NCBI RefSeq assembly: GCF_035999135.1
Contig: NZ_DASYGZ010000100.1
Span: forward strand, 4,883 to 68,882
DNA length: 64,000 bases
Direction: 5' to 3'
Source of the DNA: Ensifer sp.
GTDB taxonomy: Bacteria; Pseudomonadota; Alphaproteobacteria; Rhizobiales; Rhizobiaceae
The notes beneath the pieces were generated by a model that was not told the DNA's origin, made no database searches, and worked only from the letters and a program-made list of their open reading frames with translations. The position numbers and the translations under genes are program-made. Shown piece by piece: positions 1-64,000 of the stretch. Each line of letters starts with the position of its first letter. Positions within the stretch are counted from its first letter, which is position 1.

Positions 1-55
1 ATCCGCCAGCCTCGGCCGCTTCGACGAAGGCGGAAATTCCTCCCAGGCGCTCCAT
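1..55 (-). CDS. LysR-family regulator, N-terminal fragment (truncated by window edge)
   Basis: Minus strand reads MERLGGISAFVEAAEAGG, typical LysR HTH start; GGAGA SD upstream; divergent from oxidoreductase. Confidence 0.75.
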   Translation of the reverse strand, partial: MERLGGISAFVEAAEAGG

Positions 56-175
56 GATTGTATCTCCTTGAGAACCAATATGGCGAAATCTTATCGCAAC
101 TGGAGAGAATAATTCAACGCTATGGTTGCTTCATCAGATCAATCCCAGTGAAAGGAAAGAGCCGTGGCGAGACTG

Positions 176-1186
176 ATGAAGGAATGGGCGATCGACACTT
201 TCGGCGCAAAGAACCTCAAGATCGCCGAACGCGCCGTGCCGGAGGCGGGGCCGGGTGAAGTGCTGGTGCGCACGACCGCCGTGTCGCTCAATTTCCGCGA
301 CAAGCTGGTCCTGGAAAACGGCATGGGCATGCCGCTTGCCTTCCCCTTCGTGCCGGGGTCCGACATGGCGGGCGTGGTCGAAGCGGTGGGGCGGGGCGTG
401 ACCCGCTTTGAGCCGGGCGACCGCGTCATCTCCGTCTTCGATCCGACCTGGATCGACGGCCGGAAACCGGGAACCGCCCGTCACCCGACGTCGTATGCCC
501 TTGGCGGCCTGAACCCGGGTGTCGCCTCGCAATATGTCGCTTTCCCCGAGGACTGGTTCGTTGCCGCGCCCGAGAGCCTCGACGACGGCGAAGCGAGCAC
601 GTTGCCCTGCGCCGGGGTGACGGCCTGGTTCGCGCTGGTCGAGAAGGGCCGCCCAAAGGCCGGCGACCGTGTCGTCGTGCAGGGCACCGGCGGCGTGTCG
701 CTGTTCGGGTTGCAGATCGCCAAGGCCCATGGCGCCGAGGTCATCGTCACGTCGGCGAGCCAGGACAAGCTCGAGCGTGCGCTGGCGCTCGGTGCCGATC
801 ACGGCATCAACCGACTGAAAGAAGACTGGGCGGAGCGTGTCCTTGAGATCACCGGCGATCACGGCGCCGATCATATCCTGGAGATGGCCGGCGGCGCCAA
901 TCTCGGCAAGTCGCTGCAGGCGGTGGCGGTGCAGGGCCGGATTTCGGTGATCGGGGTGTTCGAAGGTGCGGAGATCTCGGCTCCGGTGACGCCAGTTCTT
1001 TTGAAATCGCCCGTCATCCAGGGCATCGGCGTTGCCCATCGCCGGGCGCTGGAGGACCTGGTCGGAGCGATCGACCGGACAGGGATCAAGCCGGTCATCG
1101 ATGCGCGCTACCCGTTCGAGCGCTTGAAGGACGCGCTGGCGCATCTCGATCGCGGCCCGTTCGGCAAGGTCGTCGTCGAGTTCTGA
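176..1186 (+). CDS. Zn-dependent alcohol dehydrogenase / quinone oxidoreductase (MDR family)
   Basis: SLNFRD, VPGSDMAGVV, QGTGGVS and GKVVV motifs; start 164 or 176. Confidence 0.9.
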   Translation: MKEWAIDTFGAKNLKIAERAVPEAGPGEVLVRTTAVSLNFRDKLVLENGMGMPLAFPFVPGSDMAGVVEAVGRGVTRFEPGDRVISVFDPTWIDGRKPGTARHPTSYALGGLNPGVASQYVAFPEDWFVAAPESLDDGEASTLPCAGVTAWFALVEKGRPKAGDRVVVQGTGGVSLFGLQIAKAHGAEVIVTSASQDKLERALALGADHGINRLKEDWAERVLEITGDHGADHILEMAGGANLGKSLQAVAVQGRISVIGVFEGAEISAPVTPVLLKSPVIQGIGVAHRRALEDLVGAIDRTGIKPVIDARYPFERLKDALAHLDRGPFGKVVVEF

Positions 1187-1200
1187 CGGTACAAAAGAGA

Positions 1201-1229
1201 ACGCCGCCGGATATCTGTTCCGGCGGCGT
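1201..1229. terminator. Hairpin between convergent genes
   Basis: ACGCCGCCGGA...TCCGGCGGCGT inverted repeat. Confidence 0.7.
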
Positions 1230-1251
1230 CTCCTGCAGTGGCGTGAGCCAC

Positions 1252-2565
1252 TTATTCGGCGGCCTGGCGGGCCATCGGGTTGTTCGGGTGGGTCGTCCAG
1301 TTGGCATAGTTCGGATCGACCGGCTTGCCGGTGCGCTGGTCGAGCGTGCCGGCCGGCAGCTCTTCCATGGTGATGCAGTTTTCGACCGGACAGACGTTGA
1401 CGCAAAGATTGCAGCCGACGCACTCGTCTTCCATCACCTCGAAGTGACGCACGCCGTTGACGAACTGCGTGATCGCCTGGTGCGAGGTGTCCTCACAGGC
1501 GATGTGGCAGCGCCCGCACTTGATGCAGGCATCCTGGTCGATCTTGGCCTTGGCGATGTAGTTGAGGTTCAAGTACTGCCAGTCGGTGACATTCGGCACG
1601 GCGCGGCCGGTGATGTCGTCGAGATTGCGGTGACCCTTGGCATCCATCCAGTCGGAAAGGCCCGAGATCATTTCCTGGACGATCTTGAAGCCGTAGGTCA
1701 TCGCCGCGGTGCAGACCTGCACGTTGCCGGCGCCAAGCGCCAGGAATTCGGCCGCGTCGCGCCAGGTGGTGATGCCGCCGATGCCGGAGATCGGCAGGCC
1801 GTAGGTTTCCGGATCGCGGGCGATCTCGGCGACCATGTTGAGGGCGATCGGCTTCACCGCCGGGCCGCAATAGCCGCCATGGGTGCCCTTGCCGCCGACC
1901 GTCGGGTTGGGGGCGAAGTTGTCGAGATCGACCGACACGATCGAGTTGATCGTGTTGATCAGCGACACGGCGTCGGTGCCGCCGGCCTTGGCGGCGCGCG
2001 CCGGCTTGCGGATGTCGGTGATGTTCGGCGTCAGCTTGGTAATAACAGGCATGCGTGTGTACTGCTTGCACCAGCGCACGACCATTTCGATATATTCGGG
2101 CACCTGGCCGACGGCGGCACCCATGCCGCGTTCGGACATGCCGTGCGGACAGCCGAAGTTGAGCTCGATGCCGTCGGCACCGGTCTCTTCCACCAGCGGC
2201 AGGATCGCCTTCCACGCCTCTTCCTCGCAGGGCACCATGATCGAGGCGATCAGCGCCCGGTCCGGCCAGTTCATCTTCACCTGCTTCATTTCGCGCAGGT
2301 TCACATAGAGGTCGCGGTCGGTGATGAGTTCGATGTTGTTGAGCCCGAGAAGCCGACGGTCGGCTCCCCAGATCGCGCCGTAGCGCGGGCCGTTGACGTT
2401 GACGACGGGCGGGCCTTCCTCGCCGAGCGTCTTCCAGACGACGCCGCCCCATCCTGCCTTGAAGGCGCGCTCGACGTTGTAGGCCTTGTCCGTCGGCGGG
2501 GCGGACGCCAGCCAGAACGGGTTCGGGGATTTGATGCCGACGAAGTTGTTGCGAAGATCAGCCAT
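1252..2565 (-). CDS. preA: Dihydropyrimidine dehydrogenase subunit PreA
   Basis: NPFWLASAPPT, ELNFGCPHGM, two C-terminal 4Fe-4S motifs (CIKCGRC, CVGCNLC). Confidence 0.95.
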   Translation of the reverse strand: MADLRNNFVGIKSPNPFWLASAPPTDKAYNVERAFKAGWGGVVWKTLGEEGPPVVNVNGPRYGAIWGADRRLLGLNNIELITDRDLYVNLREMKQVKMNWPDRALIASIMVPCEEEAWKAILPLVEETGADGIELNFGCPHGMSERGMGAAVGQVPEYIEMVVRWCKQYTRMPVITKLTPNITDIRKPARAAKAGGTDAVSLINTINSIVSVDLDNFAPNPTVGGKGTHGGYCGPAVKPIALNMVAEIARDPETYGLPISGIGGITTWRDAAEFLALGAGNVQVCTAAMTYGFKIVQEMISGLSDWMDAKGHRNLDDITGRAVPNVTDWQYLNLNYIAKAKIDQDACIKCGRCHIACEDTSHQAITQFVNGVRHFEVMEDECVGCNLCVNVCPVENCITMEELPAGTLDQRTGKPVDPNYANWTTHPNNPMARQAAE

Positions 2566-2583
2566 TGGTTTCTCCTCCCGATC

Positions 2584-3945
2584 TCAAGCGACGGCACTGG
2601 CGCGCGGCGCGGCCGCGGCGAACGCCCGGTTGATCGATTCAGCGGCATCGCGGCCCATGGCGACGGCCGAAACCGTCAGGTCCTCGCCGCCGAGAACGCA
2701 GTCGCCGCCGGCCCAGACGTTGTCGATCGACGTGCGTCCTTCGGCATCGGCAACAATACGGCCGCCTTCGAGCTGCAGCGCACCGAGGCCGGCGCCGAGG
2801 AAGCTCTGGCCGATCGCCTTGAAGATCTGGTCTGCGGCAATGATACCGGTTTCCCCGGTTGCCGTCAGCTTGCCGTCTTCAAGCGTCGTGTACTCCAGCT
2901 CGATGCCGGCGACCTTACCGTCCTTCTCGGCAATGCGCTTGGGCTGCAGCCAGTGGCGGATGGTGACGCCCTTGGACGCCGCCAGATCCTGTTCGAACTC
3001 GGAGGCGTTCATGTGCTCCTTGCCGCGGCGATAACAGATCGTCACCTCCTCGGCGCCGAGCAGCTTGGCCTGGACGGCGGCGTCAACCGCGGTCATGCCG
3101 CCGCCAAGAACGACGACGCGGCGGCCGACCAGGATGTCGGCCTTGGTCTTCGACTGGCGAAGCGCGGCGATGAAGTCGACGGCATCCTCGACGCCTTCGG
3201 AATTCTCGCCCTCGAGGCGCAGTGCATTGACGCCGGCGAGGCCGAGGCCGAGGAAGACGGCATCATATTGCTCGGAGAGATCGGCAAGGGTGAAATCGCG
3301 GCCGAGAGCCTGGCCGTGTCTCACCTCGATGCCGCCGATCGACAGCACGTAGTCGACTTCCTTCTGGGCGAAGTCGTCGACCGATTTGTAGGCGGCGATG
3401 CCATATTCGTTGAGGCCGCCCGACTTGGGGCGGGCATCGTAGATGACGACGTCATGGCCCTTGACGGTCAGCCGATGGGCGGCTGCAAGGCCGGCGGGAC
3501 CGGCGCCGACGACGGCAACCTTGCGGCCGGAGGCCTCCGCGCGGGTGTAGAACTGCTTGTTCTCGCGCATCGCCGTGTCGGTGGCGTAGCGCTGCAGGCG
3601 GCCGATCTCGACCGGGCGCTCCTCGGCGGTGTTGCGAACGCAAGCCTGCTCGCAGAGCGTTTCGGTGGGACAGACGCGGGCGCACATGCCGCCGAGAATG
3701 TTCTGGTCGAAGATCGTCTTGGCCGATCCGATCGGATTGCCCGTCGATATCTGCCGGATGAACAGCGGGATATCGATGGAGGTGGGACAGGCCGTCATGC
3801 ACGGCGCGTCATGACAGAAGTAACAGCGGTCGGAAGCAACAAGGGCTTCGTGCTTGTCGAGCGCCGGATGCAGGTCGGAGAAATTGCTCTCGTACTCCCC
3901 GAGCGGCAGGCGGCCGCCGAGGATCCCAGATTGTGTCGTTCCCAT
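2584..3945 (-). CDS. preT: Dihydropyrimidine dehydrogenase subunit PreT (GltD-like)
   Basis: RCYFCHDAPCMTACP, GAGPAGL, GGGMTAVD; directly upstream of preA. Confidence 0.9.
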   Translation of the reverse strand: MGTTQSGILGGRLPLGEYESNFSDLHPALDKHEALVASDRCYFCHDAPCMTACPTSIDIPLFIRQISTGNPIGSAKTIFDQNILGGMCARVCPTETLCEQACVRNTAEERPVEIGRLQRYATDTAMRENKQFYTRAEASGRKVAVVGAGPAGLAAAHRLTVKGHDVVIYDARPKSGGLNEYGIAAYKSVDDFAQKEVDYVLSIGGIEVRHGQALGRDFTLADLSEQYDAVFLGLGLAGVNALRLEGENSEGVEDAVDFIAALRQSKTKADILVGRRVVVLGGGMTAVDAAVQAKLLGAEEVTICYRRGKEHMNASEFEQDLAASKGVTIRHWLQPKRIAEKDGKVAGIELEYTTLEDGKLTATGETGIIAADQIFKAIGQSFLGAGLGALQLEGGRIVADAEGRTSIDNVWAGGDCVLGGEDLTVSAVAMGRDAAESINRAFAAAAPRASAVA

Positions 3946-3997
3946 TTTTGGCTCCCAATGTTTTCTCAGGATGATGGAACGGTAACACGCTTTATTT

Positions 3998-4015
3998 TTT
4001 TATCAAACGGTAAAA
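3998..4015. promoter_or_regulatory. Candidate RutR/PydR-type operator upstream of preTA
   Basis: Near-perfect palindrome TTTTATC-AAAC-GGTAAAA in AT-rich promoter region. Confidence 0.45.
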
Positions 4016-4127
4016 GATTGGAGCCGAAATGACCCGAAAGCCTTGTGATCCGGGACTTTGGGCCGGACCCGTCGTGCGTTGTTCTTCGTCGCTGTTTGAC
4101 ATGGCAGTGCAAATAGTGGCAGCAAAT

Positions 4128-4237
4128 TAGAGCGGGGTGAGGAAAAGTGTGCGCGGTTTTCCGCCCGCACCCCGCTCTACTTACGAGGGGCGATCAGGAT
4201 GCTTTTGGATCGACAGGATCCAAAAGCATCCTGATCG
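4128..4237. repeat. RIME-like intergenic mosaic repeat (two palindromes)
   Basis: TAGAGCGGGGTG...CACCCCGCTCTA (4128-4179) plus perfect 21-bp-arm palindrome (4191-4237); first part recurs at 12590 and 32939. Confidence 0.85.
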
Positions 4238-4257
4238 AGGGGGAACGGAGAATAGAT

Positions 4258-5211
4258 ATGGCGCGCAGGGGCGAGGCGAACAACAGGCTTGACGATGCTG
4301 CCCGGGCGGGCTGGTTATACTATGTCGCCGGCCGCACCCAGGACGAGATCGCGACCGTCATGGGAATTTCGCGCCAGTCGGCGCAGCGGCTGGTATCGCT
4401 CGCCATGTCCGAGCGGCTGATCAAGGTTCGGCTCGACCATCCGATCGCCGCCTGCCTCGAAGCCGCGGCAGGCCTGCGCGACAAATATGGCCTGAGATAC
4501 GTGGAGGTGGTGCCGAGCGACCCGGGTTCCACCTCGACGACGGTCGGCATCGCCGAAGCCGGCGCTGCTGAAATCGAGCGTTGGCTGAAGTCGCCGGAGC
4601 CGCAGGTATTGGCGATCGGCACGGGACGCACTCTAAAGGCGGCGGTCGACCAGTTGCCGCCGATGGAATGTCCCCAGCACCGAATCGTCTCCTTGACCGG
4701 CAACATCGGTCTCGATGGTTCCGCCGCCTATTACAACGTCATCTTCAGCATGGCCGATGCGGTGAAGGCCCGCCATTTTCCGATGCCGCTGCCGGTGCTT
4801 GCCGCCTCTGCCGAGGAGCGCGAGGTGCTGCACAGCCAGAGCCTGGTGCAGGTGGCACTGAAGCTCGGCGCCGAGGCCAATGTCGCTTTCGTCGGCGTCG
4901 GCGAGCTCGGCCCCGATGCGCCGCTCTGTCAGGACGGGTTCCTGGCACAGGACGAAATGGCTGGCCTCACGAAAGCCGGGGCGGCTGGCGAGATCTGTGG
5001 CTGGATGTTCGACCACGATGGCGCGCTGCTTTCGGGCAGTTTCAACGAGCGGGTCGCCTCGGTCCCCCTGCCTTCGCGCGACAAGGCCTCGGTCATCGGC
5101 CTTGCCAAGGGCCGGCGCAAATACGATGCGCTCCGGGCGGCAGTGAAAGGCGGCATCATCAACGGTCTCATCACCGATGAGGCGACGGCGAGCTATCTCC
5201 TCAACGCCTGA
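4258..5211 (+). CDS. smoC: SorC/DeoR-type sugar-binding transcriptional regulator of the smo operon
   Basis: AARAGWLYY...TQDEIA HTH, GTGRT sugar-binding domain, LITDE end. Confidence 0.85.
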   Translation: MARRGEANNRLDDAARAGWLYYVAGRTQDEIATVMGISRQSAQRLVSLAMSERLIKVRLDHPIAACLEAAAGLRDKYGLRYVEVVPSDPGSTSTTVGIAEAGAAEIERWLKSPEPQVLAIGTGRTLKAAVDQLPPMECPQHRIVSLTGNIGLDGSAAYYNVIFSMADAVKARHFPMPLPVLAASAEEREVLHSQSLVQVALKLGAEANVAFVGVGELGPDAPLCQDGFLAQDEMAGLTKAGAAGEICGWMFDHDGALLSGSFNERVASVPLPSRDKASVIGLAKGRRKYDALRAAVKGGIINGLITDEATASYLLNA

Positions 5212-5230
5212 TCGCAGCGCGTGCTTTTGA

Positions 5231-5255
5231 AAAGGCCGGCCTCGTGCCGGCCTTT
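5231..5255 (+). terminator. Intrinsic terminator after smoC
   Basis: AAAGGCCGGC-loop-GCCGGCCTTT. Confidence 0.65.
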
Positions 5256-5333
5256 CGCATGTGCGAAAAGAAAAAATCGGCAATCAAAACAATCTTCTAA
5301 TGTTTCTGTGTGCGGCGCAGCAACGAATGCGCA

Positions 5334-5390
5334 TTGACAATTCGTCACGAGAAATGAGTAATTGCCCATGAGCAAGGCAAATGCTCATTT
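5334..5390 (+). promoter_or_regulatory. smoE sigma70 promoter with overlapping inverted-repeat operator
   Basis: TTGACA 5334-5339, N17, AGTAAT; 15-bp arms AAATGAGTAATTGCC / GGCAAATGCTCATTT at 5352-5390. Confidence 0.6.
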
Positions 5391-5408
5391 TCTTCTGGGA
5401 GGAAGTCG

Positions 5409-6719
5409 ATGAATTTGAGAACTTTCCTGCTGGGCACGTGCTCGGCAGTCGCGATGTCGGGTCTGGCCCAAGCAGAAACCCTGACGATTGCGACCGTGAA
5501 CAACGCCGACATGATCCGCATGCAGAAGCTGACGGATGATTTCACGGCCAAGAATCCGGACATCCAGGTCGAGTGGGTGACGCTCGAGGAAAACGTCCTG
5601 CGCCAGCGCGTGACGACGGATATCGCCACCAAGGGTGGGCAGTACGACATCATGACGATCGGCACCTACGAAGCGCCGATCTGGGCGAAGCAGGGCTGGC
5701 TGGTGCCGCTCGACAACCTTGGCGCCGACTATGACGTCGACGACCTGCTGCCGGCGATCCGCTCGGGCGTGAGCATCGACGGCAAGCTTTATGCGGCACC
5801 GTTCTACGGCGAAAGCTCGATGGTGATGTACCGCAAGGACCTGTTCGAAAAGGCCGGGCTCACCATGCCCGACGCGCCGACCTGGGACTTCATTGCCGAC
5901 GCGGCTCGTAAAATCACCGACAAGAACGCCGAAGTCTATGGCATCTGCCTGCGCGGCAAGGCCGGCTGGGGCGAGAACATGGCCTTCCTGACGGCGACCG
6001 CCAACGCCTTCGGCGCCCGCTGGTTCGACGAGAACTGGAAGCCGCAGTTCGACCAGCCGGAATGGAAGAACGCGCTCGACTTCTACGTCAAGCTGATGAA
6101 CGACGCCGGACCGCCCGGCGCCTCCTCCAACGGCTTCAACGAGAACCTGTCGCTGTTCCAGACCGGTAAGTGCGGCATGTGGATCGATGCGACGGTGGCC
6201 GCATCCTTCGTCACCAACCCGAAGGAATCGACCGTTGCCGACAAGGTCGGCTTCGCGCTCGCTCCCGACACCGGGCTTGGCAAGCGTGGCAACTGGCTCT
6301 GGGCCTGGAACCTCGCGGTCCCCGCGGGCTCGCAGAAGGTGGCAGCGGCAGAGAAGTTCATCGCCTGGGCAACCGGCAAGGACTACCTGAAGCTCGTCGC
6401 CGACAAGGAAGGCTGGGCCAACGTTCCTCCGGGCACGCGCACCTCGCTCTACGCCAACCCTGATTACCAGAAGGCGGCGCCGTTTGCGAAGATGACGCTC
6501 GACTCGATCAACGCGGCTGACCCGAAGAACCCGGCTGTAAAGCCCGTTCCCTATGTCGGCGTGCAGTTCGTTGCGATCCCGGAATTCCAGGGTATCGGCA
6601 CGGCGGTCGGGCAGCAGTTCTCCGCAGCACTTGCCGGCCAGACGAGCGTCGACCAGGCGCTTGCCAGCGCCCAGCAGCTCACCGAGCGTGAGATGACCAA
6701 GGCCGGCTACATCAAGTGA
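5409..6719 (+). CDS. smoE: Sorbitol/mannitol ABC transporter substrate-binding protein
   Basis: Signal peptide, TLTIATVNNADM, CUT1 binding-protein features. Confidence 0.9.
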   Translation: MNLRTFLLGTCSAVAMSGLAQAETLTIATVNNADMIRMQKLTDDFTAKNPDIQVEWVTLEENVLRQRVTTDIATKGGQYDIMTIGTYEAPIWAKQGWLVPLDNLGADYDVDDLLPAIRSGVSIDGKLYAAPFYGESSMVMYRKDLFEKAGLTMPDAPTWDFIADAARKITDKNAEVYGICLRGKAGWGENMAFLTATANAFGARWFDENWKPQFDQPEWKNALDFYVKLMNDAGPPGASSNGFNENLSLFQTGKCGMWIDATVAASFVTNPKESTVADKVGFALAPDTGLGKRGNWLWAWNLAVPAGSQKVAAAEKFIAWATGKDYLKLVADKEGWANVPPGTRTSLYANPDYQKAAPFAKMTLDSINAADPKNPAVKPVPYVGVQFVAIPEFQGIGTAVGQQFSAALAGQTSVDQALASAQQLTEREMTKAGYIK

Positions 6720-6881
6720 GGCTCCCAAGGGCCCGGGGTGCTGGCCGAGAATGGCTGGCGCCCCGGTATTTCTCCTCCGGGGCGCTCTCCCGGGGGATGT
6801 TACGCGGCGCGTGCGGTGACCCCACGCGCGCCCGGTCCGAGCTCTCGATAACGCGTTGAATTCCATCATTTGGGGGACGCC

Positions 6882-7754
6882 ATGGCGACCTTGCACACAC
6901 GCTCCGCCGCGCGGCTGATGATCGCGCCTTCGGTGCTTCTGCTTCTGGCCTGGATGATCGTTCCCCTGGCCATGACGATCTACTTCTCGTTCCTGCGCTA
7001 CAATCTCCTGATGCCGGGCATGGAAGAGTTCGCCGGGTTTTCGAACTACAGTTACTTCCTCACCGATCCGGCCTTCTTCCAGGCGATCTTCAACACGCTC
7101 GCGATCGTGCTCGGGGTGCTGTTCATCACCGTCGTCGGCGGCATCGCGCTGGCGCTGCTTCTCGACCAGCCGATGTTCGGGCAGGGGATCGTGCGCATTC
7201 TGGTGATCGCGCCCTTCCTGATCATGCCGACGGTGGCAGCGCTCATCTGGAAGAACATGTTCATGAACCCGGTCAACGGGCTGTTCGCGTGGATCGCGAA
7301 GCTCTTCGGGCTCCAACCCTTCGACTTTCTCGCCAATGCGCCGTTGATGTCGGTGATCCTGATCGTCGCCTGGCAGTGGCTGCCCTTTGCGACGCTGATC
7401 CTTTTGACGGCGTTGCAGTCGCTCGACGAGGAACAGAAGGAAGCGGCACAAATGGATGGCGCCGGCGCCTTTAGCCGCTTCATCTATCTGGTGTTGCCGC
7501 ATCTGTCCCGCGCCATCACCGTCGTCATCCTCATCCAGACGATCTTCCTGCTCTCGGTCTTTGCCGAGATCCTGGTGACCACCAATGGCGGCCCGGGCAC
7601 GCAGAGCACCAACCTGACCTTCCTCGTCTATGCGCAGGCCCTGCTGCAATTCGACGTGGGCGGCGCGTCCGCCGGCGGCATCATCGCCGTCATCCTCGCC
7701 AACATCGTCGCGTTCTTCCTGATGCGCATGATTGGCAAGACGCTGGAGGCTTGA
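6882..7754 (+). CDS. smoF: Polyol ABC permease
   Basis: Multiple TM segments, EAAQMDGA loop. Confidence 0.9.
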   Translation: MATLHTRSAARLMIAPSVLLLLAWMIVPLAMTIYFSFLRYNLLMPGMEEFAGFSNYSYFLTDPAFFQAIFNTLAIVLGVLFITVVGGIALALLLDQPMFGQGIVRILVIAPFLIMPTVAALIWKNMFMNPVNGLFAWIAKLFGLQPFDFLANAPLMSVILIVAWQWLPFATLILLTALQSLDEEQKEAAQMDGAGAFSRFIYLVLPHLSRAITVVILIQTIFLLSVFAEILVTTNGGPGTQSTNLTFLVYAQALLQFDVGGASAGGIIAVILANIVAFFLMRMIGKTLEA

Positions 7755-7759
7755 GAACC

Positions 7760-8590
7760 ATGGCACGCAACGTCTCCACCCAAAGAAAGATCGTCGTCAC
7801 CGTCGTCGCCTGGACGATTGGCATCCTGATCTTCTTCCCGATCCTCTGGACGTTCCTGACGAGCTTCAAGACCGAGGCGGAAGCGATCGCCTCGCCGCCG
7901 TCGCTGTTCTTCTTCGACTGGACAACGGAGAACTATCACGAGGTTCAAAGCCGCTCGAACTACTTCCTGCACTTCATGAACTCGGTCGTCATCTCCTTCG
8001 GCTCGACGCTGATCGGGCTCATCATCGCCATTCCATCCGCCTGGGCGATGGCGTTCTCGCCGACGAAGCGCACCAAGGACGTGCTGATGTGGATGCTCTC
8101 CACCAAGATGATGCCGTCGGTCGGCGTGCTGGTGCCGATGTATCTGATGTTCCGCAACACCGGGCTGCTTGATACGCGCACCGGCCTCGTCATCGTGCTG
8201 ACGCTGATCAACCTGCCGATCATCATCTGGATGCTCTACACATACTTCAAGGAGATCCCCGGCGAGATCCTGGAAGCCGCCCGCATGGATGGCGCCTCGC
8301 TCTCCAAGGAGATCATCTACGTGCTGACGCCGATGGCGATCCCCGGCATCGCCTCGACGCTTCTGCTCAACATCATCCTTGCCTGGAACGAAGCGTTCTG
8401 GACGCTGAACCTCAGCGCCGCCAAGGCAGCGCCACTAACGACCTTCATCGCCTCCTATTCAAGTCCGGAAGGCCTGTTCTACGCCAAGCTCTCGGCCGCC
8501 TCGACCATGGCGATCGCCCCCATCCTCATACTCGGCTGGTTCTCGCAAAAGCAGCTCGTGCGCGGCCTCACCTTCGGCGCGGTCAAATAA
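7760..8590 (+). CDS. smoG: Polyol ABC permease
   Basis: EAARMDGA loop, GLTFGAVK C-terminus. Confidence 0.9.
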
Positions 8591-8601
8591 GGGATACGAC
8601 A

Positions 8602-9602
<1,001 letters not shown>

Positions 9603-9606
<4 letters not shown>

Positions 9607-10376
9607 AACGGCTCGAGGGAAAGAGCGCGCTGATCACCGGGTCGGCGCGAGGGATCGGTCGCGCCTTCGCGGAGGCCTATATCGGCGAGGGCGCCACGGT
9701 CGCGATCGCCGATATCAACATCGAGCGGGCGCGCGAGACGGCGGCCGAGATCGGCGCCGGCGCCTATGCGGTCGAGATGGACGTCACGCAACAGGCCTCG
9801 ATCGACGAGGCGATCGCCGCCGTCGTCCGGCAGGCGGGTGGGCTCGACATCCTCGTCAACAACGCCGCACTCTTCGACCTTGCGCCGATCGTCGAGATCA
9901 GCCGTCAGAGCTACGACCGGCTGTTTGCGATCAATGTTTCGGGAACGCTGTTCACGATGCAGGCCGCAGCCCGGCAGATGATCGACCAGGGCCGGGGCGG
10001 CAAGATCATCAACATGGCAAGCCAGGCGGGCAGGCGAGGCGAGGCGCTGGTTGCGGTCTACTGCGCCACCAAGGCGGCCGTCATCAGCCTCACCCAATCT
10101 GCCGGCCTCGGCCTCATCAAGCACGGCATCAATGTCAATGCGATCGCACCCGGTGTGGTCGACGGCGAGCACTGGGACGGCGTCGATGCGCTGTTTGCCA
10201 AGTATGAAAACCGCCCGCTCGGCGAAAAGAAGCGGCTCGTCGGTGCCGAAGTGCCGTTCGGGCGCATGGGAACGGCAGAGGACCTGACGGGCATGGCGAT
10301 CTTCCTCGCTTCGGCCGAGAGCGATTACGTCGTGTCGCAGACCTACAACGTCGACGGCGGCAACTGGATGAGCTGA
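9603..10376 (+). CDS. smoS: Sorbitol/L-iditol dehydrogenase (SDR)
   Basis: [22 protein letters not shown]. Confidence 0.9.
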
Positions 10377-10417
10377 GCCTGCGCCAGCCGGTGAAGCTTC
10401 GAAAAGGATACGGGATC

Positions 10418-11902
10418 ATGACGACCAAACTCTCCCTTGCCGCCCTCGATCAGATCAGGGCCAGGGCCGGCGTGCCCAGCTACGACCGGTCGCAACTGAC
10501 GGCGGGCATCGTGCATTTCGGCGTCGGCAACTTCCACCGGGCGCATCAGGCGGTTTATCTCGACGATCTCTTCAACGCCGGTCACGACCGCGACTGGGCG
10601 ATCGTCGGCGCCGGAGTTCTGCCCTCGGATGCGGCGATGCGCGGCAAACTCGCGGCGCAGGATTTCCTGACGACGGTGGTCGAGCAGGACAACAACCGCA
10701 CCGGCGCCCATGTCACCGGCGCGATGATCGACTACCTGGAGCCCGGCGACATCAAGGCGATCGTCAGCCGTCTTTCCGATCCGGCGATCCGGATCGTGTC
10801 GCTGACGATCACCGAGGGCGGCTACTTCATCGACCCGGCGTCGGGCGTCTTCAACCCGACCCACCCTGCGATCGTCGCGGACGCTCAGGACCCGGCTGCG
10901 CCGAAGACGGTGTTCGGGCTCATCGTCGCCGGCCTGAAGGCGCGCCGGGCTGCGAACGTGCCGCCTTTCACGGTGATGTCCTGCGACAACATTCCGGGCA
11001 ATGGAGAGGTCACCCACGCGGCGGTCTCCGGACTTGCCCGCCTCGTCGAACCCGCCTTTGCCGACTGGATCGACGCCAATGTCGCCTTTCCGAACAGCAT
11101 GGTCGACCGCATCACGCCGGCAACGGGCGCGCGCGAGATCGGCATCGTCGCCGACGACTATGGCATCGAGGATGCCTGGCCGGTGTTTTGCGAGGAGTTC
11201 AAGCAGTGGGTGCTTGAGGACCATTTCCCGCTCGGCCGCCCGGCGCTGGAAAAGGTCGGCGTCCAGTTCGTGCCCGATGTCGCGCCCTACGAACACATGA
11301 AGATCCGCATCCTCAACGGCGGCCACGCGGCGATTGCCTATCCCGCAGCACTTCTCGACATCCATTTCGTGCACGAGGCGATGGAGGAGCCGCTGATCCG
11401 GGCCTTTCTCGCCAAGCTCGAGCACGACGAGATCATTCCGGTCATCCCGCCGGTGCCGAACACCGATCTCGGCGACTATTACAAGCTGATAGAGACGCGC
11501 TTTTCCAACCCGAAGATCGGCGATACCATTCCGCGGCTCGCCCAGGACGGCTCCAACCGCCAGCCGAAATTCATCCTGCCGTCGACGGCCGACCGGCTGG
11601 CGCGCGGCGAGGATGTCGTCGGGCTGTCGCTCGTGTCGGCGCTGTGGTGCCGCTATTTCGAAGGAACCTCCGACAGCGGCAAGGCGATCGCCTTCAACGA
11701 CCAGAGTGCGGACCGCCTGCACCAGGCGGCCGTTGCCGCCAGGGACGACCCGATGGCGTTCCTGGCCCTTGGCGATATTTTCGGCGACGTCGCGCGCTCC
11801 GAGCTTTTCCGAAGCCGTTTCGCCCATGCATTGAAAACGCTGCGGGAAAAGGGTACGCGGGCTACGCTCCAGCTTTATCTGGACGGACAGCTCGGGGGAT
11901 GA
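10418..11902 (+). CDS. mtlK: Mannitol 2-dehydrogenase
   Basis: HFGVGNFHRAHQ, SCDN, FPNSMVDRITP, KIRILNGGH. Confidence 0.92.
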   Translation: MTTKLSLAALDQIRARAGVPSYDRSQLTAGIVHFGVGNFHRAHQAVYLDDLFNAGHDRDWAIVGAGVLPSDAAMRGKLAAQDFLTTVVEQDNNRTGAHVTGAMIDYLEPGDIKAIVSRLSDPAIRIVSLTITEGGYFIDPASGVFNPTHPAIVADAQDPAAPKTVFGLIVAGLKARRAANVPPFTVMSCDNIPGNGEVTHAAVSGLARLVEPAFADWIDANVAFPNSMVDRITPATGAREIGIVADDYGIEDAWPVFCEEFKQWVLEDHFPLGRPALEKVGVQFVPDVAPYEHMKIRILNGGHAAIAYPAALLDIHFVHEAMEEPLIRAFLAKLEHDEIIPVIPPVPNTDLGDYYKLIETRFSNPKIGDTIPRLAQDGSNRQPKFILPSTADRLARGEDVVGLSLVSALWCRYFEGTSDSGKAIAFNDQSADRLHQAAVAARDDPMAFLALGDIFGDVARSELFRSRFAHALKTLREKGTRATLQLYLDGQLGG

Positions 11903-11908
11903 AGGGCA

Positions 11909-12577
11909 ATGGCGGACGCGGCGTCGAGGCTGGTGATCTTCGATTGCGACGGGGTGCTCGTCGATAGCGAACCGATCTCGCTCGAAGTGCTTGTCGACGT
12001 GCTGTCGGCCGCCGGCGTTACCATGACCACCGAGGAGGCGACCGAACGCTTTCTCGGGCGCAGCCTGAAAAGCATGTCGGCCATCCTGCACGACGAGTAC
12101 GGGCTTGCGACCGACGACGCCTTTCTGGAAGGCATGCGTCTTCGCCTCTACCAGCGCTTCCGCACCGAGCTGCAGCCGATCGCCGGTATCCGGCGGGCGG
12201 TCGAAGGGCTCGAAGGCGCCTGTTGCGTCGCCTCCTCCAGCCAGCCCGAACGCATCCGGCTGTCGCTCTCGGTCACCGGGCTGATCGACCTCTTCGAGCC
12301 CAACATCTTTTCCGCCACCATGGTCAGGCATGGCAAGCCGGCGCCGGATCTCTTCCTGCATGCGAGCCGTCAGATGGGCTATCGGCCGGACGATTGCATC
12401 GTCGTCGAGGACAGCCCGGCGGGCATCGAGGCGGCGAAGGCCGCCGGCATGCGGGTGTTCGGCTTTGCCGGCGGCAGCCATGCACGCACCGACAAGCATC
12501 GGCAAAGTCTTGCCGCTCTCAATCCCGACGTGCTGTTTGACGACATGGGCGAATTGTTACAGTTTGTCGGTCGGTAA
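11909..12577 (+). CDS. HAD-family hydrolase
   Basis: FDCDGVLVDSE, KPAPDLF, EDS motifs. Confidence 0.9.
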   Translation: MADAASRLVIFDCDGVLVDSEPISLEVLVDVLSAAGVTMTTEEATERFLGRSLKSMSAILHDEYGLATDDAFLEGMRLRLYQRFRTELQPIAGIRRAVEGLEGACCVASSSQPERIRLSLSVTGLIDLFEPNIFSATMVRHGKPAPDLFLHASRQMGYRPDDCIVVEDSPAGIEAAKAAGMRVFGFAGGSHARTDKHRQSLAALNPDVLFDDMGELLQFVGR

Positions 12578-12589
12578 CAGGGATGAGAT

Positions 12590-12702
12590 GAGAGCGGGAC
12601 GAGGAGACATGTGCGCGGCTTTCCGCCCGCATCCCGTTCTCAGTCATGACAATCGATCACGGTTGCGAACATGGGCCGCACCGGTCCGAAACCACCGTGA
12701 TC
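12590..12702. repeat. Degenerate RIME-like repeat copy
   Basis: GAGAGCGGGACGAGGAGACATGTGCGCGGCTTTCCGCCCGCATCCCGTTCTC, then GATCACGGT...ACCGTGATC. Confidence 0.75.
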
Positions 12703-12724
12703 CAGGGGGCGGGGACTTCCATTG

Positions 12725-14308
12725 ATGCGTGAATTCGTCGTTGCGGTCGATGTCGGGACCGGCAGTGCGCGTGCCGGTATCTTTGACGGCAAGGGCAGGC
12801 TGCTGGCGCGCGCCGACCTGCCGATCGCCATGAACCGGCCGGAAGAAAACCATGCCGAACATGATTCCGAGGATATCTGGCGGGCCGTCTGCGGCGCGGT
12901 CAAGGCGGCGCTGACAAAGGCCGGCGTGGCGGCGGACCATGTCGCGGCCATCGGCTTCGACGCAACCTGCTCACTGGTGGTGCGCGACCTTGAGGGCAAG
13001 CCGCTTTCGGTCAACCGCAAGGGCGACGGACGCTGGGATACGATCGTCTGGCTCGACCACCGGGCGCTTGCCGAAGCTGATTTCGTCACCTCGACCGGCC
13101 ACCCGGTGCTCGACTTTTCCGGCCGGGTGATGTCGCCGGAAATGGAAATGCCGAAGCTCATGTGGCTGAAGCGCCATTTGCCGGATCAGTGGCGGAAGGC
13201 CGGCTTCTTTTTTGATCTCGCCGACTATCTCTCCTGGCGGGCGACGGGCAGTGCCGCCCGGTCGCGCTGCACCCTGACGGCCAAATGGAATTACCTGGCG
13301 CACGAGAAGCGCGGTTGGCAGCCCGACTATCTGGCAAGGATCGGTCTTGAGGATCTGATCGAGCGGGGTGGGCTGCCCGAAGAGACCTTGCCGATCGGTG
13401 GATCGGTCGGCAGCTTGAGCGCTGCGGCTGCAGCCGAACTCGGCCTCGACGAAGGATGCCAGGTGGCGCCGGGGCTGATCGATGCCTATGCCGGAGCGCT
13501 CGGTGTCGTCGGCGGATTCATCGGCAAGCCGGAAAAGCTCGAACGGCAGCTCGCCCTGATCGCCGGCACGTCGAGCTGTATCGTCGCCTTTTCCAAGGAG
13601 ATGAAGCCGGGCTTCGGCATGTGGGGGCCCTATTTCGAGGCGGTGCTTCCCGGGGCGTGGCTGATCGAGGGCGGACAATCGGCGACCGGCGCGCTGCTCG
13701 ACCACATCGTGCGACTGCATGGCGGTGGTCTGGAGCCGACGGCCGAGACCCATGGCCGGATCATTGCCCGCGTGCAGGAGCTCAGAGCCGAGCAGGGCGT
13801 GGCCTTTGCCGACCGGCTGCATGTCCTGCCCGATTTTCACGGCAACCGTTCGCCGCTCGCCGATCCGCACGGGCTCGGCGTCATCAGCGGCCTGCCGCTC
13901 GATTCCTCCTTCGATGCGCTTTGCCGGCTCTATTGGCGCACCTGCGTCGCGATCGCGCTCGGCATCCGCCACATCCTGGAGATGATGCGGGAGGTCGGCT
14001 ACCAGCTCGACACGCTCCACGTCACCGGTGGCCATGTGCGCAATGCGCTGCTGATGGAACTCTATTGCGACGTCACCGGCTGCCGCGTCGTGGCTCCGGA
14101 TGCGCCGGACGCCGTGCTGCTCGGAACGGCGATGGCGGCCGCCGTCGCTGGCGGCATGCACCCGGATCTCGCATCCGCGGGCGCGCAGATGGCATCGGGC
14201 GGGAACGAGCGATTGCCCAATGCGGCGGTCCGCGACGCCTATGACCGCGACTATCGCCGCTTCCTAGCGCTCTATCGCCACCGCCAAGAGCTCGACGGTA
14301 TGGAATGA
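12725..14308 (+). CDS. FGGY-family carbohydrate (ribulo-/pentulose) kinase
   Basis: VDVGTGSARAG, PDFHGNRSP, TGGH motifs. Confidence 0.9.
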   Translation: MREFVVAVDVGTGSARAGIFDGKGRLLARADLPIAMNRPEENHAEHDSEDIWRAVCGAVKAALTKAGVAADHVAAIGFDATCSLVVRDLEGKPLSVNRKGDGRWDTIVWLDHRALAEADFVTSTGHPVLDFSGRVMSPEMEMPKLMWLKRHLPDQWRKAGFFFDLADYLSWRATGSAARSRCTLTAKWNYLAHEKRGWQPDYLARIGLEDLIERGGLPEETLPIGGSVGSLSAAAAAELGLDEGCQVAPGLIDAYAGALGVVGGFIGKPEKLERQLALIAGTSSCIVAFSKEMKPGFGMWGPYFEAVLPGAWLIEGGQSATGALLDHIVRLHGGGLEPTAETHGRIIARVQELRAEQGVAFADRLHVLPDFHGNRSPLADPHGLGVISGLPLDSSFDALCRLYWRTCVAIALGIRHILEMMREVGYQLDTLHVTGGHVRNALLMELYCDVTGCRVVAPDAPDAVLLGTAMAAAVAGGMHPDLASAGAQMASGGNERLPNAAVRDAYDRDYRRFLALYRHRQELDGME

Positions 14309-14338
14309 GGCAAAGTGACAGGGAGCGCGGCCGGCGAT

Positions 14339-14363
14339 GGAACCTTTTTCGCAGCCGTGCATT
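14339..14363 (+). promoter_or_regulatory. EcfG/RpoE2-type promoter with no downstream protein gene
   Basis: GGAAC-N16-CATT. Confidence 0.65.
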
Positions 14364-14369
14364 CTCTCT

Positions 14370-14525
14370 TTGACCGGACGGTGGCGCGCATCGCCCCCAA
14401 TGCGGCGCCGGAGGCAGACCGCCGGCCTACAACTCACACTCCCCGAGTGAGTTGCACATACCAGCCAGTGCCTTCCCTCGGCACTGGCTGTTGTGTTTCC
14501 GGGGCTCCCCATCGCAGCAATATTT
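14370..14525 (+). ncRNA. Candidate trans-acting sRNA with C-rich hairpin loops
   Basis: Hairpins 14383-14409 (loop CGCCCCCA), 14430-14454 (ACTCCCCGA), 14462-14490 (TTCCCTC, perfect 11 bp stem) and a weaker fourth containing CTCCCC; ends approximate. Confidence 0.55.
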
Positions 14526-14563
14526 GAAAGCGGGCGCAACGCCTTGGCGAAGACGGCACCGAC

Positions 14564-14594
14564 AAAAAAAACGCCGGTGGGCGTGCCACCGGCG
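14564..14594 (-). terminator. Intrinsic terminator of phyR
   Basis: CGCCGGTGG/CCACCGGCG stem with A8 on + strand (U-tract on -). Confidence 0.8.
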
Positions 14595-14679
14595 CGAGTT
14601 GAAGCGGCGATCCGACCTGTCAGGCCGGGCTGTCAGGTCATTTCGCCGTTCTTCTGGAGCAGCGAAATGACCTGTCCGC

Positions 14680-15474
14680 TCAGGCCGCCGCCTTTGTCGA
14701 TTCGTTGAAGAACAGTGCCTGGCTGATCAGGGCCTTGACCATGTCCGGGTTGAACGGCTTGGTGACGAGGAAGGTCGGTTCCGGGCGTTCACCGGTCAGC
14801 AGTCGTTCCGGGAAGGCGGTGATGAAAATCACCGGGATGGCGCTGGTCTTGAGGATGTCGTTCACGGCGTCGATGCCGGAACTGCCGTCAGCGAGCTGGA
14901 TGTCGGCAAGCACCATGCTCGGACGGGTCTTCTTGTAGAGTGCGATCGCCTCGTCGCGCGTGCGGGCAATACCGGTGACGCGGTGGCCGAGGCTTTCGAC
15001 CATCTGCTCGATGTCGATCGCGATCAGCGGCTCGTCCTCGATGATCATGATATCGGTTGCGACCTGGCGCGAGATTTCCTGCGAGGCGCGGTCGAGCAGG
15101 CTGCCGACCTTGTCAGTGGAAACATCGAGAACTTCGGCTGCTTCCTCCGGCCGGAATCCCTCGACGGACACCAGAAGGAAGGCCTGGCGGGCAAGCGGGG
15201 ATACCGTGGCCAGATTGATCGAGGCGCGCTGTTCCCAGGCAAATGGCGAGACAGGCTCCGGTACAAGCACGGACGACGAGCCGAAGAGCGAGGTGAAAAG
15301 GCGGAACAGCCCGACACGGTCGTTGCTCGCCTCGGGGAAAATCGACGTGTCGGCGATCAGCGCTTCGAGCACGGCGGCGACATAGGCGTCGCCCGACGTC
15401 TGCGAGCCGGTCAGAGCGCGCGAGTAGCGGCGCAAATACGGCAGAAGCGGTGCGATCCGCGTGGACAATGTCAT
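14680..15474 (-). CDS. phyR: Anti-anti-sigma response regulator PhyR (RsiB1-like)
   Basis: N-terminal sigma-like domain (LPYLRRYSRALTG) plus C-terminal receiver (IIEDEP, LADIQL, TKP). Confidence 0.95.
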   Translation of the reverse strand: MTLSTRIAPLLPYLRRYSRALTGSQTSGDAYVAAVLEALIADTSIFPEASNDRVGLFRLFTSLFGSSSVLVPEPVSPFAWEQRASINLATVSPLARQAFLLVSVEGFRPEEAAEVLDVSTDKVGSLLDRASQEISRQVATDIMIIEDEPLIAIDIEQMVESLGHRVTGIARTRDEAIALYKKTRPSMVLADIQLADGSSGIDAVNDILKTSAIPVIFITAFPERLLTGERPEPTFLVTKPFNPDMVKALISQALFFNESTKAAA

Positions 15475-15517
15475 AGGGTGAACTCCCTCAGGTATCTTAT
15501 TGCGGTGACGTTGCGAC

Positions 15518-15573
15518 AACGTTCATCGTAAAAAAAGGTTCCGCGAGGGAACATTTCATTTTTCAGCTGCGTT
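15518..15573. promoter_or_regulatory. Back-to-back EcfG promoters for phyR and nepR-ecfG
   Basis: Minus GGAAC(15542-15538)-N16-CGTT(15521-15518); plus GGAAC(15548-15552)-N17-CGTT(15570-15573). Confidence 0.85.
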
Positions 15574-15609
15574 AAGGCGACAATGGACACACGAAGGCGA
15601 TAGTTGAAA

Positions 15610-15804
15610 ATGATACATAAAAAAGGGGCAGGGCGGGCAGCCGGCACGACCTTATGGACAGAGGACCCAAATGCGCAGATCGCAGCCAAGCTGAAAGCGC
15701 TCTATCAGTCCGTACAGGAAGAGGCGATTCCCGCCCGATTTCTCGATCTTCTGGAAAAACTCGACGCAGCCGAGCAGCAATCGGCGCTGCAGGGCAGGGA
15801 GTGA
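15610..15804 (+). CDS. nepR: Anti-sigma factor NepR (RsiA1-like)
   Basis: IAAKLKALYQSVQEEAIPARFLDLLEKL core. Confidence 0.9.
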   Translation: MIHKKGAGRAAGTTLWTEDPNAQIAAKLKALYQSVQEEAIPARFLDLLEKLDAAEQQSALQGRE

Positions 15805-15812
15805 ATACCGGA

Positions 15813-16367
15813 ATGTCGTCTGAAAATAATGATTTCAAGAGAGAGATGCTGGCCGCTCTGCCGAGCCTGCGCGCCTTTGCCATGTCGCTGATCGGTCGCC
15901 ATGACCGCGCCGATGACCTGGTTCAGGACACGATCATGAAGGCCTGGGCGAAGCAGGATCACTTCGAGATGGGCACCAACATGAAGGCGTGGCTGTTCAC
16001 GATCCTGCGCAACGAACTCTACAGCCAGATGCGCAAGCGCGGTCGGGAGGTGCAGGACAGCGACGGCCATTTCACCGAGTCGCTCGCGCACCACCCCGAG
16101 CAATACGGCTCCCTCGACCTGCAGGACTTCCGCAAGGCGCTCGAGACCCTGCCGCCGGACCAGCGCGAGGCGATCATTCTCGTTGGCGCATCGGGCTTTT
16201 CGTACGAAGAAGCCGCGACGATCTGCGGCTGCGCGCTCGGGACAATCAAGAGCCGGGTCAATCGGGCGCGTCAGCGCCTGCAGGACATCCTGCAGGTCAA
16301 GGGTGAAAACGACTACGGGCCAGACGAGACGTCTGCCCCGATCACCTCGCGCGCTTTCGTTTCCTGA
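15813..16367 (+). CDS. ecfG: General stress ECF sigma factor EcfG (RpoE2)
   Basis: DDLVQDT, AWLFTILRN, GTIKSRVNRAR; synteny with nepR/phyR; alternative GTG start 15801. Confidence 0.93.
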   Translation: MSSENNDFKREMLAALPSLRAFAMSLIGRHDRADDLVQDTIMKAWAKQDHFEMGTNMKAWLFTILRNELYSQMRKRGREVQDSDGHFTESLAHHPEQYGSLDLQDFRKALETLPPDQREAIILVGASGFSYEEAATICGCALGTIKSRVNRARQRLQDILQVKGENDYGPDETSAPITSRAFVS

Positions 16368-16382
16368 ACGAACATTTCGCTG

Positions 16383-16417
16383 GGACACCGTTGCAAAAGC
16401 AGCGGTGTCCTGCTTTC
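16383..16417 (+). terminator. Terminator after ecfG
   Basis: GGACACCGTTGC-AAAA-GCAGCGGTGTCC then TGCTTTC. Confidence 0.65.
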
Positions 16418-16568
16418 ACTGGCGGGTGAGCCCGAAGCGAACGACCGTGATGGTAACGGCTGACGGATGCGCAGCCGATGATTTTGGGTCTGGACGTCCC
16501 AAGCCAAGCGGGATGTGGCGAGTGTCCGCAGACTTGCTCATCCCGGTCAGATTGGGGACTGAGACCAA

Positions 16569-18080
16569 ATGCGCGTTAGGACAGAAACGACCGACCCGCT
16601 GGCGACGAGGCCGCTCGACGCACCTGAACGGCTGGGCGTTCTGCATGCGACAGTGCCCGACATGTCCGTGCCGGATCAGGATTTCGACGGCATCGTGGAA
16701 ATCGCTGCGGGGCTTTTCGATGCCCCGATCGCACTGGTCACCCTGATCGATCGTGAATGGCAGTGGTTCAAGGCCGCGATCGGCACCGTCGAGACACGCG
16801 CGTCTTCACAGGACTCGTTCTGCGTTCACCTCGCCGCTGCCGGTGAGGAAGCCGACGCTGGCCTCGTGGTTCTCAACGCGGCGCTGGACCCACGCTTTAT
16901 GAACCGGCCGATGGTCGCCGGGCCACCGTACCTGCGCTTTTACGCGGGCTCGCCGATCGTGATCGATGGACAGACGGTCGGCACCGTGTGTGTTCTCGAC
17001 GTCGAGCCGCGCGATGGCGTCGCCGGGCCGCTCGTGCAGCAATTGCGCCGCCTGGCGGATCTGGCGGCGTCCCTGTTCAAGCTCAAGGATGAGGCGCGGC
17101 GACGGGCGCTCAAGGAGGCGGCCCTGTCGCGCGAGGAGCAGCGTCATGCCATGGCGCTCGAGGCGGCCAACATCGGCAGCTGGTTGTGGGACATCCGCTC
17201 CGGTACGATTGCCGGCAACAGCGCCATGAAGCGCATGTTCGGCTTGCCTGCCGCTGCTTCTGTCGGTGCCAGGGAGATTTTCGGCGCCATCAGTGTGGAA
17301 GACCGCGGGGCAACGTTCTCCAAGCTTCGCCAGGCGATGAAGGCCGACGAGGAATATGACGGCATGTTCCGCATCGGTGATACCGGCCGCTGGCTGCTCG
17401 GGCGGGGCCGGGTGCACGAGCGTGACGCCAAGGGCAATCCCCTGACCTTCATCGGCGTGACCATCGACGTTACCGACCAGCAAACCTCGGTGCAGCGGAC
17501 TCGGCTCCTGCTGAAGGAACTCAACCACCGGGTCAAGAACACGCTGGCGATGCTGCAGTCGCTTGCCCGCCAGACGCTCCGCCAGACCAGCGATCCGGCC
17601 GAATTCATGACCGCGTTTGCCGGCCGGCTGCAGGCGATCTCGGAGGCGCACGGGTTGCTGTCGGATCACGAGTGGGGCACCATCCGGCTCGCCGACCTGA
17701 TCGCCAAGCAATTGCTGCCGCATGTCAATTGCTATGCCGAGCAGATCGAGATCCACAAGGACGAGATATCCCTCGGACCAGACCAGGCGGTGGGCCTCGG
17801 GCTGGTTCTGCACGAGCTTGCGACCAACGCCGTCAAGTACGGGTCGCTGTCGGTGCCGAAGGGAAAAGTGGTGCTGACGGCGCGCAAGATGCTCGAGGAC
17901 GGAGACCAGGTTCTTCACCTCACCTGGACGGAAGTCGGCGGGCCGCCTGTGCGCGAGCCCAAGCGCCGCGGCTTCGGCTCGATCCTCATCGAGCGCAGCC
18001 TCGACAAGGTTTTGGGAAGTTCGGTCAAGGTCGAATACCTTGCGGCCGGCGTTACCGCGCTCATCCGGTTGCCGCTTTAG
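16569..18080 (+). CDS. GAF-PAS-HWE sensor histidine kinase (RsiC-like)
   Basis: GAF (LRFYAGSPI), ELNHRVKNTLA, HELATNAVKYG, WTEVGGP, GFGS. Confidence 0.9.
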   Translation: MRVRTETTDPLATRPLDAPERLGVLHATVPDMSVPDQDFDGIVEIAAGLFDAPIALVTLIDREWQWFKAAIGTVETRASSQDSFCVHLAAAGEEADAGLVVLNAALDPRFMNRPMVAGPPYLRFYAGSPIVIDGQTVGTVCVLDVEPRDGVAGPLVQQLRRLADLAASLFKLKDEARRRALKEAALSREEQRHAMALEAANIGSWLWDIRSGTIAGNSAMKRMFGLPAAASVGAREIFGAISVEDRGATFSKLRQAMKADEEYDGMFRIGDTGRWLLGRGRVHERDAKGNPLTFIGVTIDVTDQQTSVQRTRLLLKELNHRVKNTLAMLQSLARQTLRQTSDPAEFMTAFAGRLQAISEAHGLLSDHEWGTIRLADLIAKQLLPHVNCYAEQIEIHKDEISLGPDQAVGLGLVLHELATNAVKYGSLSVPKGKVVLTARKMLEDGDQVLHLTWTEVGGPPVREPKRRGFGSILIERSLDKVLGSSVKVEYLAAGVTALIRLPL

Positions 18081-18179
18081 CGCCGAAACCGCTTCCAACT
18101 CTGTACAGGCGGTTATGCCGAGGCGCTTGCACCCCGGGCGCGAAATTCGGTGCCCTGGTCAAGGGCACCAAGGTCAATG

Positions 18180-18611
18180 TCAATCGTCGTCGCGCCTTGC
18201 GCGCCGCTTGCCGGTGCCGACGAGCGCGCCGATCGCAATGGCTGTGGCGACGGCAAGGAGCGGTTGCTTGCGCAAAATGCCGGCTGCGGCAAGCATCGTG
18301 AGGTTGGTTTGCACTTGCCTGCGTCGCCTGCGTTCCTCGGCGAGACGTCGGTCGCGCTCCTGCAGCATCACCGAAATGCCGAACAGCACCAACGCGGTCA
18401 CCGCCAGCGCAATGGCGATCGCGGCAGCGGCGGCGATCGGTGAGTATCGGTCGCTCAGATACAGAAACGTGGCCGCAAGGCCAAACACATAGGCCGTGGC
18501 CAGCAGCAGGCCGATGATCGCCCACAGAAAAGCGTTGCGTTTCAGGCGAGCGGTCGTTGCGCCGATATCGGCGGCCAGGAGCGCTGAAAGTGCTGCCGTC
18601 AATGGTCCCAT
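18180..18611 (-). CDS. Small membrane protein (phage-holin-like/YqjE-type), co-transcribed with DUF883
   Basis: Hydrophobic segments; follows DUF883 gene as is common in stress loci. Confidence 0.6.
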   Translation of the reverse strand: MGPLTAALSALLAADIGATTARLKRNAFLWAIIGLLLATAYVFGLAATFLYLSDRYSPIAAAAAIAIALAVTALVLFGISVMLQERDRRLAEERRRRRQVQTNLTMLAAAGILRKQPLLAVATAIAIGALVGTGKRRARRDDD

Positions 18612-18681
18612 GCAATACCCCCGATCATCGGCATGAATGGGCGGTTTGGCCGCCGCCCATCTGCCCAAGTGCCCACGGTGT

Positions 18682-19047
18682 TCAGCGGCGAAGAAGCGCT
18701 GCGACCGCGAGCCCGATCAGGGCGGCGGCGCCCAGCGTTGCGATCGGGTGTTCACGAACGGCCTGGCGGACCTGCTTTTCGGTCCCGGCGTAGCGTCCAC
18801 GAATTTCCGCCAGCAGTTCCTCGCCATTGGCCAGAAGCTCGCTCACGCTCGCTTCCGCCTGTTCGCGCGCATCCTGCGCCTTGCTGCGGGCCTGTTTCGT
18901 GGCCGCCGAGCCGCGATCGGCAAGCAGGGCGACCAGCGTTGCCACATCATCGCGAAGCTCGCTCAGCTGTTCCTCGACGGAAATATCGGCAAGTTTGCCG
19001 TTCTTCGACGAACGCGAACTCGAACCGGAGAAAAGACCTGGTGCCAT
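18682..19047 (-). CDS. DUF883/ElaB/YqjD-family tail-anchored protein
   Basis: Helical Ala/Glu body, VREHPIATLGAAALIGLAVAALLRR tail. Confidence 0.85.
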   Translation of the reverse strand: MAPGLFSGSSSRSSKNGKLADISVEEQLSELRDDVATLVALLADRGSAATKQARSKAQDAREQAEASVSELLANGEELLAEIRGRYAGTEKQVRQAVREHPIATLGAAALIGLAVAALLRR

Positions 19048-19150
19048 GATGGGTACTCCCTTTCACACAGGCGCCGGCCGCAAGCGGTCGGCGCTACCTT
19101 GAGGAACCGGCGGGCACAACCACAGGGCCCGTGCCGGCGTTCGGGAGAAC

Positions 19151-19175
19151 AACGCGCGACTGCGGAAATTGTTTC
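19151..19175 (-). promoter_or_regulatory. EcfG-like promoter for DUF883 operon
   Basis: Minus GAAAC-N16-CGTT (one mismatch). Confidence 0.5.
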
Positions 19176-19248
19176 GATAATTCTTGATGTTGGGGTTTGA
19201 GCGACGAACCGGAGAACGCCCGCATGGGCGCCGGCCCCCGCGGAGGGC

Positions 19249-20040
19249 TCAGAGCGATGCCGTTTGTGGCAGAACGAACGGCACGTGCGCTGCAGGTACG
19301 GCGCCGACCTGCATGCGGCAACCGAAAACCGCTTCCATCGTCTCGTCGGTCAAGACCTCGCGCGGCGTGCCGCAGGCGCGGACCTTGCCGGCCTTCATCA
19401 TCACCATGCGATCGGCGAACATGGCCGTCAGGTTGAGGTCGTGCATGACTGCGATGACGCCGCCGCCGCGCTCGCAGAAACGGCGCGCCAGCTGCATGAT
19501 GCCGAGCTGATGGCGGATATCGAGGCTCGATACGGGCTCGTCGAGCAGAAGGTAGCGCGGCTCGCCGTCGCTCACCGGCTCGGTGATCTGGCAAAGCACC
19601 CGGGCAAGCTGCACGCGCTGCTGCTCGCCGCCGGAAAGCTCCTGGTAGAACCGCCCGGCAAAGCCGGCGAGATCGACGGCGTCCAGCGCCTCGGCTGCGA
19701 TCCGGTCATGAACGGCGGCGTCGGCGTTCGCGCCGGCGGAGAGCCCCAGCCGGACGACCTCCCGCACCGTGAAGGGAAAGGAAATGACGGTCGACTGTGG
19801 CAGCACGCCACGCATGGACGCCAGTTCCCACGGCTTCAGGCCGCGCAGGTCGCGGCCATTGATGCGGATCGTGCCGCCGGCCGGCGCCAGTTCCCCGGAA
19901 ATCGCCTTCAATGTCGTGGTCTTGCCGCAGCCATTGGGCCCGACGATCGCCGTCAGCGCTCCGGGCAGGGCTTCCAGCGAGACGCCGTTGATGACCTGGC
20001 GTCCGCCGAGGCGAACGGTGAGATTGGAAACGTGGATCAT
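19249..20040 (-). CDS. hmuV: Haem ABC ATPase
   Basis: GPNGCGKTT, LSGGEQQRVQLARVL, HDLN; alternative GTG start 20052. Confidence 0.92.
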   Translation of the reverse strand: MIHVSNLTVRLGGRQVINGVSLEALPGALTAIVGPNGCGKTTTLKAISGELAPAGGTIRINGRDLRGLKPWELASMRGVLPQSTVISFPFTVREVVRLGLSAGANADAAVHDRIAAEALDAVDLAGFAGRFYQELSGGEQQRVQLARVLCQITEPVSDGEPRYLLLDEPVSSLDIRHQLGIMQLARRFCERGGGVIAVMHDLNLTAMFADRMVMMKAGKVRACGTPREVLTDETMEAVFGCRMQVGAVPAAHVPFVLPQTASL

Positions 20041-20048
20041 GACGTCGT

Positions 20049-21137
20049 TCACAGTCCCATATTCGAGCGGCCGCGCAGCAGGATCCAGAGGAAGAACGGC
20101 GCGCCGATGAAGGCTGTGACGATCCCGATCGGCAGTTCCGCCGGGGAGACGATGGTGCGCGCGATCATGTCGGCCAGGATCAGAAGCGTGCCGCCCAGGA
20201 GTGCCGAGGCCGGCAGAAGATAGCGATGATCGGGGCCGATGACGAGACGCAACAGATGCGGCACGACAATACCCACGAAGCCGATGCCGCCGCTGACGGC
20301 AACCGACGCGCCCGTGGCTGCCGCAACGCTGACGATTGCGACGTTCTTCAGCCGCTGGACCGGGATGCCCATATGGAAGGCAGCCGCCTCGCCAAGCGTA
20401 ATCGCATTCAGCCCACGCGCGAGAAACGGCGTCACCGCGAGGGAGATGAGGATGATCGGGGCCGAGGCAAGAATCTTCGTCCAGTTTGCGCCGGCCAGGG
20501 AGCCGAGGCCCCAGAAGGTGAGGTCGCGTAACTGCTTGTCGTCGGCCATGAAGACGAGCACGCCGGTCACGGCCCCCGTCAGCGCAGCCAGCGCGATGCC
20601 GGCGAGCAGCAAGGTGGCGATCGACGTCTGGCCACCTCGGGTGGCAATGCGGTAGAGCAGCAACGTCGTGACAAGCCCGCCGGCGAACGCCGCGACAGGC
20701 AACGCGTAGAAGCCGAACAGGGCAAACAGCGGTCCGAAGGTCGCCGTGCCAAGCACGATCAGCAGGACGGCGCCGAGGCTCGCGCCCGAGGAGACGCCGA
20801 CAAGTCCCGGATCGGCAAGCGGATTGCGAAACAGTCCCTGCATGACGACGCCGGAGACGGCGAGCGATGCGCCGACGAGCATGCCGAGCACGGCGCGCGG
20901 CAAGCGGATGTCGAGAATGATGATGCGGTCGCGCACGCTCAAGGCCTGATCGGCTTCGCCGATCAGCCAGTACCAGACGTTCGACAGCGACGCGTCGGCG
21001 GCCCCGGTCATGATCGAGCCGACGAAGGTGGCGGCAGCAAACACCACGAGCACAACGATCAGCAGGCGCGCCAGTCGCGAACGATTGCCGGCCTGCCACT
21101 CGCTGCGAATACCGGCGGCGAAAGTCGTCAGGCGCAT
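20049..21137 (-). CDS. hmuU: Haem ABC permease (FecCD)
   Basis: IRLPRA, RNPLADPG, GIGFVGIVVPH. Confidence 0.92.
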   Translation of the reverse strand: MRLTTFAAGIRSEWQAGNRSRLARLLIVVLVVFAAATFVGSIMTGAADASLSNVWYWLIGEADQALSVRDRIIILDIRLPRAVLGMLVGASLAVSGVVMQGLFRNPLADPGLVGVSSGASLGAVLLIVLGTATFGPLFALFGFYALPVAAFAGGLVTTLLLYRIATRGGQTSIATLLLAGIALAALTGAVTGVLVFMADDKQLRDLTFWGLGSLAGANWTKILASAPIILISLAVTPFLARGLNAITLGEAAAFHMGIPVQRLKNVAIVSVAAATGASVAVSGGIGFVGIVVPHLLRLVIGPDHRYLLPASALLGGTLLILADMIARTIVSPAELPIGIVTAFIGAPFFLWILLRGRSNMGL

Positions 21138-21153
21138 GCCGTTACCCAATGCC

Positions 21154-22104
21154 TCACTGCGAGGCATTGGCCTTCTTTCCGTAGATTTCTGCGTTCAATT
21201 CGCGCACCGCGCTGGCCGTGCGCGGGCCGAAGCCGAGCAGATGCAGGCCGTCCATGCGCACGAGCGCCTTGTCCTTGGCGGCAGGCGTGAGGCTCAACGC
21301 CGGCAGCGCGAAGAGTTCGGCGGCCTTGGCAGAGTGTTCGCCGCCGCGATCCATCATCAGCACCACATCGGGCTTCGCCTCGATGATGGCCTCGTCGGTC
21401 AGCGCCTTGTAGCCGGGAAAGGTGCCGACGGCGTTGACCGCGCCCGCGAGCTCGATGATGCCGTTGGCTGCCGTGCCCGTGCCAGACGCCATGACCTTGC
21501 CGCCCTGGGTGCTGAGGACGAAGAGGACGCGCTTGCGCTCGTTTTGCGGCCGGGCTGCAGCCTCGGTAACAGCGGCGTCGAGGTCGGCTTCGACGCTCTT
21601 TGCCAGCGCTTCGGCCTTGTCCTGCGCACCGAGGAACGCGCCGACGGCGCGGATTTTCGCGGGGATGGCGGCCTTGTCATAGGTGTCTGGCACGCTTTCA
21701 AAGGCGATGTTCGCCTCCTTGAGCACTGCGAGGGCTTCCGGTGGGCCGCTGCCCTCGACGGCGATGATCGCGCTCGGATTGACAGCGATGATGCCCTCGG
21801 GCGCCAGCTGGCGCATGTAGCCGACATCCGGAAGCTTTTTCGCCGCTTCCGGATAGGTGCTCGTGGAGTCGCGACCGACCAGGCGGCCTTCTTCTCCAAG
21901 GGCGTAGACGATCTCGGTAATCGCTCCACCGACCGACACGACGCGCGATACGTCGGCCTTCTGCATGGTCTCGGCCACGGCCGGCCGGATGAAGGACGGC
22001 GAACCGGGCACGAACGCCGGCAGGAGGAAAGGCGCCGACAAAGCGAAAACCGTGAGCGCCAGATCCCGGCGACGAAGCCGGCGGAAGTCGAGACCGTTAA
22101 TCAT
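21154..22104 (-). CDS. hmuT: Haem ABC substrate-binding protein
   Basis: VGRDSTSTYP, DVGYMRQL (Tyr ligand), GFGPRT. Confidence 0.92.
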   Translation of the reverse strand: MINGLDFRRLRRRDLALTVFALSAPFLLPAFVPGSPSFIRPAVAETMQKADVSRVVSVGGAITEIVYALGEEGRLVGRDSTSTYPEAAKKLPDVGYMRQLAPEGIIAVNPSAIIAVEGSGPPEALAVLKEANIAFESVPDTYDKAAIPAKIRAVGAFLGAQDKAEALAKSVEADLDAAVTEAAARPQNERKRVLFVLSTQGGKVMASGTGTAANGIIELAGAVNAVGTFPGYKALTDEAIIEAKPDVVLMMDRGGEHSAKAAELFALPALSLTPAAKDKALVRMDGLHLLGFGPRTASAVRELNAEIYGKKANASQ

Positions 22105-22115
22105 GTTCGGTATCC

Positions 22116-23177
22116 TCAGGCGGCAACCGTGGTGTCGAGGCGCGACATGCCCTCGGCGATCGAACGCCATTCCGGGCGTTCAGCGAAACCTTCCTTCCGC
22201 TTGCCGAAGAACTGTATGATCATTTCACCCTTGGCGTCGAGCGCCTCGATCGAGGTGACATGACCATCGGCGGTCGGCTTGCGGACGGCCCAGAGCTCGG
22301 CGATATGGTCGGTGCGCAGATGCAGGTGGAAGGTCGGATCCATCACGTTCAGCCAGGGGCCCATCATCGCGATCTTTTCGATCGGGCCGGAATGGATCTG
22401 GATCATGCCGCGATTGCCGACGAAGCACATGATCGGCAGTTCGACCTTGGCGCTCTCCTGCATCATGGTTTGGAGGCTGGATGGGTCGAGCTTCCAGGCG
22501 AAGTCCTCGCCGATGTTGGTGAGCGCCTGGCGGCGGCCGATCTTCAGCTTGCGCAACATGCCGTGGAACTGATGCGTGTCCGTCATCTTCGTCCAGCGAT
22601 CGCGCAGTTCCTCGATGTCGACGACCGTTTCCGGCTTATCGTCGCCGGCCGGGATGCTCGCGTCGGCGGTGAAGTCCTGGGTCTGATCCTCAAGGCGGAA
22701 GTCCTCGACGATCTTGTCATAGGCCGCGACATCAGATGCGGCGCGCAGATGCACCTTGTGAACGGCATTGCCCCACTTGTCGAAGAACTGCAGGCTCTTG
22801 CGGGCTTCGCCGCTGTCGTCGGTCTTGGTGACGGCGAAGGCGTGGGCCCAGGCGCTCGGGAAGACGCGAAGGTCGATCTGTTCGCCAAGCACGATGCTGG
22901 CCATTTCGCCGGTGGTGATCTTCTCGTAGACGCCGATCTTCTCGTGCACGGCGCTTTCATTGCGGGTCAGCGCCATAACCTCGCCGAGTTCCTCGACGCG
23001 CGACAGGAACCGGTTGGCGTCGGCATCGATGCGCACGGCGGTCAACCCACACTCGGCGGCAACGAGAGCGGCTTCAGAAACGCCGAGCTGGGCTGCGATA
23101 TCACGCTCGCGCATCTTCGGGTTTTCGGCGCGGTAGGCGCGGATTTCGGAAGGGGTAGGGCGAAGGCTCTCGGTCAT
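22116..23177 (-). CDS. hmuS: Haem-degrading/chaperone protein HmuS (ChuS/HemS)
   Basis: RERDIAAQLGVSEA, FHLHL, IQFFGKRK. Confidence 0.93.
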   Translation of the reverse strand: MTESLRPTPSEIRAYRAENPKMRERDIAAQLGVSEAALVAAECGLTAVRIDADANRFLSRVEELGEVMALTRNESAVHEKIGVYEKITTGEMASIVLGEQIDLRVFPSAWAHAFAVTKTDDSGEARKSLQFFDKWGNAVHKVHLRAASDVAAYDKIVEDFRLEDQTQDFTADASIPAGDDKPETVVDIEELRDRWTKMTDTHQFHGMLRKLKIGRRQALTNIGEDFAWKLDPSSLQTMMQESAKVELPIMCFVGNRGMIQIHSGPIEKIAMMGPWLNVMDPTFHLHLRTDHIAELWAVRKPTADGHVTSIEALDAKGEMIIQFFGKRKEGFAERPEWRSIAEGMSRLDTTVAA

Positions 23178-23187
23178 GTTCGTCTGC

Positions 23188-23367
23188 CTATTTGTTCAGG
23201 ATCAGTTTGCCCTGGCGGGTGATCTTCATGCGATAGATCGCGCCGTCGTGGGAAATGAGAATCTCGTTTTCAGAGCCGAAGAGCTCGCGACTTTCGATCA
23301 TCCGTTGCGCGCGTGTCGCCTGGGTCGGCGGGTCGATCGGGCGGGCGGGATTGTTGTCGTTGGTCAC
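23188..23367 (-). CDS. hmuP: Haemin uptake regulator HmuP/HemP
   Basis: IESRELF...YRMKITRQGKLILNK; GTG start. Confidence 0.9.
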   Translation of the reverse strand: MTNDNNPARPIDPPTQATRAQRMIESRELFGSENEILISHDGAIYRMKITRQGKLILNK

Positions 23368-23443
23368 TGCGGTTCGGCCGTTTCGAGTGTGCAGGCTGCG
23401 TTGATTTCCCCGCATTTCCTGCCGTGCAATTCGATTACTATCT

Positions 23444-23458
23444 TGACTTCATTACTCA
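23444..23458. promoter_or_regulatory. IRO (RirA) box in hmuP/tonB divergent promoter
   Basis: TGA-CTTCATTAC-TCA = TGA-N9-TCA in AT-rich context. Confidence 0.7.
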
Positions 23459-23576
23459 TATTTATTTATGGACGCAATACCGGACTTATATTCTCAAGTT
23501 AGTTGTTGCCGGCTTGTGGACAAGGGCGTGCGGACGGCGTTCGGTGGTGCGCTCAATCCTTTGGAGTGGTGTCGTT

Positions 23577-24014
23577 ATGAAGTTTTCCAGCCTCCCGATT
23601 GTTTCCGCTGTTTTGCTGGCGCTCGTTGCCGCAAGCCCTGCCAAGGCGCAGGAGGCCGCAGCGACCGGAGGTCTGACGATCGAACTCAACGAGGTCGCCC
23701 CGTCGCAAAAAGGCTGCAAGCTTACCTTCGTCGCGGGCAATGCGTTCGCCCAGTCGCTGAGCAAGGTTTCCTTCGAGTTCGTGATCTTTGATCAGAAGGG
23801 GCTCGTCGAGCGCATGGCCGTGCTCGACTTCCGCGACCTTCCGGCCGGCAAGACCAAGGTTCGCCAGTTCGATCTTCCCGGAACCAATTGCGATGCGGTG
23901 AAGAGCCTTTTGATCAACGACGCGCCGGCCTGCGTCGGTGACGGGGTCGAGCCGGCCGCCTGCATGACCGGGATCAAGACCGGTTCGAAGTCGGCAGTCG
24001 AACTCAAGGGTTGA
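23577..24014 (+). CDS. Secreted hypothetical protein upstream of tonB
   Basis: Signal peptide (PAKA-Q), four Cys, beta-rich. Confidence 0.75.
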   Translation: MKFSSLPIVSAVLLALVAASPAKAQEAAATGGLTIELNEVAPSQKGCKLTFVAGNAFAQSLSKVSFEFVIFDQKGLVERMAVLDFRDLPAGKTKVRQFDLPGTNCDAVKSLLINDAPACVGDGVEPAACMTGIKTGSKSAVELKG

Positions 24015-24074
24015 GGCGCGGCCGCGCACTCTGAGCAGGATTTGCGCCATGTGGGGCGCGAAGGTTAGGCAGTC

Positions 24075-24989
24075 ATGAAGCGTATCGTCATCTGGACCGG
24101 GGCCGCGGTTTTCTCGCTTGCAACGCATGGCGTCGTGCTTGCGACGTTGTTCGGGTCCTCGCCGCCGGAGGACGAGCCCGCCCTGATGATTGGCGGCGTG
24201 ACGACCGAGGTCGCCATTCTCGGTGACGCGTTCGCGGACACGCTGCAGGCCGGCGACCCCTCCGAGATTGTCGAGCCGACCGAAGACCTGCCCGACGAGG
24301 TGAAGCCGGAAGAGATCACGCCGATCGAGGACGTTACATCGACCACCCCGGAAATCGTCGCCGAACAACCGCACGATTTGGTTGCCACGGAAGCAGACGT
24401 CATTCTGCCGGCCGAGGAGATGCCGACCTTGCAGGTGGCCGAAGCGGTCGTGACCGCGAGCGTCGCGCCGGTCGAAACCGTCGTGCCGGAAGAAAAGCCG
24501 GAGATCGAGGAGCCGAAGAAGGAAAAGGTTGAAAAGCCTGAACCGAAGAAAGAGCCGGTCAAGAAGAAAAAAGTGACCCGCAAGAAGACCGGCGAAAAGG
24601 GGGAGCAGGCGCAAACCCAGGTCAAGGGACAGGCGGACGGCCAGATCAGCGGCAACACGACGGCGGCCACCGGCCAAGGGCAGGCGGCAGCGGTTATCGG
24701 GAATGCCGGCGTGGAAAACTACAAGGGCAAGGTCCGATCGAAGGTTCAGCGCGTATTTCTGAGGAAGTCGCGCGGGATCCGCAGTGGCGAGGGCAGTGCT
24801 GCGACCGTCGCGTTCGTCGTCGCGGCCAATGGCGGCCTGGCAAGCGTCAACCTTGTCCGCAGCTCCGGGTCCGATCGCCTCGACAAGGCTGCCATCGATT
24901 CGGTCCGCAGCGCCGCCCCTTTCGCGGCGATCCCGGCCGGTTCGGGCAGGAGCAGCTGGAGTTTCACCGTTCCCATGTCCGTCAACTGA
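24075..24989 (+). CDS. tonB: TonB energy transducer
   Basis: N-terminal TM with SLATH, E/P/K-rich linker, RSSG..LDKAA..VR C-terminal domain. Confidence 0.88.
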   Translation: MKRIVIWTGAAVFSLATHGVVLATLFGSSPPEDEPALMIGGVTTEVAILGDAFADTLQAGDPSEIVEPTEDLPDEVKPEEITPIEDVTSTTPEIVAEQPHDLVATEADVILPAEEMPTLQVAEAVVTASVAPVETVVPEEKPEIEEPKKEKVEKPEPKKEPVKKKKVTRKKTGEKGEQAQTQVKGQADGQISGNTTAATGQGQAAAVIGNAGVENYKGKVRSKVQRVFLRKSRGIRSGEGSAATVAFVVAANGGLASVNLVRSSGSDRLDKAAIDSVRSAAPFAAIPAGSGRSSWSFTVPMSVN

Positions 24990-25049
24990 GGGTAGCGCGC
25001 GGTCCCCGCTGCGCGCTGACGGAGAGGTGATTTCGGCCTCTAAAAAATA

Positions 25050-25064
25050 TGATGAAAAAACTCA
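25050..25064. promoter_or_regulatory. Second IRO box
   Basis: TGA-TGAAAAAAC-TCA. Confidence 0.65.
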
Positions 25065-25200
25065 TGTTTATACTTTACTCTGTTTCTCAAGTTTAATAGG
25101 TTGCCCTCGTCACGCAGCCGATGGGGCGTGTGTCGAGAGATGTCCCGATGCGACCAAAGGCCCGTGAAGGCTTGTCGCACGATCAGACGGAGAGGATTGC

Positions 25201-25614
25201 ATGCGCGGCAAGCGTCACCAGAATGCGGCAAAGAATGGCAAGGGTCGCTCGGGCTCGGAACCGGCAGACACCCGCCAGCAGGCCGGAAAGGCGACGCTCG
25301 AAGGGCGCAGCTTCCTTTATGTCGGCGGCCGCGATTGTCAGGTGGCGCACTTGCGCGAAATCGCCAGCTCCTTCGGCGCCGAACTGCTTCATCACGACGG
25401 CGGCCTGCGCGAGGCGGTCTCGCGCATCGACCGGGTGCTTCCCTCCGTCGACTGCGTCTTCTGCCCGATCGACTGCATCAGCCATGACGCATGTCTTCGT
25501 GTGAAGACCGGCTGCAAGAAGTGGGGCAAGGCCTTCGTGCCGCTGCGCAACGGCTCGAAGTCGAGCCTCGAGCGGGCGCTGCAGGACCTGACCACCAGCC
25601 GCGACGAGCGATAA
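25201..25614 (+). CDS. DUF2325-domain protein
   Basis: LYVGGR...HHDGG...VDCVFCPIDCISHDAC. Confidence 0.8.
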   Translation: MRGKRHQNAAKNGKGRSGSEPADTRQQAGKATLEGRSFLYVGGRDCQVAHLREIASSFGAELLHHDGGLREAVSRIDRVLPSVDCVFCPIDCISHDACLRVKTGCKKWGKAFVPLRNGSKSSLERALQDLTTSRDER

Positions 25615-25653
25615 TCTCCCTTCAAGCAATTCCAAGCAGACAAGAGCTTTCCA

Positions 25654-25923
25654 ATGAACGAAGAACGTCCTGACCTGTGCATGATGATCGGTCTGCACAA
25701 GCTGGCCGCGCAGCAGGGCGATGGCCTGGTGCCCGAACTCTACGAGATCCTGACGCGCCGTGCGCGCATGCTGGACGAACATGCGAACGTCGCCGAGTTT
25801 CCGGCGTGGCAGGCCCGCCCGCCGGTGCGCGATCCGCTCGGACTTGCGGAGCCGAAGGAAGGCACTATTCTCGCCTTTCCCGGTGCCGCCAACGACGCCA
25901 ACCGGAAAAAAGAAAGCGCCTAA
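25654..25923 (+). CDS. Small hypothetical protein
   Basis: 89-aa ORF filling the gap in a co-directional run; TILAFP-like tail. Confidence 0.6.
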   Translation: MNEERPDLCMMIGLHKLAAQQGDGLVPELYEILTRRARMLDEHANVAEFPAWQARPPVRDPLGLAEPKEGTILAFPGAANDANRKKESA

Positions 25924-26033
25924 AGCGCATCGCGAACTTTCAGATTTGCGCTCGCTTTAAGTTGTTGATTTGTCGCATGTCGTTATCGCAAGAGAGCTGC
26001 ACACTTTTGCGCGACGTGCTCTAGGAGCTCCCG

Positions 26034-26348
26034 ATGTTTGTCGCCATGAACCGTTTCCGCATCGCCATCGGCCATGAAGAGGCTTTCGAAGCCGTGTGGA
26101 AGGGGCGTGACTCCAGTCTTTCGGACATGCCGGGCTTTGTCTCCTTCCATCTGTTGCGCGGCGACAGCGTGGCGGAGGAGGGCTATACGCTGTTCGTGTC
26201 GAACTCGGTCTGGAAGGACAGGGACGCATTCTCGGCCTGGACGAAGTCTGAGAATTTTCGCGCCGCCCACAGAAATGCCGGCGACAACAGGGCAATGTAC
26301 CTCGGCCCGCCGAAGTTCGAAGGCTTCTCCGCCGTCGAAGGCGCGTGA
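26034..26348 (+). CDS. IsdG/HmuQ-like haem monooxygenase (ABM family)
   Basis: FVAMNRF Asn, SVW Trp, AAHR His; GGAG SD. Confidence 0.85.
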   Translation: MFVAMNRFRIAIGHEEAFEAVWKGRDSSLSDMPGFVSFHLLRGDSVAEEGYTLFVSNSVWKDRDAFSAWTKSENFRAAHRNAGDNRAMYLGPPKFEGFSAVEGA

Positions 26349-26422
26349 TCCGGGGCAACCCGCTTTGATTTAATCCTGTTCGTCTCCCGCATGGACCATG
26401 CGGGAGGCGAATGCGTCTAGGG

Positions 26423-26791
26423 TTACGCCGTCTTTTTTGGCATGAACGCGCCGAGCGAGATGGCGAGCCAGCCGGCCATGATCGTCGTGCCGCCGAGCGG
26501 GGCCGACATCGGGAACAGGCCGTGGCCTGCGACATGGCGCATGGCGAGATCGGCCGAAAACAGTGCCGTCCCCAGGGCGATCAAGAGAGCCGCGACGGCG
26601 GCCGTGCGGAAATTCGGCCAGGCGGCGTAAAGTGCTACGAGCGTCGGTGCATGCGCCAGGCACATGGCGGAAATTCCGGCGAGCAGGCGCGGGTCGGTGC
26701 CGTGCGAGGCGCCGGCGGCGCTGACGACGCCGGTCAATCCCATCAGTCCGGCGACAAAGAGCGTCGTTGCGCGAAATCCGCTGTGCGACAT
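26423..26791 (-). CDS. DUF423 small membrane protein
   Basis: AAGASHG, LFSADL, PLGG..IMAGW. Confidence 0.85.
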   Translation of the reverse strand: MSHSGFRATTLFVAGLMGLTGVVSAAGASHGTDPRLLAGISAMCLAHAPTLVALYAAWPNFRTAAVAALLIALGTALFSADLAMRHVAGHGLFPMSAPLGGTTIMAGWLAISLGAFMPKKTA

Positions 26792-26797
26792 CTGACA

Positions 26798-27190
26798 TTA
26801 TTCCTTGTTCTGCATATGAAAAGCGAGGCGGGTGATCGGCTCGAGGATGATGTCTCTCAGCTTCGGGTGGGCGACGGCTTCCTCGAGCGCGCGGGTGAAG
26901 CACAGCAGCCATTCGTCGCGTTCCGCAGGGCCGATCTCGGCGACGAAGTGACGGCGACGCAGCATCGGGTGGCCGCGCTTCTCGACGTAGATCGGCGGCC
27001 CGCCGAGCCAGCCGGTGAGGTACTCGTAGAACTTCTCTTCACTGCCCGAAAGATCCGGCGGATGCACGGCGCGGCAGCGTGCCGCTTCTGGCAACGTATC
27101 CATCAGCTCATAGAAGCGGCGCGTGAGCGCGCGCACCGTCGGATCGCCGCCGATGGCTTCGTAGAGGGTGGTGGTTTCGGTTTCCGCCAT
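26798..27190 (-). CDS. Group II truncated haemoglobin
   Basis: LYEAIGG, WLGGPPIY, GHPMLRRRH. Confidence 0.92.
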   Translation of the reverse strand: MAETETTTLYEAIGGDPTVRALTRRFYELMDTLPEAARCRAVHPPDLSGSEEKFYEYLTGWLGGPPIYVEKRGHPMLRRRHFVAEIGPAERDEWLLCFTRALEEAVAHPKLRDIILEPITRLAFHMQNKE

Positions 27191-27294
27191 GATCGCGTCC
27201 TTCGTTGCTGCGGTCGTAGCGCGCGACGACCTGTCCGACAACGGTTTTCGGGGTTGCCGGTTTGCGGCGTTTCATCGCGGATTGCCTCTGGTCA

Positions 27295-27324
27295 CTTGAC
27301 AAACCGTCCAGACGGTATCTTTAT
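27295..27324 (+). promoter_or_regulatory. tetR promoter with palindromic operator
   Basis: CTTGAC-N18-CTTTAT; ACCGTC-CA-GACGGT at 27303-27316. Confidence 0.7.
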
Positions 27325-27330
27325 GCGTCT

Positions 27331-27891
27331 ATGACCGAAGCCCATCGCCGCAAGAAACAGCCGGAGCAGGTGCGCCAGCAATTGCTGGAGGTTGCTGCAC
27401 GCCTGTCGCACGAGCAGGGGGTTGCCGGCATCACGCTGGATGCCGTCTCGCAGGCGGCCGGCGTCAGCAAGGGCGGGCTTTTGCACCATTTCCCGAACAA
27501 GCTCGCGCTTCTCGACGGGCTGTTCGACGATCTGGTGACCCGTTTCGACCGCGAGATCGAGGCGGCGATCGCGAGCGATCCGGTGGCGAAAGGGCGCTTT
27601 ACACGCGCCTATATCGACGTCTGCTTCGCGCTCGATCCGGCAACCGACGTACCGGGTTGGCGCATGCTGACGATCGCACTCATTGCCGAGCCGCATCTGA
27701 AGGCGCGCTGGCGCGACTGGGTGAGGCGTCGGTCCGTGGAGTTCGCCGACACCGATGGCTCGACGGGTTGCGTGCTGGCGCGTTTTGCCTGTGACGGCGT
27801 GTGGCTGGCCGACCTGATGCAGAGCCACGAGCTCGACGCCGCGGCGCGGGCCGGCCTGGTCGAAAGCCTGAAGGGGCTATCGGTTCAATAA
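27331..27891 (+). CDS. TetR-family regulator
   Basis: TLDAVSQAAGVSKGGLLHHFPNK HTH. Confidence 0.92.
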   Translation: MTEAHRRKKQPEQVRQQLLEVAARLSHEQGVAGITLDAVSQAAGVSKGGLLHHFPNKLALLDGLFDDLVTRFDREIEAAIASDPVAKGRFTRAYIDVCFALDPATDVPGWRMLTIALIAEPHLKARWRDWVRRRSVEFADTDGSTGCVLARFACDGVWLADLMQSHELDAAARAGLVESLKGLSVQ

Positions 27892-28010
27892 CGCATTCCG
27901 TTTCTCAGCGACACGGTAACGCAATCGACGTCTTTGAAAATCACGCAACTGCGGACGGAGGGCCTCCGAGCTCTCTCCCGGAACTGCCCTCGTTCGGAAT
28001 GGAGACCATC

Positions 28011-28352
28011 ATGAACCCCGCCATGCTCTACAGCGTCCTGGTCGCGGCAATCATCTTCGAGGTGCTCGGCACTTCGGCAATGCAGGCGGCGCAGCATTTT
28101 TCCCGGCTGGGGCCGACGGTCATGATGGTGGTCTGCTACGCGATCGCCTTCTTCTTCCTGTCCTACACCCTGCGTTTCATCCCGGTCGGAATTGCCTATG
28201 CGGTGTGGAGCGGGCTCGGCATCGTCCTGATATCGCTGGTCGGCTATGTCGCCTTCGGGCAGAAGCTGGATCTCGCAGCGATGCTGGGGCTCGGCCTGAT
28301 CATCGCCGGGGTGGTGGTTCTCAACCTCTTCTCAAAATCCACCTTCCACTGA
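28011..28352 (+). CDS. SMR-family multidrug efflux protein (EmrE-like)
   Basis: FEVLGT (Glu14), PVGIAYAVWSGLG. Confidence 0.9.
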   Translation: MNPAMLYSVLVAAIIFEVLGTSAMQAAQHFSRLGPTVMMVVCYAIAFFFLSYTLRFIPVGIAYAVWSGLGIVLISLVGYVAFGQKLDLAAMLGLGLIIAGVVVLNLFSKSTFH

Positions 28353-28362
28353 CGTCCGCCGC

Positions 28363-29385
28363 TCAAGGGGCCTGCGGCGGCGGCGCCGTGGATTCGCGCA
28401 GGATCAGTTCCACCGGCCAGAGTTCGTGCACCTCTTCGGCCGGTTTGCCTGACAGCAGCTGGAGCACCAGGTCGGCCGAGCGCACCCCGGCGGCACGCAT
28501 CGAGGAACGGGTCGCCGAGAGCGACGGCACCATGTTGTCCGCCGTCAGGTAGGGGAAAACGTCGTCATGGGCGATGACCGAGACCTCGCGACCGATCTCG
28601 AGGCCGATCGAGCGGGCCGCCCTGTAGATGCCGAGCGCCGTCATCATCGAGCCCGCGACGAAGGCGGTCGGGCGAGGGGTCTGCTCGAGGAAGGAGCGTG
28701 CGAAGCGGAAGCCGAGTTCGTCGGTGAAGTTGCCGTGGACGACCAGCCGCGGATCGAAGGGGATGCCGCGCGCCTCCAGCGCGTCGCGATAGCCCTTGTC
28801 GCGGTGAAGCGAAAACGTGCGACCCTGCCGGCCGTTGATCATGGCGATGCGGCGATGGCCGAGATCGATCAAATGCGAGGTCGCGCGGCGGATCGCACCT
28901 TCGTTGTCGATGTCGAGCCAGGCATGCGGCACGTCGATGTCGGAGCGGCCGTGGACCAGGAAGGGCATGCCGAGCTTGTGCAGAAGCGCGATGCGCTCAT
29001 CGTTCGGCTCGGGCGAATGCACGATTACGGCATCGACGCGGCCGCTGACGGCCAGCCGGCTGTAGAGCTGGATTTCGCCCGTCGGGTTCTTGTCGTCGAT
29101 CGGGCTGACGAGGATGTCGATGTCTTCGCTGCCGAGCCGTTCCGCCAGCCCCCCCATGAATTCGGAGAAATGAAACTCGCCCGACCGGCCCATGACGACG
29201 CCGATCGCGCCGGCGCGGCCGGTGACGAGGCGCACGGCGTTGATGTTGGGGCGATAACCGAGGCGTGCCGCCTCCTCGGTGACCCGCTTGCGCGTCTTTT
29301 CGCTGACCTCGGGATAGCCGCTCAGCGCGCGGCTGACGGTGGTCGGCGAAAGGCCCAGTTGCTGCGCGAACTCCCTAAGCTTCAT
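28363..29385 (-). CDS. thuR: LacI-family repressor of thu operon
   Basis: LSPTTVSRALSG HTH; divergent from thuE. Confidence 0.85.
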   Translation of the reverse strand: MKLREFAQQLGLSPTTVSRALSGYPEVSEKTRKRVTEEAARLGYRPNINAVRLVTGRAGAIGVVMGRSGEFHFSEFMGGLAERLGSEDIDILVSPIDDKNPTGEIQLYSRLAVSGRVDAVIVHSPEPNDERIALLHKLGMPFLVHGRSDIDVPHAWLDIDNEGAIRRATSHLIDLGHRRIAMINGRQGRTFSLHRDKGYRDALEARGIPFDPRLVVHGNFTDELGFRFARSFLEQTPRPTAFVAGSMMTALGIYRAARSIGLEIGREVSVIAHDDVFPYLTADNMVPSLSATRSSMRAAGVRSADLVLQLLSGKPAEEVHELWPVELILRESTAPPPQAP

Positions 29386-29498
29386 TCGATCTGCATATCC
29401 TCAACCTGGCCCGCTCCCAGAAATATACACCTTCCGGTGCCGTAACAATCGCTTTGTCGTGCGCGCCAACGGCGTCGGCTGCCTTGTTCGATTTAACC

Positions 29499-29508
29499 AA
29501 ACCGTTTT
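29499..29508. promoter_or_regulatory. LacI-type (ThuR) operator 1
   Basis: AAACCGTTTT (AAAnCGnTTT). Confidence 0.6.
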
Positions 29509-29683
29509 AAATTATGACATCGCCCCTTCGATTTTATGAGTTCTCACGTTTCGCAGCCGAATGGCCTCAGCGCAAACACACTCGTTGAAATATATAGATA
29601 TTTTCCAATTTTACACAGTCATAACCGGGTTTCCAGCAAGTGGATTGACAGATTTTATGTCTTCTGCCAACTTTTGGTCAGCC

Positions 29684-29693
29684 AAACCGTTTT
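29684..29693. promoter_or_regulatory. LacI-type (ThuR) operator 2, downstream of TTGACA at 29645
   Basis: Identical AAACCGTTTT core. Confidence 0.65.
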
Positions 29694-29745
29694 CGAATTT
29701 GCGGAGGAGCAATCGAGCGGTTGAGGGATGAGGAGGAGCCGAACC

Positions 29746-31008
29746 ATGAAAACCACGCTGAGTGTCTTAAGCTTTTGCGCCGCGATCGTTGCCGCCGATG
29801 CGGCAACCGCCGCCGAGATATCGCTGGCAGCCAACACGACGGGCAAGAACGTCAATTTCATCCGCGAGCAGCTCGACATCTTCGAGAAGCAGACGGGACA
29901 TAAGGTCAGCCTGGTCACCATGCCGCCGTCGAGCAGCGAACAGTTCAGCCAGTACCGGCTGTGGCTCGCCGCTGGAAACAAGGATGTCGACGTCTACCAG
30001 ACCGATGTCGTCTGGGCGCCGCAGCTGGCCGACCAGTTCGTCGATCTGAGCGAAGCGGCGAAGGACGTCGTCGGTCAGCACTTCCCCTCGATCATCGCCT
30101 CACAGACGGTCAATGGCCGCCTCGTGGCGCTGCCGGCCTTTACCGATGCACCGGCGCTCTATTACCGCAAGGACCTCCTCGAAAAATATGGCAAGACACC
30201 GCCGAAGACCTGGGACGAACTTGCCGCTGTCGCCAAGGAGATCCAGGAGAAGGAGCGGGCAGCCGGAAAGCCCGATCTCTGGGGCTATGTCTTCCAGGGC
30301 AACGCTTATGAAGGGCTGACCTGCAACGCGCTCGAGTGGATCAAGTCTTCCGGCGGCGGCCAGATCGTCGAGCCCGACGGCACGATCTCGATCAACAACG
30401 AGAAGGCGGCCGCGGCCATCGATCGCATCAAGGGCTGGATCGGTACGATCTCGCCACAGGGCGTGCTTGCCTATCAGGAAGAGGAATCGCGCGGCGTCTG
30501 GCAGACAGGCAATGCCGTGTTCATGCGCAACTGGCCCTATGCCTATGCGCTCGGCAATGGCGACGACAGTGCGGTCAAGGGCCAGTTTGCGGTCGCGCCG
30601 CTGCCGACTGCGACCGATGGCGACCTGCCATCTTCCACGCTCGGCGGCTGGAACCTTGCCGTATCCAAATACTCCGACGACCAGGACGCTGCGATCGCGC
30701 TTGCGAAGTTCCTTTCCTCGGCCGAGGTACAGAAGCGCCGGGCGATCGAGCTCTCGAACCTGCCGACGGTTGCCGCCCTTTACGACGATCCGGAGGTCGC
30801 CAAGGCCCAGCCGTTCATGCCAGCCTGGAAGCCGATCTTTGAAAGCGCCGTGCCGCGCCCGTCGGCCGTCACCAAGGTCAAGTACAACGAGGTCTCGGCC
30901 AAGTTCTGGGGTGCGGTCCACAATTCGCTTTCCGGCAACGGCACGGCGGCGGAAAACCTCGAGCTGCTGGAAATCGAACTCACCGAGATGAAGGGCGACA
31001 GCTGGTGA
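29746..31008 (+). CDS. thuE: Trehalose/maltose ABC substrate-binding protein
   Basis: Signal peptide, YEGLTCNALEW, FMRNWPYAY. Confidence 0.9.
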   Translation: MKTTLSVLSFCAAIVAADAATAAEISLAANTTGKNVNFIREQLDIFEKQTGHKVSLVTMPPSSSEQFSQYRLWLAAGNKDVDVYQTDVVWAPQLADQFVDLSEAAKDVVGQHFPSIIASQTVNGRLVALPAFTDAPALYYRKDLLEKYGKTPPKTWDELAAVAKEIQEKERAAGKPDLWGYVFQGNAYEGLTCNALEWIKSSGGGQIVEPDGTISINNEKAAAAIDRIKGWIGTISPQGVLAYQEEESRGVWQTGNAVFMRNWPYAYALGNGDDSAVKGQFAVAPLPTATDGDLPSSTLGGWNLAVSKYSDDQDAAIALAKFLSSAEVQKRRAIELSNLPTVAALYDDPEVAKAQPFMPAWKPIFESAVPRPSAVTKVKYNEVSAKFWGAVHNSLSGNGTAAENLELLEIELTEMKGDSW

Positions 31009-31112
31009 TCCTCCCGGGGGGCGAGGGGAGTGCCTGTCAGGCCTCCCTTCGCTCCACCTGATCAACCCGCATTCCTCTCCGATCAGCCACCGGCAGCGCG
31101 CCGAATGGAAGG

Positions 31113-32110
31113 GTGAGCACAGACATGACCGATCTTTCTCTCGCAGATCCGCCTTCCGCGCTCGGGCAGCAGACCCGGATCCGCTCCGACCTCAACGCCG
31201 AGCGGGTCCGCTCCGCCTGGATGTTTCTCGCGCCGACCCTTTTGGTGCTGGCGCTCGTCGCCGGCTGGCCGCTTGTTCGTACCGTCTATTTCAGCTTCAC
31301 CAACGCGTCGCTGACCAATCTCGAGGGTGCCGAGTTCGTCGGCTTCAAGAACTATTTTACCTGGATCACGCTGAAGAGCGGACGCACGGTCTATAACGGT
31401 CTGCTCGCCGATCCCGCCTGGTGGAACGCGGTCTGGAACACGCTGACGTTTTCAGCCCTTTCCGTCACCATCGAGACGGTGCTCGGGCTGATCGTCGCAC
31501 TGGTACTCAACGCCCATTTTCCGGGGCGCGGGCTGGTGCGTGCGGCGATCCTCATCCCCTGGGCGATCCCGACCATCGTCTCGGCCAAGATGTGGGCCTG
31601 GATGCTCAACGACCAGTTCGGCATCCTGAACGACCTGTTGCTCGGCCTTGGCCTCATCAGCCACAAGATCGCCTGGACGGCCAATCCGGAGACGGCGATG
31701 GTCGCGGTTTTGATCGTCGACGTCTGGAAGACGACGCCCTTCATGGCATTGCTCATACTTGCGGGCCTGCAGATGGTGCCGACGGATATCTACGAGGCGG
31801 CCAAGATCGATGGCGTCCATCCGCTAAAAGTCTTCTGGCGCTTGACGTTGCCCTTGATCCGACCGGCGCTGATGGTCGCCGTGATCTTCCGCATGCTCGA
31901 TGCGCTGCGTATCTTCGACCTGATCTACGTGCTGACGCCCAACAATTCCCAGACCAAGACCATGTCGGTGCTGGCGCGCGAGAACCTCTTCGACTTCGAC
32001 AAGTTCGCCTATGGCGCCACCGCCTCGACGATGCTGTTCCTGATCATCGCGGCGATCACCGTCGCCTACATGTGGTTCGGCCGCGTCAATCTCGAGGGGG
32101 GAGAGCGCTG

Positions 32111-32111
<1 letters not shown>
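31113..32111 (+). CDS. thuF: Trehalose/maltose ABC permease
   Basis: YEAAKIDG, DALRIFD; start 31113 or 31125. Confidence 0.88.
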
Positions 32112-32938
<827 letters not shown>

Positions 32939-32941
<3 letters not shown>

Positions 32942-32990
32942 AGCGGGATGAGGAAAAGTGTGCACGGTTTTCCGCCCGCATCCCGCTCCA
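32939..32990. repeat. RIME-like palindrome (first module only) starting at thuG stop codon
   Basis: TAGAGCGGGATGAGGAAAAGTGTGCACGGTTTTCCGCCCGCATCCCGCTCCA. Confidence 0.85.
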
Positions 32991-33015
32991 ATCTCGTGGA
33001 ATCGAGGAGAGAAAC

Positions 33016-34044
33016 ATGACTGAGCTTCAATTGCGCAACGTGCGTAAATCGTTCGGCGCCTTCGAGGTGATCAAGGGTGTCAGCATGGACATCCGGGCCG
33101 GCGAGTTCATGGTCTTTGTCGGACCGTCGGGCTGCGGCAAGTCCACGCTGCTGCGGCTGATCGCCGGGCTCGAAGAGATCACGACGGGCACGCTTTCCTT
33201 CGACGGGCAGGTGGTCAACCAACTGACGCCGTCGAAGCGCGGCATCGCGATGGTGTTCCAGTCCTATGCGCTTTACCCGCACATGACGGTGTTCGAGAAC
33301 ATGTCCTTCGGCATGCAGCTTGCCGGCAAGGACAAGGAGCAGTGCAGGAAAAGGGTCGAGGCGGCGGCCGAGATGCTGCAATTGACCCCCTATCTCCAGC
33401 GCCTGCCGCGCCAGCTTTCCGGTGGCCAGCGGCAGCGCGTGGCGATCGGCAGGGCGATCGTGCGCGATCCCAAGGTCTTTCTCTTCGACGAGCCGCTTTC
33501 CAACCTCGACGCAGCGCTTCGCGTCGCGACCCGCATCGAGATCGCCAAGCTGCATCGCAGCATGCACAAGACGACGATGATCTATGTCACTCACGACCAG
33601 GTCGAGGCGATGACACTGGCCGATCGCATTTGCGTGCTACGGGATGGCGTGGTCGAACAGATCGGCACGCCGCTCGAACTCTACGAGAGCCCAAATTCGG
33701 TGTTTGTTGCCGGTTTTATCGGCTCGCCGAAGATGAATTTTCTGACCGGCGCACTTGCCTCATCTTATGATGCCCACACGATCGGCATTCGCGCCGAGCA
33801 TCTGGAGATCCGGGCGGTAGACGGCAGGTGGTCGGGAACGGTGGTGCATTCCGAGATGCTCGGGTCCGACAGCTACATCTATCTCGATATCGGCGCCGGC
33901 GAACCGGTCATTGTCCGGGAAGGCGGCACGTCGCGTCACCGGCCGGGCGAGACGGTTCAGATCTCGCCGGTCGGCGACAACATCCACCGCTTCGGTGCTT
34001 CGGGACAGGCGCTTGGCCGCGCCCCCATGAGAGGAGCGGCCTGA
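33016..34044 (+). CDS. thuK: Trehalose/maltose ABC ATPase
   Basis: [20 protein letters not shown]. Confidence 0.9.
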   Translation: MTELQLRNVRKSFGAFEVIKGVSMDIRAGEFMVFVGPSGCGKSTLLRLIAGLEEITTGTLSFDGQVVNQLTPSKRGIAMVFQSYALYPHMTVFENMSFGMQLAGKDKEQCRKRVEAAAEMLQLTPYLQRLPRQLSGGQRQRVAIGRAIVRDPKVFLFDEPLSNLDAALRVATRIEIAKLHRSMHKTTMIYVTHDQVEAMTLADRICVLRDGVVEQIGTPLELYESPNSVFVAGFIGSPKMNFLTGALASSYDAHTIGIRAEHLEIRAVDGRWSGTVVHSEMLGSDSYIYLDIGAGEPVIVREGGTSRHRPGETVQISPVGDNIHRFGASGQALGRAPMRGAA

Positions 34045-34148
34045 CCGGCCATCCCCTTAACGAGCGGTTTAACTTCGGGGTCGCCAGTTCGTGGCGGCCC
34101 CATCCATCGTAAGAGCACATGCCCGAAAGGGCGGAACACCCAAGGAGT

Positions 34149-34940
34149 ATGACCGTGCCTATCAGAACAGTTGTTTGGGGCGAGAACATCCACGAGCAGA
34201 CCAACGAGATCGTCCGCAGCATCTACCCGAATGGGATGCACAACACGATCGCGGCGGCGCTGAACACCGAAGGCGGCATCGAGGCGACGACGGCGACACT
34301 GCAGGAGCCGGAGCATGGCTTGAGCGTCGAGCGTCTCGCCAATACCGACGTGCTTTTGTGGTGGGGCCACAAGGACCATGGCGCCGTCAGTGACGAGATC
34401 GTCGAGCGGGTTGCCAAGCGTGTCTGGGAGGGCATGGGCCTGATCGTGCTGCATTCCGGCCATTTCTCCAAGATCTTCAAGCGCCTGATGGGCACCCCTT
34501 GCGCGCTGAAGTGGCGCGAGGCCGGCGAGCGTGAGCGCGTCTGGGCGATAAACCCGCGCCACCCGATCGCCGAAGGCATCGACGAGAATTTCGTGCTCGA
34601 AAACGAAGAGATGTACGGCGAGCAGTTCTCGGTGCCGGAGCCGCTCGAAACCGTGTTCATCTCGTGGTTTGCCGGTGGCGAAGTGTTCCGTTCGGGTCTC
34701 ACCTGGCGCCGCGGCGCGGGCAACATCTTCTACTTCCGTCCGGGCCATGAAACCTACCCGACCTATCATGACGCAAACGTCCAGAAGGTGCTGCGCAACT
34801 CGGTGAAGTGGGCTTACAACGCCGACAACCGCTATACGGCGATCCACGATGCGCCGAACGTGCCAGTCGAAAAGGCGCTGGAGCCGATCGTCGAGCGTGG
34901 CCCGCGGCTGCACCAGGCCGGCGAAGCAGGATACAGGTGA
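34149..34940 (+). CDS. thuA: Trehalose utilisation protein ThuA
   Basis: [27 protein letters not shown]. Confidence 0.93.
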
Positions 34941-34945
34941 GCATC

Positions 34946-35989
34946 ATGCGTCTTCTTGTTGTTGGAACCGGCGGCATGGCGAACAGCCATGCTCAGGCCT
35001 TTGCCAAGATCGACGGCGTCGACATGGTCGGCGCCGTCGATGTGGATCCCAAGCGTGCAGAGGCCTTCGCCGAAAAGCACGGCATCGCCAACGCCTTCAC
35101 CTCGCTCGACGAGGCGATCGCCTGGGGCAAGTTCGATGCGGCGACGAACGTGACGCCTGACAAGGCGCACCACCCGACGACGCTCGCTCTCATCGCCGCC
35201 GGCAAGCACGTGCTTTGCGAGAAGCCGCTTGCCGAGAACTACGCCAAGGCGGCGGAGATGGCTGATGCCGCCGAGCGTTCCGGCCTGGTGACGATGGTGA
35301 ACCTCACCTACCGCAACGTCGCGCCTTTGCAGAAGGCACGGGCGATGGTGCTTGCCGGCGATGTCGGCAAGCTGCGTCATCTCGAGGCGTCCTACCTGCA
35401 GAGCTGGCTCGTCTCGAAGGCCTGGGGCGACTGGGCGACGGAATCGCAATGGCTCTGGCGCCTCTCGACCAAACACGGCTCAAACGGCGTGCTCGGCGAT
35501 GTCGGCATCCATATCCTCGACTTTGCCGGCTACGGCGCCGGGACCGATGCGTCGCGCGTTTTCGCGCGGCTGAAAACCTTCGACAAGGCGCCCGGCAACC
35601 GCATCGGCGAATACGACCTCGACGCCAATGACAGCTTCGTCATGACGGCGGAGTTCGGCAACGGCGCGATGGGCGTCGTCCACGCCAGCCGCTGGGCGAC
35701 CGGGCATCTGAACGAATTGCGTCTGCGGCTCCATGGCGACAAGGGCGCGCTCGAAGTTGTGCACACGCCCGATGGCTCGACGCTGCGCGCCTGCCTCGGC
35801 GCCGATGTCGAAAAGGCGACCTGGCGCGACGTCGATGCAGGCACCGTTCCGACAAACTACCAGCGTTTCGTCGCCGCCGTGCGCAAGGGCAAGACCGAGG
35901 AGCCCGGGTTCCGTCACGCGGCGAACCTGCAGAAGGTGCTCGACCTCGCGATGGTGACGGAAGCCGAGCGGCGCGAGCTGCCCGTGTAG
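34946..35989 (+). CDS. thuB: Gfo/Idh/MocA oxidoreductase ThuB
   Basis: VGTGGMA, HVLCEKP, GDVGIH; follows thuA. Confidence 0.85.
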   Translation: MRLLVVGTGGMANSHAQAFAKIDGVDMVGAVDVDPKRAEAFAEKHGIANAFTSLDEAIAWGKFDAATNVTPDKAHHPTTLALIAAGKHVLCEKPLAENYAKAAEMADAAERSGLVTMVNLTYRNVAPLQKARAMVLAGDVGKLRHLEASYLQSWLVSKAWGDWATESQWLWRLSTKHGSNGVLGDVGIHILDFAGYGAGTDASRVFARLKTFDKAPGNRIGEYDLDANDSFVMTAEFGNGAMGVVHASRWATGHLNELRLRLHGDKGALEVVHTPDGSTLRACLGADVEKATWRDVDAGTVPTNYQRFVAAVRKGKTEEPGFRHAANLQKVLDLAMVTEAERRELPV

Positions 35990-36085
35990 GGCGTCCTGCC
36001 TTCGCGTCGGATCACTTCAGGGCAACAGGGACGCTCTAGATGCTAGAGCGTCCCTGTTGCGTTTCAACGAACTCACGCCGCCCTA
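35987..36085. repeat. Two tandem TAG...CTA-bounded palindromic elements forming an 18-bp perfect hairpin at their junction
   Basis: 35987-36038 and 36044-36085; GCAACAGGGACGCTCTAG-ATG-CTAGAGCGTCCCTGTTGC at 36022-36060. Confidence 0.7.
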
Positions 36086-37402
36086 GCGGTAATGACGGTC
36101 GGGGATGTTGCTTTTGGCAGCTCCCCCGCTTTCCGGCGGAACCCAGGGGGTGACCGAGCCGACGGTGTTTTCCATCGATTGACCCAGACGCTGCAACTGC
36201 CCATCGTAATTCCTGCGGGTGTTGGGATCGAAGATCATGATCGGCGTTGAAACCGCAAGGCTCGCAGCATTGCCCACCGTCTGCGTGGCGCCGAGCGTGA
36301 CGGCGCCGATGCGTTCGCCGAGCCCGACATCGGAATCGGTCACCGTCTGTCCGGCGATCAGCCGGTTGCCGAGCAGGCGCACGACCTCGGGGCTTTCTGC
36401 GAATTTGCCATGGTTCAGCTTGTCGCCGCCCTTCAGCGCCGTCAGGTCGATGACGCTGATGCCGGCCTGTTCCAGCTGCGTGCGATAGGGTTCGGCGGTC
36501 GGATCGATCTGGCCAAGCCGGTCGACATTGCCGGAAATGCGCCTCGACAAGGTCAGCGCCCGGTCGTCGCGCGATACGAACAGCGTGAATTTCGGCCGCT
36601 TCGTACCCATGGCGCGGATCTGCTGGCCGAAGACGTCGACGTCGAGATCGGGCGACGCGAGGATGACGTCGGTGATCTTCGGCGCAATGCGGCCGTCGCG
36701 GATCGCCATCTGGCGCAGCGCCTCGACCGTGACCCACGAGCCCATGGAATGGGCCATGACCGTGATCTCGCCGACCTCAGGATTGCTTGACGCGCGCCGA
36801 AGCAGCTCCTCCAGCGCATCGCGCGAATAGTTGGTGCTTTCCTTGTCGTAATTGTAGTCGAAGATGCTGGCGCGCGAGGGCCAGGTGAAGATGACTGGTG
36901 CGACGTCGGTGCCGCTGTCGTGCACGATCTGGGCAAAACGATAGACGGCGTCCTCGTAGCGGTTGTTGAAGCCATGAACGAAGATCAGCACGCGCCGGGT
37001 CTTCGGCAGATGACCTTTCACCCAATTCTGGACGTCGTTGCCCTCATGGAGCGGCGTGACGCTGACGGTGGAAAAATCGCGCTCCGGATTGGCCGGGAGC
37101 TTCGTTGGCCATTGCACCTGGCCGACCTTGCGGTTTTTCTCCGGGGGAATCGAGACGGCGATTTCCGTCAGCGAAAGCTCGGCCGAGCGTTCGCCGCTGA
37201 AAAGCACGCCAGGCTCTGGGGAGGGAGCACGGGTGGTGGCCACCAGCAGGTCGACCTTGGAGGCTCCACCTGTCGTGCCCGAGGGCACGAGAACGCCAAC
37301 GGGGCGGCCGGCACAGGCCGCAAGGGTAGCCGCCAGGAGCAGCGTCGCGGCGACGCGGACCCAGCGCCCCTTCGAGCCCGCGATAGAAAACGAACGCACC
37401 AC
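36083..37402 (-). CDS. DUF900-type alpha/beta hydrolase lipoprotein
   Basis: LAAC lipobox, FVHGFNN, AHSMG nucleophile elbow. Confidence 0.88.
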   Translation of the reverse strand: MVRSFSIAGSKGRWVRVAATLLLAATLAACAGRPVGVLVPSGTTGGASKVDLLVATTRAPSPEPGVLFSGERSAELSLTEIAVSIPPEKNRKVGQVQWPTKLPANPERDFSTVSVTPLHEGNDVQNWVKGHLPKTRRVLIFVHGFNNRYEDAVYRFAQIVHDSGTDVAPVIFTWPSRASIFDYNYDKESTNYSRDALEELLRRASSNPEVGEITVMAHSMGSWVTVEALRQMAIRDGRIAPKITDVILASPDLDVDVFGQQIRAMGTKRPKFTLFVSRDDRALTLSRRISGNVDRLGQIDPTAEPYRTQLEQAGISVIDLTALKGGDKLNHGKFAESPEVVRLLGNRLIAGQTVTDSDVGLGERIGAVTLGATQTVGNAASLAVSTPIMIFDPNTRRNYDGQLQRLGQSMENTVGSVTPWVPPESGGAAKSNIPDRHYR

Positions 37403-37696
37403 CGACCTCCCTATGCCGCATCATGCAGCGCGATGTCCGACCACGGACCTCGTCATCTCCTTGCATCAGAAACGTCGGATTTTCATCCCTCGGCATGCGT
37501 TCGAAGCGTGGTGCCGCCCCGTTTGCCGGCGGCTATGCGGCAATCATGCAACATTTCGCTACAGGCAGGCCTGGGTAAAACCCCCGGATATTCATTGAAA
37601 AGGCTTTGGGCTTTCACTAGCATCGCGACGACTTCTCTCAGGTGTCGTCCAAGATGACGCATCCGATCTCCCTGAAATGAAAAAGGAAATTCAGGA

Positions 37697-38752
37697 ATGC
37701 AGGCGGTTTTCGATGGCCACAACGACGTGCTTCTGCGCCTGTGGCAGAACGCCCGAAAGGGCGGCGATCCGGTGCGCGAATTCGTCGACGGCATCGACCA
37801 GGGCCACATCGATGCGCCGCGCGCCAAGGCGGGCGGTCTCGTCGGCGGCCTCTCGGCGATCTACGTTCCCTCAGGCGATCTGATCCTGCAGCCGCCGGAC
37901 GAAAACGGCTATTACCAGACGCCGCTTTCAGCGCCGCTCGAGCACCTGCCGTCGCTCGCGATCGCAATCGAACTTGCGGACATCGCCGTGCGGCTGGATC
38001 AGGCCGGCGCCTGGAAACTCTGCCGCTCGACCGCCGAGATCCGCAAGGCGGTCGAGAAGGGCGTCTTTGCTTCCGTGCTGCACATGGAAGGCTGCGAAGC
38101 GATCGGCGCCGATTTGTCGTCGCTCGAGACCTTTTATGCCGCCGGCCTCAGGTCACTCGGACCCGTCTGGAGCCGGCACAACGTCTTCGGTCACGGCGTG
38201 CCTTTCTCCTACCCGATGTCGCCGGACACGGCGCCGGGGCTGACCGATGCCGGTTTCGAGCTCGTGAAGGCCTGCAATCGCCTCGGCATCCTGATCGATC
38301 TCGCGCACATCACCGAGAAAGGCTTCTGGGACGTGGCAAAGACCACCGACCAGCCGCTGGTCGCCAGCCATTCGAACGCGCATGCGCTGACGCCGGTCGC
38401 GCGCAACCTGACCGACAAGCAGCTCGACGCCGTCAGGGAAAGCAAGGGTCTCGTCGGCCTCAACTACGCGACGACGATGCTGCGTGCCGATGGCCAGGAA
38501 AGCGCGGCAACGCCGCTTTCCGACATGGTTCGCCACGTCGACTACCTGGTCGAGCGCATGGGCATCGATTGCGTCGGGCTCGGTTCGGATTTCGACGGTG
38601 CGACGATCCCCGAGGAGATCGGCGACGCTGGCGGCAATCAGGCGCTCGTTGCAGCGCTTCGGAGCGCCGGATATGGTGACGCCGAACTGGCGAAGATATG
38701 CCGGGAGAACTGGTGGAGAGTTCTGGGACAGGCTTGGCACGAAGCCGCCTGA
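37697..38752 (+). CDS. Membrane dipeptidase (M19)
   Basis: FDGHND, HMEG, IDLAH, SHSN, GSDFDG. Confidence 0.92.
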   Translation: MQAVFDGHNDVLLRLWQNARKGGDPVREFVDGIDQGHIDAPRAKAGGLVGGLSAIYVPSGDLILQPPDENGYYQTPLSAPLEHLPSLAIAIELADIAVRLDQAGAWKLCRSTAEIRKAVEKGVFASVLHMEGCEAIGADLSSLETFYAAGLRSLGPVWSRHNVFGHGVPFSYPMSPDTAPGLTDAGFELVKACNRLGILIDLAHITEKGFWDVAKTTDQPLVASHSNAHALTPVARNLTDKQLDAVRESKGLVGLNYATTMLRADGQESAATPLSDMVRHVDYLVERMGIDCVGLGSDFDGATIPEEIGDAGGNQALVAALRSAGYGDAELAKICRENWWRVLGQAWHEAA

Positions 38753-38798
38753 ATCATGAAGAAGAGCCCGTAAGGGGCATAACGAGGGAACTGCAAAA

Positions 38799-40439
38799 AT
38801 GATGCACAAGCTCAACGGACGTCTTCGTCTTCTGACCGCTTCGGCGGCGCTTGCCATGGTGATGGCAGCGACAGCGCCGGCTTTTGCCGAGACGCCGAAG
38901 GACACGCTGGTCGAAGCTTTCGCGATCGATGACGTCATCACCATGGATCCGGGCGAAGCTTTCGAACTGACCGCTGCCGAAATCACCGGCAACACCTACA
39001 GCCTGCTGGTGCGCCTCGACATCAACGACACCTCCAAGGTCGTCGGCGATCTCGCCGACAGCTGGACCGTGTCCGACGATGGCCTGACCTATACCTTCAA
39101 GCTGAAGTCCGGTCTGAAGTTTGCGTCCGGCAATCCGGTGACCGCTGAAGACGTTGCCTGGTCGTTCGAGCGCGCCGTGAAGCTCGACAAGAGCCCGGCC
39201 TTCATCCTTACCCAGTTCGGCCTCACGGGCGACAACGTGACGGAGAAGGCCAAGGCTGCGGACGAGCAGACCTTCGTCTTCACCGTCGACCAGCCCTATG
39301 CGCCGAGCTTCGTCCTGAACTGCCTGACGGCAACCGTTGCCGCCGTGCTCGACAAGAAGCTCGTGCTCGAAAACGTCAAGCCGGTCACGCCGACCGACGA
39401 CTACAAGTACGACAACGACTTCGGCAACGAATGGCTGAAGACCGGCTATGCCGGTTCCGGTCCGTTCAAGCTGCGCGAATGGCGCGCCAACGAAGTCATC
39501 GTGCTTGAGCGCAACGACAACTATTATGGCGAACAGGCCAAGCTTGCTCGCGTCATCTATCGCCACATGAAGGAAAGCTCGGGCCAGCGCCTGGCGCTTG
39601 AAGCCGGCGATATCGACGTTGCCCGCAACCTCGAGCCGGGCGATCTCGATGCCGTCTCGAAGAACGCGGATCTTGGCGCCACCAGCGCGCCCAAGGGCAC
39701 GGTCTATTACATCAGCCTCAACCAGAAGAACGCGAACCTCGCAAAGCCGGAAGTGCGCGAAGCCTTCAAGTACCTGGTCGACTACGATGCGCTCGGCTCG
39801 ACGATCATCAAGGGCATCGGCGAGATCCACCAGAGCTTCCTGCCGAAGGGCGTGCTCGGCGCACTCGACGAGAACCCCTACAAGCTCGACGTCGCCAAGG
39901 CGAAGGAACTCTTGGCCAAGGCCGGCCTTGCCGACGGTTTCACCGTCACCATGGACGTGCGCAACGGCCAGCCGGTTACCGGCATTGCCGAATCCTTCCA
40001 GCAGACGCTCGGCCAGGCCGGCGTGAAGCTCGAAATCATCCCGGGCGACGGCAAGCAGACGCTGACGAAGTACCGTGCGCGTAACCACGACATGTATATC
40101 GGCCAGTGGGGCATGGATTACTTCGATCCGAACTCCAACGCCGAGACCTTCACCAGCAACCCTGACAATTCCGACGAAGGCAAGAACAAGACGCTTGCCT
40201 GGCGCAATGCCTGGGACGTTCCGGAGCTGACGAAGAAGACCAAGGAAGCCCTGCTCGAGCGCGACAGCGCCAAGCGTGCCGAAACCTACAAGGAACTGCA
40301 GAAGACGGTGCTTGGCGAAAGCCCGTTCGTCATCATCTTCCAGCAGACCGAAGTCGCCGGCTACCGCGGCAACGTCAAGGGCCTGAAGCTCGGTCCGAGC
40401 TTCGACACCAACTTCGTCGCCGGCATCACCAAAGAATAA
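38799..40439 (+). CDS. Peptide ABC substrate-binding protein (family 5)
   Basis: Signal peptide, LADSWTVSDDGLTYTFKL, GSGPFKL. Confidence 0.92.
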   Translation: MMHKLNGRLRLLTASAALAMVMAATAPAFAETPKDTLVEAFAIDDVITMDPGEAFELTAAEITGNTYSLLVRLDINDTSKVVGDLADSWTVSDDGLTYTFKLKSGLKFASGNPVTAEDVAWSFERAVKLDKSPAFILTQFGLTGDNVTEKAKAADEQTFVFTVDQPYAPSFVLNCLTATVAAVLDKKLVLENVKPVTPTDDYKYDNDFGNEWLKTGYAGSGPFKLREWRANEVIVLERNDNYYGEQAKLARVIYRHMKESSGQRLALEAGDIDVARNLEPGDLDAVSKNADLGATSAPKGTVYYISLNQKNANLAKPEVREAFKYLVDYDALGSTIIKGIGEIHQSFLPKGVLGALDENPYKLDVAKAKELLAKAGLADGFTVTMDVRNGQPVTGIAESFQQTLGQAGVKLEIIPGDGKQTLTKYRARNHDMYIGQWGMDYFDPNSNAETFTSNPDNSDEGKNKTLAWRNAWDVPELTKKTKEALLERDSAKRAETYKELQKTVLGESPFVIIFQQTEVAGYRGNVKGLKLGPSFDTNFVAGITKE

Positions 40440-40475
40440 GCCGTCTCGAAGGAATAAACCGAAAGGAACGTTCCC

Positions 40476-41543
40476 TTGAGCATGAGCGGAACAGGGACCG
40501 TGGACGGGCGCAAACGCGCCCGTCCCGGCAAGATCGTGGCGGCAGTGCTGCGTTTTCTCGTGGTCGTGCTGACGACCTATCTCGGCCTTCTGGCCGTCAC
40601 CTTCTTTATCGGCCGGGTGATCCCGATCGATCCGGTTCTCGCCGTCCTCGGCGACCGGGCGCCGTCGCATGTCGTCGAAAGGACGCGCGAGGCGATGGGG
40701 CTGAACCTGCCCCTCTACCAGCAGTTTTTCATCTATGTCCGCCAGGCGCTCACGGGTGATTTCGGCGTATCGGTGCTAACGACCAATCCGGTCATGACCG
40801 ACATCCGCCGCGTCTTCCCGGCGACGATGGAGCTTGCAACGCTCGGAACCCTGATCGGCGCCATCTTCGGCGTGCCGCTCGGCGTGCTCGCCGCCGTCAA
40901 GCGTGGCAGTCTTGCCGACCAGATCGTGCGCGTCATCGGGCTTGTGGGCTATTCCGTGCCGATCTTCTGGCTGGCGCTGCTGTCGCTGCTCGTCTTTTAC
41001 GCGCGGCTGAAGTGGGTCGCCTATCCCGGCCGCATCGACATCGTCTTCGAATATACGTTCACGCCGATCACCGGCTTCTATCTGTTCGACGCGCTCTGGC
41101 AGCGGCAATGGGACGTGCTGTGGGACGTGTTCCGCCACATCATCCTGCCGGCCTCGCTGCTCGGCTATTTCTCGCTTGCCTATATCAGCCGCATGACCCG
41201 CAGCTTCATGCTCAACGAGCTGCAGCAGGAATACATCGTCGCAGCCCGCGCCAAGGGTCTGTCGGAGACGCGGATCATCTGGGGGCATGCGCTCCGAAAC
41301 GCCGCCGTGCCGCTCGTAACGGTGATTGCGCTTTCCTATGCCGGCCTGCTCGAAGGCTCGGTGCTGACGGAGACGGTTTTTGCCTGGCCAGGCCTTGGCC
41401 TCTACATCACCAATTCGCTGCAGAATGCCGACATGAACGCCGTTCTCGGTGGCACCATCGTCATCGGTTCGGTCTTCATCGGTATCAACCTTCTGTCCGA
41501 CCTTCTCTACCGGACGCTCGACCCGAGGACGCGCCAGCGATGA
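40476..41543 (+). CDS. Peptide ABC permease (DppB-like)
   Basis: ARAKGLSE EAA loop, ETVFAWPGLG. Confidence 0.9.
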   Translation: MSMSGTGTVDGRKRARPGKIVAAVLRFLVVVLTTYLGLLAVTFFIGRVIPIDPVLAVLGDRAPSHVVERTREAMGLNLPLYQQFFIYVRQALTGDFGVSVLTTNPVMTDIRRVFPATMELATLGTLIGAIFGVPLGVLAAVKRGSLADQIVRVIGLVGYSVPIFWLALLSLLVFYARLKWVAYPGRIDIVFEYTFTPITGFYLFDALWQRQWDVLWDVFRHIILPASLLGYFSLAYISRMTRSFMLNELQQEYIVAARAKGLSETRIIWGHALRNAAVPLVTVIALSYAGLLEGSVLTETVFAWPGLGLYITNSLQNADMNAVLGGTIVIGSVFIGINLLSDLLYRTLDPRTRQR

Positions 41544-42472
41544 GTACCGTTACCCAGACACGTCCGATGACGCGGCGCGAATGGCTTCTGTCCGATCGTC
41601 CGCAGTCGCGAACCCAGGCTCGCCTTGGCCGCGCCTACATGACCTGGCAGCGCTTTGCCGCCAACAAGCTCGCCGTTCTCGGTCTGTTGATCCTGTTGGC
41701 GCTGGTCTTCGTCGCAGCCTTTGCCGATGTCCTGGCGCCGCATTCGCCCTATATCGGCGATCTCGCCAATGCGCGGCTGATGCCGCCAGGAAGCCCCGGA
41801 TACCTGCTCGGCACCGACGATCTCGGCCGCGACATTCTCTCGCGGCTGATCCATGGTTCGCGACTGACGCTCGCCGTCGTCCTTTTGGTCGCCATCATTG
41901 CCGCACCGGTCGGTCTGATCGTCGGGGCTGTCGCCGGTTATGCCGGCGGCTGGGTCGATGCCGTGCTGATGCGGATCACCGACATCTTCCTTGCCTTCCC
42001 GAAGCTGGTTTTGGCGCTTGCCTTCGTCGCTGCCCTCGGCCCGGGCATCGAGAACGCCGTTATCGCCATCGCGATCACCTCCTGGCCGCCCTATGCGCGC
42101 ATCGCCCGCGCAGAAACGCTGACGGTGCGCAATTCCGACTACATTGCCGCTGTGCAGCTCATGGGCGCGTCGCCGACCCGCATCGTCTTCCGCCACGTCA
42201 TGCCGATGTGCATGTCGTCGCTGATCGTGCGCGTCACGCTCGACATGGCCGGCATTATCCTGACCGCCGCGGGCTTGGGCTTCCTCGGCCTTGGCGCGCA
42301 GCCGCCGCTGCCGGAATGGGGCGCGATGATCGCATCGGGTCGCCGCTTCATCCTCGACCAGTGGTGGGTGGCGACCATGCCCGGTATCGCGATCCTGATC
42401 GTGAGCCTCGGCTTCAACCTGCTTGGCGACGGCCTGCGCGATGCGCTGGATCCGCGGGAGAGCGGCCAATGA
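41540..42472 (+). CDS. Peptide ABC permease (DppC-like)
   Basis: LLGTDDLGRD, LGFLGLGAQPP.PEWG. Confidence 0.9.
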   Translation: MSTVTQTRPMTRREWLLSDRPQSRTQARLGRAYMTWQRFAANKLAVLGLLILLALVFVAAFADVLAPHSPYIGDLANARLMPPGSPGYLLGTDDLGRDILSRLIHGSRLTLAVVLLVAIIAAPVGLIVGAVAGYAGGWVDAVLMRITDIFLAFPKLVLALAFVAALGPGIENAVIAIAITSWPPYARIARAETLTVRNSDYIAAVQLMGASPTRIVFRHVMPMCMSSLIVRVTLDMAGIILTAAGLGFLGLGAQPPLPEWGAMIASGRRFILDQWWVATMPGIAILIVSLGFNLLGDGLRDALDPRESGQ

Positions 42473-43302
42473 GTGCGCTTCTGACGGTTGAAGACCTCAA
42501 GGTCTCGTTCCCGACCCGCACCGGCCTCGTCGAGGCCGTGCGCGGTGTCTCCTTCACGCTCGGCCGCGAACGCCTCGGCATCGTCGGCGAGAGCGGTTCC
42601 GGCAAGTCGCAGACCGGCCGGGCGATCATGGGGCTGACGCCTTCGCACGCCGAGGTCACGGCAAAGCAACTGTCCTTCGACGGCATCGACCTGCTTTCCG
42701 CCACGCCAAAGGTGCGCCGAGACCTCCGGGGCAAGCGCATCGCGATGATCCTGCAGGATCCGAAGTATTCGCTGAACCCAGTCATGAGCATCGGCAAGCA
42801 GATCGTCGAGACGCTCAGGCAGCATGAGAGCGTCAGCCGCAGCGAAGCCCGGGAGAGGGCGCTCGACATGCTCGCGGCTGTCCAAATCCGTGACCCGAAG
42901 CGCGTCTACGATCTCTATCCGCACGAGGTATCGGGCGGCATGGGCCAACGAGCGATGATCGCGATGATGCTGGTTGCCGGCCCGGAGCTCTTGATTGCCG
43001 ACGAGCCGACCTCGGCGCTCGACGTCACGGTGCAGCTCGAGGTGCTTGGCATTCTCGACAAGCTGGTTGCCGAGCGCGGCATGGGCCTGATCTTCGTGTC
43101 GCACGATCTTCGCCTGGTGTCGTCCTTCTGCGATCGGGTCATCGTCATGTACGCAGGCCGGATCGTCGAGGAACTGGCGGCTTCGGAACTTGCCAATGCC
43201 AAGCATCCCTATACGCAGGGGCTTCTGAACTGCATGCCGGCGATCGGCTCCGATCGCCATCCCCTGCCGGTCCTCGACCGCAAGCCGGAGTGGGCCCAAT
43301 GA
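42469..43302 (+). CDS. Peptide ABC ATPase (DppD-like)
   Basis: GESGSGKS, SGGMGQR, ADEPT, HPYT. Confidence 0.9.
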   Translation: MSALLTVEDLKVSFPTRTGLVEAVRGVSFTLGRERLGIVGESGSGKSQTGRAIMGLTPSHAEVTAKQLSFDGIDLLSATPKVRRDLRGKRIAMILQDPKYSLNPVMSIGKQIVETLRQHESVSRSEARERALDMLAAVQIRDPKRVYDLYPHEVSGGMGQRAMIAMMLVAGPELLIADEPTSALDVTVQLEVLGILDKLVAERGMGLIFVSHDLRLVSSFCDRVIVMYAGRIVEELAASELANAKHPYTQGLLNCMPAIGSDRHPLPVLDRKPEWAQ

Positions 43303-44066
43303 CATCAGCCGTTTCCGTTTCAAACGTCGTCGTTACCTATGACGAGTTCAAGGCGCTGGACGACGTCAGCGTCGAGATTGCGCCGGGCGAATCCTTCGGC
43401 CTCGTCGGCGAATCCGGGTCGGGCAAGTCGACCCTGCTGCGCGCGGTCGCCGGTCTTGCGCCGGTGACATCAGGTGCCATCCGCGTGCACGATCGGGTGC
43501 TCAAGGGCGCCAAGCGCGACAAGGCCTTCTACCGCGCGGTGCAGATGGTCTTTCAGGACCCCTACGGTTCGCTGCACCCGCGCCAGACGATCGACCGGCA
43601 GCTGCTGGAACCGCTCGCGATCCATGGCGTGGCGGATGGCGAACGCCGTATCCTGAGGGCGCTCGACGAGGTCGGTCTTGGCTCCGGGTTCCGCTTCCGC
43701 TACCCGCACCAGCTTTCAGGCGGCCAGCGGCAGCGCATCGCCATTGCCCGGGCGCTCATTCTCGAACCCTCGATCCTGCTGCTTGACGAGCCGACGTCGG
43801 CCCTCGATGCCTCGGTCCAGGCCGAGGTCTTGAACCTGCTTGAGCAGGTGCGGCGCGACCGCAAGCTGACCTTCCTCATGGTCAGCCACGATCTCGGCGT
43901 CGTTACCCATATGTGCGACCGGCTGGCGGTGATGCAGGGCGGGCGCGTCGTCGAACGGCTGTCTTCGGCAGATCTCGTCGCAGGGCGGATCGGTGAGGAT
44001 TATACCCGCAGCCTGATGGTGGCGAGCAAGGGCTTCCAGCGCAAGGAGGCAGCGCCAGCCGCCTGA
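43299..44066 (+). CDS. Peptide ABC ATPase (DppF-like)
   Basis: [21 protein letters not shown]. Confidence 0.9.
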   Translation: MTSAVSVSNVVVTYDEFKALDDVSVEIAPGESFGLVGESGSGKSTLLRAVAGLAPVTSGAIRVHDRVLKGAKRDKAFYRAVQMVFQDPYGSLHPRQTIDRQLLEPLAIHGVADGERRILRALDEVGLGSGFRFRYPHQLSGGQRQRIAIARALILEPSILLLDEPTSALDASVQAEVLNLLEQVRRDRKLTFLMVSHDLGVVTHMCDRLAVMQGGRVVERLSSADLVAGRIGEDYTRSLMVASKGFQRKEAAPAA

Positions 44067-44073
44067 CGGAAGC

Positions 44074-44096
44074 ATGAGCGGGGCGCTCCCGCTCAT
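44074..44096. terminator. Hairpin at left boundary of the sugar cluster
   Basis: ATGAGCGGG-GCGCT-CCCGCTCAT between convergent genes. Confidence 0.6.
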
Positions 44097-44135
44097 TCGT
44101 CACCTGCCAGTCGCGCCTTGCCGCGTGTCTCCCGG

Positions 44136-44873
44136 TCAGGCGCTTGCGCGCCAGACCGAGGTGGAATTGGTGATGACCTTCTCGATGCGGCGCTGCTCGC
44201 GCCACTCCCGCCCCATATCCTTGATCACGGGACTTGCCTCGGGTGAGAAGATGTAGTTTCGGCGGTTGGCGACATAGGCTTCCATTGCCGGGTTGACGCC
44301 CGAGTAGAACTGCTTCTCCGGATCGCGTGAAAGGTCCATCAGCCCGGCGCAATGCCGCGCAAAGTCTCCCCTGAGGAGGGACGGTGAGGTGGTGAACTTC
44401 GGGAAGGTGCGAAACAGCGGGATCTTGATCCCGAACAGATGGGTGTATTCGTTGCGCCGGTGGAAGTGGCCCTTGCGACGGATGTTCCAGTTCTGGTCCG
44501 CCGTGTGGAACGACACCTGCGCGATCCTGTCGTCGGAAAATGGCGCAAGCAGCTCGCGGCCCATGTTCTTCAGCGACGTCCAGTCATCCTCGAGATGGAA
44601 TATGTAGTCGGCGCTCGATGCGGACCACAGTCTTGCGACTGCTGCGCAGAAGCCGGGGCTTTCCGGCTGGAAAATCGTGCCATCGGGGAAATGTTTGCGG
44701 AAGATTTCCACGCAGGCGCGATGGTCGTCCTCCGTCCCGAACACGGGGTCGAGATTGAGATAGGCGCCGCGCAGGTCGAGTTTATGGAAAATCTTCTCCG
44801 CGAAGCTCTCGAGCGTCTGGGCAAACAGATCCGGGCGCCGCGTCGCGACAATGCATAGGTCAATAGTGGACAT
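44136..44873 (-). CDS. GT-A fold (GT2-like) glycosyltransferase, atypical
   Basis: LCIVATRRPD start, FHLEDDW acidic motif; strong AAGGAGG SD. Confidence 0.7.
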   Translation of the reverse strand: MSTIDLCIVATRRPDLFAQTLESFAEKIFHKLDLRGAYLNLDPVFGTEDDHRACVEIFRKHFPDGTIFQPESPGFCAAVARLWSASSADYIFHLEDDWTSLKNMGRELLAPFSDDRIAQVSFHTADQNWNIRRKGHFHRRNEYTHLFGIKIPLFRTFPKFTTSPSLLRGDFARHCAGLMDLSRDPEKQFYSGVNPAMEAYVANRRNYIFSPEASPVIKDMGREWREQRRIEKVITNSTSVWRASA

Positions 44874-45044
44874 AGCACCTCCTTAAGGTGTGCTTTTTTC
44901 AACCGTCAAGACCCACGCGTGCTTCAATCTCCCTTCAATCGTGCCGAATTTACGGCAAAGTGGCCGAAGATGACAAAAATGGTCGATTTTTGATGCCCAA
45001 CCGAGAAAACCGGGCTGGGCGTCCACAGTTTATGACATTGAAAA

Positions 45045-46277
45045 TCAGAAGACTTTGAGCTCGGGAATGGCGACGACGAAGCGGCCGCCCCAGTCGCGGA
45101 TCGCGGAATTATCGGCGACGATCTCGGCCTTGAGGTTCCACGGCAGGATGACCAGATAGTCCGGCCTTGCATCTTCGATGAGGGTCGGCGCGTGCACCGG
45201 AATATGGGTGCCGGGAAGAAGCTTGCCTTGCTTGAGGTCGTTCCGGTCGACTGCAAAGGCGATCTCGCTCGGCGACAGGCCACAGACGTTGAGGAAGGTG
45301 TTGCCCTTTGCGGCGGCGCCATAGGCTGCGACCGTCTTTCCTTCGGCCTTTGCGTTGGCCAGGAAGTCCTGGAAGCTTTTGCAGACCGCGGCGATGCGGT
45401 CGTCGAAGGCCTGGTAGGTCTCCATCCGCATCAGCCCCGCGAGCGCTTCGGTTGCTCGGATCCTGTCGAGTTCAAGCGTGGTCGCGCGGGTGCCGGATCT
45501 GAGCTGGGCGAAGACGCGCAGCGAACCGCCATGCGTGGGCAGTTCCTCGACGTCGAAGACCTTGAGCCCGGAGCTTTCGAAGATGCGTTCGACGGCGGCC
45601 AGCGACAGATAGGAATAGTGCTCGTGGTAGATCGTGTCGAACTGCACTTCTTCCATCAGGCGCAGGAGATGCGGGAACTCGAACGTCGCCACGCCATCGG
45701 GCTTCAGGAGAATGGCAAAACCTTCCACGAAATCGGCGATGTCGGGCACGTGGGCAAGCACGTTGTTGGCGGCCGTCAGATCGGCGCGGATGCCGCGCTC
45801 GACGAGGTCCGTGGCGGTCTTGCGGCCGAAGAAGGCAACTTCCGTCGGGACCTTGCGCTCTTCGGCAAGGCGCGCCGCATTGGCGGCGGGCTCGACACCC
45901 AGCACCGGAATGCCTTTCTCGACGAAGTACTGCAGCAGGTAACCGTCATTCGAGGCGACCTCCACGACTTGCGCGTTTTCATCGAGCCCAAAGCGTTCCG
46001 ACATCGTCTCGGCGTAGCGGCGGGCGTGCGCAAGCCAGCTCGACGAGAAAGAGGACAGGTAGGCGTATCCGTCGGTGAAGATCTCGTCGGCCGGCACGGT
46101 CTCTGTCGTCTGCACCAGCAGGCACTCCGAGCAGACCATCGCCTTCAATGGAAACGAACGTTCGCGGGCGATGGCTTCCTGCGTCGGCTCAAGGAACGAG
46201 TTTGACCACGGGGTCGAGCCCAGGTCGGCAACGACGGTCGAAAGCGGGGTCGAGCAGAAACGGCAATTGTGGGACAT
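45045..46277 (-). CDS. NDP-sugar C-methyltransferase-like protein
   Basis: CRFC...CSEC Zn knuckle, EVASNDG, ANNVLAHVPD, YHEH, YGAAAKG C-terminal domain. Confidence 0.88.
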   Translation of the reverse strand: MSHNCRFCSTPLSTVVADLGSTPWSNSFLEPTQEAIARERSFPLKAMVCSECLLVQTTETVPADEIFTDGYAYLSSFSSSWLAHARRYAETMSERFGLDENAQVVEVASNDGYLLQYFVEKGIPVLGVEPAANAARLAEERKVPTEVAFFGRKTATDLVERGIRADLTAANNVLAHVPDIADFVEGFAILLKPDGVATFEFPHLLRLMEEVQFDTIYHEHYSYLSLAAVERIFESSGLKVFDVEELPTHGGSLRVFAQLRSGTRATTLELDRIRATEALAGLMRMETYQAFDDRIAAVCKSFQDFLANAKAEGKTVAAYGAAAKGNTFLNVCGLSPSEIAFAVDRNDLKQGKLLPGTHIPVHAPTLIEDARPDYLVILPWNLKAEIVADNSAIRDWGGRFVVAIPELKVF

Positions 46278-46285
46278 CGAAGTCG

Positions 46286-47353
46286 TTAGCCTCTCATGAA
46301 TGCATCGATTTGGCTGAGTGTCAGGTCACGGGCGTCGCCACCCCGGCGCCAGCCGTCGTACCAGCGGGCGGTCCAGTCGATCGCCTCGTGCTGCGAGAGG
46401 CGTGCGGCCCAGGAGAGGGTGCGTCCCGCGAGCGCCGGGTCGAGGCCCAGCGTCTTCATCTCGCGCGGTTGATCCTCGGACGAGGTGTCGCGCCATTCGG
46501 CGGGCAGTCCCATCGCCGTCTGGATCGCGGCGGCCACGTCGCGCACCGGGATCTGGGGCTCACTCGGGGAGGGGCCGAAGTTCAAGGCGCCGACATCGGT
46601 TTCGCCGGCGTGAAGCGCTTCGGCAAAAACGAGATAGCCGTTGAGGCAGTCAAGCACGTGCTGCCACGGCCGGGTCGCCATCGGGCTGCGGATATCGAGG
46701 GTCGAGCCCGATTGCGCGGCACGGACGATATCGGGCACCAGTCGGTCGACCGAGAAATCGCCGCCGCCGAGCACGTTGCCGCCGCGAGCGGTCGCCAGCC
46801 GGACGCCGCGTTCGCGCAGGAAGGAATCCCGCCAGGTCGACACCACCAGTTCGCAAGCGGCCTTCGAGCCGGAATAGGGGTCGTGGCCGCCGAGCACCGC
46901 GTCCTCAGGAAAATGCCGACCGCTTTCGTCATTGCGATAGACCTTGTCGGTGGTCACGACGACGACGGTCTTCAGCGCCGCGCACGCACGGGCAGCGTCC
47001 AGCAGGCGCACGGTTCCCATGACGTTGACGTCGAAGGTGTCGGCCGGCCTGCGATAGCTTTCGCGCACCAGCGGCTGGGCCGCCATGTGGAGAAAGATCT
47101 CCGGCTCACAGTCACGGATCGCCGCGGCCAGAGCGTCCCCGTCCCTGATGTCGCCAAGGTGGTCGCCGGCGTTGTGCCCGGGTCCGAGCAGGCCATGGAG
47201 GGACGGCTCGGCCGCGGGCGGCAGCGCATATCCCGTCACGCTCGCGCCCATCTGGCGCAGCCAGAGCTGTGCCCAGCTGCCCTTGAAACCGGTGTGGCCG
47301 GTCAAGAAAACCCGCTTGCCGGCCCAGAAGGACGGGGTCGCACGTCGGGTCAT
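46286..47353 (-). CDS. rfbG: CDP-glucose 4,6-dehydratase
   Basis: TGHTGFKGSW, HMAAQPLVR, TTDKVY, YSGSK, RPWQHVLD. Confidence 0.93.
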   Translation of the reverse strand: MTRRATPSFWAGKRVFLTGHTGFKGSWAQLWLRQMGASVTGYALPPAAEPSLHGLLGPGHNAGDHLGDIRDGDALAAAIRDCEPEIFLHMAAQPLVRESYRRPADTFDVNVMGTVRLLDAARACAALKTVVVVTTDKVYRNDESGRHFPEDAVLGGHDPYSGSKAACELVVSTWRDSFLRERGVRLATARGGNVLGGGDFSVDRLVPDIVRAAQSGSTLDIRSPMATRPWQHVLDCLNGYLVFAEALHAGETDVGALNFGPSPSEPQIPVRDVAAAIQTAMGLPAEWRDTSSEDQPREMKTLGLDPALAGRTLSWAARLSQHEAIDWTARWYDGWRRGGDARDLTLSQIDAFMRG

Positions 47354-48117
47354 GCCCAGACTTTCCAGGGGGCGGTACCACTTTGCCAGAGGTCTTCAAG
47401 CTGGTTCTTGTCGCGCAGCGTGTCCATCGGCCGCCAGAAACCGCCATGCTCGAAGGCCATCAACTGGCCTTCCGCCGCCAATCCCTCCAAGGGCTCCGCC
47501 TCGAACGGTGTGTGGTCACCCTCGATCCGATCGAGCACCGATCGGTTGAGAACGAAGAAGCCGCCGTTGATGTGGCCGTTGTCGCCGGCCGGCTTCTCGA
47601 TGAAGCTGCGCACCCGCCCGTCGCTGACGGCAAGCGCACCGTAGCGGCCCGGCGGGATGACGCTGGTAACGGTCGCCTGGCGGCCATGGTGGCGGTGGAA
47701 GTCGGTCAGCGCCTTGATATCGATGTCGGCGACGCCGTCGCCGTAGGTCAGGCAGAACGTATCGCCGAGATGGTCGGCGACACGCTTCAGGCGCCCACCG
47801 GTCATGCTGTCGGTTCCGGTGTCGACCAGCGTCACGCGCCACGGCTCGGCCTTGTTCGAGTGAAACAGGGTTTCGCCCGTCGCCATGCAATAGGTGACGT
47901 CGGAAGAGTGCAGCACGTAGTTGGCAAAGTATTCCTTGATCATGTAGCCCCGGTAGCCGAGGCAGATCACGAAATCCGAAAAGCCATAGTGGCTGTAGAT
48001 CTTCATGATGTGCCACAGGATCGGCCGCCCGCCGATTTCGATCATCGGCTTTGGCCGGAGATGGCTCTCCTCCGAGATGCGCGTGCCGTAACCACCCGCG
48101 AGAATGACGATTTTCAT
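47350..48117 (-). CDS. rfbF: Glucose-1-phosphate cytidylyltransferase
   Basis: ILAGGYGTRISEE, RPKPM, TYGDG, FWRPMDTLRD. Confidence 0.95.
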   Translation of the reverse strand: MKIVILAGGYGTRISEESHLRPKPMIEIGGRPILWHIMKIYSHYGFSDFVICLGYRGYMIKEYFANYVLHSSDVTYCMATGETLFHSNKAEPWRVTLVDTGTDSMTGGRLKRVADHLGDTFCLTYGDGVADIDIKALTDFHRHHGRQATVTSVIPPGRYGALAVSDGRVRSFIEKPAGDNGHINGGFFVLNRSVLDRIEGDHTPFEAEPLEGLAAEGQLMAFEHGGFWRPMDTLRDKNQLEDLWQSGTAPWKVWA

Positions 48118-48214
48118 GCGACCGCCCCGTATTTGCGCCGACCCATACCCGGCGCATTTCAAAGTCCTAATATCCTGGTGACCTTGCGCGGAGGTGGTCT
48201 CCGTGCTGGGGCCT

Positions 48215-49324
48215 TCAGGCGGCGAGGCAGCCACGCAGGACGTCGACAACGCGGCCGATCTCCTCGGCCGTCATGTCGTGATAGCTCGGCAGATTGATCG
48301 CCCGGCCGGGAAGGTCGTAGGCCGTGGTGTTGGCCGGCACGCCTTCAAATGGCGGCAGCGAACTCAACGGCCAGAAGAACACGCGCGCGTCAATGTTTTC
48401 GGCAGCAAATGCGTCCTGGAGTTTTTCCCGGGTTACGCCGGTTTCCGGCGCGAAGACGACGGTGGGCATCCAGAAGCCGTTCTGCGTTCCTTCCGGCTCC
48501 GGGTTCATCGCAACCGCGTTCACGCCGGCAAGGAGGTCCCGGTAGGCGTAGAAGATGGCGCGCTTGCGTTCGACCAGTTCGCCGACCCGCTCGATCTGGG
48601 CGAGACCAACGGCCGCCTGCAGGTTCGACATCTTGTACTTGAAGCCGATTTCGTCCGGCCAGAACTGCTTTTTCTGCCCGCGGGCGCGGCCGTGATTGGA
48701 GAGCGTCAGCACCTTTTCGTGGAGCTTGGCGTCACTGGTCACGAACATGCCGCCTTCGCCTGTCGTCACCGTCTTGGTGCCATGGAAGGAGAAGGCGCCG
48801 AAAGCGCCGAGCGAGCCTGCCTTGCGTCCACGCCATTCCGATCCGAGCGCTTCGGCCGCATCCTCGACAACCGGAATGCCGTGTCGCGCGCCGATGTCCA
48901 GCAGCCGGTCCATGTCGCAAAGGTTGCCGTAGATATGGACGGCGATGATCGCCTTGGTTCGTGGCGTGATTGCCGCTTCGGCCCTTTCCGGATCGATGCA
49001 CCAGCTGTCTGAAAGCACGTCGACGAAGACAGGCTTTGCCCCGAGATGAACGATCGGGGCGGCAGACGCCGTCCAGTTGGTGTCGGCAAGGATCACTTCG
49101 TCGCCGGGGCCGACGCCGAGTGCGGCAAGGCCCATATGCAGTGCGCCAGTGCAGCTCGACGTCGAGATCGCGTGCGCGGCGCCGAGATGGGTCGCAAACG
49201 CGGCTTCGAACCGATTGATGTAGTCGTAGCAGCGCTCGCCCCAGCCGTTGGCCGCCGCGTCCGTTGCATAGGCCACCTCGCGGTCGGTGATCGAGGGCTT
49301 GGTGTAGAGAATGCGCGGTTTCAT
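48215..49324 (-). CDS. DegT/DnrJ/StrS PLP sugar aminotransferase (perosamine-synthase-like)
   Basis: SSCTGALH, VEDAAEA, SFHGTKTVTTGEGG, GFKYKM. Confidence 0.92.
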   Translation of the reverse strand: MKPRILYTKPSITDREVAYATDAAANGWGERCYDYINRFEAAFATHLGAAHAISTSSCTGALHMGLAALGVGPGDEVILADTNWTASAAPIVHLGAKPVFVDVLSDSWCIDPERAEAAITPRTKAIIAVHIYGNLCDMDRLLDIGARHGIPVVEDAAEALGSEWRGRKAGSLGAFGAFSFHGTKTVTTGEGGMFVTSDAKLHEKVLTLSNHGRARGQKKQFWPDEIGFKYKMSNLQAAVGLAQIERVGELVERKRAIFYAYRDLLAGVNAVAMNPEPEGTQNGFWMPTVVFAPETGVTREKLQDAFAAENIDARVFFWPLSSLPPFEGVPANTTAYDLPGRAINLPSYHDMTAEEIGRVVDVLRGCLAA

Positions 49325-49361
49325 GCGGTAGCCAATCGATTGAGGCGAGGATGGTGCTTCG

Positions 49362-50513
49362 TCAAAGCCAGACGTGGTCGAGCCCAGTTCGCTGCAGCCA
49401 GGGCTGGGCGGCGATCGCGTCGCGGGCCTTCAGCGGATTGAGGCCGATGAACAGCGCTTCGGCTCCCTCGGGCAGGTCCTCCGGGGGGAGGACCGGAATG
49501 CCGAAATGGGTGGTGCCGCGCAGGTTTTCGTTGCGATCGAGGAAGGCCACGACATCGACGTCCTGACCGATCCGGCAGTAGATCCAGCTTCCGTAGAATC
49601 CGGCGCCATAGATCGCGACTTTGCGCCGGGCGTAGCGTTCAACTCCGCCCTCAAGCGCTTCGGATGCGCGCTCCCAGAAGGCGCAGATCTCGCGTGCCTC
49701 GGTCGCGGCTTCGTCGGCCGATTTTGAGGTGCGGGCGGTTTCAACGGCCGTATCGGCGCGCCTTGCCACAACGAAGAAGGCGCCGGGGAACGAGGTCTTG
49801 TCGATCGTCGTCAATTCGAACCCGGCGCTTGCAAGGGCATGCGCAAGCGAGGCTTCGCTGAAGTGATTGAGGTGATCGGCGACCGCCATGTCACCCGGAT
49901 TTCCAGCGACGTCCGGCATCGAAAACAGGACGCTGCCGCCAGCGCGAAGCAGTGCGTGCACGTCGCGCAGAAAGCCGACCGGATCGGCCACGTGCTCGAT
50001 GACGAAATGGCTCATCACCGCATCGAACGTTCCCTTCCAGGCCTCCGGCACCGCGTAGGTCGCTTGCGCCGCTTCCGGCACCCAGCCCTGCCAGGCGGGG
50101 GCATAGTCCGAACTCACCTCGAAGACGGAAGGGCGCAGGTCGCCCCGGGCAAGAACCATCTTGCGCAAGGTGTCCGCCTTGGCCGCGCCGAAGTCGAGGA
50201 TCGAGGCACCTTCCGGCAGATCCAGCAGTCGCAGCGACAGGGCGGCCTGATGGTCGGTCCGGTAGATGATCGTGCCGTCAGCTGCGACCGCGAAGATCTG
50301 GTCGTGGTTGTCGCTGCTCAGCGATATCCGGTACTCCGTGTCATAGAAGGCCTGAATATCCGGAATTTCGTCGCTTTGCGAATGTCCGCAGTCGCCGCAC
50401 ACGAACACGCGGGTCGGCACGTCGAGCAGTGTCGTGCCCGAGGTCAGGGCCGGCGCCGGCGCTTCGTAGGACGGGGCGCCGATGTGGCTGCCACAAACTC
50501 GGCATGCGGTCAT
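49362..50513 (-). CDS. Class I SAM methyltransferase with Zn knuckle
   Basis: CRVCG...CGDCG, LDFGAAKA, IEHVADP, AIYGAG. Confidence 0.8.
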   Translation of the reverse strand: MTACRVCGSHIGAPSYEAPAPALTSGTTLLDVPTRVFVCGDCGHSQSDEIPDIQAFYDTEYRISLSSDNHDQIFAVAADGTIIYRTDHQAALSLRLLDLPEGASILDFGAAKADTLRKMVLARGDLRPSVFEVSSDYAPAWQGWVPEAAQATYAVPEAWKGTFDAVMSHFVIEHVADPVGFLRDVHALLRAGGSVLFSMPDVAGNPGDMAVADHLNHFSEASLAHALASAGFELTTIDKTSFPGAFFVVARRADTAVETARTSKSADEAATEAREICAFWERASEALEGGVERYARRKVAIYGAGFYGSWIYCRIGQDVDVVAFLDRNENLRGTTHFGIPVLPPEDLPEGAEALFIGLNPLKARDAIAAQPWLQRTGLDHVWL

Positions 50514-51367
50514 GCAAGTTCTCCCTCAGGAGCGACCAGTTCCGGCAGCACTTCGGCGAAGTTGACGCCGGCGGCGAACGAACCCTTCCAGCCGATGCGG
50601 ATACCGACCGGATCGGCGTAGTTGAAGTAGCGGAACTGGATGCTCCAGCGCGGCGTCTGCGACACGTTGTGGCCGGACTGGTGCAGCGTCAGGAAGTCCA
50701 TCAGGATCAGGTCGCCGGGATTGCTGAGCGGGGCGACATGCTTGTAGCGCGCCAGGCGTTCCTCGCCCTTGTGCAGATACAGCGAATAGGCGCCGGTCTT
50801 GCCAAGGTCCGCTCCGTCCTCATAGACCGGAACGAAGCCCTCGGCGTGGGAGCCCTCGGCAATCTGGACAGGACCCATGTCGGCCAAGACAGGCAGCAGC
50901 GGCGTCCAGAAGACGACGCCATCGGCGCTGCGCAGCTGCGCCGGAAACTCCTGGTGCCATTGCGAACGGAACTTTTCTTCACCCGGATTGTCGATGCGGA
51001 TGCCGTAGCCGCCGGCGGCGATGCCGGGCGCACTGCCCGGGCGAAGCGCCTTGAAGACCTCGTCGTTGGCGGCGGCACTGACAAGCCGCATGAAGGCCGG
51101 GATCTGCTTGACCGCATCATAGACCTCGCCACCCCAGGAGCGGTTGACGGCGATCAGCTTGCGATAGGCAATGGTCATGGCTTCATGCGCGGTTCCGGTC
51201 GGCGCTTCGACGCCGTACTTCTTGCAGAGCAATTCGAGGATCTGGCGGATGCCTTCCTGGATTGGTGCGATCTGTGCCTGAACGTCGTAGAAGCCGGGGA
51301 CCACATGGTAGCCCTTGGTTTCGAATTCCTGGCGCGCGCTCTCGGAAATGATGGTGCCGTTGTTCAT
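50510..51367 (-). CDS. PhyH-family Fe(II)/2-oxoglutarate dioxygenase
   Basis: WHQE, VFWTPL, LHQSGHN, RWS. Confidence 0.85.
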   Translation of the reverse strand: MNNGTIISESARQEFETKGYHVVPGFYDVQAQIAPIQEGIRQILELLCKKYGVEAPTGTAHEAMTIAYRKLIAVNRSWGGEVYDAVKQIPAFMRLVSAAANDEVFKALRPGSAPGIAAGGYGIRIDNPGEEKFRSQWHQEFPAQLRSADGVVFWTPLLPVLADMGPVQIAEGSHAEGFVPVYEDGADLGKTGAYSLYLHKGEERLARYKHVAPLSNPGDLILMDFLTLHQSGHNVSQTPRWSIQFRYFNYADPVGIRIGWKGSFAAGVNFAEVLPELVAPEGELA

Positions 51368-51505
51368 GATACGCCTGTTTCCTCCTTCAGGAATTCCTGC
51401 CGTGAGACGGTCGTCGGTAACAAAATGCCGGCGCGCATCAGGCTCGGTGCGCGCGGTCAGGTCCAGGATGAAAATCTAATGGGCGAAGCTTTCCCCAGGC
51501 TGTGG

Positions 51506-52216
51506 CTATCCCTTGGGAATGGCGGCGTCGGCGACAACGATCCTGTCGATCCGGCCGCCGATCTGCGCGCCGGCATAGAGGTTCTCATAGTAGCGGGCAG
51601 GGAAACCCGCCTCACGCATGTGGAACGCCGTCCGATCGATGTCGTATTCGACGCGATGCAGTTCGATGTCGCCCGCCGGCGACATGAGCGCGAAGGCTGC
51701 GCGCGGATCACCGTCGCGTGGCTGCCCGACCGAGCCGGGATTGCAGAACGTCTTGCCACCGATGTCGAGACGCACCTGCACATGGGTATGGCCGGCAAAA
51801 AGCCGCGCGGCGCCTTCAGGGAAATGCACTTCCGAGACCTGGTAGAGATACTCGTCGACTGGATCCTGCCAGCTCCCATGGACAAAAAAGGTCGATCCGT
51901 CGACCAGGCGGGATCGCGACCCGGCAAGCCAGGCGTGCTGTTCCGCCGAGATGATGCCCCGCTGATATTCGATGATGTCGTTGACCATCTTCGAGCGCGG
52001 GCAGCCTTCGCCGCTCACAATATAATGGTCGTGATTGCCCATGATGTTGACGATGCCGCGGGCCTTCAGGCGGTCGATGCAGTCGCCCGGTTGGGCGTAG
52101 TAACCGACGACGTCGCCGAGCGACAGGATCGTGCTGCAGCCGAGTGCATCGATGCGGGCAAGCACGGCCTCAAGCGCGGGGAGATTGCCGTGGATGTCGG
52201 AAATGACCGCGATCAT
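51506..52216 (-). CDS. Calcineurin-like metallophosphoesterase
   Basis: SDIHGN, GDVVGY, GNHD, HG, GHTH, NPGSVGQPRD. Confidence 0.9.
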   Translation of the reverse strand: MIAVISDIHGNLPALEAVLARIDALGCSTILSLGDVVGYYAQPGDCIDRLKARGIVNIMGNHDHYIVSGEGCPRSKMVNDIIEYQRGIISAEQHAWLAGSRSRLVDGSTFFVHGSWQDPVDEYLYQVSEVHFPEGAARLFAGHTHVQVRLDIGGKTFCNPGSVGQPRDGDPRAAFALMSPAGDIELHRVEYDIDRTAFHMREAGFPARYYENLYAGAQIGGRIDRIVVADAAIPKG

Positions 52217-53211
52217 TGGACGACCAGATCCTCGGCGTAGCGCCAGGCCCGTCCGGGTCTGATGTCGGGTTCTTCCGGCCTTTTGCCGTAGAGGTAGTAG
52301 TCGAGCGCCATTTCCGCCTCGTTGTAGCCGAAGGCTGCGCGCAGCGACGTGCTGCTCGAGAAACGCGGGTTGATCTCCAGCAGATAGGCTGTCGTACCGT
52401 CCAACCGGAACTGATAGTTCGTCGGTCCGAGCGGCTTGAAGTGTCGCGCGAGGCGTTGCACGGCCTCGACCACGACAGGTGCGTCGACCACCTCTGCGTA
52501 CTGGGTATTGCCGGCAACCGACAGCTTGCGCTTGAAGACGATGGGCGAAAGCGTGGTGCCATCGCCGAAGCCGAAGGCTCCAACGGTGTATTCCTGGTCG
52601 TTGCTGCCGACATATTTCTGGATGACGAAGTCATCGTCGCTCTTCTTCGTCCAGTAGTCGAAGTCGGCGACATCGCGCAAAAGCGCAATACCGCGCGAAC
52701 CGTTGCCGCGGCGCGGTTTGAGCAACAGGGGCAGGGGACCGAGTTCGCGCGTGCAGGCGTCAAGCGAGCGGCTGAGCGTGCTCGGGATGGCGGGAAAGCC
52801 TGCGTCGAGAAGTGCCTCGCCCATGTCCCATTTGTCCTGCCCGACGTCGATCAGCGACGGCGTGTTCAGGGCAATGCGCGCCTCGGTCTGTGCAAATTTC
52901 GCTCGGTTCTCGTGGAAGAAGGTCACGTCCAGCTCGAGGCCGGGCAGCACCAGCGCGACATTCTCTCGCTCTATCAGCGCGAGCCAGAAGTCGAGGTAGT
53001 CTCGCGAACTCTCGTCGCAGGCAGGCTTTGTGACAAAGTGGTCGCAGAAGTAGCGGCCGATGCCATTGGCGTCACGGTCGACGCCGATGATCCTGACCGG
53101 CGTTTTTGACTTGCGCAGCGACGCCACGATGCCCTGGCCAATGATTGCGCCAACCGCCGTCACCACGACCGTCACCTGCTGCGTCGATTGCTTCGTGTCG
53201 TCTTCAGTCAT
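52213..53211 (-). CDS. ATP-grasp protein (PylC/carbamoyl-phosphate-synthase-like)
   Basis: QDKW, KPRRGNGSRG, QKYVGSNDQEYTV, LEINPRFS. Confidence 0.88.
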   Translation of the reverse strand: MTEDDTKQSTQQVTVVVTAVGAIIGQGIVASLRKSKTPVRIIGVDRDANGIGRYFCDHFVTKPACDESSRDYLDFWLALIERENVALVLPGLELDVTFFHENRAKFAQTEARIALNTPSLIDVGQDKWDMGEALLDAGFPAIPSTLSRSLDACTRELGPLPLLLKPRRGNGSRGIALLRDVADFDYWTKKSDDDFVIQKYVGSNDQEYTVGAFGFGDGTTLSPIVFKRKLSVAGNTQYAEVVDAPVVVEAVQRLARHFKPLGPTNYQFRLDGTTAYLLEINPRFSSSTSLRAAFGYNEAEMALDYYLYGKRPEEPDIRPGRAWRYAEDLVVQ

Positions 53212-54083
53212 TTGACGTCCATCGGGCCGAATGCATCGGCCGTCCCCATTGTCTTGATCATGGCAATCCCGTCCCTCATCGTGATGAGAGGCTGCATGCC
53301 CAGATGCGCGAGCGTGGTTGCTCCGTCCGGGAAATTGACCTTTCGAAACGGCGCCTTTTCCGTCGCGATCACCACCTGGCCGCCGCGCCCGAATGTCTCG
53401 TAGGCGAGGGCAGCGATAGCATCCGAGGTCATGGCCTCGGTATGCACGGCGTCCAGCACGCCCAAGGCACCGGTTTCGGCGGCCCGTATCATCAAGTCTG
53501 CCGCGTCCTGGACGTGCAGGAAGTTGCGCACGCCGTGTGAGGTCGGCATGCGCAGGTCCATGCCGCGCGAGGCATAGGCGATGATGCGGCCGAACCAGGG
53601 TTGATGGGCGCAGCAGCGCCCTTCAACGTCATAGAGCTGCGAGAAGCGGAGGCTGCAAAAGCCAAAGCCGTGTTTCTGCGCGCTCCACTCGAGGATTTTT
53701 TCTGCCAGCTGCTTGGACATTCCATAGGAGGTCAGCGGTGCTTCATCGAGTGTCGCGTCCGAGGATAGCGATCCGGCATGGATGAGGGTCCTCGCCCGCA
53801 GCCGCTGAGCGAGCTCGGCCACGTGAAGTGCGCCCATGGTGTTGGCCGCGAAATTCTGCCGGATGCCCGAAGGGCCATCGTCACCGAAGCTGGCGGCAAC
53901 ATGGAAGAGTGCGTCCACGGTCAGGCCATCGGGCACGATCGGCGCGCCCTCCACGAGGTCGAAGACGATGTCATCGGTCTGCGCCCTGCCGACGCTGACC
54001 GTCTCGACGCCGAGGCGCCGAAGACGCTCGACGAGCGCGTGTCCCAGCATCGAGCGCGGGCCGATGACGGCGGCTTTCTTCAT
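53208..54083 (-). CDS. Extended SDR NAD(P)-dependent epimerase/reductase
   Basis: Degenerate GPRSMLG, YGMSK, RNFLHVQD. Confidence 0.8.
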   Translation of the reverse strand: MKKAAVIGPRSMLGHALVERLRRLGVETVSVGRAQTDDIVFDLVEGAPIVPDGLTVDALFHVAASFGDDGPSGIRQNFAANTMGALHVAELAQRLRARTLIHAGSLSSDATLDEAPLTSYGMSKQLAEKILEWSAQKHGFGFCSLRFSQLYDVEGRCCAHQPWFGRIIAYASRGMDLRMPTSHGVRNFLHVQDAADLMIRAAETGALGVLDAVHTEAMTSDAIAALAYETFGRGGQVVIATEKAPFRKVNFPDGATTLAHLGMQPLITMRDGIAMIKTMGTADAFGPMDVK

Positions 54084-54096
54084 GCGGACCAGGCTT

Positions 54097-54870
54097 TCAC
54101 GCGGTGAACTCCCTCCAGTCGACCGTTCCGGAATGCACGAGCTTTGCGCCTTCGGCGCCGCAATTGGCGACGAGGTCCAAAGCGGTCACGTAAGGGGTGA
54201 ACGCGCCGTGCAGCTGCGGATAGGGCGTGCGCTCATAGTTCATGTAGCGGACCGCTATTCCGTTCTGCCCGAAGAGATCGTGATCGAGATAGTTCCGCGC
54301 GCCATGGCCGGTGATGTAAACCGTGCCTTCGAGATGCGCAGTGATGTCGTAGACCCGCTCGCTGCTCGCGCCGCCGATCACCAGGCGGTCCGACGAGACG
54401 AAGATCGGCCGGTTCAGGCCGAAATAGGCGGCGAGCGCCAGCATGGAATTGCGGGCGACATCGGCGACCGTCGCGGTGTCCCTGGCGAACACGTCGTCGA
54501 CCAGGGCGAGCATGTCCTTGACGTACGGCGCCTTGCCGTAGGCCTGGCGCAGGATATCGCGATGACGGCTTTTCCAGTCGGCCCGATCGTCGATCAGCAC
54601 TTCGTCGATCCGTTGCCCCAGGTGGAAGTCCTTCAGCGGAAGGGTCAGCCAGCGGATGCCGTTGTCAGTCTTGATCTGCACGCGGTTTGTAAAGCTGCCG
54701 CGGGAAAACTGAACATCGTCGTAGTGGACGAACACATCCGCGAGCTTGATCTGCTCCAGCATGCCAACCCATGGAAAGTACATGGATTGCGAGATGACAA
54801 TGTTGCGAGCCATCGGGTCGTCGCCTGGGGTCGGTGTTGTCACGTGTCGCGTGCTGGAAATGGGTGCCAA
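54097..54870 (-). CDS. WbqC-like protein
   Basis: QSMYFPWVG, YDDVQF, NRVQIKT, WLTLP; start 54870 (TTG) or 54813. Confidence 0.88.
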   Translation of the reverse strand: MAPISSTRHVTTPTPGDDPMARNIVISQSMYFPWVGMLEQIKLADVFVHYDDVQFSRGSFTNRVQIKTDNGIRWLTLPLKDFHLGQRIDEVLIDDRADWKSRHRDILRQAYGKAPYVKDMLALVDDVFARDTATVADVARNSMLALAAYFGLNRPIFVSSDRLVIGGASSERVYDITAHLEGTVYITGHGARNYLDHDLFGQNGIAVRYMNYERTPYPQLHGAFTPYVTALDLVANCGAEGAKLVHSGTVDWREFTA

Positions 54871-54888
54871 AGGTCCTTGCGCCCGGGC

Positions 54889-55641
54889 CTACTTCCGCAC
54901 GCAGCGCAGGTAGCCGCGCGGCGAGCTGGAGAGGACGAGCTTGCCGTTCAGCGCCTCGTCAATCTCGAAGCGCGTCTCCTCTTCCATGTAAGCCTTGAGC
55001 GCTGCATAGGGCTCGTCGCCGGCATGCCAGATCTTGGAGCGCTTAGTCGGCGTCTGCGTGTCGTCGCCGAAGCCGAGCAGCGTATCGGCGACAACCATGT
55101 ATTGCCCCTCGGTCACCAGCGGGCCGTAGGTGCGCAATTCGTCGAGCACGTGGTCGCGGCTGTGGTCGCTGTCGAGCACCACCATGACCGAGGCGCCCTC
55201 GGGGATCTCGGCCTTGACCTTGGCGAGCGTTTCCGCCGTCGTCGAAGGACCTTCGATCAGCGTGATGCGCGACGACATCGGGTGTTTTTCGATCGAATCG
55301 CGGTTGTGGGCGCGGATGTCGATGTCGACGCCGATGACCTTGCCCTTGCCGATGAGCTGCAGCATCGCCGCCATGAAGATCACCGAGCCGCCGCGGGCAA
55401 CGCCCGTCTCGATGATGATGTCAGGCTTGGTGTTCCAGATGACTTCCTGGGTCGCCATGACGTCAGCGGGCATCTGGATGATCGGCACGCCCATGAAGGA
55501 CCAGAGGTAGGAGTAGTCGTACTTGTCGAGCGTGACCAGGGTGTCGAGCGACTGCTGGAAGGCGTCCCTGTCCTTGCCAAGCGCAAGGGCCATCTCCGTC
55601 TTGTGGGCTTCGAATGCGAGACGATCGTCAACTACTGTCAT
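54889..55641 (-). CDS. CmcI (cephalosporin hydroxylase)/rhamnosyl O-methyltransferase family protein
   Basis: QMPADV, KPDIIIETGVARGGS, LDSDH, YMVVADT. Confidence 0.88.
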   Translation of the reverse strand: MTVVDDRLAFEAHKTEMALALGKDRDAFQQSLDTLVTLDKYDYSYLWSFMGVPIIQMPADVMATQEVIWNTKPDIIIETGVARGGSVIFMAAMLQLIGKGKVIGVDIDIRAHNRDSIEKHPMSSRITLIEGPSTTAETLAKVKAEIPEGASVMVVLDSDHSRDHVLDELRTYGPLVTEGQYMVVADTLLGFGDDTQTPTKRSKIWHAGDEPYAALKAYMEEETRFEIDEALNGKLVLSSSPRGYLRCVRK

Positions 55642-55830
55642 TGCTGCCTGACACCCTTTAGTGAATGCAATCTACGGATGCGCCTCTGGTCGCGAATCGC
55701 GATCAATGGCGTTTCAGCGATTCGTAACGTTTTCCTGTGAACGCTTTCATGTCGGCAATTGCAAATACGGTCAAGGCCGGTTTCTTAAGGGCGAAAAGAC
55801 GGGTAGATCTGGGCCCTGGCGGAAGGTTGC

Positions 55831-56376
55831 ATGTCGCGATTCGAACTGATTTCTACACCTATAGCGGGTCTCACGGTTGTCGAACGTCAACGCAGGGGCG
55901 ACGACCGCGGATTTTTCTCGCGCTTCTTCTGCCGCGATGCGCTGGCCGACTTTGGGACAGGTGGCACGATCGCCCAGATCAACCATACGCTGACGCAAGC
56001 CGCAGGCACGATCCGCGGCCTGCATTTCCAGCGCCCGCCGCACGACGAGGCGAAGTTCGTCTCGTGCCTTTCGGGCGCCGTCTTCGACGTGGCTGTCGAC
56101 TTGAGGCCCGGGTCCCCGACCTATCTGCACTGGCACGGCGAGGTCTTGAGCGCTCACAACGGCCGCTCGATGATGATCCCCGGCGGTTTCGCGCACGGGT
56201 TCCAGACGCTTGAAGACGATTGCGAACTGATCTACCTGCACGACAAGCCCTATGCGCCCGATGCCGAAGGCGGGCTCAACCCGCTCGATCCGGGGCTCGC
56301 CATTGCCTGGCCGCTGCCGATCGCGCAGATGTCCGAGCGCGACCAGGCCCTGCCGGTTCTGACCGCCGCGGGCTGA
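55831..56376 (+). CDS. rfbC: NDP-4-keto-6-deoxyhexose 3,5-epimerase (RmlC/RfbC family)
   Basis: DDRGFFSR, RGLHFQ, VDLRPGSPTY, AHGFQTL. Confidence 0.92.
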   Translation: MSRFELISTPIAGLTVVERQRRGDDRGFFSRFFCRDALADFGTGGTIAQINHTLTQAAGTIRGLHFQRPPHDEAKFVSCLSGAVFDVAVDLRPGSPTYLHWHGEVLSAHNGRSMMIPGGFAHGFQTLEDDCELIYLHDKPYAPDAEGGLNPLDPGLAIAWPLPIAQMSERDQALPVLTAAG

Positions 56377-56460
56377 CGGTCTTCCCCTGCGTCGTTGACT
56401 TCACGGAGGATGGGAGGAGAATGAGATCTCCGCGCCACCACGACAGAAGGGGTGTCGACG

Positions 56461-56931
56461 ATGACGATCGCTAGAAAACTTCAGGACTACATCGACGGTG
56501 CGGGGGTCGCCTACGACACCGTTGACCATCACCGCACGGCCACCACCAGCCAGACGGCGCGGGCGGCGCATGTGCCCGGCAGCCGGCTTGCCAAGTCCGT
56601 CGTCGTCCACCACGAGATGGGCTACGTGCTCGCGGTGGTGCCCAGCACCCATCGGGTCGAGCTTTCCACCCTGCAGGACGTGATGGACCGCCGCCTGGGT
56701 CTCGCCTCCGAGGAAGAAGTCTCAACGCTCTTTGCCGACTGCGATATCGGCGCGGTGCCGCCCGTCGGAACCGCCTATGACGTGCCGGTGCTGCTCGACG
56801 AAAGCCTCGGCGAGGTGAACGACGTCTATTTCGAAGGCGGCGACCACCGGACGCTGGTGCATATGAGCGGCGCGAATTTCCGCAACCTGATGAAGGATGC
56901 GCGGGTCGCTCGCTTCAGCCACCCGGCGTGA
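56461..56931 (+). CDS. YbaK/ProX aminoacyl-tRNA deacylase-family protein
   Basis: LAKSVV Lys, GAVPPVG, FEGGDH. Confidence 0.85.
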   Translation: MTIARKLQDYIDGAGVAYDTVDHHRTATTSQTARAAHVPGSRLAKSVVVHHEMGYVLAVVPSTHRVELSTLQDVMDRRLGLASEEEVSTLFADCDIGAVPPVGTAYDVPVLLDESLGEVNDVYFEGGDHRTLVHMSGANFRNLMKDARVARFSHPA

Positions 56932-57073
56932 TCAGAGCCGATACCGCTTCAGCCGGGAAATGATTGCCAACCGAAGCGAGCACTGTTTTCGCGATCTCGC
57001 CGGGCGGACTTGTCAAAACGCGGGCTTGGCAGCACCATCGCAACCTTGGGTCAATCAGGTTTGGGGATCGACG

Positions 57074-57409
57074 ATGCGCATGAGCTCGACGAACATATCC
57101 ACATGCTTGGCAGCGGTGCTGGTCGTGGCCGGCGCGCAGGCTTTCGGGTCTGCCGCGCACGCCGAAGGCACCATCTTCGATCAGTTTCCGTTTGCTGTCG
57201 CCTGCGAATACAAGGGCACCCAGCATGCATTCTATCTGGCGAAAGTCGCGTCGGACGGGACCGCGACCTACATCGCCTCGGACAATTTCGCCGGAACGAT
57301 CACGTTGCATGGCGAAGCCAAGGCAGTCGGATCCGACGCCGGCGGAAGCTGCCTTGGAAAGACGCTCGCTGAGCTGAGAGCATCAGGCCAGGCGCGCGAT
57401 ATCAAGTAG
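57074..57409 (+). CDS. Small secreted hypothetical protein
   Basis: Signal peptide (AHA-E), two mature Cys. Confidence 0.65.
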   Translation: MRMSSTNISTCLAAVLVVAGAQAFGSAAHAEGTIFDQFPFAVACEYKGTQHAFYLAKVASDGTATYIASDNFAGTITLHGEAKAVGSDAGGSCLGKTLAELRASGQARDIK

Positions 57410-57712
57410 CTGGCCGGCCCGTCATGCGGGTGCGATCCCCGATCCGGTGCCTGAGGGTCGCGCGAAGAGAATAGCCAAACTATTGTCGGGACACCGCAAA
57501 ATGCCGCCGGATGGCCGGGCGGCGTGACGGTTGTAACCTGTGCTTGCCGGTGTCGCGACTAAGGCAAAGTCGTTCTGAAAACCGAAGTCTACGAAAGAAG
57601 CCTACTTTTCCTGCGGTCGACGAAAGAACTGCTGCTTTAGACTTTTCTGTTGTGGCAATCCAAAAATCTGATTTACTGCACCCCGCTGCTTGGCTTTCGG
57701 GGGATATTGCCG

Positions 57713-58414
57713 ATGGAGTTCACCCGCAGGGAAATTATGCTTGGTGGTCTGGCGCTTGTTGGCGCCGCCGCGGTTCAGAGCCCGGTCTTCGCCAAGGCGA
57801 CATCCTATTTTGGCGGTCCGGCCACCGATAACGGCGTGACCTATCGCAGCACCAATTTCGCCAATATCGACCCGAAATGGCGGCGCCAGGTCGTCAAGTA
57901 TTTCAGCAGCGAGCCGATCGGCACCGTCGTCGTCGATACCAGGCACCACTTTCTCTACCTGATCATGGAAAACAAGACCGCCATCCGCTACGGCGTCGGT
58001 GTCGGCAAGGAAGGCTTCAAGTGGTACGGCCGCGCCACGATCGACCGCAAGTCGCTCTGGCCGCGCTGGACGCCGCCGCCGGAAATGCGCGAGCGTCACC
58101 CGGAGCTGCCTGAGTTCGTCGAGGGCGGCTCGCCGAAAAACCCGCTTGGCCCCCGCGCCATGTATCTGCTGCGCGACGGCGTCGATACCGGCTACCGCTT
58201 CCACGGCACGCTGGAGCCCGGCAGCATCGGCAAGGATGCCTCCAGCGGCTGCATCCGCATGTTCAACGAGGATGCGATCGATCTCTACCAGCGCTGCCCG
58301 ATCGGCACCGCCGTGCAGGTTCTGCCGCACATTGCCGACAAGGCCCCCGAGGTCAGCCAGGCAACGCCGGTCGCAACTTCGGCCGCCACCCCTGTCGCCA
58401 CTCCGGTCGAATGA
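57713..58414 (+). CDS. L,D-transpeptidase (YkuD/ErfK family), Tat-like signal
   Basis: TRREI, RYGVGVG, NPLGPRA, FHGT, SSGCIRM. Confidence 0.92.
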   Translation: MEFTRREIMLGGLALVGAAAVQSPVFAKATSYFGGPATDNGVTYRSTNFANIDPKWRRQVVKYFSSEPIGTVVVDTRHHFLYLIMENKTAIRYGVGVGKEGFKWYGRATIDRKSLWPRWTPPPEMRERHPELPEFVEGGSPKNPLGPRAMYLLRDGVDTGYRFHGTLEPGSIGKDASSGCIRMFNEDAIDLYQRCPIGTAVQVLPHIADKAPEVSQATPVATSAATPVATPVE

Positions 58415-58427
58415 GGAATATCACCTG

Positions 58428-58967
58428 ATGCCTATCGTGACCGGATTGACGAAGTCGCTTCTTGCGGCCGCCATGCTGATGACGCTTGCTGCCTGCAACA
58501 CCACCGAGATGGCCGCCGTGGAAGAGCCGGCCGCCGCACCGATGACCGGAAAGACCGACGATCCGGCGCCGGGCTTTGAAACCGTTTCTGTCGGCACCGA
58601 AGAGGATTTCATCCTCAATGTCGGCCGCCGCACCTACTTCACCCAGGATTCCTCGGCTCTCGACAGCGTCGCCAAGGCGACGCTCGACAAGCAGGCGACC
58701 TGGCTCAACAGCAATCCGCGCTGGCTGGTGAAACTGCAGGGCTTCTCCGATGACAGCGGCTCGGCGTCCAAGATGGAGGCACTGTCACAGAAGCGCGCCG
58801 ACGCGGTGATGGCCTATTTGGTCTCCAAGGGCGTGGACCCCAACCGCCTCTGGGCCAAGGGCTACGGCAACGACCGCGAAGTGCGCGACTGCACCGAGCG
58901 CTCCTGCAAGGTCCAGAACCGCCGCGTGGTGACGAACCTCAGGACGGAACGCGATGACGAGAGTTGA
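58428..58967 (+). CDS. OmpA/Pal-like peptidoglycan-binding lipoprotein
   Basis: LAAC lipobox, LSQKRADAV, GYG, QNRRV. Confidence 0.88.
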   Translation: MPIVTGLTKSLLAAAMLMTLAACNTTEMAAVEEPAAAPMTGKTDDPAPGFETVSVGTEEDFILNVGRRTYFTQDSSALDSVAKATLDKQATWLNSNPRWLVKLQGFSDDSGSASKMEALSQKRADAVMAYLVSKGVDPNRLWAKGYGNDREVRDCTERSCKVQNRRVVTNLRTERDDES

Positions 58968-58992
58968 GGGGCGTTGCGGTATTCCGAAGCGT

Positions 58993-59646
58993 CTATGCCT
59001 TGCTGAAAAAGGTCGAGAGGAATCTCTGCACGGTCCGCAGAACACTGTTGTCGAAGATCGTATGCAGTTGATCTTTCCACCCGGCTGAAGGTCGCAGGGT
59101 CGCCGCAATATTGGTGACTCTGACCTGACCCAAATAAATTGCGATTTCTGCGTTTTGGCCGTCTGCGTTCGAGCTGGAAATGTGTAGGCAGAGCCTAAAC
59201 TGTGTATAGGCGTTTTCGATCGTTATGTCTGGGACGGCAACCGGCTCGAAGGAAAATATGGCAGGTTCGATTGCGTTCCCACCAACGCTAAAGGGGGCGG
59301 CCGAAAACGCCTCTGCTTCCTTCAATCGGCTGAGCCAGGGACCGCCGAGCCACTTGTTTCCCGCAGGGATTTCACAGTTTTCAGCGGAAGAACTCGCGTC
59401 GTAGTAGGCGACGATCCTGTGCACTAGGGCGGGGCTATTTCCGGAATTGATAAAATTAACGCCTGCGATCAGCTTGGGACCTTCATCTTGATGCATCTCT
59501 AGATGAGTGACGAGCACGCCCAGCTTATGTCGGTCGCGTGTCTGGTCCCAATAGGTGTACACGGCCAATGCGATTGAGAAGACCGACACAAGCAGTGCCC
59601 GGTAGGCGATCTTGTCGGAGTTGGACGTGAGCCGCATGAATACCAT
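58993..59646 (-). CDS. Orphan single-pass membrane protein, visibly lower GC
   Basis: 217-aa ORF with atypical codon usage and N-terminal hydrophobic helix; no family recognised. Confidence 0.6.
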   Translation of the reverse strand: MVFMRLTSNSDKIAYRALLVSVFSIALAVYTYWDQTRDRHKLGVLVTHLEMHQDEGPKLIAGVNFINSGNSPALVHRIVAYYDASSSAENCEIPAGNKWLGGPWLSRLKEAEAFSAAPFSVGGNAIEPAIFSFEPVAVPDITIENAYTQFRLCLHISSSNADGQNAEIAIYLGQVRVTNIAATLRPSAGWKDQLHTIFDNSVLRTVQRFLSTFFSKA

Positions 59647-59825
59647 CCCGTAACACCCTGGTGACGGGATTGATGTGTTCCATCAATACCATAACAAAGC
59701 GTTCATGGCTAAGCTGAGTGAAGGCAATTTCAAAGATCGTCTTCTTTACGCGCCGCGCGAATGGCGCACGGAGTTACGGATCGCAGTTTATGCAGTCCCG
59801 TCTGGGTGGAGATTGATCTGGAAAA

Positions 59826-59902
59826 TGGCGCACCCGACAGGATTCGAACCTGTGACCTTTGGAATCGGAATCCAACACTCTATCCAGCTGAGCTACGGGT
59901 GC
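59826..59902 (-). tRNA. tRNA-Arg(CCG), CCA encoded
   Basis: GCACCCG acceptor stem, TTGGA-TTCCGAT-TCCAA anticodon arm, GGTTCGAATCC T-arm; TTGAAG-N17-TATGAC promoter at 59971-59943. Confidence 0.97.
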
Positions 59903-60080
59903 ATCCGTTTGCAGCGAGGCCGCCGAAGCGGGCTGTGAAGCGGTCATAGCTTAGCTTGCGCGTCGCTTCAATGGTGAAATGACGGAGTTCGCAGGGGAAT
60001 TTGTGGGCGGCTCACAAATTCATGGCCGGCCAGGGCACCCGGACAGTTGCAAGGCGCGGCGACCGGGGTCGCTGAAAGCA

Positions 60081-60106
60081 AATGGCCCGGCGGGGGCCGG
60101 GCCATT
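60081..60106 (-). terminator. Terminator of xylose-type ABC operon
   Basis: AATGGCCCGGC/GCCGGGCCATT stem. Confidence 0.7.
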
Positions 60107-60118
60107 CGTTCAGTTGGT

Positions 60119-60904
<786 letters not shown>

Positions 60905-60916
60905 GGATCGTACTCC

Positions 60917-62254
60917 TTACTTGGCGCGGGCGCGGTAGATGGTGTCGAGCCAGACGGCGACGACGAGGACCACGCCGACGACAATGCGCTGGAACGGGCT
61001 GTCGATACCCAAGAGCACCATGCCCGACTGAAGGGATTGCATGACAAGTGCGCCGATCATGGCGCCGGCGATCGTGCCGACGCCGCCGGCAAGCGAGGTG
61101 CCGCCGATGACGGCTGCCGCGATCGTGTAGAGTTCGTCAAGCTCGCCCTGGGCGTTGGTCGCGGCATTGAGGCGGGCGGTCGAGATCGCCGCGGCGATGG
61201 CGCAGAGGATGCCCATCAGCGTGAAGATCTTGACGGTGACCCAACGGGTCTTGATGCCGGCGAGCTCGGCCGCCTCGGGGTTGCCGCCGAGCGCAAAGAC
61301 GTAGCGGCCGAACCGAAGCCGCGTGGCGATGAAGGTCATGACGATGCCGACGGCGATCGCAATCAGCACCGGAATGGCGATGCCGTGCGAAATCTGCAGG
61401 CCTCCGTCCGGCCAGGCAATGCCGTTGGCGTCGGCGTATTTGCGGGCGATGTTGGTCGGCCAGTAATAGTGGTTGGCAACGGCGATCGCGCCCAGGACAA
61501 GCACGCAGCCGAGGATCGACAGGAAGTACTCCGCCCAGACCGGCCGCAGCGGGAAGCCGAAGCGCTTGCGCTGCTTGCGCGAGTTCAGGATGGCGCCGAC
61601 GATGGCGACGCAGGCGAGGATGCCGACGATCCAGCTGGCTGTCGCGCCGATCGAACCTTCGGTGCCGCCGCCCATCAGGCGGAAGGTGGCATTCATTGGC
61701 GCAACCGTCTGGCCGCTCGTGACGAACCAGGTGGCGCCGCGCCAGACGAGCAGGCCGCCGAGCGTGACGATGAAGGCAGGCACGTTGAGAAAGGCGATGA
61801 TCGAGCCCTGGAGCGCGCCGATGGCGGCGCCGACGGCGATGCCGCAGGCGAGCGTGATGATCCAGATGGCCGGATGTTCGAGGCCGAGGAACTGCGGCAG
61901 GAATTTCACCTGCATGACGCCCATGACCATGCCGCAGAAGCCGAGCACGGAGCCGACCGACAGGTCGATGTTGCGGGTAACGATGATCAGCACCATGCCG
62001 GTCGCCATCACGGCAACGGAGGATGTCTGGACCGTCAGGTTCCAAAGGTTGCGCGGCGTCAGGAACAGGCCGCCGGTCATGATCTGAAAGCCGACCCAGA
62101 TGATGACGAGCGCGCCGACCATGCCGAGCAGCCGGGTGTCGATTTCGGTTGCGCGGAAGAACCGCTTCACCGGGTTTTCGTCGGCGACACGGGCACGGTT
62201 TGCCTGTGTGCCCTGGGTCTTGCCCTGGGTCTTGCCTTGTGTGATGTCGGCCAT
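60917..62254 (-). CDS. xylH: Sugar ABC permease (XylH-like)
   Basis: IDLSVGS, GGNPEAAELAGI, IGGTSLAGG. Confidence 0.82.
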   Translation of the reverse strand: MADITQGKTQGKTQGTQANRARVADENPVKRFFRATEIDTRLLGMVGALVIIWVGFQIMTGGLFLTPRNLWNLTVQTSSVAVMATGMVLIIVTRNIDLSVGSVLGFCGMVMGVMQVKFLPQFLGLEHPAIWIITLACGIAVGAAIGALQGSIIAFLNVPAFIVTLGGLLVWRGATWFVTSGQTVAPMNATFRLMGGGTEGSIGATASWIVGILACVAIVGAILNSRKQRKRFGFPLRPVWAEYFLSILGCVLVLGAIAVANHYYWPTNIARKYADANGIAWPDGGLQISHGIAIPVLIAIAVGIVMTFIATRLRFGRYVFALGGNPEAAELAGIKTRWVTVKIFTLMGILCAIAAAISTARLNAATNAQGELDELYTIAAAVIGGTSLAGGVGTIAGAMIGALVMQSLQSGMVLLGIDSPFQRIVVGVVLVVAVWLDTIYRARAK

Positions 62255-62416
62255 GGACGTGCCTTCCCCCCACTTATGTTGTTGATGTCGTCGCGTCAGG
62301 TGGCACCAAGAGCCGGGATCGACGCGACAAGTCCGGTGCGACGGCAGAAACCGAGCGTTTCCCTCGAGCTGCGGCGGTCACGCATGCGGCATTGTCCGCC
62401 GCGTCACCACCTTGTG

Positions 62417-62449
62417 CAAGCGCCGCAACGGGGTGCGTTGCGGCGCTTG
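62417..62449. other. Perfect 14-bp hairpin after xylF (mRNA stabiliser/attenuator)
   Basis: CAAGCGCCGCAACG-GGGTG-CGTTGCGGCGCTTG. Confidence 0.6.
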
Positions 62450-62482
62450 TTTCAGCTCAGCGCTTGGTCTTGGCCGTGCGGC

Positions 62483-63520
62483 TTACTTGCAAGCCGCAAC
62501 GTCGCCCTTGACGCCCTGGCACGCTTCAGCCTTGGAGATCCAGCCGGCGTCGATGACGACGTTCAGGTTGTCCTTGGTGATCGGCAGCGGTGCAAGGAAG
62601 ACCGACTGCATGGAGACACCCTTCGGGCCGCCGTTGAAGGCGGTGACGCCGGCGATTTCTTCCATCTTCTTGCCGCTTGCGAGCTCGGCTGCGATTTCAG
62701 CCGCACGCTTGCCGAGTTCCCGGCTGTCCTTCCAGACCGAAACGGTCTGCGTGCCGAGTGCCACGCGGTTCAGGGCCGCCTTGTCGGCATCCTGGCCGGA
62801 AACCGGAACGGAGCCGGCGAGACCCTGTGCATCGAGGGCAGCGATTGCGCCGCCGGCGGTGCCGTCGTTGGAGGCGACGACCGCATCGACCTTGTTGTCG
62901 TTGGCGGTCAGGAACTGCTCCATGTTCTTCTGGGCGTTTTCAGGCTTCCAGCCATCGGTGTAGGCTTCGCCGACATTCTTGATCTTGCCGGCGTCGACGG
63001 CTTCCTTCAGCACTTCCATCTGTCCGGAGAAGAGGAAGTCGGCGTTCGGGTCGGAAGACGAGCCCTTGATGAAGACGTAGTTGCCTTCCGGCTTCACCTT
63101 GAACACTTCGCGAGCCTGCATGCGGCCCACTTCCTTGTTGTCGAAGGTGATGTAGAAGGCGGCCGGGTTTTCGATCAGGCGGTCGTAGCCGACGACCGGG
63201 ATGCCTTCGGCGGCGGCCTTTTCGATGGCCGGGCCGATGGCGTCGCTGTCCTGGGCAAGCACGATCAGTGCGTTTGCGCCCTGGGCGATCAGCGATTCGA
63301 TGTCGGTCAGCTGCTTGGCGGCGGACGACTGGGCGTCAGCGGAGATGTACTTGTCGCCGGAAGCTTCGAGCGCTGCCTTGATGGCGGCTTCGTCGGTTTT
63401 CCAGCGCTCTTCCTGGAAGTTCGACCAGGAAACGCCAACGACCAGGTCTTTCGCCTGGGCAACGGAATGCAGGGAAACGATGACGGCAACGCCTGCCATC
63501 AGCTTCAAAACGGATTTCAT
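62483..63520 (-). CDS. xylF: D-xylose-type ABC substrate-binding protein
   Basis: [31 protein letters not shown]. Confidence 0.85.
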
Positions 63521-63626
63521 TTCATCCTCCCGAGTGACAGCCGGCCGAGCGTGCGAACCTCCCGCACCATCCTTGGCCAGCCTTGCGATGCTGTCGTAGA
63601 TCGTGCCGCTACATCGTGCGGAATTA

Positions 63627-63758
63627 TTTTCTCGACAGTCGAGAAAATGAATGTCATGGATTTTTGAGGCTGTCAACACGGCGTGAACGCGGTGGTTGCG
63701 GCATCAACAAAGGGCTTTGCGGGCGGTCGCGTCCGTGGTTTCTCGACCGTCGAGAAAA
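63627..63758. promoter_or_regulatory. Two palindromic ROK-repressor operators
   Basis: TTTTCTCGAC-A-GTCGAGAAAA (63627-63647) and TTTCTCGAC-C-GTCGAGAAA (63739-63757). Confidence 0.75.
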
Positions 63759-63867
63759 TCGGTGCCACAAGGCTGTCGACAAGGCCGTGCGTGCCTTGTC
63801 TTGCCGCTCAACAGATGCTTTGGGAGGGGCATGTGTTCGAAGGATCCGCCACTGACAGGGACGTCTC

Positions 63868-64000
63868 ATGCTGACCAAGTCCAGCACTGAGCTCGTGCGT
63901 CAGCAAAACAGCGCGCTGGTCCTGGCCGCGCTCAGGCGTGCCGGCAATCTCTCCCATACGGAAATCTCGGCCGAGACCGGCCTTGCCTCGGCCACGGTTT
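63868..64000 (+). CDS. ROK-family repressor (XylR-like), N-terminal fragment
   Basis: MLTKSSTELVRQQNSALVLAALRRAGNLSHTEISAETGLASATV winged HTH; truncated by window. Confidence 0.85.
   Translation, partial: MLTKSSTELVRQQNSALVLAALRRAGNLSHTEISAETGLASATV

Follow-up and report, generated by a model that had tools for sequence, protein, structure and literature searches.

A phyR-linked small RNA gene of Ensifer with conserved C-rich loops is very probably an EcfG-dependent orthologue of Sinorhizobium meliloti SmelC601

The window, that is, the whole 64-kb stretch of Ensifer DNA that was analysed, contains a core general stress response (GSR) locus, because nepR, an ECF sigma factor gene and an HWE histidine kinase gene are found beyond phyR. 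The phyR product was matched by the Pfam families PhyR_sigma2, PhyR_sigma-like and Response_reg and by the NCBIfam PhyR family (388 bits). On its 3' side, a gap of 371 bp lies between phyR and an FGGY-family pentulose kinase gene, and in this gap a small RNA (sRNA) gene is predicted. The features of the locus are as follows:

12722-14308, plus strand: FGGY-family pentulose kinase gene (Pfam FGGY_N/FGGY_C; TIGR01315, 501.7 bits)
14339-14364, plus strand: EcfG (RpoE2)-type promoter, with the -35 box GGAAC at 14339-14343 and the -10 box GCATTC at 14359-14364
14372-14498, plus strand: predicted sRNA gene of about 127 nt (conservation; covariance model score of 128.5 bits; length equal to a published 127 nt)
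14506-14511, plus strand: CTCCCC module, outside the RNA
14595-14571, minus strand: intrinsic terminator of phyR (terminator scan), which sets the phyR transcript apart from the sRNA
14680-15519, minus strand: phyR as the longest open reading frame, with its stop at 14680 and a likely ATG near 15474, convergent with the sRNA
15518-15542, minus strand: phyR promoter with the same motif (pattern match)
15548-15573, plus strand: nepR promoter with the same motif (pattern match)
15604-15804: nepR, beyond phyR and followed by the ECF sigma gene and the HWE histidine kinase gene

The initial annotation had placed in this gap a GGAAC-N16-CATT promoter built like those of phyR and nepR, and the motif was located by pattern matching at 14339-14363 (+). 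In the 64-kb window, the motif was counted six times against 4.9 expected, which is not above chance on its own, so the case for the promoter and the RNA rests on conservation. GGAAC-N15-17-NNTT was kept in 83 of 83 distinct orthologous upstream regions, at a constant distance from the RNA start. Further GGAAC-N15-17-CNTT matches in the window lie at 31435-31460 (+), 39905-39929 (+) and 40449-40474 (-), a number that chance would give. As a separate observation, the divergent EcfG promoters of phyR and nepR-ecfG overlap back to back (15518-15573), and their two GGAAC boxes form a palindrome, GTTCCGCGAGGGAAC (15538-15552), which was flagged by the terminator scan on both strands.

The stretch is present in each of the 22 other genomes sampled from this GTDB genus, with 84-94% identity. 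In the genus alignment, the majority-base fraction was 0.95 in the RNA (14372-14498) and 0.87 in the promoter, and it was 0.51 upstream of the -35 box and 0.46 just after the U-tail; conservation is confined to the promoter and the RNA and ends at the U-tail. The boundaries first proposed had to be moved. The transcription start site (TSS), expected near 14369-14370, is placed at G14372 by homology with a TSS mapped in S. meliloti, and the RNA, which had been drawn as far as 14525, ends at about 14498. Likewise, four hairpins with C-rich loops had been proposed and three of the loops were borne out, while the fourth, the CTCCCC module, is present in the sequence but lies past the terminator in flanking DNA that is unconserved within the genus.

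The predicted RNA is organized in four helices and a junction, which are listed here:

14374-14381 with 14419-14425, plus strand: helix P1 (CCGG(A)CGG pairs with CCGCCGG), enclosing P2 and the junction (alifold)
14383-14409, plus strand: hairpin P2, with loop L1 CGCCCCCA at 14392-14399 (covariance model alignment and folds)
14410-14418, plus strand: junction GGAGGCAGA between P2 and P1 in Ensifer, with GGAGG at 14410-14414
14430-14454, plus strand: hairpin P3 (CAACUCA/UGAGUUG), with loop L2 CACUCCCCGAG at 14437-14447
14462-14498, plus strand: terminator hairpin P4 of 11 bp, with its stem at 14462-14490, loop L3 UUCCCUC at 14473-14479 and the tail UUGUGUUU at 14491-14498 (terminator scan)

The fold of 14369-14505 had an energy of -67 kcal/mol (z = -4.2 against dinucleotide shuffles). 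When MAFFT and alifold were applied to the 61-sequence alignment, P1 and the outer part of P2 were lost, as a one-base bulge puts the clades out of register with each other, and an alignment based on a covariance model (CM) was used instead. In this alignment of 76 copies, which is fitted to the model and biased towards the modelled structure, 92.6% of the pair cells were standard pairs, compared with about 30% when the partners were slid by 1-3 columns, and 23 of 32 pairs had changed on both sides; none of 500 column shuffles attained the observed covariation values. In P1, all five modelled pairs had changed on both sides (for example, from CG to UA), the same was true of all seven pairs of P3 among distant members, and P4 was paired in 100% of cells in the 76 sequences. 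Compensatory changes are also visible by eye, both in P2, which reads GGCGCGCAU/AUGCG(G)CGCC in Ensifer, GACGCACAU/AUGUG(A)CGUC in Sinorhizobium and GGUUCUCAU/AUGAGAACC in isolates named Rhizobium, and in P1 (CCGGA/UCCGG versus CUGGA/UCCAG). Covariation supports the four helices.

The loops are conserved in a similar manner. The C-rich loops CGCCCCCA, CACUCCCCGAG and TTCCCTC named in the initial annotation were all found, and a run of at least four C was present in L1 of 73 and in L2 of all 76 members, with a run of at least three C in L3 of 72. In the minimum-energy folds of the individual members, 91% of the loop positions of L1, 66% of those of L2 and 95% of those of L3 were unpaired. Almost every member has C-rich, unpaired loops, and therefore selection acts on the loops as well as on the stems. 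Within L1, GCCCCCAAUG is invariant in the 61 sequences of alignment A2, which were themselves fetched by a pattern containing that 10-mer. The junction is more variable: in Sinorhizobium, GGAGG is followed by other bases, and in most other genera the junction is C-rich or of the CCAA type, with a second copy of CCCCAA in some. This GGAGG resembles a Shine-Dalgarno sequence inside the RNA, and it could pair with C-loops of the same molecule.

For the distribution of the RNA, an exact-pattern scan (GCCCCCAATG-N50-80-CAGCCAGTGCC) of 185,579 species genomes gave 83 loci. Sixty-nine of them belong to records named Sinorhizobium, Ensifer, Pararhizobium, Rhizobium sp., Xaviernesmea, Ciceribacter, Ferranicluibacter and unclassified Rhizobiales or Alphaproteobacteria, and the remaining loci were evident chance matches in unrelated phyla. 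A covariance model (R1) was then built from 61 non-identical copies, including those of S. medicae, fredii, saheli, kostiense, americanum, terangae and glycinis. The RNA of the window scores 128.5 bits against this model. Of the 301 genomes searched with it, 36 gave a match, and the RNA was found in 19 of the 135 genera sampled within the GTDB family. All 15 distant matches that were inspected (36-98 bits) have GGAAC-N16-17-(C/T/A)GTT just 5' of the RNA and a convergent phyR on the 3' side, including six loci with a PhyR only 55-57% identical; in general, the promoter was present in each inspected copy, and phyR faced the RNA at every locus for which enough flanking sequence was retrieved. Among the 301 genomes sampled from the order, no credible match was found outside the GTDB family. 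The matches there (L141-L149, 29-44 bits) are not members, as they lack both a GGAAC promoter and a phyR within 1.5 kb. Three of these (L143, L145 and L147; about 32 bits), from one genus of another family of the same order, have several C-rich loops (GUGCCCCCCGUC, CUUCCCUCCCGG and the terminator loop UCCCUCCCCCC) and resemble some other C-loop sRNA, perhaps one of the cuckoo/CcsR type. The source genome has one true copy, and a second match in it (C162:16497-16621, 33-36 bits) is spurious, as it lies inside a coding region and has no promoter.

The Infernal and Rfam searches suggested in the initial annotation were carried out, and Rfam gave no relevant match. At the gathering score, the sole Rfam match in the 64-kb window was a tRNA, and at E<=10 the region 14250-14720 gave only terminator-driven or miRNA chance matches. 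The mir-616, anti-hemB and suhB matches correspond to the phyR 3'-UTR hairpin and the phyR terminator on the opposite strand. That 3' UTR (14571-14675, minus strand) contains a perfect 18-bp hairpin at 14633-14675, followed by the phyR terminator at 14595-14571. A contig of 81 nt from a congener library (X32), which has homopolymer tails and a depth of about 1980, falls at the corresponding place, with the phyR stop on one side and the sRNA 3' end on the other (L075:4615-4647), and the S. meliloti catalogue has two entries, SmelC600 and SmelC599, within the phyR-sRNA gap. A second stable RNA may be derived from the phyR 3' UTR. The distance from the sRNA terminator to phyR is 193 nt here and 49-300 nt in Sinorhizobium and Ensifer loci; in many genera, the sRNA and phyR are about 1.25 kb apart, which is roughly one gene, possibly a tcrY-like one.

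Expression was examined in relatives. Many soil and rhizosphere metatranscriptome assemblies contain the words of the RNA but not those of its flanks, and four contigs start at 14382-14385, without promoter sequence, which is weak support; these contigs carry no strand information and derive from relatives, and in some of them the sequence includes the promoter or extends past the terminator. Stranded raw reads of a congener were mapped to an S. fredii-type locus, with the strand calibrated on phyR and the kinase gene. At 85% minimum read identity, the sense-strand depth was 10-18x in the RNA, 2-9x in the kinase-sRNA spacer (15-50% of the flanking depth) and 14-22x at the kinase 3' end, and the dip in the spacer became deeper at 95% identity. 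From this stranded sense coverage with its spacer dip, the RNA is therefore transcribed in the predicted direction in the congener. Read-through from the kinase gene adds sense transcripts there, and some transcription passes the terminator.

The initial annotation had guessed that the RNA might already be listed in Sinorhizobium RNA-seq catalogues, and an entry with an RpoE2 promoter and a mapped TSS does correspond to it. In S. meliloti 1021, SMc_sRNA_298 lies in the intergenic region between SMc01504 (rsiB1 = phyR) and SMc01503 (Schlueter et al. 2013, PMC3616915 supplement). Its RpoE2 promoter reads GGAACCT-N13-GCATTA, its TSS was mapped by differential RNA-seq to 2625439 (-), 8 nt past the -10 box, and its intergenic array signal rose upon rpoE2 overexpression (M = 2.30) (PMC3616915). 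The same RNA is SmelC601 (SMc06778) at 2625313-2625439 on the minus strand, with an RpoE2 promoter, one copy and expression in nodule zones ZII/IZ/ZIII (Table 1 of a 2020 review, PMC7143759), and the predicted RNA, 14372-14498, has the same length of 127 nt. A SmelC601 family model with extensive microsynteny, mostly within Sinorhizobium/Ensifer, was given by Reinkensmeier et al. 2011. An exact search with the S. meliloti 1021 promoter string gave no match among the 23 genomes of the GTDB genus to which the window belongs, because S. meliloti belongs to a different GTDB genus. The published 34-nt string is, however, very similar to the promoters found in Ensifer sp. USDA 6670 and in S. medicae. 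These promoters can be aligned with the window, and the TSS equivalent to the mapped one is therefore taken to be G14372. The orthology is based on what has been published for the S. meliloti 1021 RNA (the string of its promoter, its coordinates and length, and the genes beside it) together with the records of named Sinorhizobium species, and EcfG dependence is carried over from the orthologues. On this basis, we consider it very probable that the RNA is the Ensifer orthologue of SmelC601 and depends on EcfG. The RNA is already catalogued and already read as GsrN-like in print, and its discovery is not new.

Very probably transcribed from an EcfG/RpoE2-dependent promoter, the RNA would be one of the outputs of the general stress response of alphaproteobacteria. 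How it would act can be proposed by analogy. Its C-rich loops, and the nearly invariant GCCCCCAAUG most of all, would pair with G-rich or Shine-Dalgarno-like stretches of mRNA leaders, and the pairing would alter the translation or stability of targets in the stress regulon. The sequences complementary to the loops are GGGGAG for L2, GAGGGAA for L3 and CAUUGGGGGC for L1. The C-rich loop of GsrN pairs with G-rich leaders, and its interaction with katG was proven by compensatory mutations. Other C-loop sRNAs act like GsrN. Target searches in the genome brought up no specific target: the 77, 23 and 93 9-mer seed sites complementary to each loop near start codons were mostly in internal codons and without a pattern, the top duplex energies against 21,350 crude start regions, in which start calls are unreliable, had no functional theme, and the katG leader of the genome had no extended complementarity to the loops. 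By duplex energy, a weak type of test, the katG leader gave -14.3 with L1 (genome mean -12.9 +/- 3.3) and -10.7 with L2 (genome mean -10.2 +/- 2.8). Taken by itself, loop-to-mRNA pairing is somewhat favoured as the mechanism. The whole statement, that the RNA is the Ensifer orthologue of the trans-encoded SmelC601 (SMc06778, SMc_sRNA_298), a single-copy RNA of about 127 nt with an EcfG/RpoE2 promoter, convergent with phyR and acting by C-loop pairing with mRNA leaders, appears likely to us.

A different origin of the RNA has to be weighed against an EcfG-driven gene. It could mainly be the processed or terminated 3' UTR of the FGGY pentulose kinase mRNA, with the GGAAC motif being secondary. 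No terminator separates the kinase gene from the sRNA, so that the sRNA hairpin is the first terminator past the kinase stop codon. In 87 of the 96 orthologous loci, including distant genera with a PhyR only 55% identical, the kinase gene lies immediately 5' of the RNA in the same orientation, and the sense coverage of the congener spacer points to read-through. On the other hand, the promoter is kept in every one of the 83 upstream regions while the remaining spacer is not, the read depth dips in the spacer, and five loci (L130-L134) retain the RNA without the kinase upstream. In S. meliloti, moreover, a primary TSS lies at the expected distance from the -10 box and the signal rises with rpoE2 (PMC3616915), and in R. 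etli the activity of a promoter fusion of the counterpart depends on EcfG (PMC3892343). The kinase mRNA may be a second source of the RNA. That it is the main source is contradicted by the conservation of the promoter and by the primary TSS published for S. meliloti, and we regard this origin as unlikely. An origin from the phyR 3' UTR, the other form of the 3'-UTR explanation that the initial annotation had wanted checked, is ruled out, as phyR terminates on the other strand at 14595-14571. The region could also encode a small protein, as open frames exist for 70 amino acids at 14315-14527 (+) and for 91 amino acids at 14264-14539 (-). Neither has a Pfam match, and the plus-strand frame starts upstream of the conserved promoter and of the predicted RNA start, in agreement with the initial reading that no credible open reading frame follows the promoter. 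Conservation tracks the boundaries of the RNA and not those of the frames, congeners have 1-nt indels inside the region, and the substitutions in the helices are compensatory; a coding function is accordingly extremely unlikely.

Even when an sRNA gene is accepted, its loops could serve another purpose. The RNA might chiefly titrate a protein, such as Hfq or a CsrA-like factor, act as a sponge, or work through the GGAGG of its junction. As there are three of them, the C-rich loops could form multivalent binding sites, the GGAGG of the Ensifer/Sinorhizobium junction (14410-14414) could pair with one of the C-loops of the RNA itself, and our scans yielded no convincing mRNA target. However, GsrN, the best-studied analogue, acts by loop-to-mRNA pairing with proof from compensatory mutations, and the GGAGG junction is clade-specific and not found family-wide. 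CsrA binds GGA, and to our knowledge C-rich loops are no CsrA motif. Titration, sponging or action through the junction is improbable as the chief role, and pairing of the C-rich loops with mRNA leaders is the mechanism that we prefer.

How rhizobia in soil and inoculants withstand heat, salt, desiccation and starvation is governed by the general stress response, and to the best of our knowledge Caulobacter is the only case in which the RNA arm of this response has been elucidated. We found no later functional study of a SmelC601-type RNA in the literature. With strong purifying selection on its helices and C-rich loops in many plant-associated genera, this type of RNA is a good candidate for functional work. 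What is new here is a covariance model, a structure backed by covariation and a distribution wider than published, for an RNA without an Rfam family, and two small additions are the conserved linkage to the kinase gene and the clade-specific GGAGG junction. These can be joined into a broader reading, which we offer only as a speculation with rather low chances: there would be one ancient, structurally constrained, phyR-linked RNA family in at least 19 genera of the GTDB Rhizobiaceae, almost always just 3' of a pentulose kinase gene, in which Ensifer and Sinorhizobium exchanged the second CCCCAA motif for an internal GGAGG, making the RNA self-masking or switchable. If this were true, the RNA would be a tractable, uncharacterised post-transcriptional arm of the rhizobial general stress response with a built-in regulatory twist.

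Compared with known systems, the RNA resembles the alpha-r14 ('cuckoo', NfeR1/Smr14C) and CcsR RNAs in that these are stress-linked alphaproteobacterial sRNAs with C-rich anti-Shine-Dalgarno-like motifs in several hairpin loops, and an affinity to them had been suggested in the initial annotation. This affinity did not hold. The CCUCCUCCC-type anti-Shine-Dalgarno motif of alpha-r14 is absent from all loops, the stems are nearly invariant here but hypervariable in alpha-r14 (PMC7143759), the RNA has a single copy at a fixed position whereas those RNAs are multicopy, and its promoter is of the EcfG type and not of the RpoH type. Membership is ruled out by the lack of a model match in Rfam, the absence of the motif, the conserved stems and the single copy.

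The resemblance to GsrN (CCNA_R0081) is closer. Both have a sigmaT/EcfG-dependent promoter and an exposed 5' C-rich loop (here L1 CGCCCCCA), and both lie near the GSR locus when species other than C. crescentus are considered. The initial annotation had described Caulobacter GsrN as encoded beside phyR; in C. crescentus, gsrN is in fact distal to the GSR locus, and it is beside phyR only in other Caulobacteraceae (PMC5869019). GsrN was compared here by its description, and it differs in having one dominant C-rich loop instead of three, in its sequence, for which the published BLASTn matches do not go beyond Caulobacteraceae (PMC5869019), and in its katG leader target, to which nothing points here. 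Nevertheless, the central proposal of an EcfG-driven, GsrN-like sRNA with C-rich loops beside phyR stands, with the promoter, the loops and the location all confirmed, and it agrees with that of Tien et al. 2018 (PMC5869019), in which RNAs of S. meliloti, R. etli, B. abortus and A. radiobacter were put forward as putative GsrN homologues from their position, EcfG site and exposed 5' C-rich loop.

Among the rhizobial RNAs, ReC64 of R. etli (Vercruysse et al. 2010; Jans et al. 2013), compared by its published description, is likewise an ncRNA that depends on EcfG1, is encoded in the ecfG-phyR region and has a promoter with the EcfG consensus. By 5'-RACE, its TSS was placed just after this consensus in the ecfG1-phyR region, a band of 88 nt was seen on Northern blots, and the activity of its promoter fusion was lost in the delta-ecfG1 mutant and switched on by EcfG in E. 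coli (PMC3892343). It differs in the reported length of 88 nt and in its location downstream of phyR-tcrY. SmelC601 of S. meliloti 1021/2011 (Schlueter et al. 2010/2013), finally, has the same site (rsiB1/SMc01504-SMc01503), the same orientation to phyR, the GGAACCT...GCATT promoter, the length of 127 nt and the single copy, and the copies of Sinorhizobium medicae, fredii, saheli, kostiense, americanum and others align over the full length with 110-125 bits. The host here is another species (Ensifer), and about 8-15% of the RNA positions differ from the Sinorhizobium copies. Whereas the published SmelC601 family was mostly found in Sinorhizobium/Ensifer, our covariance model extends it to 19 of the 135 sampled genera.

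Follow-up and report, generated by a model that had tools for sequence, protein, structure and literature searches.

Glycosylation islands that modify flagellin in Pseudomonas aeruginosa, P. syringae and the enterobacteria contain strain-variable nucleotide-sugar enzymes, aminotransferases and methyl- and acyltransferases, together with soluble glycosyltransferases (GTs) and without a flippase or polymerase. The P. syringae flagellin sugar is 2-O-methyl-4-(3-hydroxybutanamido)-4,6-dideoxyglucose. Other decorated 6-deoxyhexoses have different acceptors or activation. N-acylkansosamine of Mycobacterium kansasii lipooligosaccharides (LOS) is 4,6-dideoxy-2-O-methyl-3-C-methyl-4-(2-methoxypropionamido)-L-manno-hexose, and CDP-vinelose of Azotobacter vinelandii, 6-deoxy-3-C-methyl-2-O-methyl-L-talose, is a sugar to which, to our knowledge, no genes have been assigned. 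Escherichia coli O121 and Shigella dysenteriae 7, from which the name WbqC derives, carry a Qui4N(N-acetylglycyl) branch, in which a two-part amide (amino acid plus acetyl) sits on a 4-amino-4,6-dideoxyhexose; in E. coli O121 this N-acetylglycine is carried by the 4-amino sugar. N-acylkansosamine is described as a unique terminal LOS sugar of unknown biosynthesis (PMC4403928), and some enterobacterial flagellin island types encode CDP-4-keto-6-deoxyglucose synthesis (De Maayer & Cowan 2016, PMC4875605). Here we describe a sugar island from Ensifer sp., located in a 64,000-nucleotide stretch of contig NZ_DASYGZ010000100.1 (hereafter the window; assembly GCF_035999135.1, positions 4,883 to 68,882).

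Results

The island is a 12-kb block of 13 intact genes, 12 co-directional on the minus strand and one, for an RmlC-like epimerase, divergent. Pfam and NCBIfam profile matches backed the assignments of all 13 open reading frames (ORFs), which confirmed the gene set of the initial annotation and its divergent 3,5-epimerase. The reported position between dpp and ybaK also held: profile matches identified the flanks as a dppF-like ABC ATPase gene (43290..44066, plus strand) and a ybaK-like tRNA_edit gene (56452..56931, plus strand). The former marks a conserved insertion site, being 90-97% identical beside every island variant in the genus; the latter adjoins the island in clade-A genomes. The 4-bp start/stop overlaps are real in four pairs (rfbG/rfbF, ZnMT/PhyH, MPE/ATP-grasp and ATP-grasp/SDR). 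Consistent with the claimed absence of wzx, wzy, wzm/wzt, a priming GT and ACP, profile searches found no flippase, polymerase, ABC exporter or transporter, priming transferase or ACP among the genes of the block. No membrane-spanning stretch was found in any island protein, all of which are predicted to be soluble. GC content is close to that of the flanks and decisive neither way.

Five genes encode the predicted CDP-sugar core. Glucose-1-phosphate cytidylyltransferase (RfbF; 47350..48117, minus) matched equivalog TIGR02623 (440.6 bits, cutoff 300); its ORF is open to 48249 (TTG), and the family match and relatives place the true start at the Met at 48117. CDP-glucose 4,6-dehydratase (RfbG; 46286..47353, minus) matched equivalog TIGR02622 (454.6 bits, cutoff 278). 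The NDP-hexose 3-C-methyltransferase of TylC3/TcaB9/KijD1 type (45045..46277, minus) has a Methyltransf_13+23+14 architecture and matched 4rv9, 3ndi and 5t64 at E 1e-67 to 7e-85 (4rv9, 7e-85; TcaB9 and 5t64, 1e-67 to 1e-70). The DegT-family PLP aminotransferase (48215..49324, minus; PF01041, E 6e-122) had the perosamine synthetases 3bn1 and 3dr4 as best PDB matches (E 5e-77), while E1 dehydrase matched only partially (E 1e-36); it is probably a C-4 aminotransferase, since its nearest relatives are 4-aminotransferases. The RmlC-like protein (55831..56376, plus; PF00908, E 3e-58), likewise compared with PDB entries, is a putative NDP-4-keto-6-deoxyhexose 3,5- (or 3- or 5-) epimerase that scored 155.9 on TIGR01221, right at the cutoff of 155.75.

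The decoration genes all lie on the minus strand. They encode a methyltransferase of the CmcI/rhamnosyl O-methyltransferase family (54889..55641; PF04989, E 2e-70) and a WbqC-family protein (54097..54870, likely start 54813; PF08889, E 1e-65, 222 bits), for which an AF2 model with pLDDT 95 gave BshC as the sole, weak fold lead (E 1.3e-3, TM 0.42). A putative accessory N-acylation module follows, comprising an SDR of epimerase/reductase fold (53208..54083; PF01370, E 2e-17), an ATP-grasp ligase (52213..53211; NF009402, 248 bits, cutoff 218) and a calcineurin-like metallophosphoesterase (MPE; 51506..52216; PF12850, E 9e-20). Across loci the SDR gene co-occurs with the other two, and the MPE gene occurs only with them. 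Next come a PhyH-family Fe(II)/2-oxoglutarate dioxygenase (50510..51367; PF05721, E 2e-11; 1304 relatives at E <= 1e-20) and a SAM methyltransferase, ZnMT (49362..50513), with a degenerate or weak N-terminal Zn-ribbon and without the TylC3 C-terminal domain; a PDB search with ZnMT gave no sequence relative.

Using PhyH as a marker, we located 80 loci of a cassette comprising RfbF, RfbG, 3-C-methyltransferase, RmlC, DegT, CmcI, WbqC, PhyH and Zn-methyltransferase in Rhizobiales, Rhodobacterales, Sphingomonadales, picocyanobacteria and Planctomycetes. The core genes are syntenic and co-conserved in these loci of several phyla, indicating that the gene order did not come together by chance; the PhyH and ZnMT genes are always adjacent and kept in nearly all loci. 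By gene content, the island represents one form of a cassette that is widespread and whose decoration modules can be exchanged. The enzyme set, called unusual in the initial annotation, is uncharacterised but not peculiar to the strain. A literature search found no description of the island as a rhizobial pathway, in agreement with the initial annotation.

Comparison within the genus also revealed variants, E1 to E4, all occupying one dppF site. DegT is missing from E3 and E4 and from variants in Blastomonas and Mesorhizobium, and in this dataset WbqC is restricted to DegT-bearing variants. Within the cassette, WbqC is most often paired with an acetyltransferase. GNAT occurs in about 60 loci and the ATP-grasp module in 13 loci plus the window, never together. 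Judged by this distribution, the SDR/ATP-grasp/phosphoesterase module takes the place of GNAT, the two being mutually exclusive across loci. The island in the window is itself a mosaic of E1 and E2 with breakpoints at gene boundaries in blastn comparisons; E1 homology ends and E2 homology begins at the junction 51368..51505 (breakpoints at 51506 and 51525). Such strain-to-strain exchange of decoration modules as gene cassettes would diversify a surface epitope.

Two transferase candidates emerged. GT245 (44136..44873, minus), inside the island, encodes a small soluble protein that may be a divergent GT-A glycosyltransferase, with a PF00535 match below cutoff (E 0.0034) and an invariant E95-D96-D97 motif. 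The initial annotation counted it as the GT of the island, and it survives as a weak GT-A candidate; the GT that travels with the pathway elsewhere, GT2f, lies on another contig. GT245 aligned with GT2f in GT-A register (hhalign, E 0.068), its profile had no match in the PDB, and sequence comparison showed it to be unrelated to the cassette GT2. Its family has 138 members at E <= 1e-5; the named members come from Rhizobiaceae and Pleomorphomonas. Genes of this family adjoin other 6-deoxyhexose pathways near other GTs. Within the genus GT245 is a constant element of the island in all variants. Because four genomes of the genus have a minimal island with GT245 and without GT2f, GT245 could be the actual transferase, with another acceptor.

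GT2f, a soluble GT2, is the single ortholog of the cassette GT2 in the genome of the window (contig C22, 37363-38604). Its predicted structure shows a GT-A fold, and its DDD motif is invariant. Rhizobium, Hyphomicrobium and Sphingobium carry a GT2 52-57% identical to it between rmlC and DegT, and Azorhizobium cassettes hold one at 41-42% identity. In Blastomonas, Rhizobium and Mesorhizobium, rfbF/rfbG/CMT/rmlC sets are fused to members of this family. All 15 GT2f-bearing genomes of the genus have the island, but presence or absence of GT2f tracks one deep clade split, so these co-occurrence statistics amount to about one evolutionary event. The two complete chromosomes of the genus on which the island and GT2f could both be placed have them at least 1.6 Mb apart.

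GT2f and the gene for a 587-residue flagellin (fla587) are divergent neighbours; of the 7 genomes in the genus that have the PhyH cassette, 6 show this pairing. The adjacent flagellin is missing in 8 of the 15 GT2f genomes, one of which keeps only a remnant. Perfect TTAA-N7-TTAAC (CtrA) boxes lie upstream of GT2f, fla587 and other flagellin genes, accounting for 5 of only 28 perfect sites in the genome; cassette loci hold one such site in 1.6 Mb. GT2f is probably co-regulated with fla587 through CtrA. No CtrA box was found in the island, including the divergent intergenic region that separates rmlC from the 12-gene operon (55642..55830).

Flagellin genes are linked to the cassette, or to its GT, in three independent lineages. 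In Sphingobium sufflavum the cassette is followed by a TPR-GT41, flagellin, a sigma-54 activator and FliF, and in Undibacter by a GT2 and two flagellin genes; overall, a flagellin gene lies within 10 kb of only 2 of the 80 cassette loci. The Mesorhizobium TPR-GT41 adjoins GT2f, and its 50% homolog lies in the flagellar regulon of the genome of the window, between flagellin and fliP, a position that it keeps in all 23 genomes of the genus. No lipid-carrier machinery was present in any alphaproteobacterial context examined.

Discussion

Our analysis supports the initial view of a nucleotide-sugar tailoring island making a heavily decorated monosaccharide for an acceptor encoded elsewhere. Of the "one or two" sugars then proposed, a single one agrees with the genes present. 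Family assignment strongly supports the RfbF, RfbG, RmlC-like, TcaB9/TylC3-type and DegT steps. RfbF and RfbG would convert glucose-1-phosphate to CDP-4-keto-6-deoxy-D-glucose, which the RmlC-like enzyme would epimerise; the TcaB9/TylC3-type enzyme would then add a methyl branch at C-3 and DegT an amine at C-4. For WbqC, PhyH, ZnMT, CmcI and the acylation module, we infer roles from module logic. The amine may be acylated in two steps, one by WbqC and the second by GNAT in most genomes or by the SDR/ATP-grasp/metallophosphoesterase module in the window. PhyH may hydroxylate, and the Zn-methyltransferase methylate, the sugar or its acyl group, and CmcI would O-methylate a ring hydroxyl. The predicted product is a CDP-activated N-acyl-4-amino-4,6-dideoxy-3-C-methyl-O-methyl-hexose.

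We give an even chance to a split protein-glycosylation system in which the island supplies the sugar donor, with flagellin as the likeliest target: the matching transferase stands beside a flagellin gene elsewhere in the genome, which favours the flagellar filament over a polysaccharide. Transfer would occur in the cytoplasm through GT2f, probably acting with the TPR-GT41 encoded next to flagellin, and GT245 may add or extend a residue. Among the acceptors listed initially, flagellin is the best supported, by the GT2f-flagellin pair, the CtrA boxes, the two other lineages and GT41, while an O-antigen cap holds in cyanobacteria.

That cyanobacterial context leads to the main alternative, which we regard as possible though rather doubtful: the sugar would occupy a terminal or side-chain position in LPS O-antigen or capsular polysaccharide, joined on the cytoplasmic side to a lipid-linked glycan that is assembled by clusters elsewhere, such as those on contigs C224 or C207. 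The Cyanobium cassette is embedded in an O-polysaccharide locus, with Wzm/Wzt (including the cap-binding domain Wzt_C) on one side and several GT2 genes on the other, and a Rhizobium cassette adjoins genes for a GNVR co-polymerase-like protein, a cellulase and acyltransferase_3. The setting of GT245-family genes, the O-antigen origin of the name WbqC, the amide-linked N-acetylglycine substituent of E. coli O121 (PMC7685785) and the other polysaccharide clusters in the genome of the window are consistent with it. However, exporter, polymerase, ligase and priming GT are unlinked to the island or GT2f in Ensifer, Hyphomicrobium, Stappia, Rhodophyticola and Pararhizobium, no transporter bearing a Wzt_C-type domain was detected by tblastn in the window's genome, and the flagellin neighbour and CtrA box at GT2f argue against it.

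It is unlikely that GT245 is the transferase for another acceptor, be it a secreted or surface protein outside the flagellum (pilin, adhesin), a glycolipid or some small molecule, and that GT2f lies near flagellin incidentally. GT245 is the only candidate that no island variant in the genus lacks, even those without GT2f, GT2f persists where its neighbouring flagellin was lost, and unflagellated picocyanobacteria also have the cassette; but GT245 is not demonstrably a glycosyltransferase, profile searches of the window found no PKS, NRPS, lipid or pilin genes linked to the island, and the flagellin ties recur in the three lineages. Mosaic structure and patchy distribution might suggest a silent or decaying acquisition without current product, which is very improbable given that all 13 ORFs are full length relative to relatives, with no stops or frameshifts and with translational coupling kept, and that amino-acid identity of 80-96% against nucleotide identity of 82-86% indicates purifying selection.

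With flagellin as the favoured acceptor, flagellin glycosylation islands are the closest counterpart, sharing strain-variable enzymes and soluble GTs, and the P. syringae sugar is chemically similar to the predicted product. Here, however, the sugar genes lie outside the flagellar locus, between dppF and ybaK and far from the transferase; the predicted sugar is CDP-activated and C-3 branched; and the set of WbqC, PhyH and Zn-methyltransferase with GNAT or ATP-grasp alternatives is uncharacterised. The O121 and S. dysenteriae 7 system shares the two-part amide but uses a dTDP pathway, lacks a C-methyl branch and builds a Wzx/Wzy O-antigen. The TDP-sugar pathways of antibiotic producers (TylC3, TcaB9, KijD1, mycarose 3-C-methyltransferase) have the same three-domain C-methyltransferase architecture but place dTDP-sugars on secondary metabolites, whereas the island has a CDP-based donor (RfbF/RfbG) and no aglycone pathway. 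DegT-less variants would make a sugar similar in type to vinelose, a CDP-activated 3-C-methyl, 2-O-methyl 6-deoxy-L-hexose, to which the variant in the window would add 4-amination and N-acylation. N-acylkansosamine belongs to another organism and its acceptor in M. kansasii is a glycolipid, yet each of its functional groups has a candidate enzyme in the island: dehydratase, epimerase, 3-C-methyltransferase, 4-aminotransferase, CmcI-type O-methyltransferase, N-acylation module, and hydroxylase with methyltransferase.

Gene content of the island

ORF listing combined with Pfam and NCBIfam scans resolved a 13-gene block at 44136–56376, flanked by dppF and by a gene resembling ybaK. The minus strand carries twelve of the genes, which encode a 245-amino-acid GT2-like protein (44136–44873, hereafter GT245; weak PF00535 match, E = 0.0034), a TylC3/TcaB9-type sugar 3-C-methyltransferase (45045–46277; Pfam and PDB matches), the CDP-glucose 4,6-dehydratase RfbG (46286–47353; TIGR02622), the glucose-1-phosphate cytidylyltransferase RfbF (47350–48117; TIGR02623), a DegT aminotransferase (48215–49324), a methyltransferase with a degenerate Zn-ribbon (ZnMT, 49362–50513), a PhyH dioxygenase (50510–51367), a metallophosphoesterase (51506–52216), an ATP-grasp ligase (52213–53211), an SDR (53208–54083), WbqC (54097–54870; PF08889) and a CmcI-type methyltransferase (54889–55641). 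The remaining gene, for an RmlC-like epimerase (55831–56376), is divergent from the other 12. Four gene pairs, including RfbF/RfbG, overlap by 4 bp, and the GC content of the island showed nothing distinctive. The scans found no flippase, polymerase, ABC exporter, priming transferase or ACP in the island. The gene list of the initial annotation, its placement of the cluster between dpp and ybaK, its 4-bp start/stop overlaps and its lack of a polymerase or exporter are thus all upheld. None of the island proteins contains a membrane-spanning stretch, as hydrophobic 19-mers exceeded a score of 1.65 only in the Rossmann strand of the ATP-grasp protein. An additional 132-amino-acid ORF (44924–45322, minus strand) runs in another frame over the 3' part of the C-methyltransferase gene, matches no family and is probably spurious.

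Predicted chemistry of the sugar

RfbF (TIGR02623, 440.6 against a cutoff of 300.25) and the adjacent RfbG (TIGR02622, 454.6 against 278.45) both exceed equivalog cutoffs, by which the CDP-glucose entry pathway (RfbF/DdhA plus RfbG/DdhB) is predicted to be present. The 3-C-methyltransferase contains the N-terminal Zn-binding (PF08421), SAM (PF13489) and C-terminal Methyltransf_14 (PF08484) domains, all above cutoff. It aligned to PDB 4rv9 over residues 4–406 (E = 7e-85), and full-length to mycarose 3-C-methyltransferase, TcaB9 and 5t64. It fits the NDP-hexose 3-C-methyltransferase (TylC3/TcaB9) family, its activity and regiochemistry being predictions from this membership. The nearest match of DegT was perosamine synthetase (E = 5e-77), with only a partial match to E1 dehydrase (1e-36). 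Perosamine synthetases are 4-aminotransferases.

Two other product classes were rejected. A 3,6-dideoxyhexose (abequose/paratose/tyvelose) pathway lacks its E1/E3 pair: DegT falls well below the cutoff of the DdhC/RfbH model (171 bits against 423), and the block holds no E3-like (DdhD) reductase. Nod-factor and secondary-metabolite readings were set aside, as no nod, PKS or NRPS genes are linked.

The first five steps (RfbF, RfbG, the 3-C-methyltransferase, DegT and the RmlC-like epimerase) are backed by strong family evidence, and their assignments lead to a predicted CDP-4-amino-4,6-dideoxy-3-C-methyl-hexose. For all steps past these five, we infer O-methylation by CmcI, a two-step N-acylation that would be carried out by WbqC and then by either a GNAT-family acetyltransferase or the ATP-grasp module, and, through the always-paired PhyH and ZnMT, a hydroxylation and a methylation. 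WbqC matched PF08889 at 221.6 bits (gathering threshold 21.3) over profile positions 1–216 of 218, and its model reached a pLDDT of 95. A Foldseek search with this model gave no clear structural relative; the best match, BshC, was marginal (E = 1.3e-3, TM 0.42), and the modelled similarity would serve as a lead, not an assignment. BshC is the cysteine-adding enzyme of bacillithiol synthesis. PDB sequence searches with WbqC, ZnMT and PhyH returned no matches.

Related genes occur elsewhere in the same genome (G000). A second polysaccharide cluster on contig C224 (25000–39500, L123) has an rfbF and an rfbG of its own, which share 49% and 40% identity, respectively, with the island genes. It also encodes a DegT-like protein of 412 amino acids, an SDR, one GT4 and one GT2 glycosyltransferase, a membrane protein resembling PMT_2/ArnT, a Wzy_C protein and cysD/cysN-APS kinase. 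On contig C207 (12000–18500), a second rmlC (39% identical) lies with a dehydratase-like SDR and a Wzt-like ABC ATPase that has no detectable Wzt_C domain; this region may be an rml/O-polysaccharide locus.

A widespread cassette with exchangeable modules

Scanning a single genome of each species with the PhyH protein as marker yielded 80 loci, against which all window proteins were searched by tblastn. RfbF, RfbG, the 3-C-methyltransferase, RmlC, DegT, CmcI, WbqC, PhyH and ZnMT form a co-conserved syntenic core (hereafter the cassette). The loci include Ensifer, Rhizobium, Pararhizobium, Azorhizobium, Hyphomicrobium, Sphingobium, Rhodobacterales, Stappia and Parvibaculum, as well as picocyanobacteria and Planctomycetes. 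At E ≤ 1e-20, PhyH has 1304 relatives in the protein database, and the marker was present in only 5 of 151 genomes of a family-level sample, a sampling too sparse for co-occurrence tests. Literature searches on WbqC, on CDP with 3-C-methyltransferase and on kansosamine nowhere found the gene set characterised, in line with the initial annotation, which had not recognised it as a described rhizobial pathway.

The gene next to WbqC varies. In most cassette loci it is a GNAT gene; in 13 loci and the window, an SDR/ATP-grasp/metallophosphoesterase module is present instead, usually with an extra small methyltransferase, and the two never co-occur. In the close relative Ensifer adhaerens L18 (L002, 9238–9288), neither GNAT nor the ATP-grasp module lies between CmcI and WbqC, an arrangement in which the second acylation would not take place. 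The Rhizobium locus L127 (CP013590.1:238431–257669) lies at the chromosomal position that the cassette takes in R. laguerreae. It comprises rfbF-rfbG-3-C-methyltransferase-rmlC-GT2-DegT with LuxC-like, FabA-like, TPP-enzyme, NeuB-like and GNAT genes and without CmcI, WbqC, PhyH and ZnMT, a combination that is another decoration module.

At the dppF site, the window's genus carries at least five island variants. E1 combines GNAT, WbqC, PhyH and ZnMT; E2 has WbqC, a methyltransferase, SDR, ATP-grasp and metallophosphoesterase without PhyH/ZnMT; E3 and E4 lack DegT and WbqC; and the window's own arrangement is a further variant. WbqC is present only in variants having DegT and is therefore tied to the amino group. 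By blastn, the window is collinear with E1 over 43000–51506 and with E2 over 51525–57404, with breakpoints in intergenic gaps. Because collinearity switches in this way, the block is a recombinant of two local variants: the original interpretation as a nucleotide-sugar tailoring island is supported in part, and its "unusual enzyme set" is sharpened to this recombination.

A probable cognate glycosyltransferase beside a flagellin gene

A GT2 of 412–415 amino acids lies between rmlC and DegT in the cassettes of Rhizobium laguerreae and relatives, Hyphomicrobium and Sphingobium. GT245 is unrelated to it. The window's genome encodes one ortholog (55% identity), on contig C22 (37363–38604, hereafter GT2f). 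In Blastomonas, Mesorhizobium and another Rhizobium, members of the GT2f family are also attached to rfbF/rfbG/3-C-methyltransferase/rmlC sets whose decorations differ considerably, and we therefore regard GT2f as the transferase travelling with the branched CDP-sugar. GT2f is modelled with a GT-A fold, its DDD motif is invariant and its C-terminal domain stayed unmatched; Foldseek supported the fold and gave no information on the acceptor.

GT2f is divergent from a 587-amino-acid flagellin gene. This pairing is kept in six of the seven genus genomes with a PhyH cassette, and the adjacent flagellin is missing in eight GT2f-positive genomes. In a genome with island variant E2 and no PhyH cassette (G212, L090:9178–9495), the long flagellin beside GT2f is a decayed gene, reduced to its last 106 codons. 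The flagellin itself (G000:C22:39164–40924; L088:11162–12925, minus strand) is longer than the copies on contig C136, has a central domain of ~360 amino acids and is conserved at 77–86% in several genus genomes. Its relatives in Pararhizobium (620 amino acids, 46–47%) each have a CtrA box ~75–90 bp upstream. No linkage of these long Pararhizobium flagellins to the cassette was found; an apparent flanking of the Pararhizobium sp. PWRC1-1 cassette by such genes was discarded, as the flagellins sit on a different contig.

Flagellar associations recur in other lineages. The cassette is followed by a TPR-GT41, a flagellin, a sigma-54 activator and FliF in Sphingobium sufflavum, and by a GT2 and two flagellin genes in an Undibacter MAG. 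Mesorhizobium has a TPR-GT41 gene divergent from GT2f, and a 50% homolog of its product is encoded on contig C91 of the window's genome (1–7662, L129), between a flagellin gene and fliP-fliL-flgH-flgI-flgA-flgG. This OGT/SPINDLY-like TPR-GT41 of the core flagellar cluster is present in 23 of 23 genus genomes.

The island was present in all 15 genus genomes having GT2f. Fisher tests at genus level gave p = 0.0005 and 0.008, following one clade split; GT2f presence tracks this single deep split (TPR-GT41 identity 78–93% in GT2f-positive genomes versus 61–62% in the remaining ones), so that the tests are discounted to approximately one event. GT2f and the TPR-GT41 lie 42–46 kb apart on five complete chromosomes, and at least 1.6 Mb separates the island from GT2f on the two chromosomes for which both positions were established. 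The flagellin genes of the window's genome map to contigs C22, C136 and C91; the island is instead between dppF and ybaK, and is not within or next to a flagellin or flagellar gene cluster, whereas GT2f is.

Putative CtrA boxes

Perfect CtrA-type boxes (TTAA-N7-TTAAC) were found upstream of GT2f, the 587-amino-acid flagellin and the tandem C136 flagellins, and in the intergenic region shared by the flagellin and TPR-GT41 genes on C91. These putative boxes make GT2f and the flagellins candidate members of a CtrA regulon. The genome contains 28 perfect sites against ~6 expected from base composition, and the five of the 28 that were examined are flagellin-linked. Many of the 28 share the extended form GGTTAAC-N5-GTTAACCATG. 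The 1.6 Mb of cassette loci held one perfect site, preceding a flagellin gene. The window contains none, and no box was found in or around the island with up to one mismatch allowed. A search for RNA-seq data gave, as the only run with the sequence, one DNA run from an algae metagenome.

Acceptor of the sugar

We give flagellin roughly an even chance of being the acceptor of the island's sugar in this genome. A soluble glycosyltransferase without a lipid-carrier glycosyltransferase, flippase or polymerase is a feature of flagellin glycosylation islands and was found here. Glycosylation has been reported for the flagellins of Rhizobium leguminosarum and Agrobacterium (PMC2936354). A description of the glycan and genes involved was not found in the literature.

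A residue of LPS or capsule is a rather unlikely alternative. In Cyanobium sp. N.Huapi 1H5, the cassette is immediately preceded by Wzm, Wzt (with Wzt_C) and a methyltransferase (L073:1942–4016) and followed by three more GT2/methyltransferase genes, a setting characteristic of a terminally capped ABC-type O-polysaccharide; in Rhizobium, GNVR, cellulase and acyltransferase genes adjoin the cassette. Against such an acceptor in the window's genome, no flippase or ABC exporter, polymerase or chain terminator, or initiating transferase is linked at 43–57 kb of the window or around GT2f. As contexts differ among flagellin, Wzm/Wzt and GNVR/cellulase neighbourhoods, the cassette is best seen as a portable donor module for different acceptor systems.

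Transfer to another acceptor through GT245 appears improbable. Four genus genomes carry a minimal island with GT245 but without GT2f, which is a caveat on the flagellin reading. GT245 has an invariant EDD motif and scored 17.8 bits against PF00535 (gathering threshold 23.3); its hhalign match to GT2f was in the correct register and weak (E = 0.068), and its profile had no match in the PDB. That the island is a silent relic is highly improbable.

With flagellin as acceptor, the sugar island, GT2f, the TPR-GT41 and the 587-amino-acid flagellin make up a concrete, deletable gene set for rhizobial flagellin glycosylation. The cassette, with more than 1300 PhyH-marker relatives, holds at least three proteins without assigned chemistry (WbqC, PhyH and ZnMT), and the either/or choice of GNAT or the ATP-grasp/phosphoesterase/SDR module is a natural experiment for deciphering them. 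The use of one donor cassette in alphaproteobacterial flagellin systems and in a picocyanobacterial ABC-type O-polysaccharide locus means that rare-sugar modules cross glycoconjugate classes.

Comparison with known systems

The predicted substituent pattern would resemble that of the N-acylkansosamine of M. kansasii. To our knowledge, no kansosamine-like sugar has been described from organisms other than mycobacteria, nor from a flagellin. On a speculative reading that we consider doubtful as a whole, the product would be an N-acyl-4-amino-4,6-dideoxy-3-C-methyl-2-O-methyl-L-hexose. WbqC would be a new type of amide-forming enzyme that places an amino-acid-like unit on the 4-amine, the second-step capping would fall to GNAT or, interchangeably, to the ATP-grasp/phosphoesterase/SDR module, and PhyH with ZnMT would build a methoxy group. 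Flagellin glycosylation in Rhizobiaceae would then consist of three dispersed parts, namely the sugar island, GT2f beside the giant flagellin and the TPR-GT41 in the flagellar regulon, and cassette swapping would diversify the epitope, with flagellotropic phages or recognition by plant immunity as a plausible source of pressure. N-acylkansosamine has been described as a unique sugar of unknown biosynthesis (PMC4403928). As a sugar island for flagellin or surface glycosylation, the system is not of a new kind and introduces no new principle; what stands out is its dispersed architecture, its clean module swapping and its three uncharacterised enzyme families.

What the first reader, a model, noticed from the sequence alone, without database searches (positions are those of the whole stretch)
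48215..54870. Module B: aminotransferase, WbqC, ATP-grasp, phosphoesterase and Fe/2OG dioxygenase as an ACP-independent N-acylation route
Seen: coupled SDR/ATP-grasp/phosphoesterase and dioxygenase/methyltransferase genes; the dioxygenase has an H-Q-E...H triad (hydroxylase-type, not halogenase-type). Known: WbqC is associated with N-glycyl amino sugars (E. coli O121); PylC-like ATP-grasp enzymes form amides. Inference: an amino sugar is acylated with an amino or hydroxy acid that is further hydroxylated or methylated, possibly through a phosphorylated intermediate removed by the phosphoesterase. This could reveal how WbqC works.
Basis: partly seen in the sequence, partly recalled or inferred. 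Interest (0 to 1): 0.66.

Follow-up and report, generated by a model that had tools for sequence, protein, structure and literature searches.

The report
Swappable amino-sugar N-acyl tailoring genes
These seven genes are real and sit inside a widely shared but unstudied bacterial pathway that decorates a rare methyl-branched amino sugar; they form three independent units, not one route, which gives a testable role for the unexplained WbqC enzyme family.

Summary
All seven genes are present and intact at 48215-54870 on the minus strand, inside a 13-gene CDP-sugar island (44136-56376) of an Ensifer genome. SDR/ATP-grasp/phosphoesterase and dioxygenase/methyltransferase each overlap by ATGA.

Comparison with 80 WbqC loci from many phyla splits "Module B" into three units.
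- **Core:** DegT and WbqC almost always travel with RfbF, RfbG, an RmlC-like epimerase, a C-methyltransferase and a CmcI-type methyltransferase.
- **Swappable cassette:** ATP-grasp plus phosphoesterase, usually with a 241-aa methyltransferase and the SDR. It never co-occurs with its two alternatives, a GNAT acetyltransferase or a PurN-like formyltransferase.
- **Independent pair:** the dioxygenase and the 383-aa methyltransferase occur with any of the three alternatives.

In E. coli O121, WbqC is the only unassigned gene left for the glycyl amide of Qui4N(GlyAc). My best reading, inferred and not shown, is that WbqC makes the first amide and a PurT/PurK/carbamoyl-phosphate-synthase-like ATP-grasp caps the new amine.

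WbqC folds confidently but matches no solved structure. This strain has cleanly lost the 241-aa methyltransferase.

The chemistry is unknown, and earlier notes of this scan describe the same cassette in other genomes.

The parts
54889..55641 (-). CmcI / rhamnosyl O-methyltransferase-family methyltransferase (250 aa). It is the first gene of the operon and part of the conserved core; probable sugar 2-O-methyltransferase.
   Evidence: PF04989, E 1.7e-70. Present in 77 of about 85 WbqC loci.
54097..54813 (-). WbqC-family protein (238 aa; an alternative TTG start lies at 54870). Part of the conserved core. Proposed to form the first amide on the sugar 4-amine.
   Evidence: PF08889, E 1.4e-65. AlphaFold model with pLDDT 97.8 and no PDB fold match. 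In E. coli O121 it is the only unassigned gene left for the glycyl step. GNAT-WbqC fusion P0202.
54079..54099 (-). Seven-codon relic (GTG AAA GCC TGG TCC GCA TGA) of the 241-aa methyltransferase that elsewhere always accompanies the ATP-grasp. It results from an in-frame internal deletion of about 710 bp.
   Evidence: Collinear blastn against Ensifer sp. SL37 locus L102: L102 6419-7128 has no counterpart in the window. No copy elsewhere in the genome.
53208..54083 (-). Extended SDR (291 aa, with a YxxxK motif). An optional member of the ATP-grasp cassette.
   Evidence: PF01370. Found in 21 of 27 ATP-grasp loci and 0 of 53 others. Only 26% identity, E 0.09, to the S. meliloti cluster's SDR. Nearest PDB sequence is 3m2p, deposited as UDP-N-acetylglucosamine 4-epimerase.
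52213..53211 (-). ATP-grasp ligase (332 aa) resembling carbamoyl-phosphate synthase, PurK and PurT. Proposed to cap an amine through an acyl- or carboxy-phosphate intermediate.
   Evidence: NF009402, 248 bits against a cut-off of 218. K165, E279 and N281 invariant. Profile hits to 2pn1 and to the second (C-terminal, residues about 654-847) ATP-grasp domain of the E. coli CPS large subunit. Foldseek neighbours are 2pn1, PurK, biotin carboxylase and PurT at TM about 0.7.
51506..52216 (-). Metallophosphoesterase (236 aa, YfcE-like), coupled by ATGA to the ATP-grasp. Role unresolved.
   Evidence: PF12850, E 9e-20. All metal-binding motifs invariant. Co-occurs with the ATP-grasp in 27 of 27 loci.
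50510..51367 (-). PhyH-family Fe(II)/2-oxoglutarate dioxygenase (285 aa). An independent accessory pair with MT383.
   Evidence: PF05721. H138/E140/H229/R240 conserved. Co-occurs with MT383 in 51 of 51 loci and is independent of cap type.
49362..50513 (-). 383-aa methyltransferase with an N-terminal CxxC...CxxC zinc ribbon and a C-terminal Rossmann-like domain. This is the architecture of nucleotide-sugar C-methyltransferases.
   Evidence: Methyltransf_23, plus a weak Methyltransf_13 hit. Collinear with the cluster's own C-methyltransferase, residues 164-372 against 166-380, E 3e-4.
48215..49324 (-). DegT/DnrJ/EryC1 PLP aminotransferase (369 aa). Part of the conserved core; makes the 4-amino sugar.
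   Evidence: PF01041, E 6e-122. 66-72% identical to copies in Gammaproteobacteria.
47350..48117 (-). Glucose-1-phosphate cytidylyltransferase RfbF (255 aa).
   Evidence: TIGR02623, 440 bits against a cut-off of 300.
46286..47353 (-). CDP-glucose 4,6-dehydratase RfbG (355 aa).
   Evidence: TIGR02622, 454 bits against a cut-off of 278.
45045..46277 (-). TylC3/TcaB9-type nucleotide-hexose C-methyltransferase (410 aa).
   Evidence: Methyltransf_13, Methyltransf_23 and Methyltransf_14 domains.
44136..44873 (-). 245-aa protein with no family above threshold. A weak GT-A / GT2 resemblance (HLEDDW motif) makes it a candidate transferase for the finished sugar.
   Evidence: Glycos_transf_2, E 0.0034, below the cut-off. 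Conserved at the end of the Ensifer clusters.
55831..56376 (+). RmlC-type 3,5-epimerase (181 aa), divergently transcribed. Part of the conserved core.
   Evidence: PF00908, E 2.7e-58. TIGR01221, 155.9 bits against a cut-off of 155.75.

Best explanation
**What the island makes.** It most likely builds a CDP-activated 4-amino-4,6-dideoxy-3-C-methyl-2-O-methyl hexose of the kansosamine type, with a composite N-acyl group on the 4-amine. The genes responsible are RfbF, RfbG, the RmlC-like epimerase, the C-methyltransferase, DegT and the CmcI-type methyltransferase.

1. DegT and WbqC are part of the conserved core.
2. SDR, ATP-grasp and phosphoesterase form a swappable cassette. Elsewhere it always carries a 241-aa methyltransferase, which has been deleted here. 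The cassette is the functional alternative to a GNAT acetyltransferase or a PurN-like formyltransferase.
3. The PhyH dioxygenase and MT383 are an independent add-on. They more likely act on the nucleotide sugar than on the part of the acyl group added by the ATP-grasp.

**Proposed order of steps.**
- DegT makes the 4-amine.
- WbqC forms the first amide with a small amino acid, as the glycyl group of E. coli O121 suggests.
- The ATP-grasp activates a small acid as an acyl- or carboxy-phosphate, in the manner of PurT, PurK or carbamoyl-phosphate synthase, and caps the new free amine.
- The phosphoesterase and the SDR process this cap. The phosphoesterase may remove a phosphate from a phosphorylated donor or intermediate.
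- orf245 or a distant transferase then uses the finished sugar.

**Shown:** gene identities, coupling, modularity, mutual exclusivity of the three alternatives, and the lack of any solved structure resembling WbqC.

**Inferred:** the sugar's structure, what WbqC does, the ATP-grasp's donor and acceptor, and the roles of the phosphoesterase, SDR, dioxygenase and MT383.
For: **Modularity**
- In 80 loci anchored on WbqC, the core genes are nearly universal.
- ATP-grasp co-occurs with the phosphoesterase in 27 of 27 loci, with the 241-aa methyltransferase in 26 of 27, and with the SDR in 21 of 27.
- ATP-grasp never co-occurs with the GNAT (31 loci) or the formyltransferase (12 loci). PhyH co-occurs with MT383 in 51 of 51 loci, with any cap type.
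- The usual gene order is DegT-[PhyH-MT383]-[GNAT or formyltransferase]-WbqC-[MT241-SDR-ATP-grasp-phosphoesterase]-CmcI.
- Pararhizobium strains at one chromosomal site carry either the GNAT or the ATP-grasp cassette with nearly identical WbqC, for example L020 against L014.
- Starting from the ATP-grasp instead, all four contexts examined (L006, L097, L098, L102) contain WbqC.

**WbqC as the first amide former**
- The E. coli O121 cluster reads rfbB, rfbA, DegT, WbqC, GNAT. Three glycosyltransferases cover the three linkages, AsnB covers the uronamide, and an O-acetyltransferase is also present.
- That leaves WbqC as the only gene available for the glycyl amide of Qui4N(N-acetylglycyl) (structure from PMC7685785).
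- A GNAT-WbqC fusion protein occurs inside the same cluster type.
- The formyltransferase in these loci resembles PurN, which formylates a glycinamide amine (E 8e-17 in PDB; TIGR00639, 2e-18). It resembles sugar N-formyltransferases much less (E 1e-4 to 1e-6).

**ATP-grasp chemistry**
- The nearest characterised relatives all activate one-carbon acids and most deliver them to an amine: carbamoyl-phosphate synthase, PurK, biotin carboxylase and PurT.
- The catalytic residues of the ATP-grasp, the phosphoesterase and the dioxygenase are intact.
Against: - No biochemical data exist for any of these proteins. WbqC's role in O121 rests on elimination, and the two WbqC proteins share only 26% identity.
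- WbqC shows no recognisable ATP-binding or other catalytic signature and no structural relative.
- The GNAT also resembles PseH, which acetylates a sugar 4-amine directly. The three alternatives could therefore act on the sugar itself.
- The scheme assigns no necessary role to the phosphoesterase, even though its link to the ATP-grasp is absolute.
- The SDR looks like a nucleotide-sugar enzyme, not an acyl-chain enzyme.
- The locus counts are not phylogenetically independent.
- This strain lacks the otherwise universal 241-aa methyltransferase, so its product may be atypical or the cassette may be impaired.
Confidence: 0.45

Rival explanations
1. The ATP-grasp acts directly on the sugar. The ATP-grasp cassette, the GNAT and the formyltransferase are three alternative enzymes that each acylate the 4-amine of the CDP-sugar. 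WbqC has a different, still unknown core job linked to 4-amino sugars, for example an isomerisation, a protecting or hand-over step, or substrate channelling.
For: - The three alternatives are mutually exclusive.
- The GNAT resembles PseH, a sugar 4-amine N-acetyltransferase (TIGR03585, E 3e-11).
- WbqC is present whichever alternative is used, and the same WbqC serves both the GNAT and the ATP-grasp.
- WbqC has no ligase-like fold.
Against: - In E. coli O121 this would leave no gene for attaching glycine.
- It does not explain the GNAT-WbqC fusion as well.
- The formyltransferase is PurN-like and not like sugar formyltransferases.
Confidence: 0.3
2. The cassette is not a capping unit. ATP-grasp, phosphoesterase, SDR and the 241-aa methyltransferase either make the acid that WbqC then attaches, for example from a phosphorylated central metabolite, or modify another position on the sugar.
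For: - The ATP-grasp and the phosphoesterase are strictly coupled, which suggests a phosphorylated intermediate.
- The SDR is of the nucleotide-sugar or acyl-reductase type.
- The cassette always lies directly next to WbqC.
Against: - If it only supplied a donor, there would be no reason for it to exclude the GNAT and the formyltransferase, yet it does so in 27 of 27 loci.
- The nearest relatives of the ATP-grasp deliver activated one-carbon acids to an acceptor nitrogen.
Confidence: 0.17
3. The cassette is decaying in this strain. Loss of the 241-aa methyltransferase left the cassette non-functional, and the cluster makes only the core sugar or nothing.
For: - The methyltransferase is present in 26 of 27 ATP-grasp loci and is missing only here.
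- There is no copy elsewhere in the genome.
Against: - The deletion is in frame and keeps the ATGA coupling to the SDR.
- All other genes are intact with conserved catalytic residues.
- GC3 is normal for coding sequence.
Confidence: 0.08

Closest known systems
E. coli O121 / Shigella dysenteriae type 7 O-antigen genes for 4-(N-acetylglycyl)amino-4,6-dideoxy-D-glucose (rfbB-rfbA-vioA-wbqC-GNAT)
   Same: A DegT-family aminotransferase is followed by WbqC and an enzyme that caps an amine. The product is a 4-amino-4,6-dideoxyhexose with a two-part N-acyl group.
   Different: - O121 uses dTDP, not CDP.
- O121 has no C-methyl or O-methyl genes.
- Its cap is a 140-aa GNAT, not the ATP-grasp cassette.
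- The two WbqC proteins are only 26% identical.
- WbqC's function is unproven there too.
Early purine biosynthesis: PurD, then PurN or PurT, and PurK
   Same: - The chemical logic matches: an amine on a sugar receives glycine, and the glycine amine is then formylated.
- That formylation is done either by a folate-dependent enzyme (PurN) or by an ATP-grasp (PurT). PurK carboxylates an amine.
- Here a PurN-like formyltransferase and a PurT/PurK-like ATP-grasp are mutually exclusive alternatives.
   Different: - This is analogy only. Sequence identity to PurK and PurT is 14-16%.
- The acceptor is a nucleotide sugar.
- The PurD-like step would be done by WbqC, which has an unrelated fold.
- The phosphoesterase, SDR and methyltransferase have no counterpart in purine synthesis.
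N-acylkansosamine of Mycobacterium kansasii lipooligosaccharide, and CDP-vinelose of Azotobacter (from my own knowledge; kansosamine is mentioned in PMC4403928)
   Same: The predicted core sugar, 4-amino-4,6-dideoxy-3-C-methyl-2-O-methyl-hexose, matches the gene set of epimerase, C-methyltransferase, aminotransferase and O-methyltransferase. CDP activation matches vinelose.
   Different: - No genes have been assigned for kansosamine or vinelose, so this is a predicted product and not a homology.
- The acyl group of kansosamine, 2-methoxypropionyl, is not an amino acid.
Sinorhizobium meliloti pSymB cluster: rfbC, acyltransferase, SDR, CmcI-type methyltransferase, C-methyltransferase, rfbG, rfbF
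   Same: RfbF, RfbG, the C-methyltransferase and RfbC are 74-82% identical at protein level, and the rfbF-rfbG-C-methyltransferase trio is about 77% identical at DNA level.
   Different: - S. meliloti has no DegT, WbqC, ATP-grasp, phosphoesterase, dioxygenase or MT383.
- It has an unrelated SDR and an acyltransferase.
- It therefore presumably makes the non-amino, 4-hydroxy sugar.
ACP-dependent N-acylation of 4-amino-6-deoxy sugars: Vibrio cholerae O1 perosamine tetronate, and the modified viosamine on Pseudomonas syringae flagellin (from my own knowledge)
   Same: The outcome is the same kind of product, an elaborated N-acyl 4-amino-4,6-dideoxyhexose on a surface glycan. In Achromobacter the same cassette lies in a flagellin glycosylation island.
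   Different: Those systems build the acyl chain on an acyl carrier protein with fatty-acid-type enzymes. No such genes are present here.
Aminoacyl-tRNA-dependent transferases (the FemX type), and the tRNA-ProX operons that contain a WbqC gene (PMC10404621)
   Same: A published operon map places WbqC next to a dedicated prolyl-tRNA synthetase, its tRNA, a GT4 glycosyltransferase and an LmbE deacetylase. That set would suit aminoacylation of an amino sugar from a charged tRNA.
   Different: - There is no tRNA or synthetase gene in this island.
- The neighbouring YbaK-like editing-domain gene belongs to the flank and not to the island.
- WbqC's fold is unrelated to Fem/GNAT transferases.

Membership tests
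WbqC-like protein family (PF08889) | Match to the family profile above Pfam's gathering score. | tested here: met
   221.6 bits against a cut-off of 21.3, covering profile positions 1-216 of 218.
WbqC-like protein family (PF08889) | A known biochemical activity. | not testable with these tools
   The family is uncharacterised (PMC5532660). No member has a solved structure and the model has no fold neighbour.
ATP-grasp superfamily | ATP-grasp fold with the conserved ATP-binding lysine and the Mg-binding E/N pair. | tested here: met
   - NF009402 scores 248 bits against a cut-off of 218.
- K165, E279 and N281 are invariant in 14 homologues.
- Foldseek TM is 0.70-0.78 to 2pn1, PurK and PurT.
PylC (3-methylornithine--lysine ligase) | Match to the PylC equivalog model above its cut-off. 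| tested here: not met
   TIGR03909 scores 14.7 bits against a cut-off of 248. Only the PylC-like_N domain and a general fold resemblance are found.
Calcineurin-like metallophosphoesterases | The motifs DxH, GD, GNH(D/E), H and GHxH. | tested here: met
   D7, H9, D35, N61, H62, H113, H143 and H145 are invariant. PF12850 scores 71.7 bits against a cut-off of 27.
YfcE phosphodiesterase subfamily (TIGR00040) | Score above the curated cut-off. | tested here: not met
   44.6 bits against a cut-off of 56.25.
PhyH-type Fe(II)/2-oxoglutarate hydroxylases | The HxD/E...H facial triad and the arginine that binds 2-oxoglutarate. | tested here: met
   H138, E140 (E or D in homologues), H229 and R240 are conserved in 20 sequences. 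PF05721 scores 44.8 bits against a cut-off of 22.
TylC3/TcaB9-type nucleotide-sugar C-methyltransferases (tested for MT383) | Zinc-ribbon domain (Methyltransf_13), methyltransferase core and C-terminal domain (Methyltransf_14). | tested here: inconclusive
   - Methyltransf_13 scores 17.1 bits, below its cut-off of 31.3, and Methyltransf_14 is not detected.
- The protein is nevertheless collinear with the cluster's own C-methyltransferase over the core end and the C-terminal domain, E 3e-4.
E. coli O121-type Qui4N(GlyAc) pathway | dTDP-glucose route (RfbA/RfbB) plus VioA, WbqC and a GNAT. | tested here: not met
   The DegT-WbqC pair is present. Activation is by CDP (RfbF/RfbG), and the GNAT is replaced by the ATP-grasp cassette.
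The conserved 'C-methyl amino sugar plus WbqC' cassette defined here from 80 loci | RfbF, RfbG, RmlC-like epimerase, C-methyltransferase, DegT, WbqC and CmcI-type methyltransferase together, plus one of three cap options. | tested here: met
   All seven core genes and the ATP-grasp option are present. The one atypical feature is the absence of the 241-aa methyltransferase.

The most novel reading that the evidence does not exclude
WbqC would be the founding member of a new fold class of enzymes that attach an amino acid to the amine of a nucleotide-linked amino sugar. It might draw on aminoacyl-tRNA instead of ATP, as its published co-location with a dedicated prolyl-tRNA synthetase and tRNA hints. 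The three alternative partners (GNAT, PurN-like formyltransferase, PurT/PurK-like ATP-grasp cassette) would then cap the new amine. Bacteria across many phyla would be running a purine-like 'glycinamide' logic on surface sugars to vary O-antigens and flagellin glycans. The ATP-grasp cassette would add a so far undescribed cap, for example a carbamate or a phosphate-derived acyl group.
Probability: 0.3. Interest if true: 0.8.

Novelty: new variant of a known kind. Interest (0 to 1): 0.56.

Why it matters
- **An open question about WbqC.** N-acyl decorations on 4-amino-6-deoxy sugars define serotypes and phage and immune recognition in many bacteria. The enzymes that attach amino acids and unusual acids to these sugars are largely unknown. 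As far as I know WbqC has been an orphan family since it was named in the O121 cluster; it was still described as functionally uncharacterised in 2017 (PMC5532660), about 9,200 representatives at 50% identity match it, and it has no solved structure.
- **A concrete hypothesis.** The comparison gives an order of action: WbqC first, then one of three interchangeable caps.
- **Natural experiments.** Pararhizobium strains differ only in the cap cassette. This Ensifer strain differs from Ensifer sp. SL37 by a clean loss of one methyltransferase.
- **A candidate gene set.** It also proposes genes for kansosamine-type sugars.
- **Limits.** If the reading is wrong, the modular map still tells experimenters which genes belong together. 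This is a recurrent cassette, already noted in other genomes of this scan, and is not unique to this window.

Tried and rejected
- **Fold or sequence relatives of WbqC.**
  - PDB sequence search, profile search and Foldseek on a model with pLDDT 97.8 found nothing significant. The best Foldseek hit has E 0.04 and TM at most 0.31, with only weak hints of cytidylyltransferase and E1 adenylation domains.
  - An idea from earlier notes, that WbqC is like BshC/MshC or class I tRNA synthetases, is therefore neither confirmed nor excluded.
- **The YbaK/ProX-like editing-domain gene (56452-56931) as part of the island.** Rejected. It is present in Ensifer genomes that lack WbqC (G001, G004, G014, G017, G019-G021) and absent from one that has WbqC.
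- **The island's SDR as the counterpart of the 4-ketoreductase in the S. meliloti cluster.** Rejected, at 26% identity and E 0.09. It tracks the ATP-grasp instead.
- **The dioxygenase/MT383 pair as tailoring the ATP-grasp's acyl group.** Rejected as a dedicated role, because the pair also occurs with the formyltransferase and with the GNAT.
- **WbqC as a glycosyltransferase.** Unlikely, because O121 already has three transferases for three linkages.
- **WbqC-like genes in other E. coli serogroups with aminoacyl sugars.** A DNA-level search found O121-type clusters only (13 genomes, all at least 99.9% identical; one is labelled O103).
- **Literature.**
  - Searches for WbqC, for kansosamine and 3-C-methyl amino sugars, and for ATP-grasp enzymes acting on amino sugars gave no functional study.
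  - My first attempt at the 3-C-methyl sugar search failed on a syntax error.
- **Promoter and terminator scan.** It gave only chance-level matches.
- **Distant WbqC representatives.** The one I looked up lay on a contig too short to show context.

Full report
**1. What is there**

The window comes from an Ensifer genome. The finding's coordinates hold seven intact minus-strand genes with GC3 of 0.78-0.81, typical of coding sequence. In order of transcription they are:

| Gene | Coordinates | Length | Best family match |
|---|---|---|---|
| WbqC | 54813-54097 | 238 aa | PF08889, E 1.4e-65 |
| Extended SDR | 54083-53208 | 291 aa | PF01370 |
| ATP-grasp | 53211-52213 | 332 aa | NF009402 above its cut-off; ATPgrasp_Ter; PylC-like_N |
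| Metallophosphoesterase | 52216-51506 | 236 aa | Metallophos_2 |
| PhyH dioxygenase | 51367-50510 | 285 aa | PF05721 |
| Methyltransferase MT383 | 50513-49362 | 383 aa | Methyltransf_23 |
| DegT aminotransferase | 49324-48215 | 369 aa | PF01041, E 6e-122 |

- SDR/ATP-grasp, ATP-grasp/phosphoesterase and dioxygenase/MT383 each overlap by ATGA.
- The dioxygenase triad H138-x-E140...H229, with R240, is conserved in 20 homologues.
- The phosphoesterase keeps all its metal-binding motifs.
- The ATP-grasp keeps K165, E279 and N281.

The only correction is that WbqC probably starts at 54813.

**2. The surroundings**

The seven genes lie inside a 13-gene island, 44136-56376.
- On one side are a CmcI-type methyltransferase and, divergently transcribed, an RmlC-type epimerase.
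- On the other side are RfbF, RfbG, a TylC3-type C-methyltransferase and a 245-aa protein with weak GT-A resemblance.
- The flanks are a dipeptide ABC transporter, a YbaK-like gene and a YkuD gene.
- No polymerase, flippase or acyl carrier protein gene is present.

S. meliloti pSymB has only the non-amino version: rfbC, an acyltransferase, an unrelated SDR, a CmcI-type methyltransferase, the C-methyltransferase, rfbG and rfbF. The rfbF-rfbG-C-methyltransferase trio is about 77% identical at DNA level.

WbqC is present in 13 of 23 Ensifer species, so the island is variable.

**3. Comparison with other loci**

WbqC homologues at 55% identity or more occur across many phyla. I fetched 80 genome loci around them. 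I scored every cluster gene by tblastn and by all-against-all clustering of open reading frames. Three results follow.

(a) **A conserved core.** RfbF, RfbG, the RmlC-like epimerase, the C-methyltransferase, DegT, WbqC and the CmcI-type methyltransferase are nearly universal.

(b) **Three mutually exclusive options sit beside WbqC**:
- a GNAT acetyltransferase (31 loci);
- a formyltransferase (12 loci);
- ATP-grasp with the phosphoesterase (27 of 27), with a 241-aa methyltransferase (26 of 27) and with the SDR (21 of 27).

(c) **The dioxygenase and MT383 always go together** (51 of 51). They combine with the GNAT (31 of 31 GNAT loci), the ATP-grasp (14), the formyltransferase (3) or none (3).

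The usual gene order is DegT-[PhyH-MT383]-[GNAT or formyltransferase]-WbqC-[MT241-SDR-ATP-grasp-phosphoesterase]-CmcI.

- Pararhizobium strains carry either the GNAT or the ATP-grasp cassette at one and the same chromosomal site.
- On a WbqC tree, clades follow the cap type across phyla. Inside Pararhizobium, however, near-identical WbqC proteins serve either cap, as in L020 and L014.
- Starting from the ATP-grasp, all four contexts examined contain WbqC.

So "Module B" is three units: the core (DegT, WbqC), a swappable cassette (SDR, ATP-grasp, phosphoesterase), and an independent pair (dioxygenase, MT383). These counts include related genomes and are not phylogenetically independent. The pattern nevertheless recurs in Rhizobiaceae, Pseudomonas, Cupriavidus, Achromobacter, Methylococcales, Chloroflexota and Cyanobacteria.

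**4. What WbqC may do**

An AlphaFold model is very confident (pLDDT 97.8). It has no significant match among solved structures: the best E is 0.04 and TM is at most 0.31. A sequence profile finds nothing in the PDB.

It contains:
- tviB and an epimerase;
- rfbB, rfbA, DegT, WbqC and a GNAT;
- wzx and wzy;
- a GT2 and two GT4 glycosyltransferases;
- an O-acetyltransferase and asnB.

The O121 unit contains Qui4N carrying N-acetylglycine (PMC7685785). Three glycosyltransferases cover the three linkages. AsnB covers the uronamide, and the GNAT covers the acetyl group. WbqC is therefore the only gene left for the glycyl amide.

Three further observations fit this reading.
- A GNAT-WbqC fusion occurs in the present cluster type.
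- The formyltransferase of these loci is closest to PurN, which formylates the glycine amine of glycinamide ribonucleotide. It is far from the sugar N-formyltransferases.
- A published operon map shows WbqC next to a dedicated prolyl-tRNA synthetase, its tRNA, a GT4 glycosyltransferase and an LmbE deacetylase (PMC10404621). That raises the possibility of an aminoacyl-tRNA donor.

The neighbouring YbaK-like gene is only a flank gene.

**5. What the ATP-grasp cassette may do**

By sequence profile, the closest solved relatives are 2pn1 (function unknown) and the second (C-terminal) ATP-grasp domain of the E. coli carbamoyl-phosphate synthase large subunit, which by my own knowledge is the carbamate-phosphorylating domain. 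By fold, they are 2pn1, PurK, biotin carboxylase, PurT and PylC.

These enzymes activate bicarbonate, carbamate or formate as a mixed anhydride, and most pass it to a nitrogen. PurT is the ATP-grasp alternative to PurN in purine synthesis. That is the same either/or seen here.

I therefore propose that the ATP-grasp caps an amine with a small acid. That amine is the new aminoacyl amine if WbqC acts first, or the sugar 4-amine if it does not.

The phosphoesterase is linked to the ATP-grasp without exception, and I cannot assign its role. The SDR resembles nucleotide-sugar epimerases and reductases and is optional.

**6. The dioxygenase and MT383**

The pair also accompanies a formyl cap, so it cannot be dedicated to the ATP-grasp's acyl group. 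MT383 has a zinc ribbon, a methyltransferase core and a C-terminal domain. It is collinear with the cluster's own sugar C-methyltransferase (E 3e-4), which suggests a nucleotide-sugar substrate. Action on an aminoacyl group installed by WbqC is not excluded.

**7. A feature of this strain**

Ensifer sp. SL37 has the same layout plus the 241-aa methyltransferase between WbqC and the SDR. In the window about 710 bp are missing. What remains is GTG AAA GCC TGG TCC GCA TGA: the first and last codons of that gene, still overlapping the SDR start. No copy exists elsewhere in the genome. This is a clean in-frame deletion and a natural variant, expected to lack one methyl group.

**8. Where the sugar goes**

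- In Achromobacter the same gene set follows fliC and a large TPR/GT41 protein, the layout of a flagellin glycosylation island.
- In other genomes it lies in O-antigen loci with Wzm/Wzt or Wzx.
- In Ensifer the target is unknown.

**9. Verdict**

The modular map is well supported. The order "WbqC first, ATP-grasp cap second" is my best inference (0.45). The main rival is direct acylation of the sugar by the ATP-grasp, with WbqC doing something else (0.30).

The cassette is widespread and uncharacterised, and earlier notes of this scan describe it in at least a dozen other genomes. It is therefore not unique to this window.

Noticed in passing
window 54079-54099 (- strand); compare L102:6419-7128: A seven-codon relic of the 241-aa methyltransferase remains. 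An in-frame deletion removed the gene body but kept its start, its stop and the ATGA overlap with the SDR. This makes the strain a natural single-gene knockout compared with Ensifer sp. SL37.
   Followed up: yes
L098 (Achromobacter piechaudii) 1-12492: The same sugar gene set, including WbqC, the 241-aa methyltransferase, ATP-grasp and phosphoesterase, lies directly after fliC and a 1142-aa methyltransferase/TPR/GT41 protein. This is probably a flagellin glycosylation island. Ensifer sp. B1-9 (L007) has a 673-aa flagellin gene about 6 kb from its cluster.
   Followed up: partly
window 44136-44873 (-): A 245-aa protein with no family above threshold and a weak GT2 hit (E 0.0034; HLEDDW motif). 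It is conserved as the last gene of the Ensifer clusters and, at 34% identity, in a Rhodobacterales locus (L042). It is a candidate dedicated transferase.
   Followed up: partly
window 56452-56931 (+): A free-standing YbaK/ProX-type aminoacyl-tRNA editing-domain gene lies next to the island. It is present in Ensifer genomes that lack WbqC, so it is a flank gene that marks the insertion site.
   Followed up: yes
L001 (S. meliloti pSymB) 9127-17058: The simpler non-amino version of the cluster is split by an ISNCY transposase between the CmcI-type methyltransferase and the C-methyltransferase.
   Followed up: no
P0131 (494 aa) and P0202 (411 aa): The WbqC domain occurs as a tandem WbqC-WbqC protein and as a GNAT-WbqC fusion. 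The fusion sits in a CmcI / GNAT-WbqC / PhyH / MT383 cluster (L100).
   Followed up: partly
L041, L042, L043, L047, L059, L061 (ORF cluster c103): A different small class I methyltransferase of about 210-230 aa lies just upstream of the formyltransferase or WbqC in several formyltransferase-type loci. It may play the same part as the 241-aa methyltransferase of the ATP-grasp cassette.
   Followed up: no
window versus L007, L034 and L009, L010: Among Ensifer clusters most genes are 80-91% identical. WbqC (64% against 85%) and the SDR (57% against 78%) vary much more, which points to recombination or diversification centred on the WbqC-to-SDR segment.
   Followed up: partly
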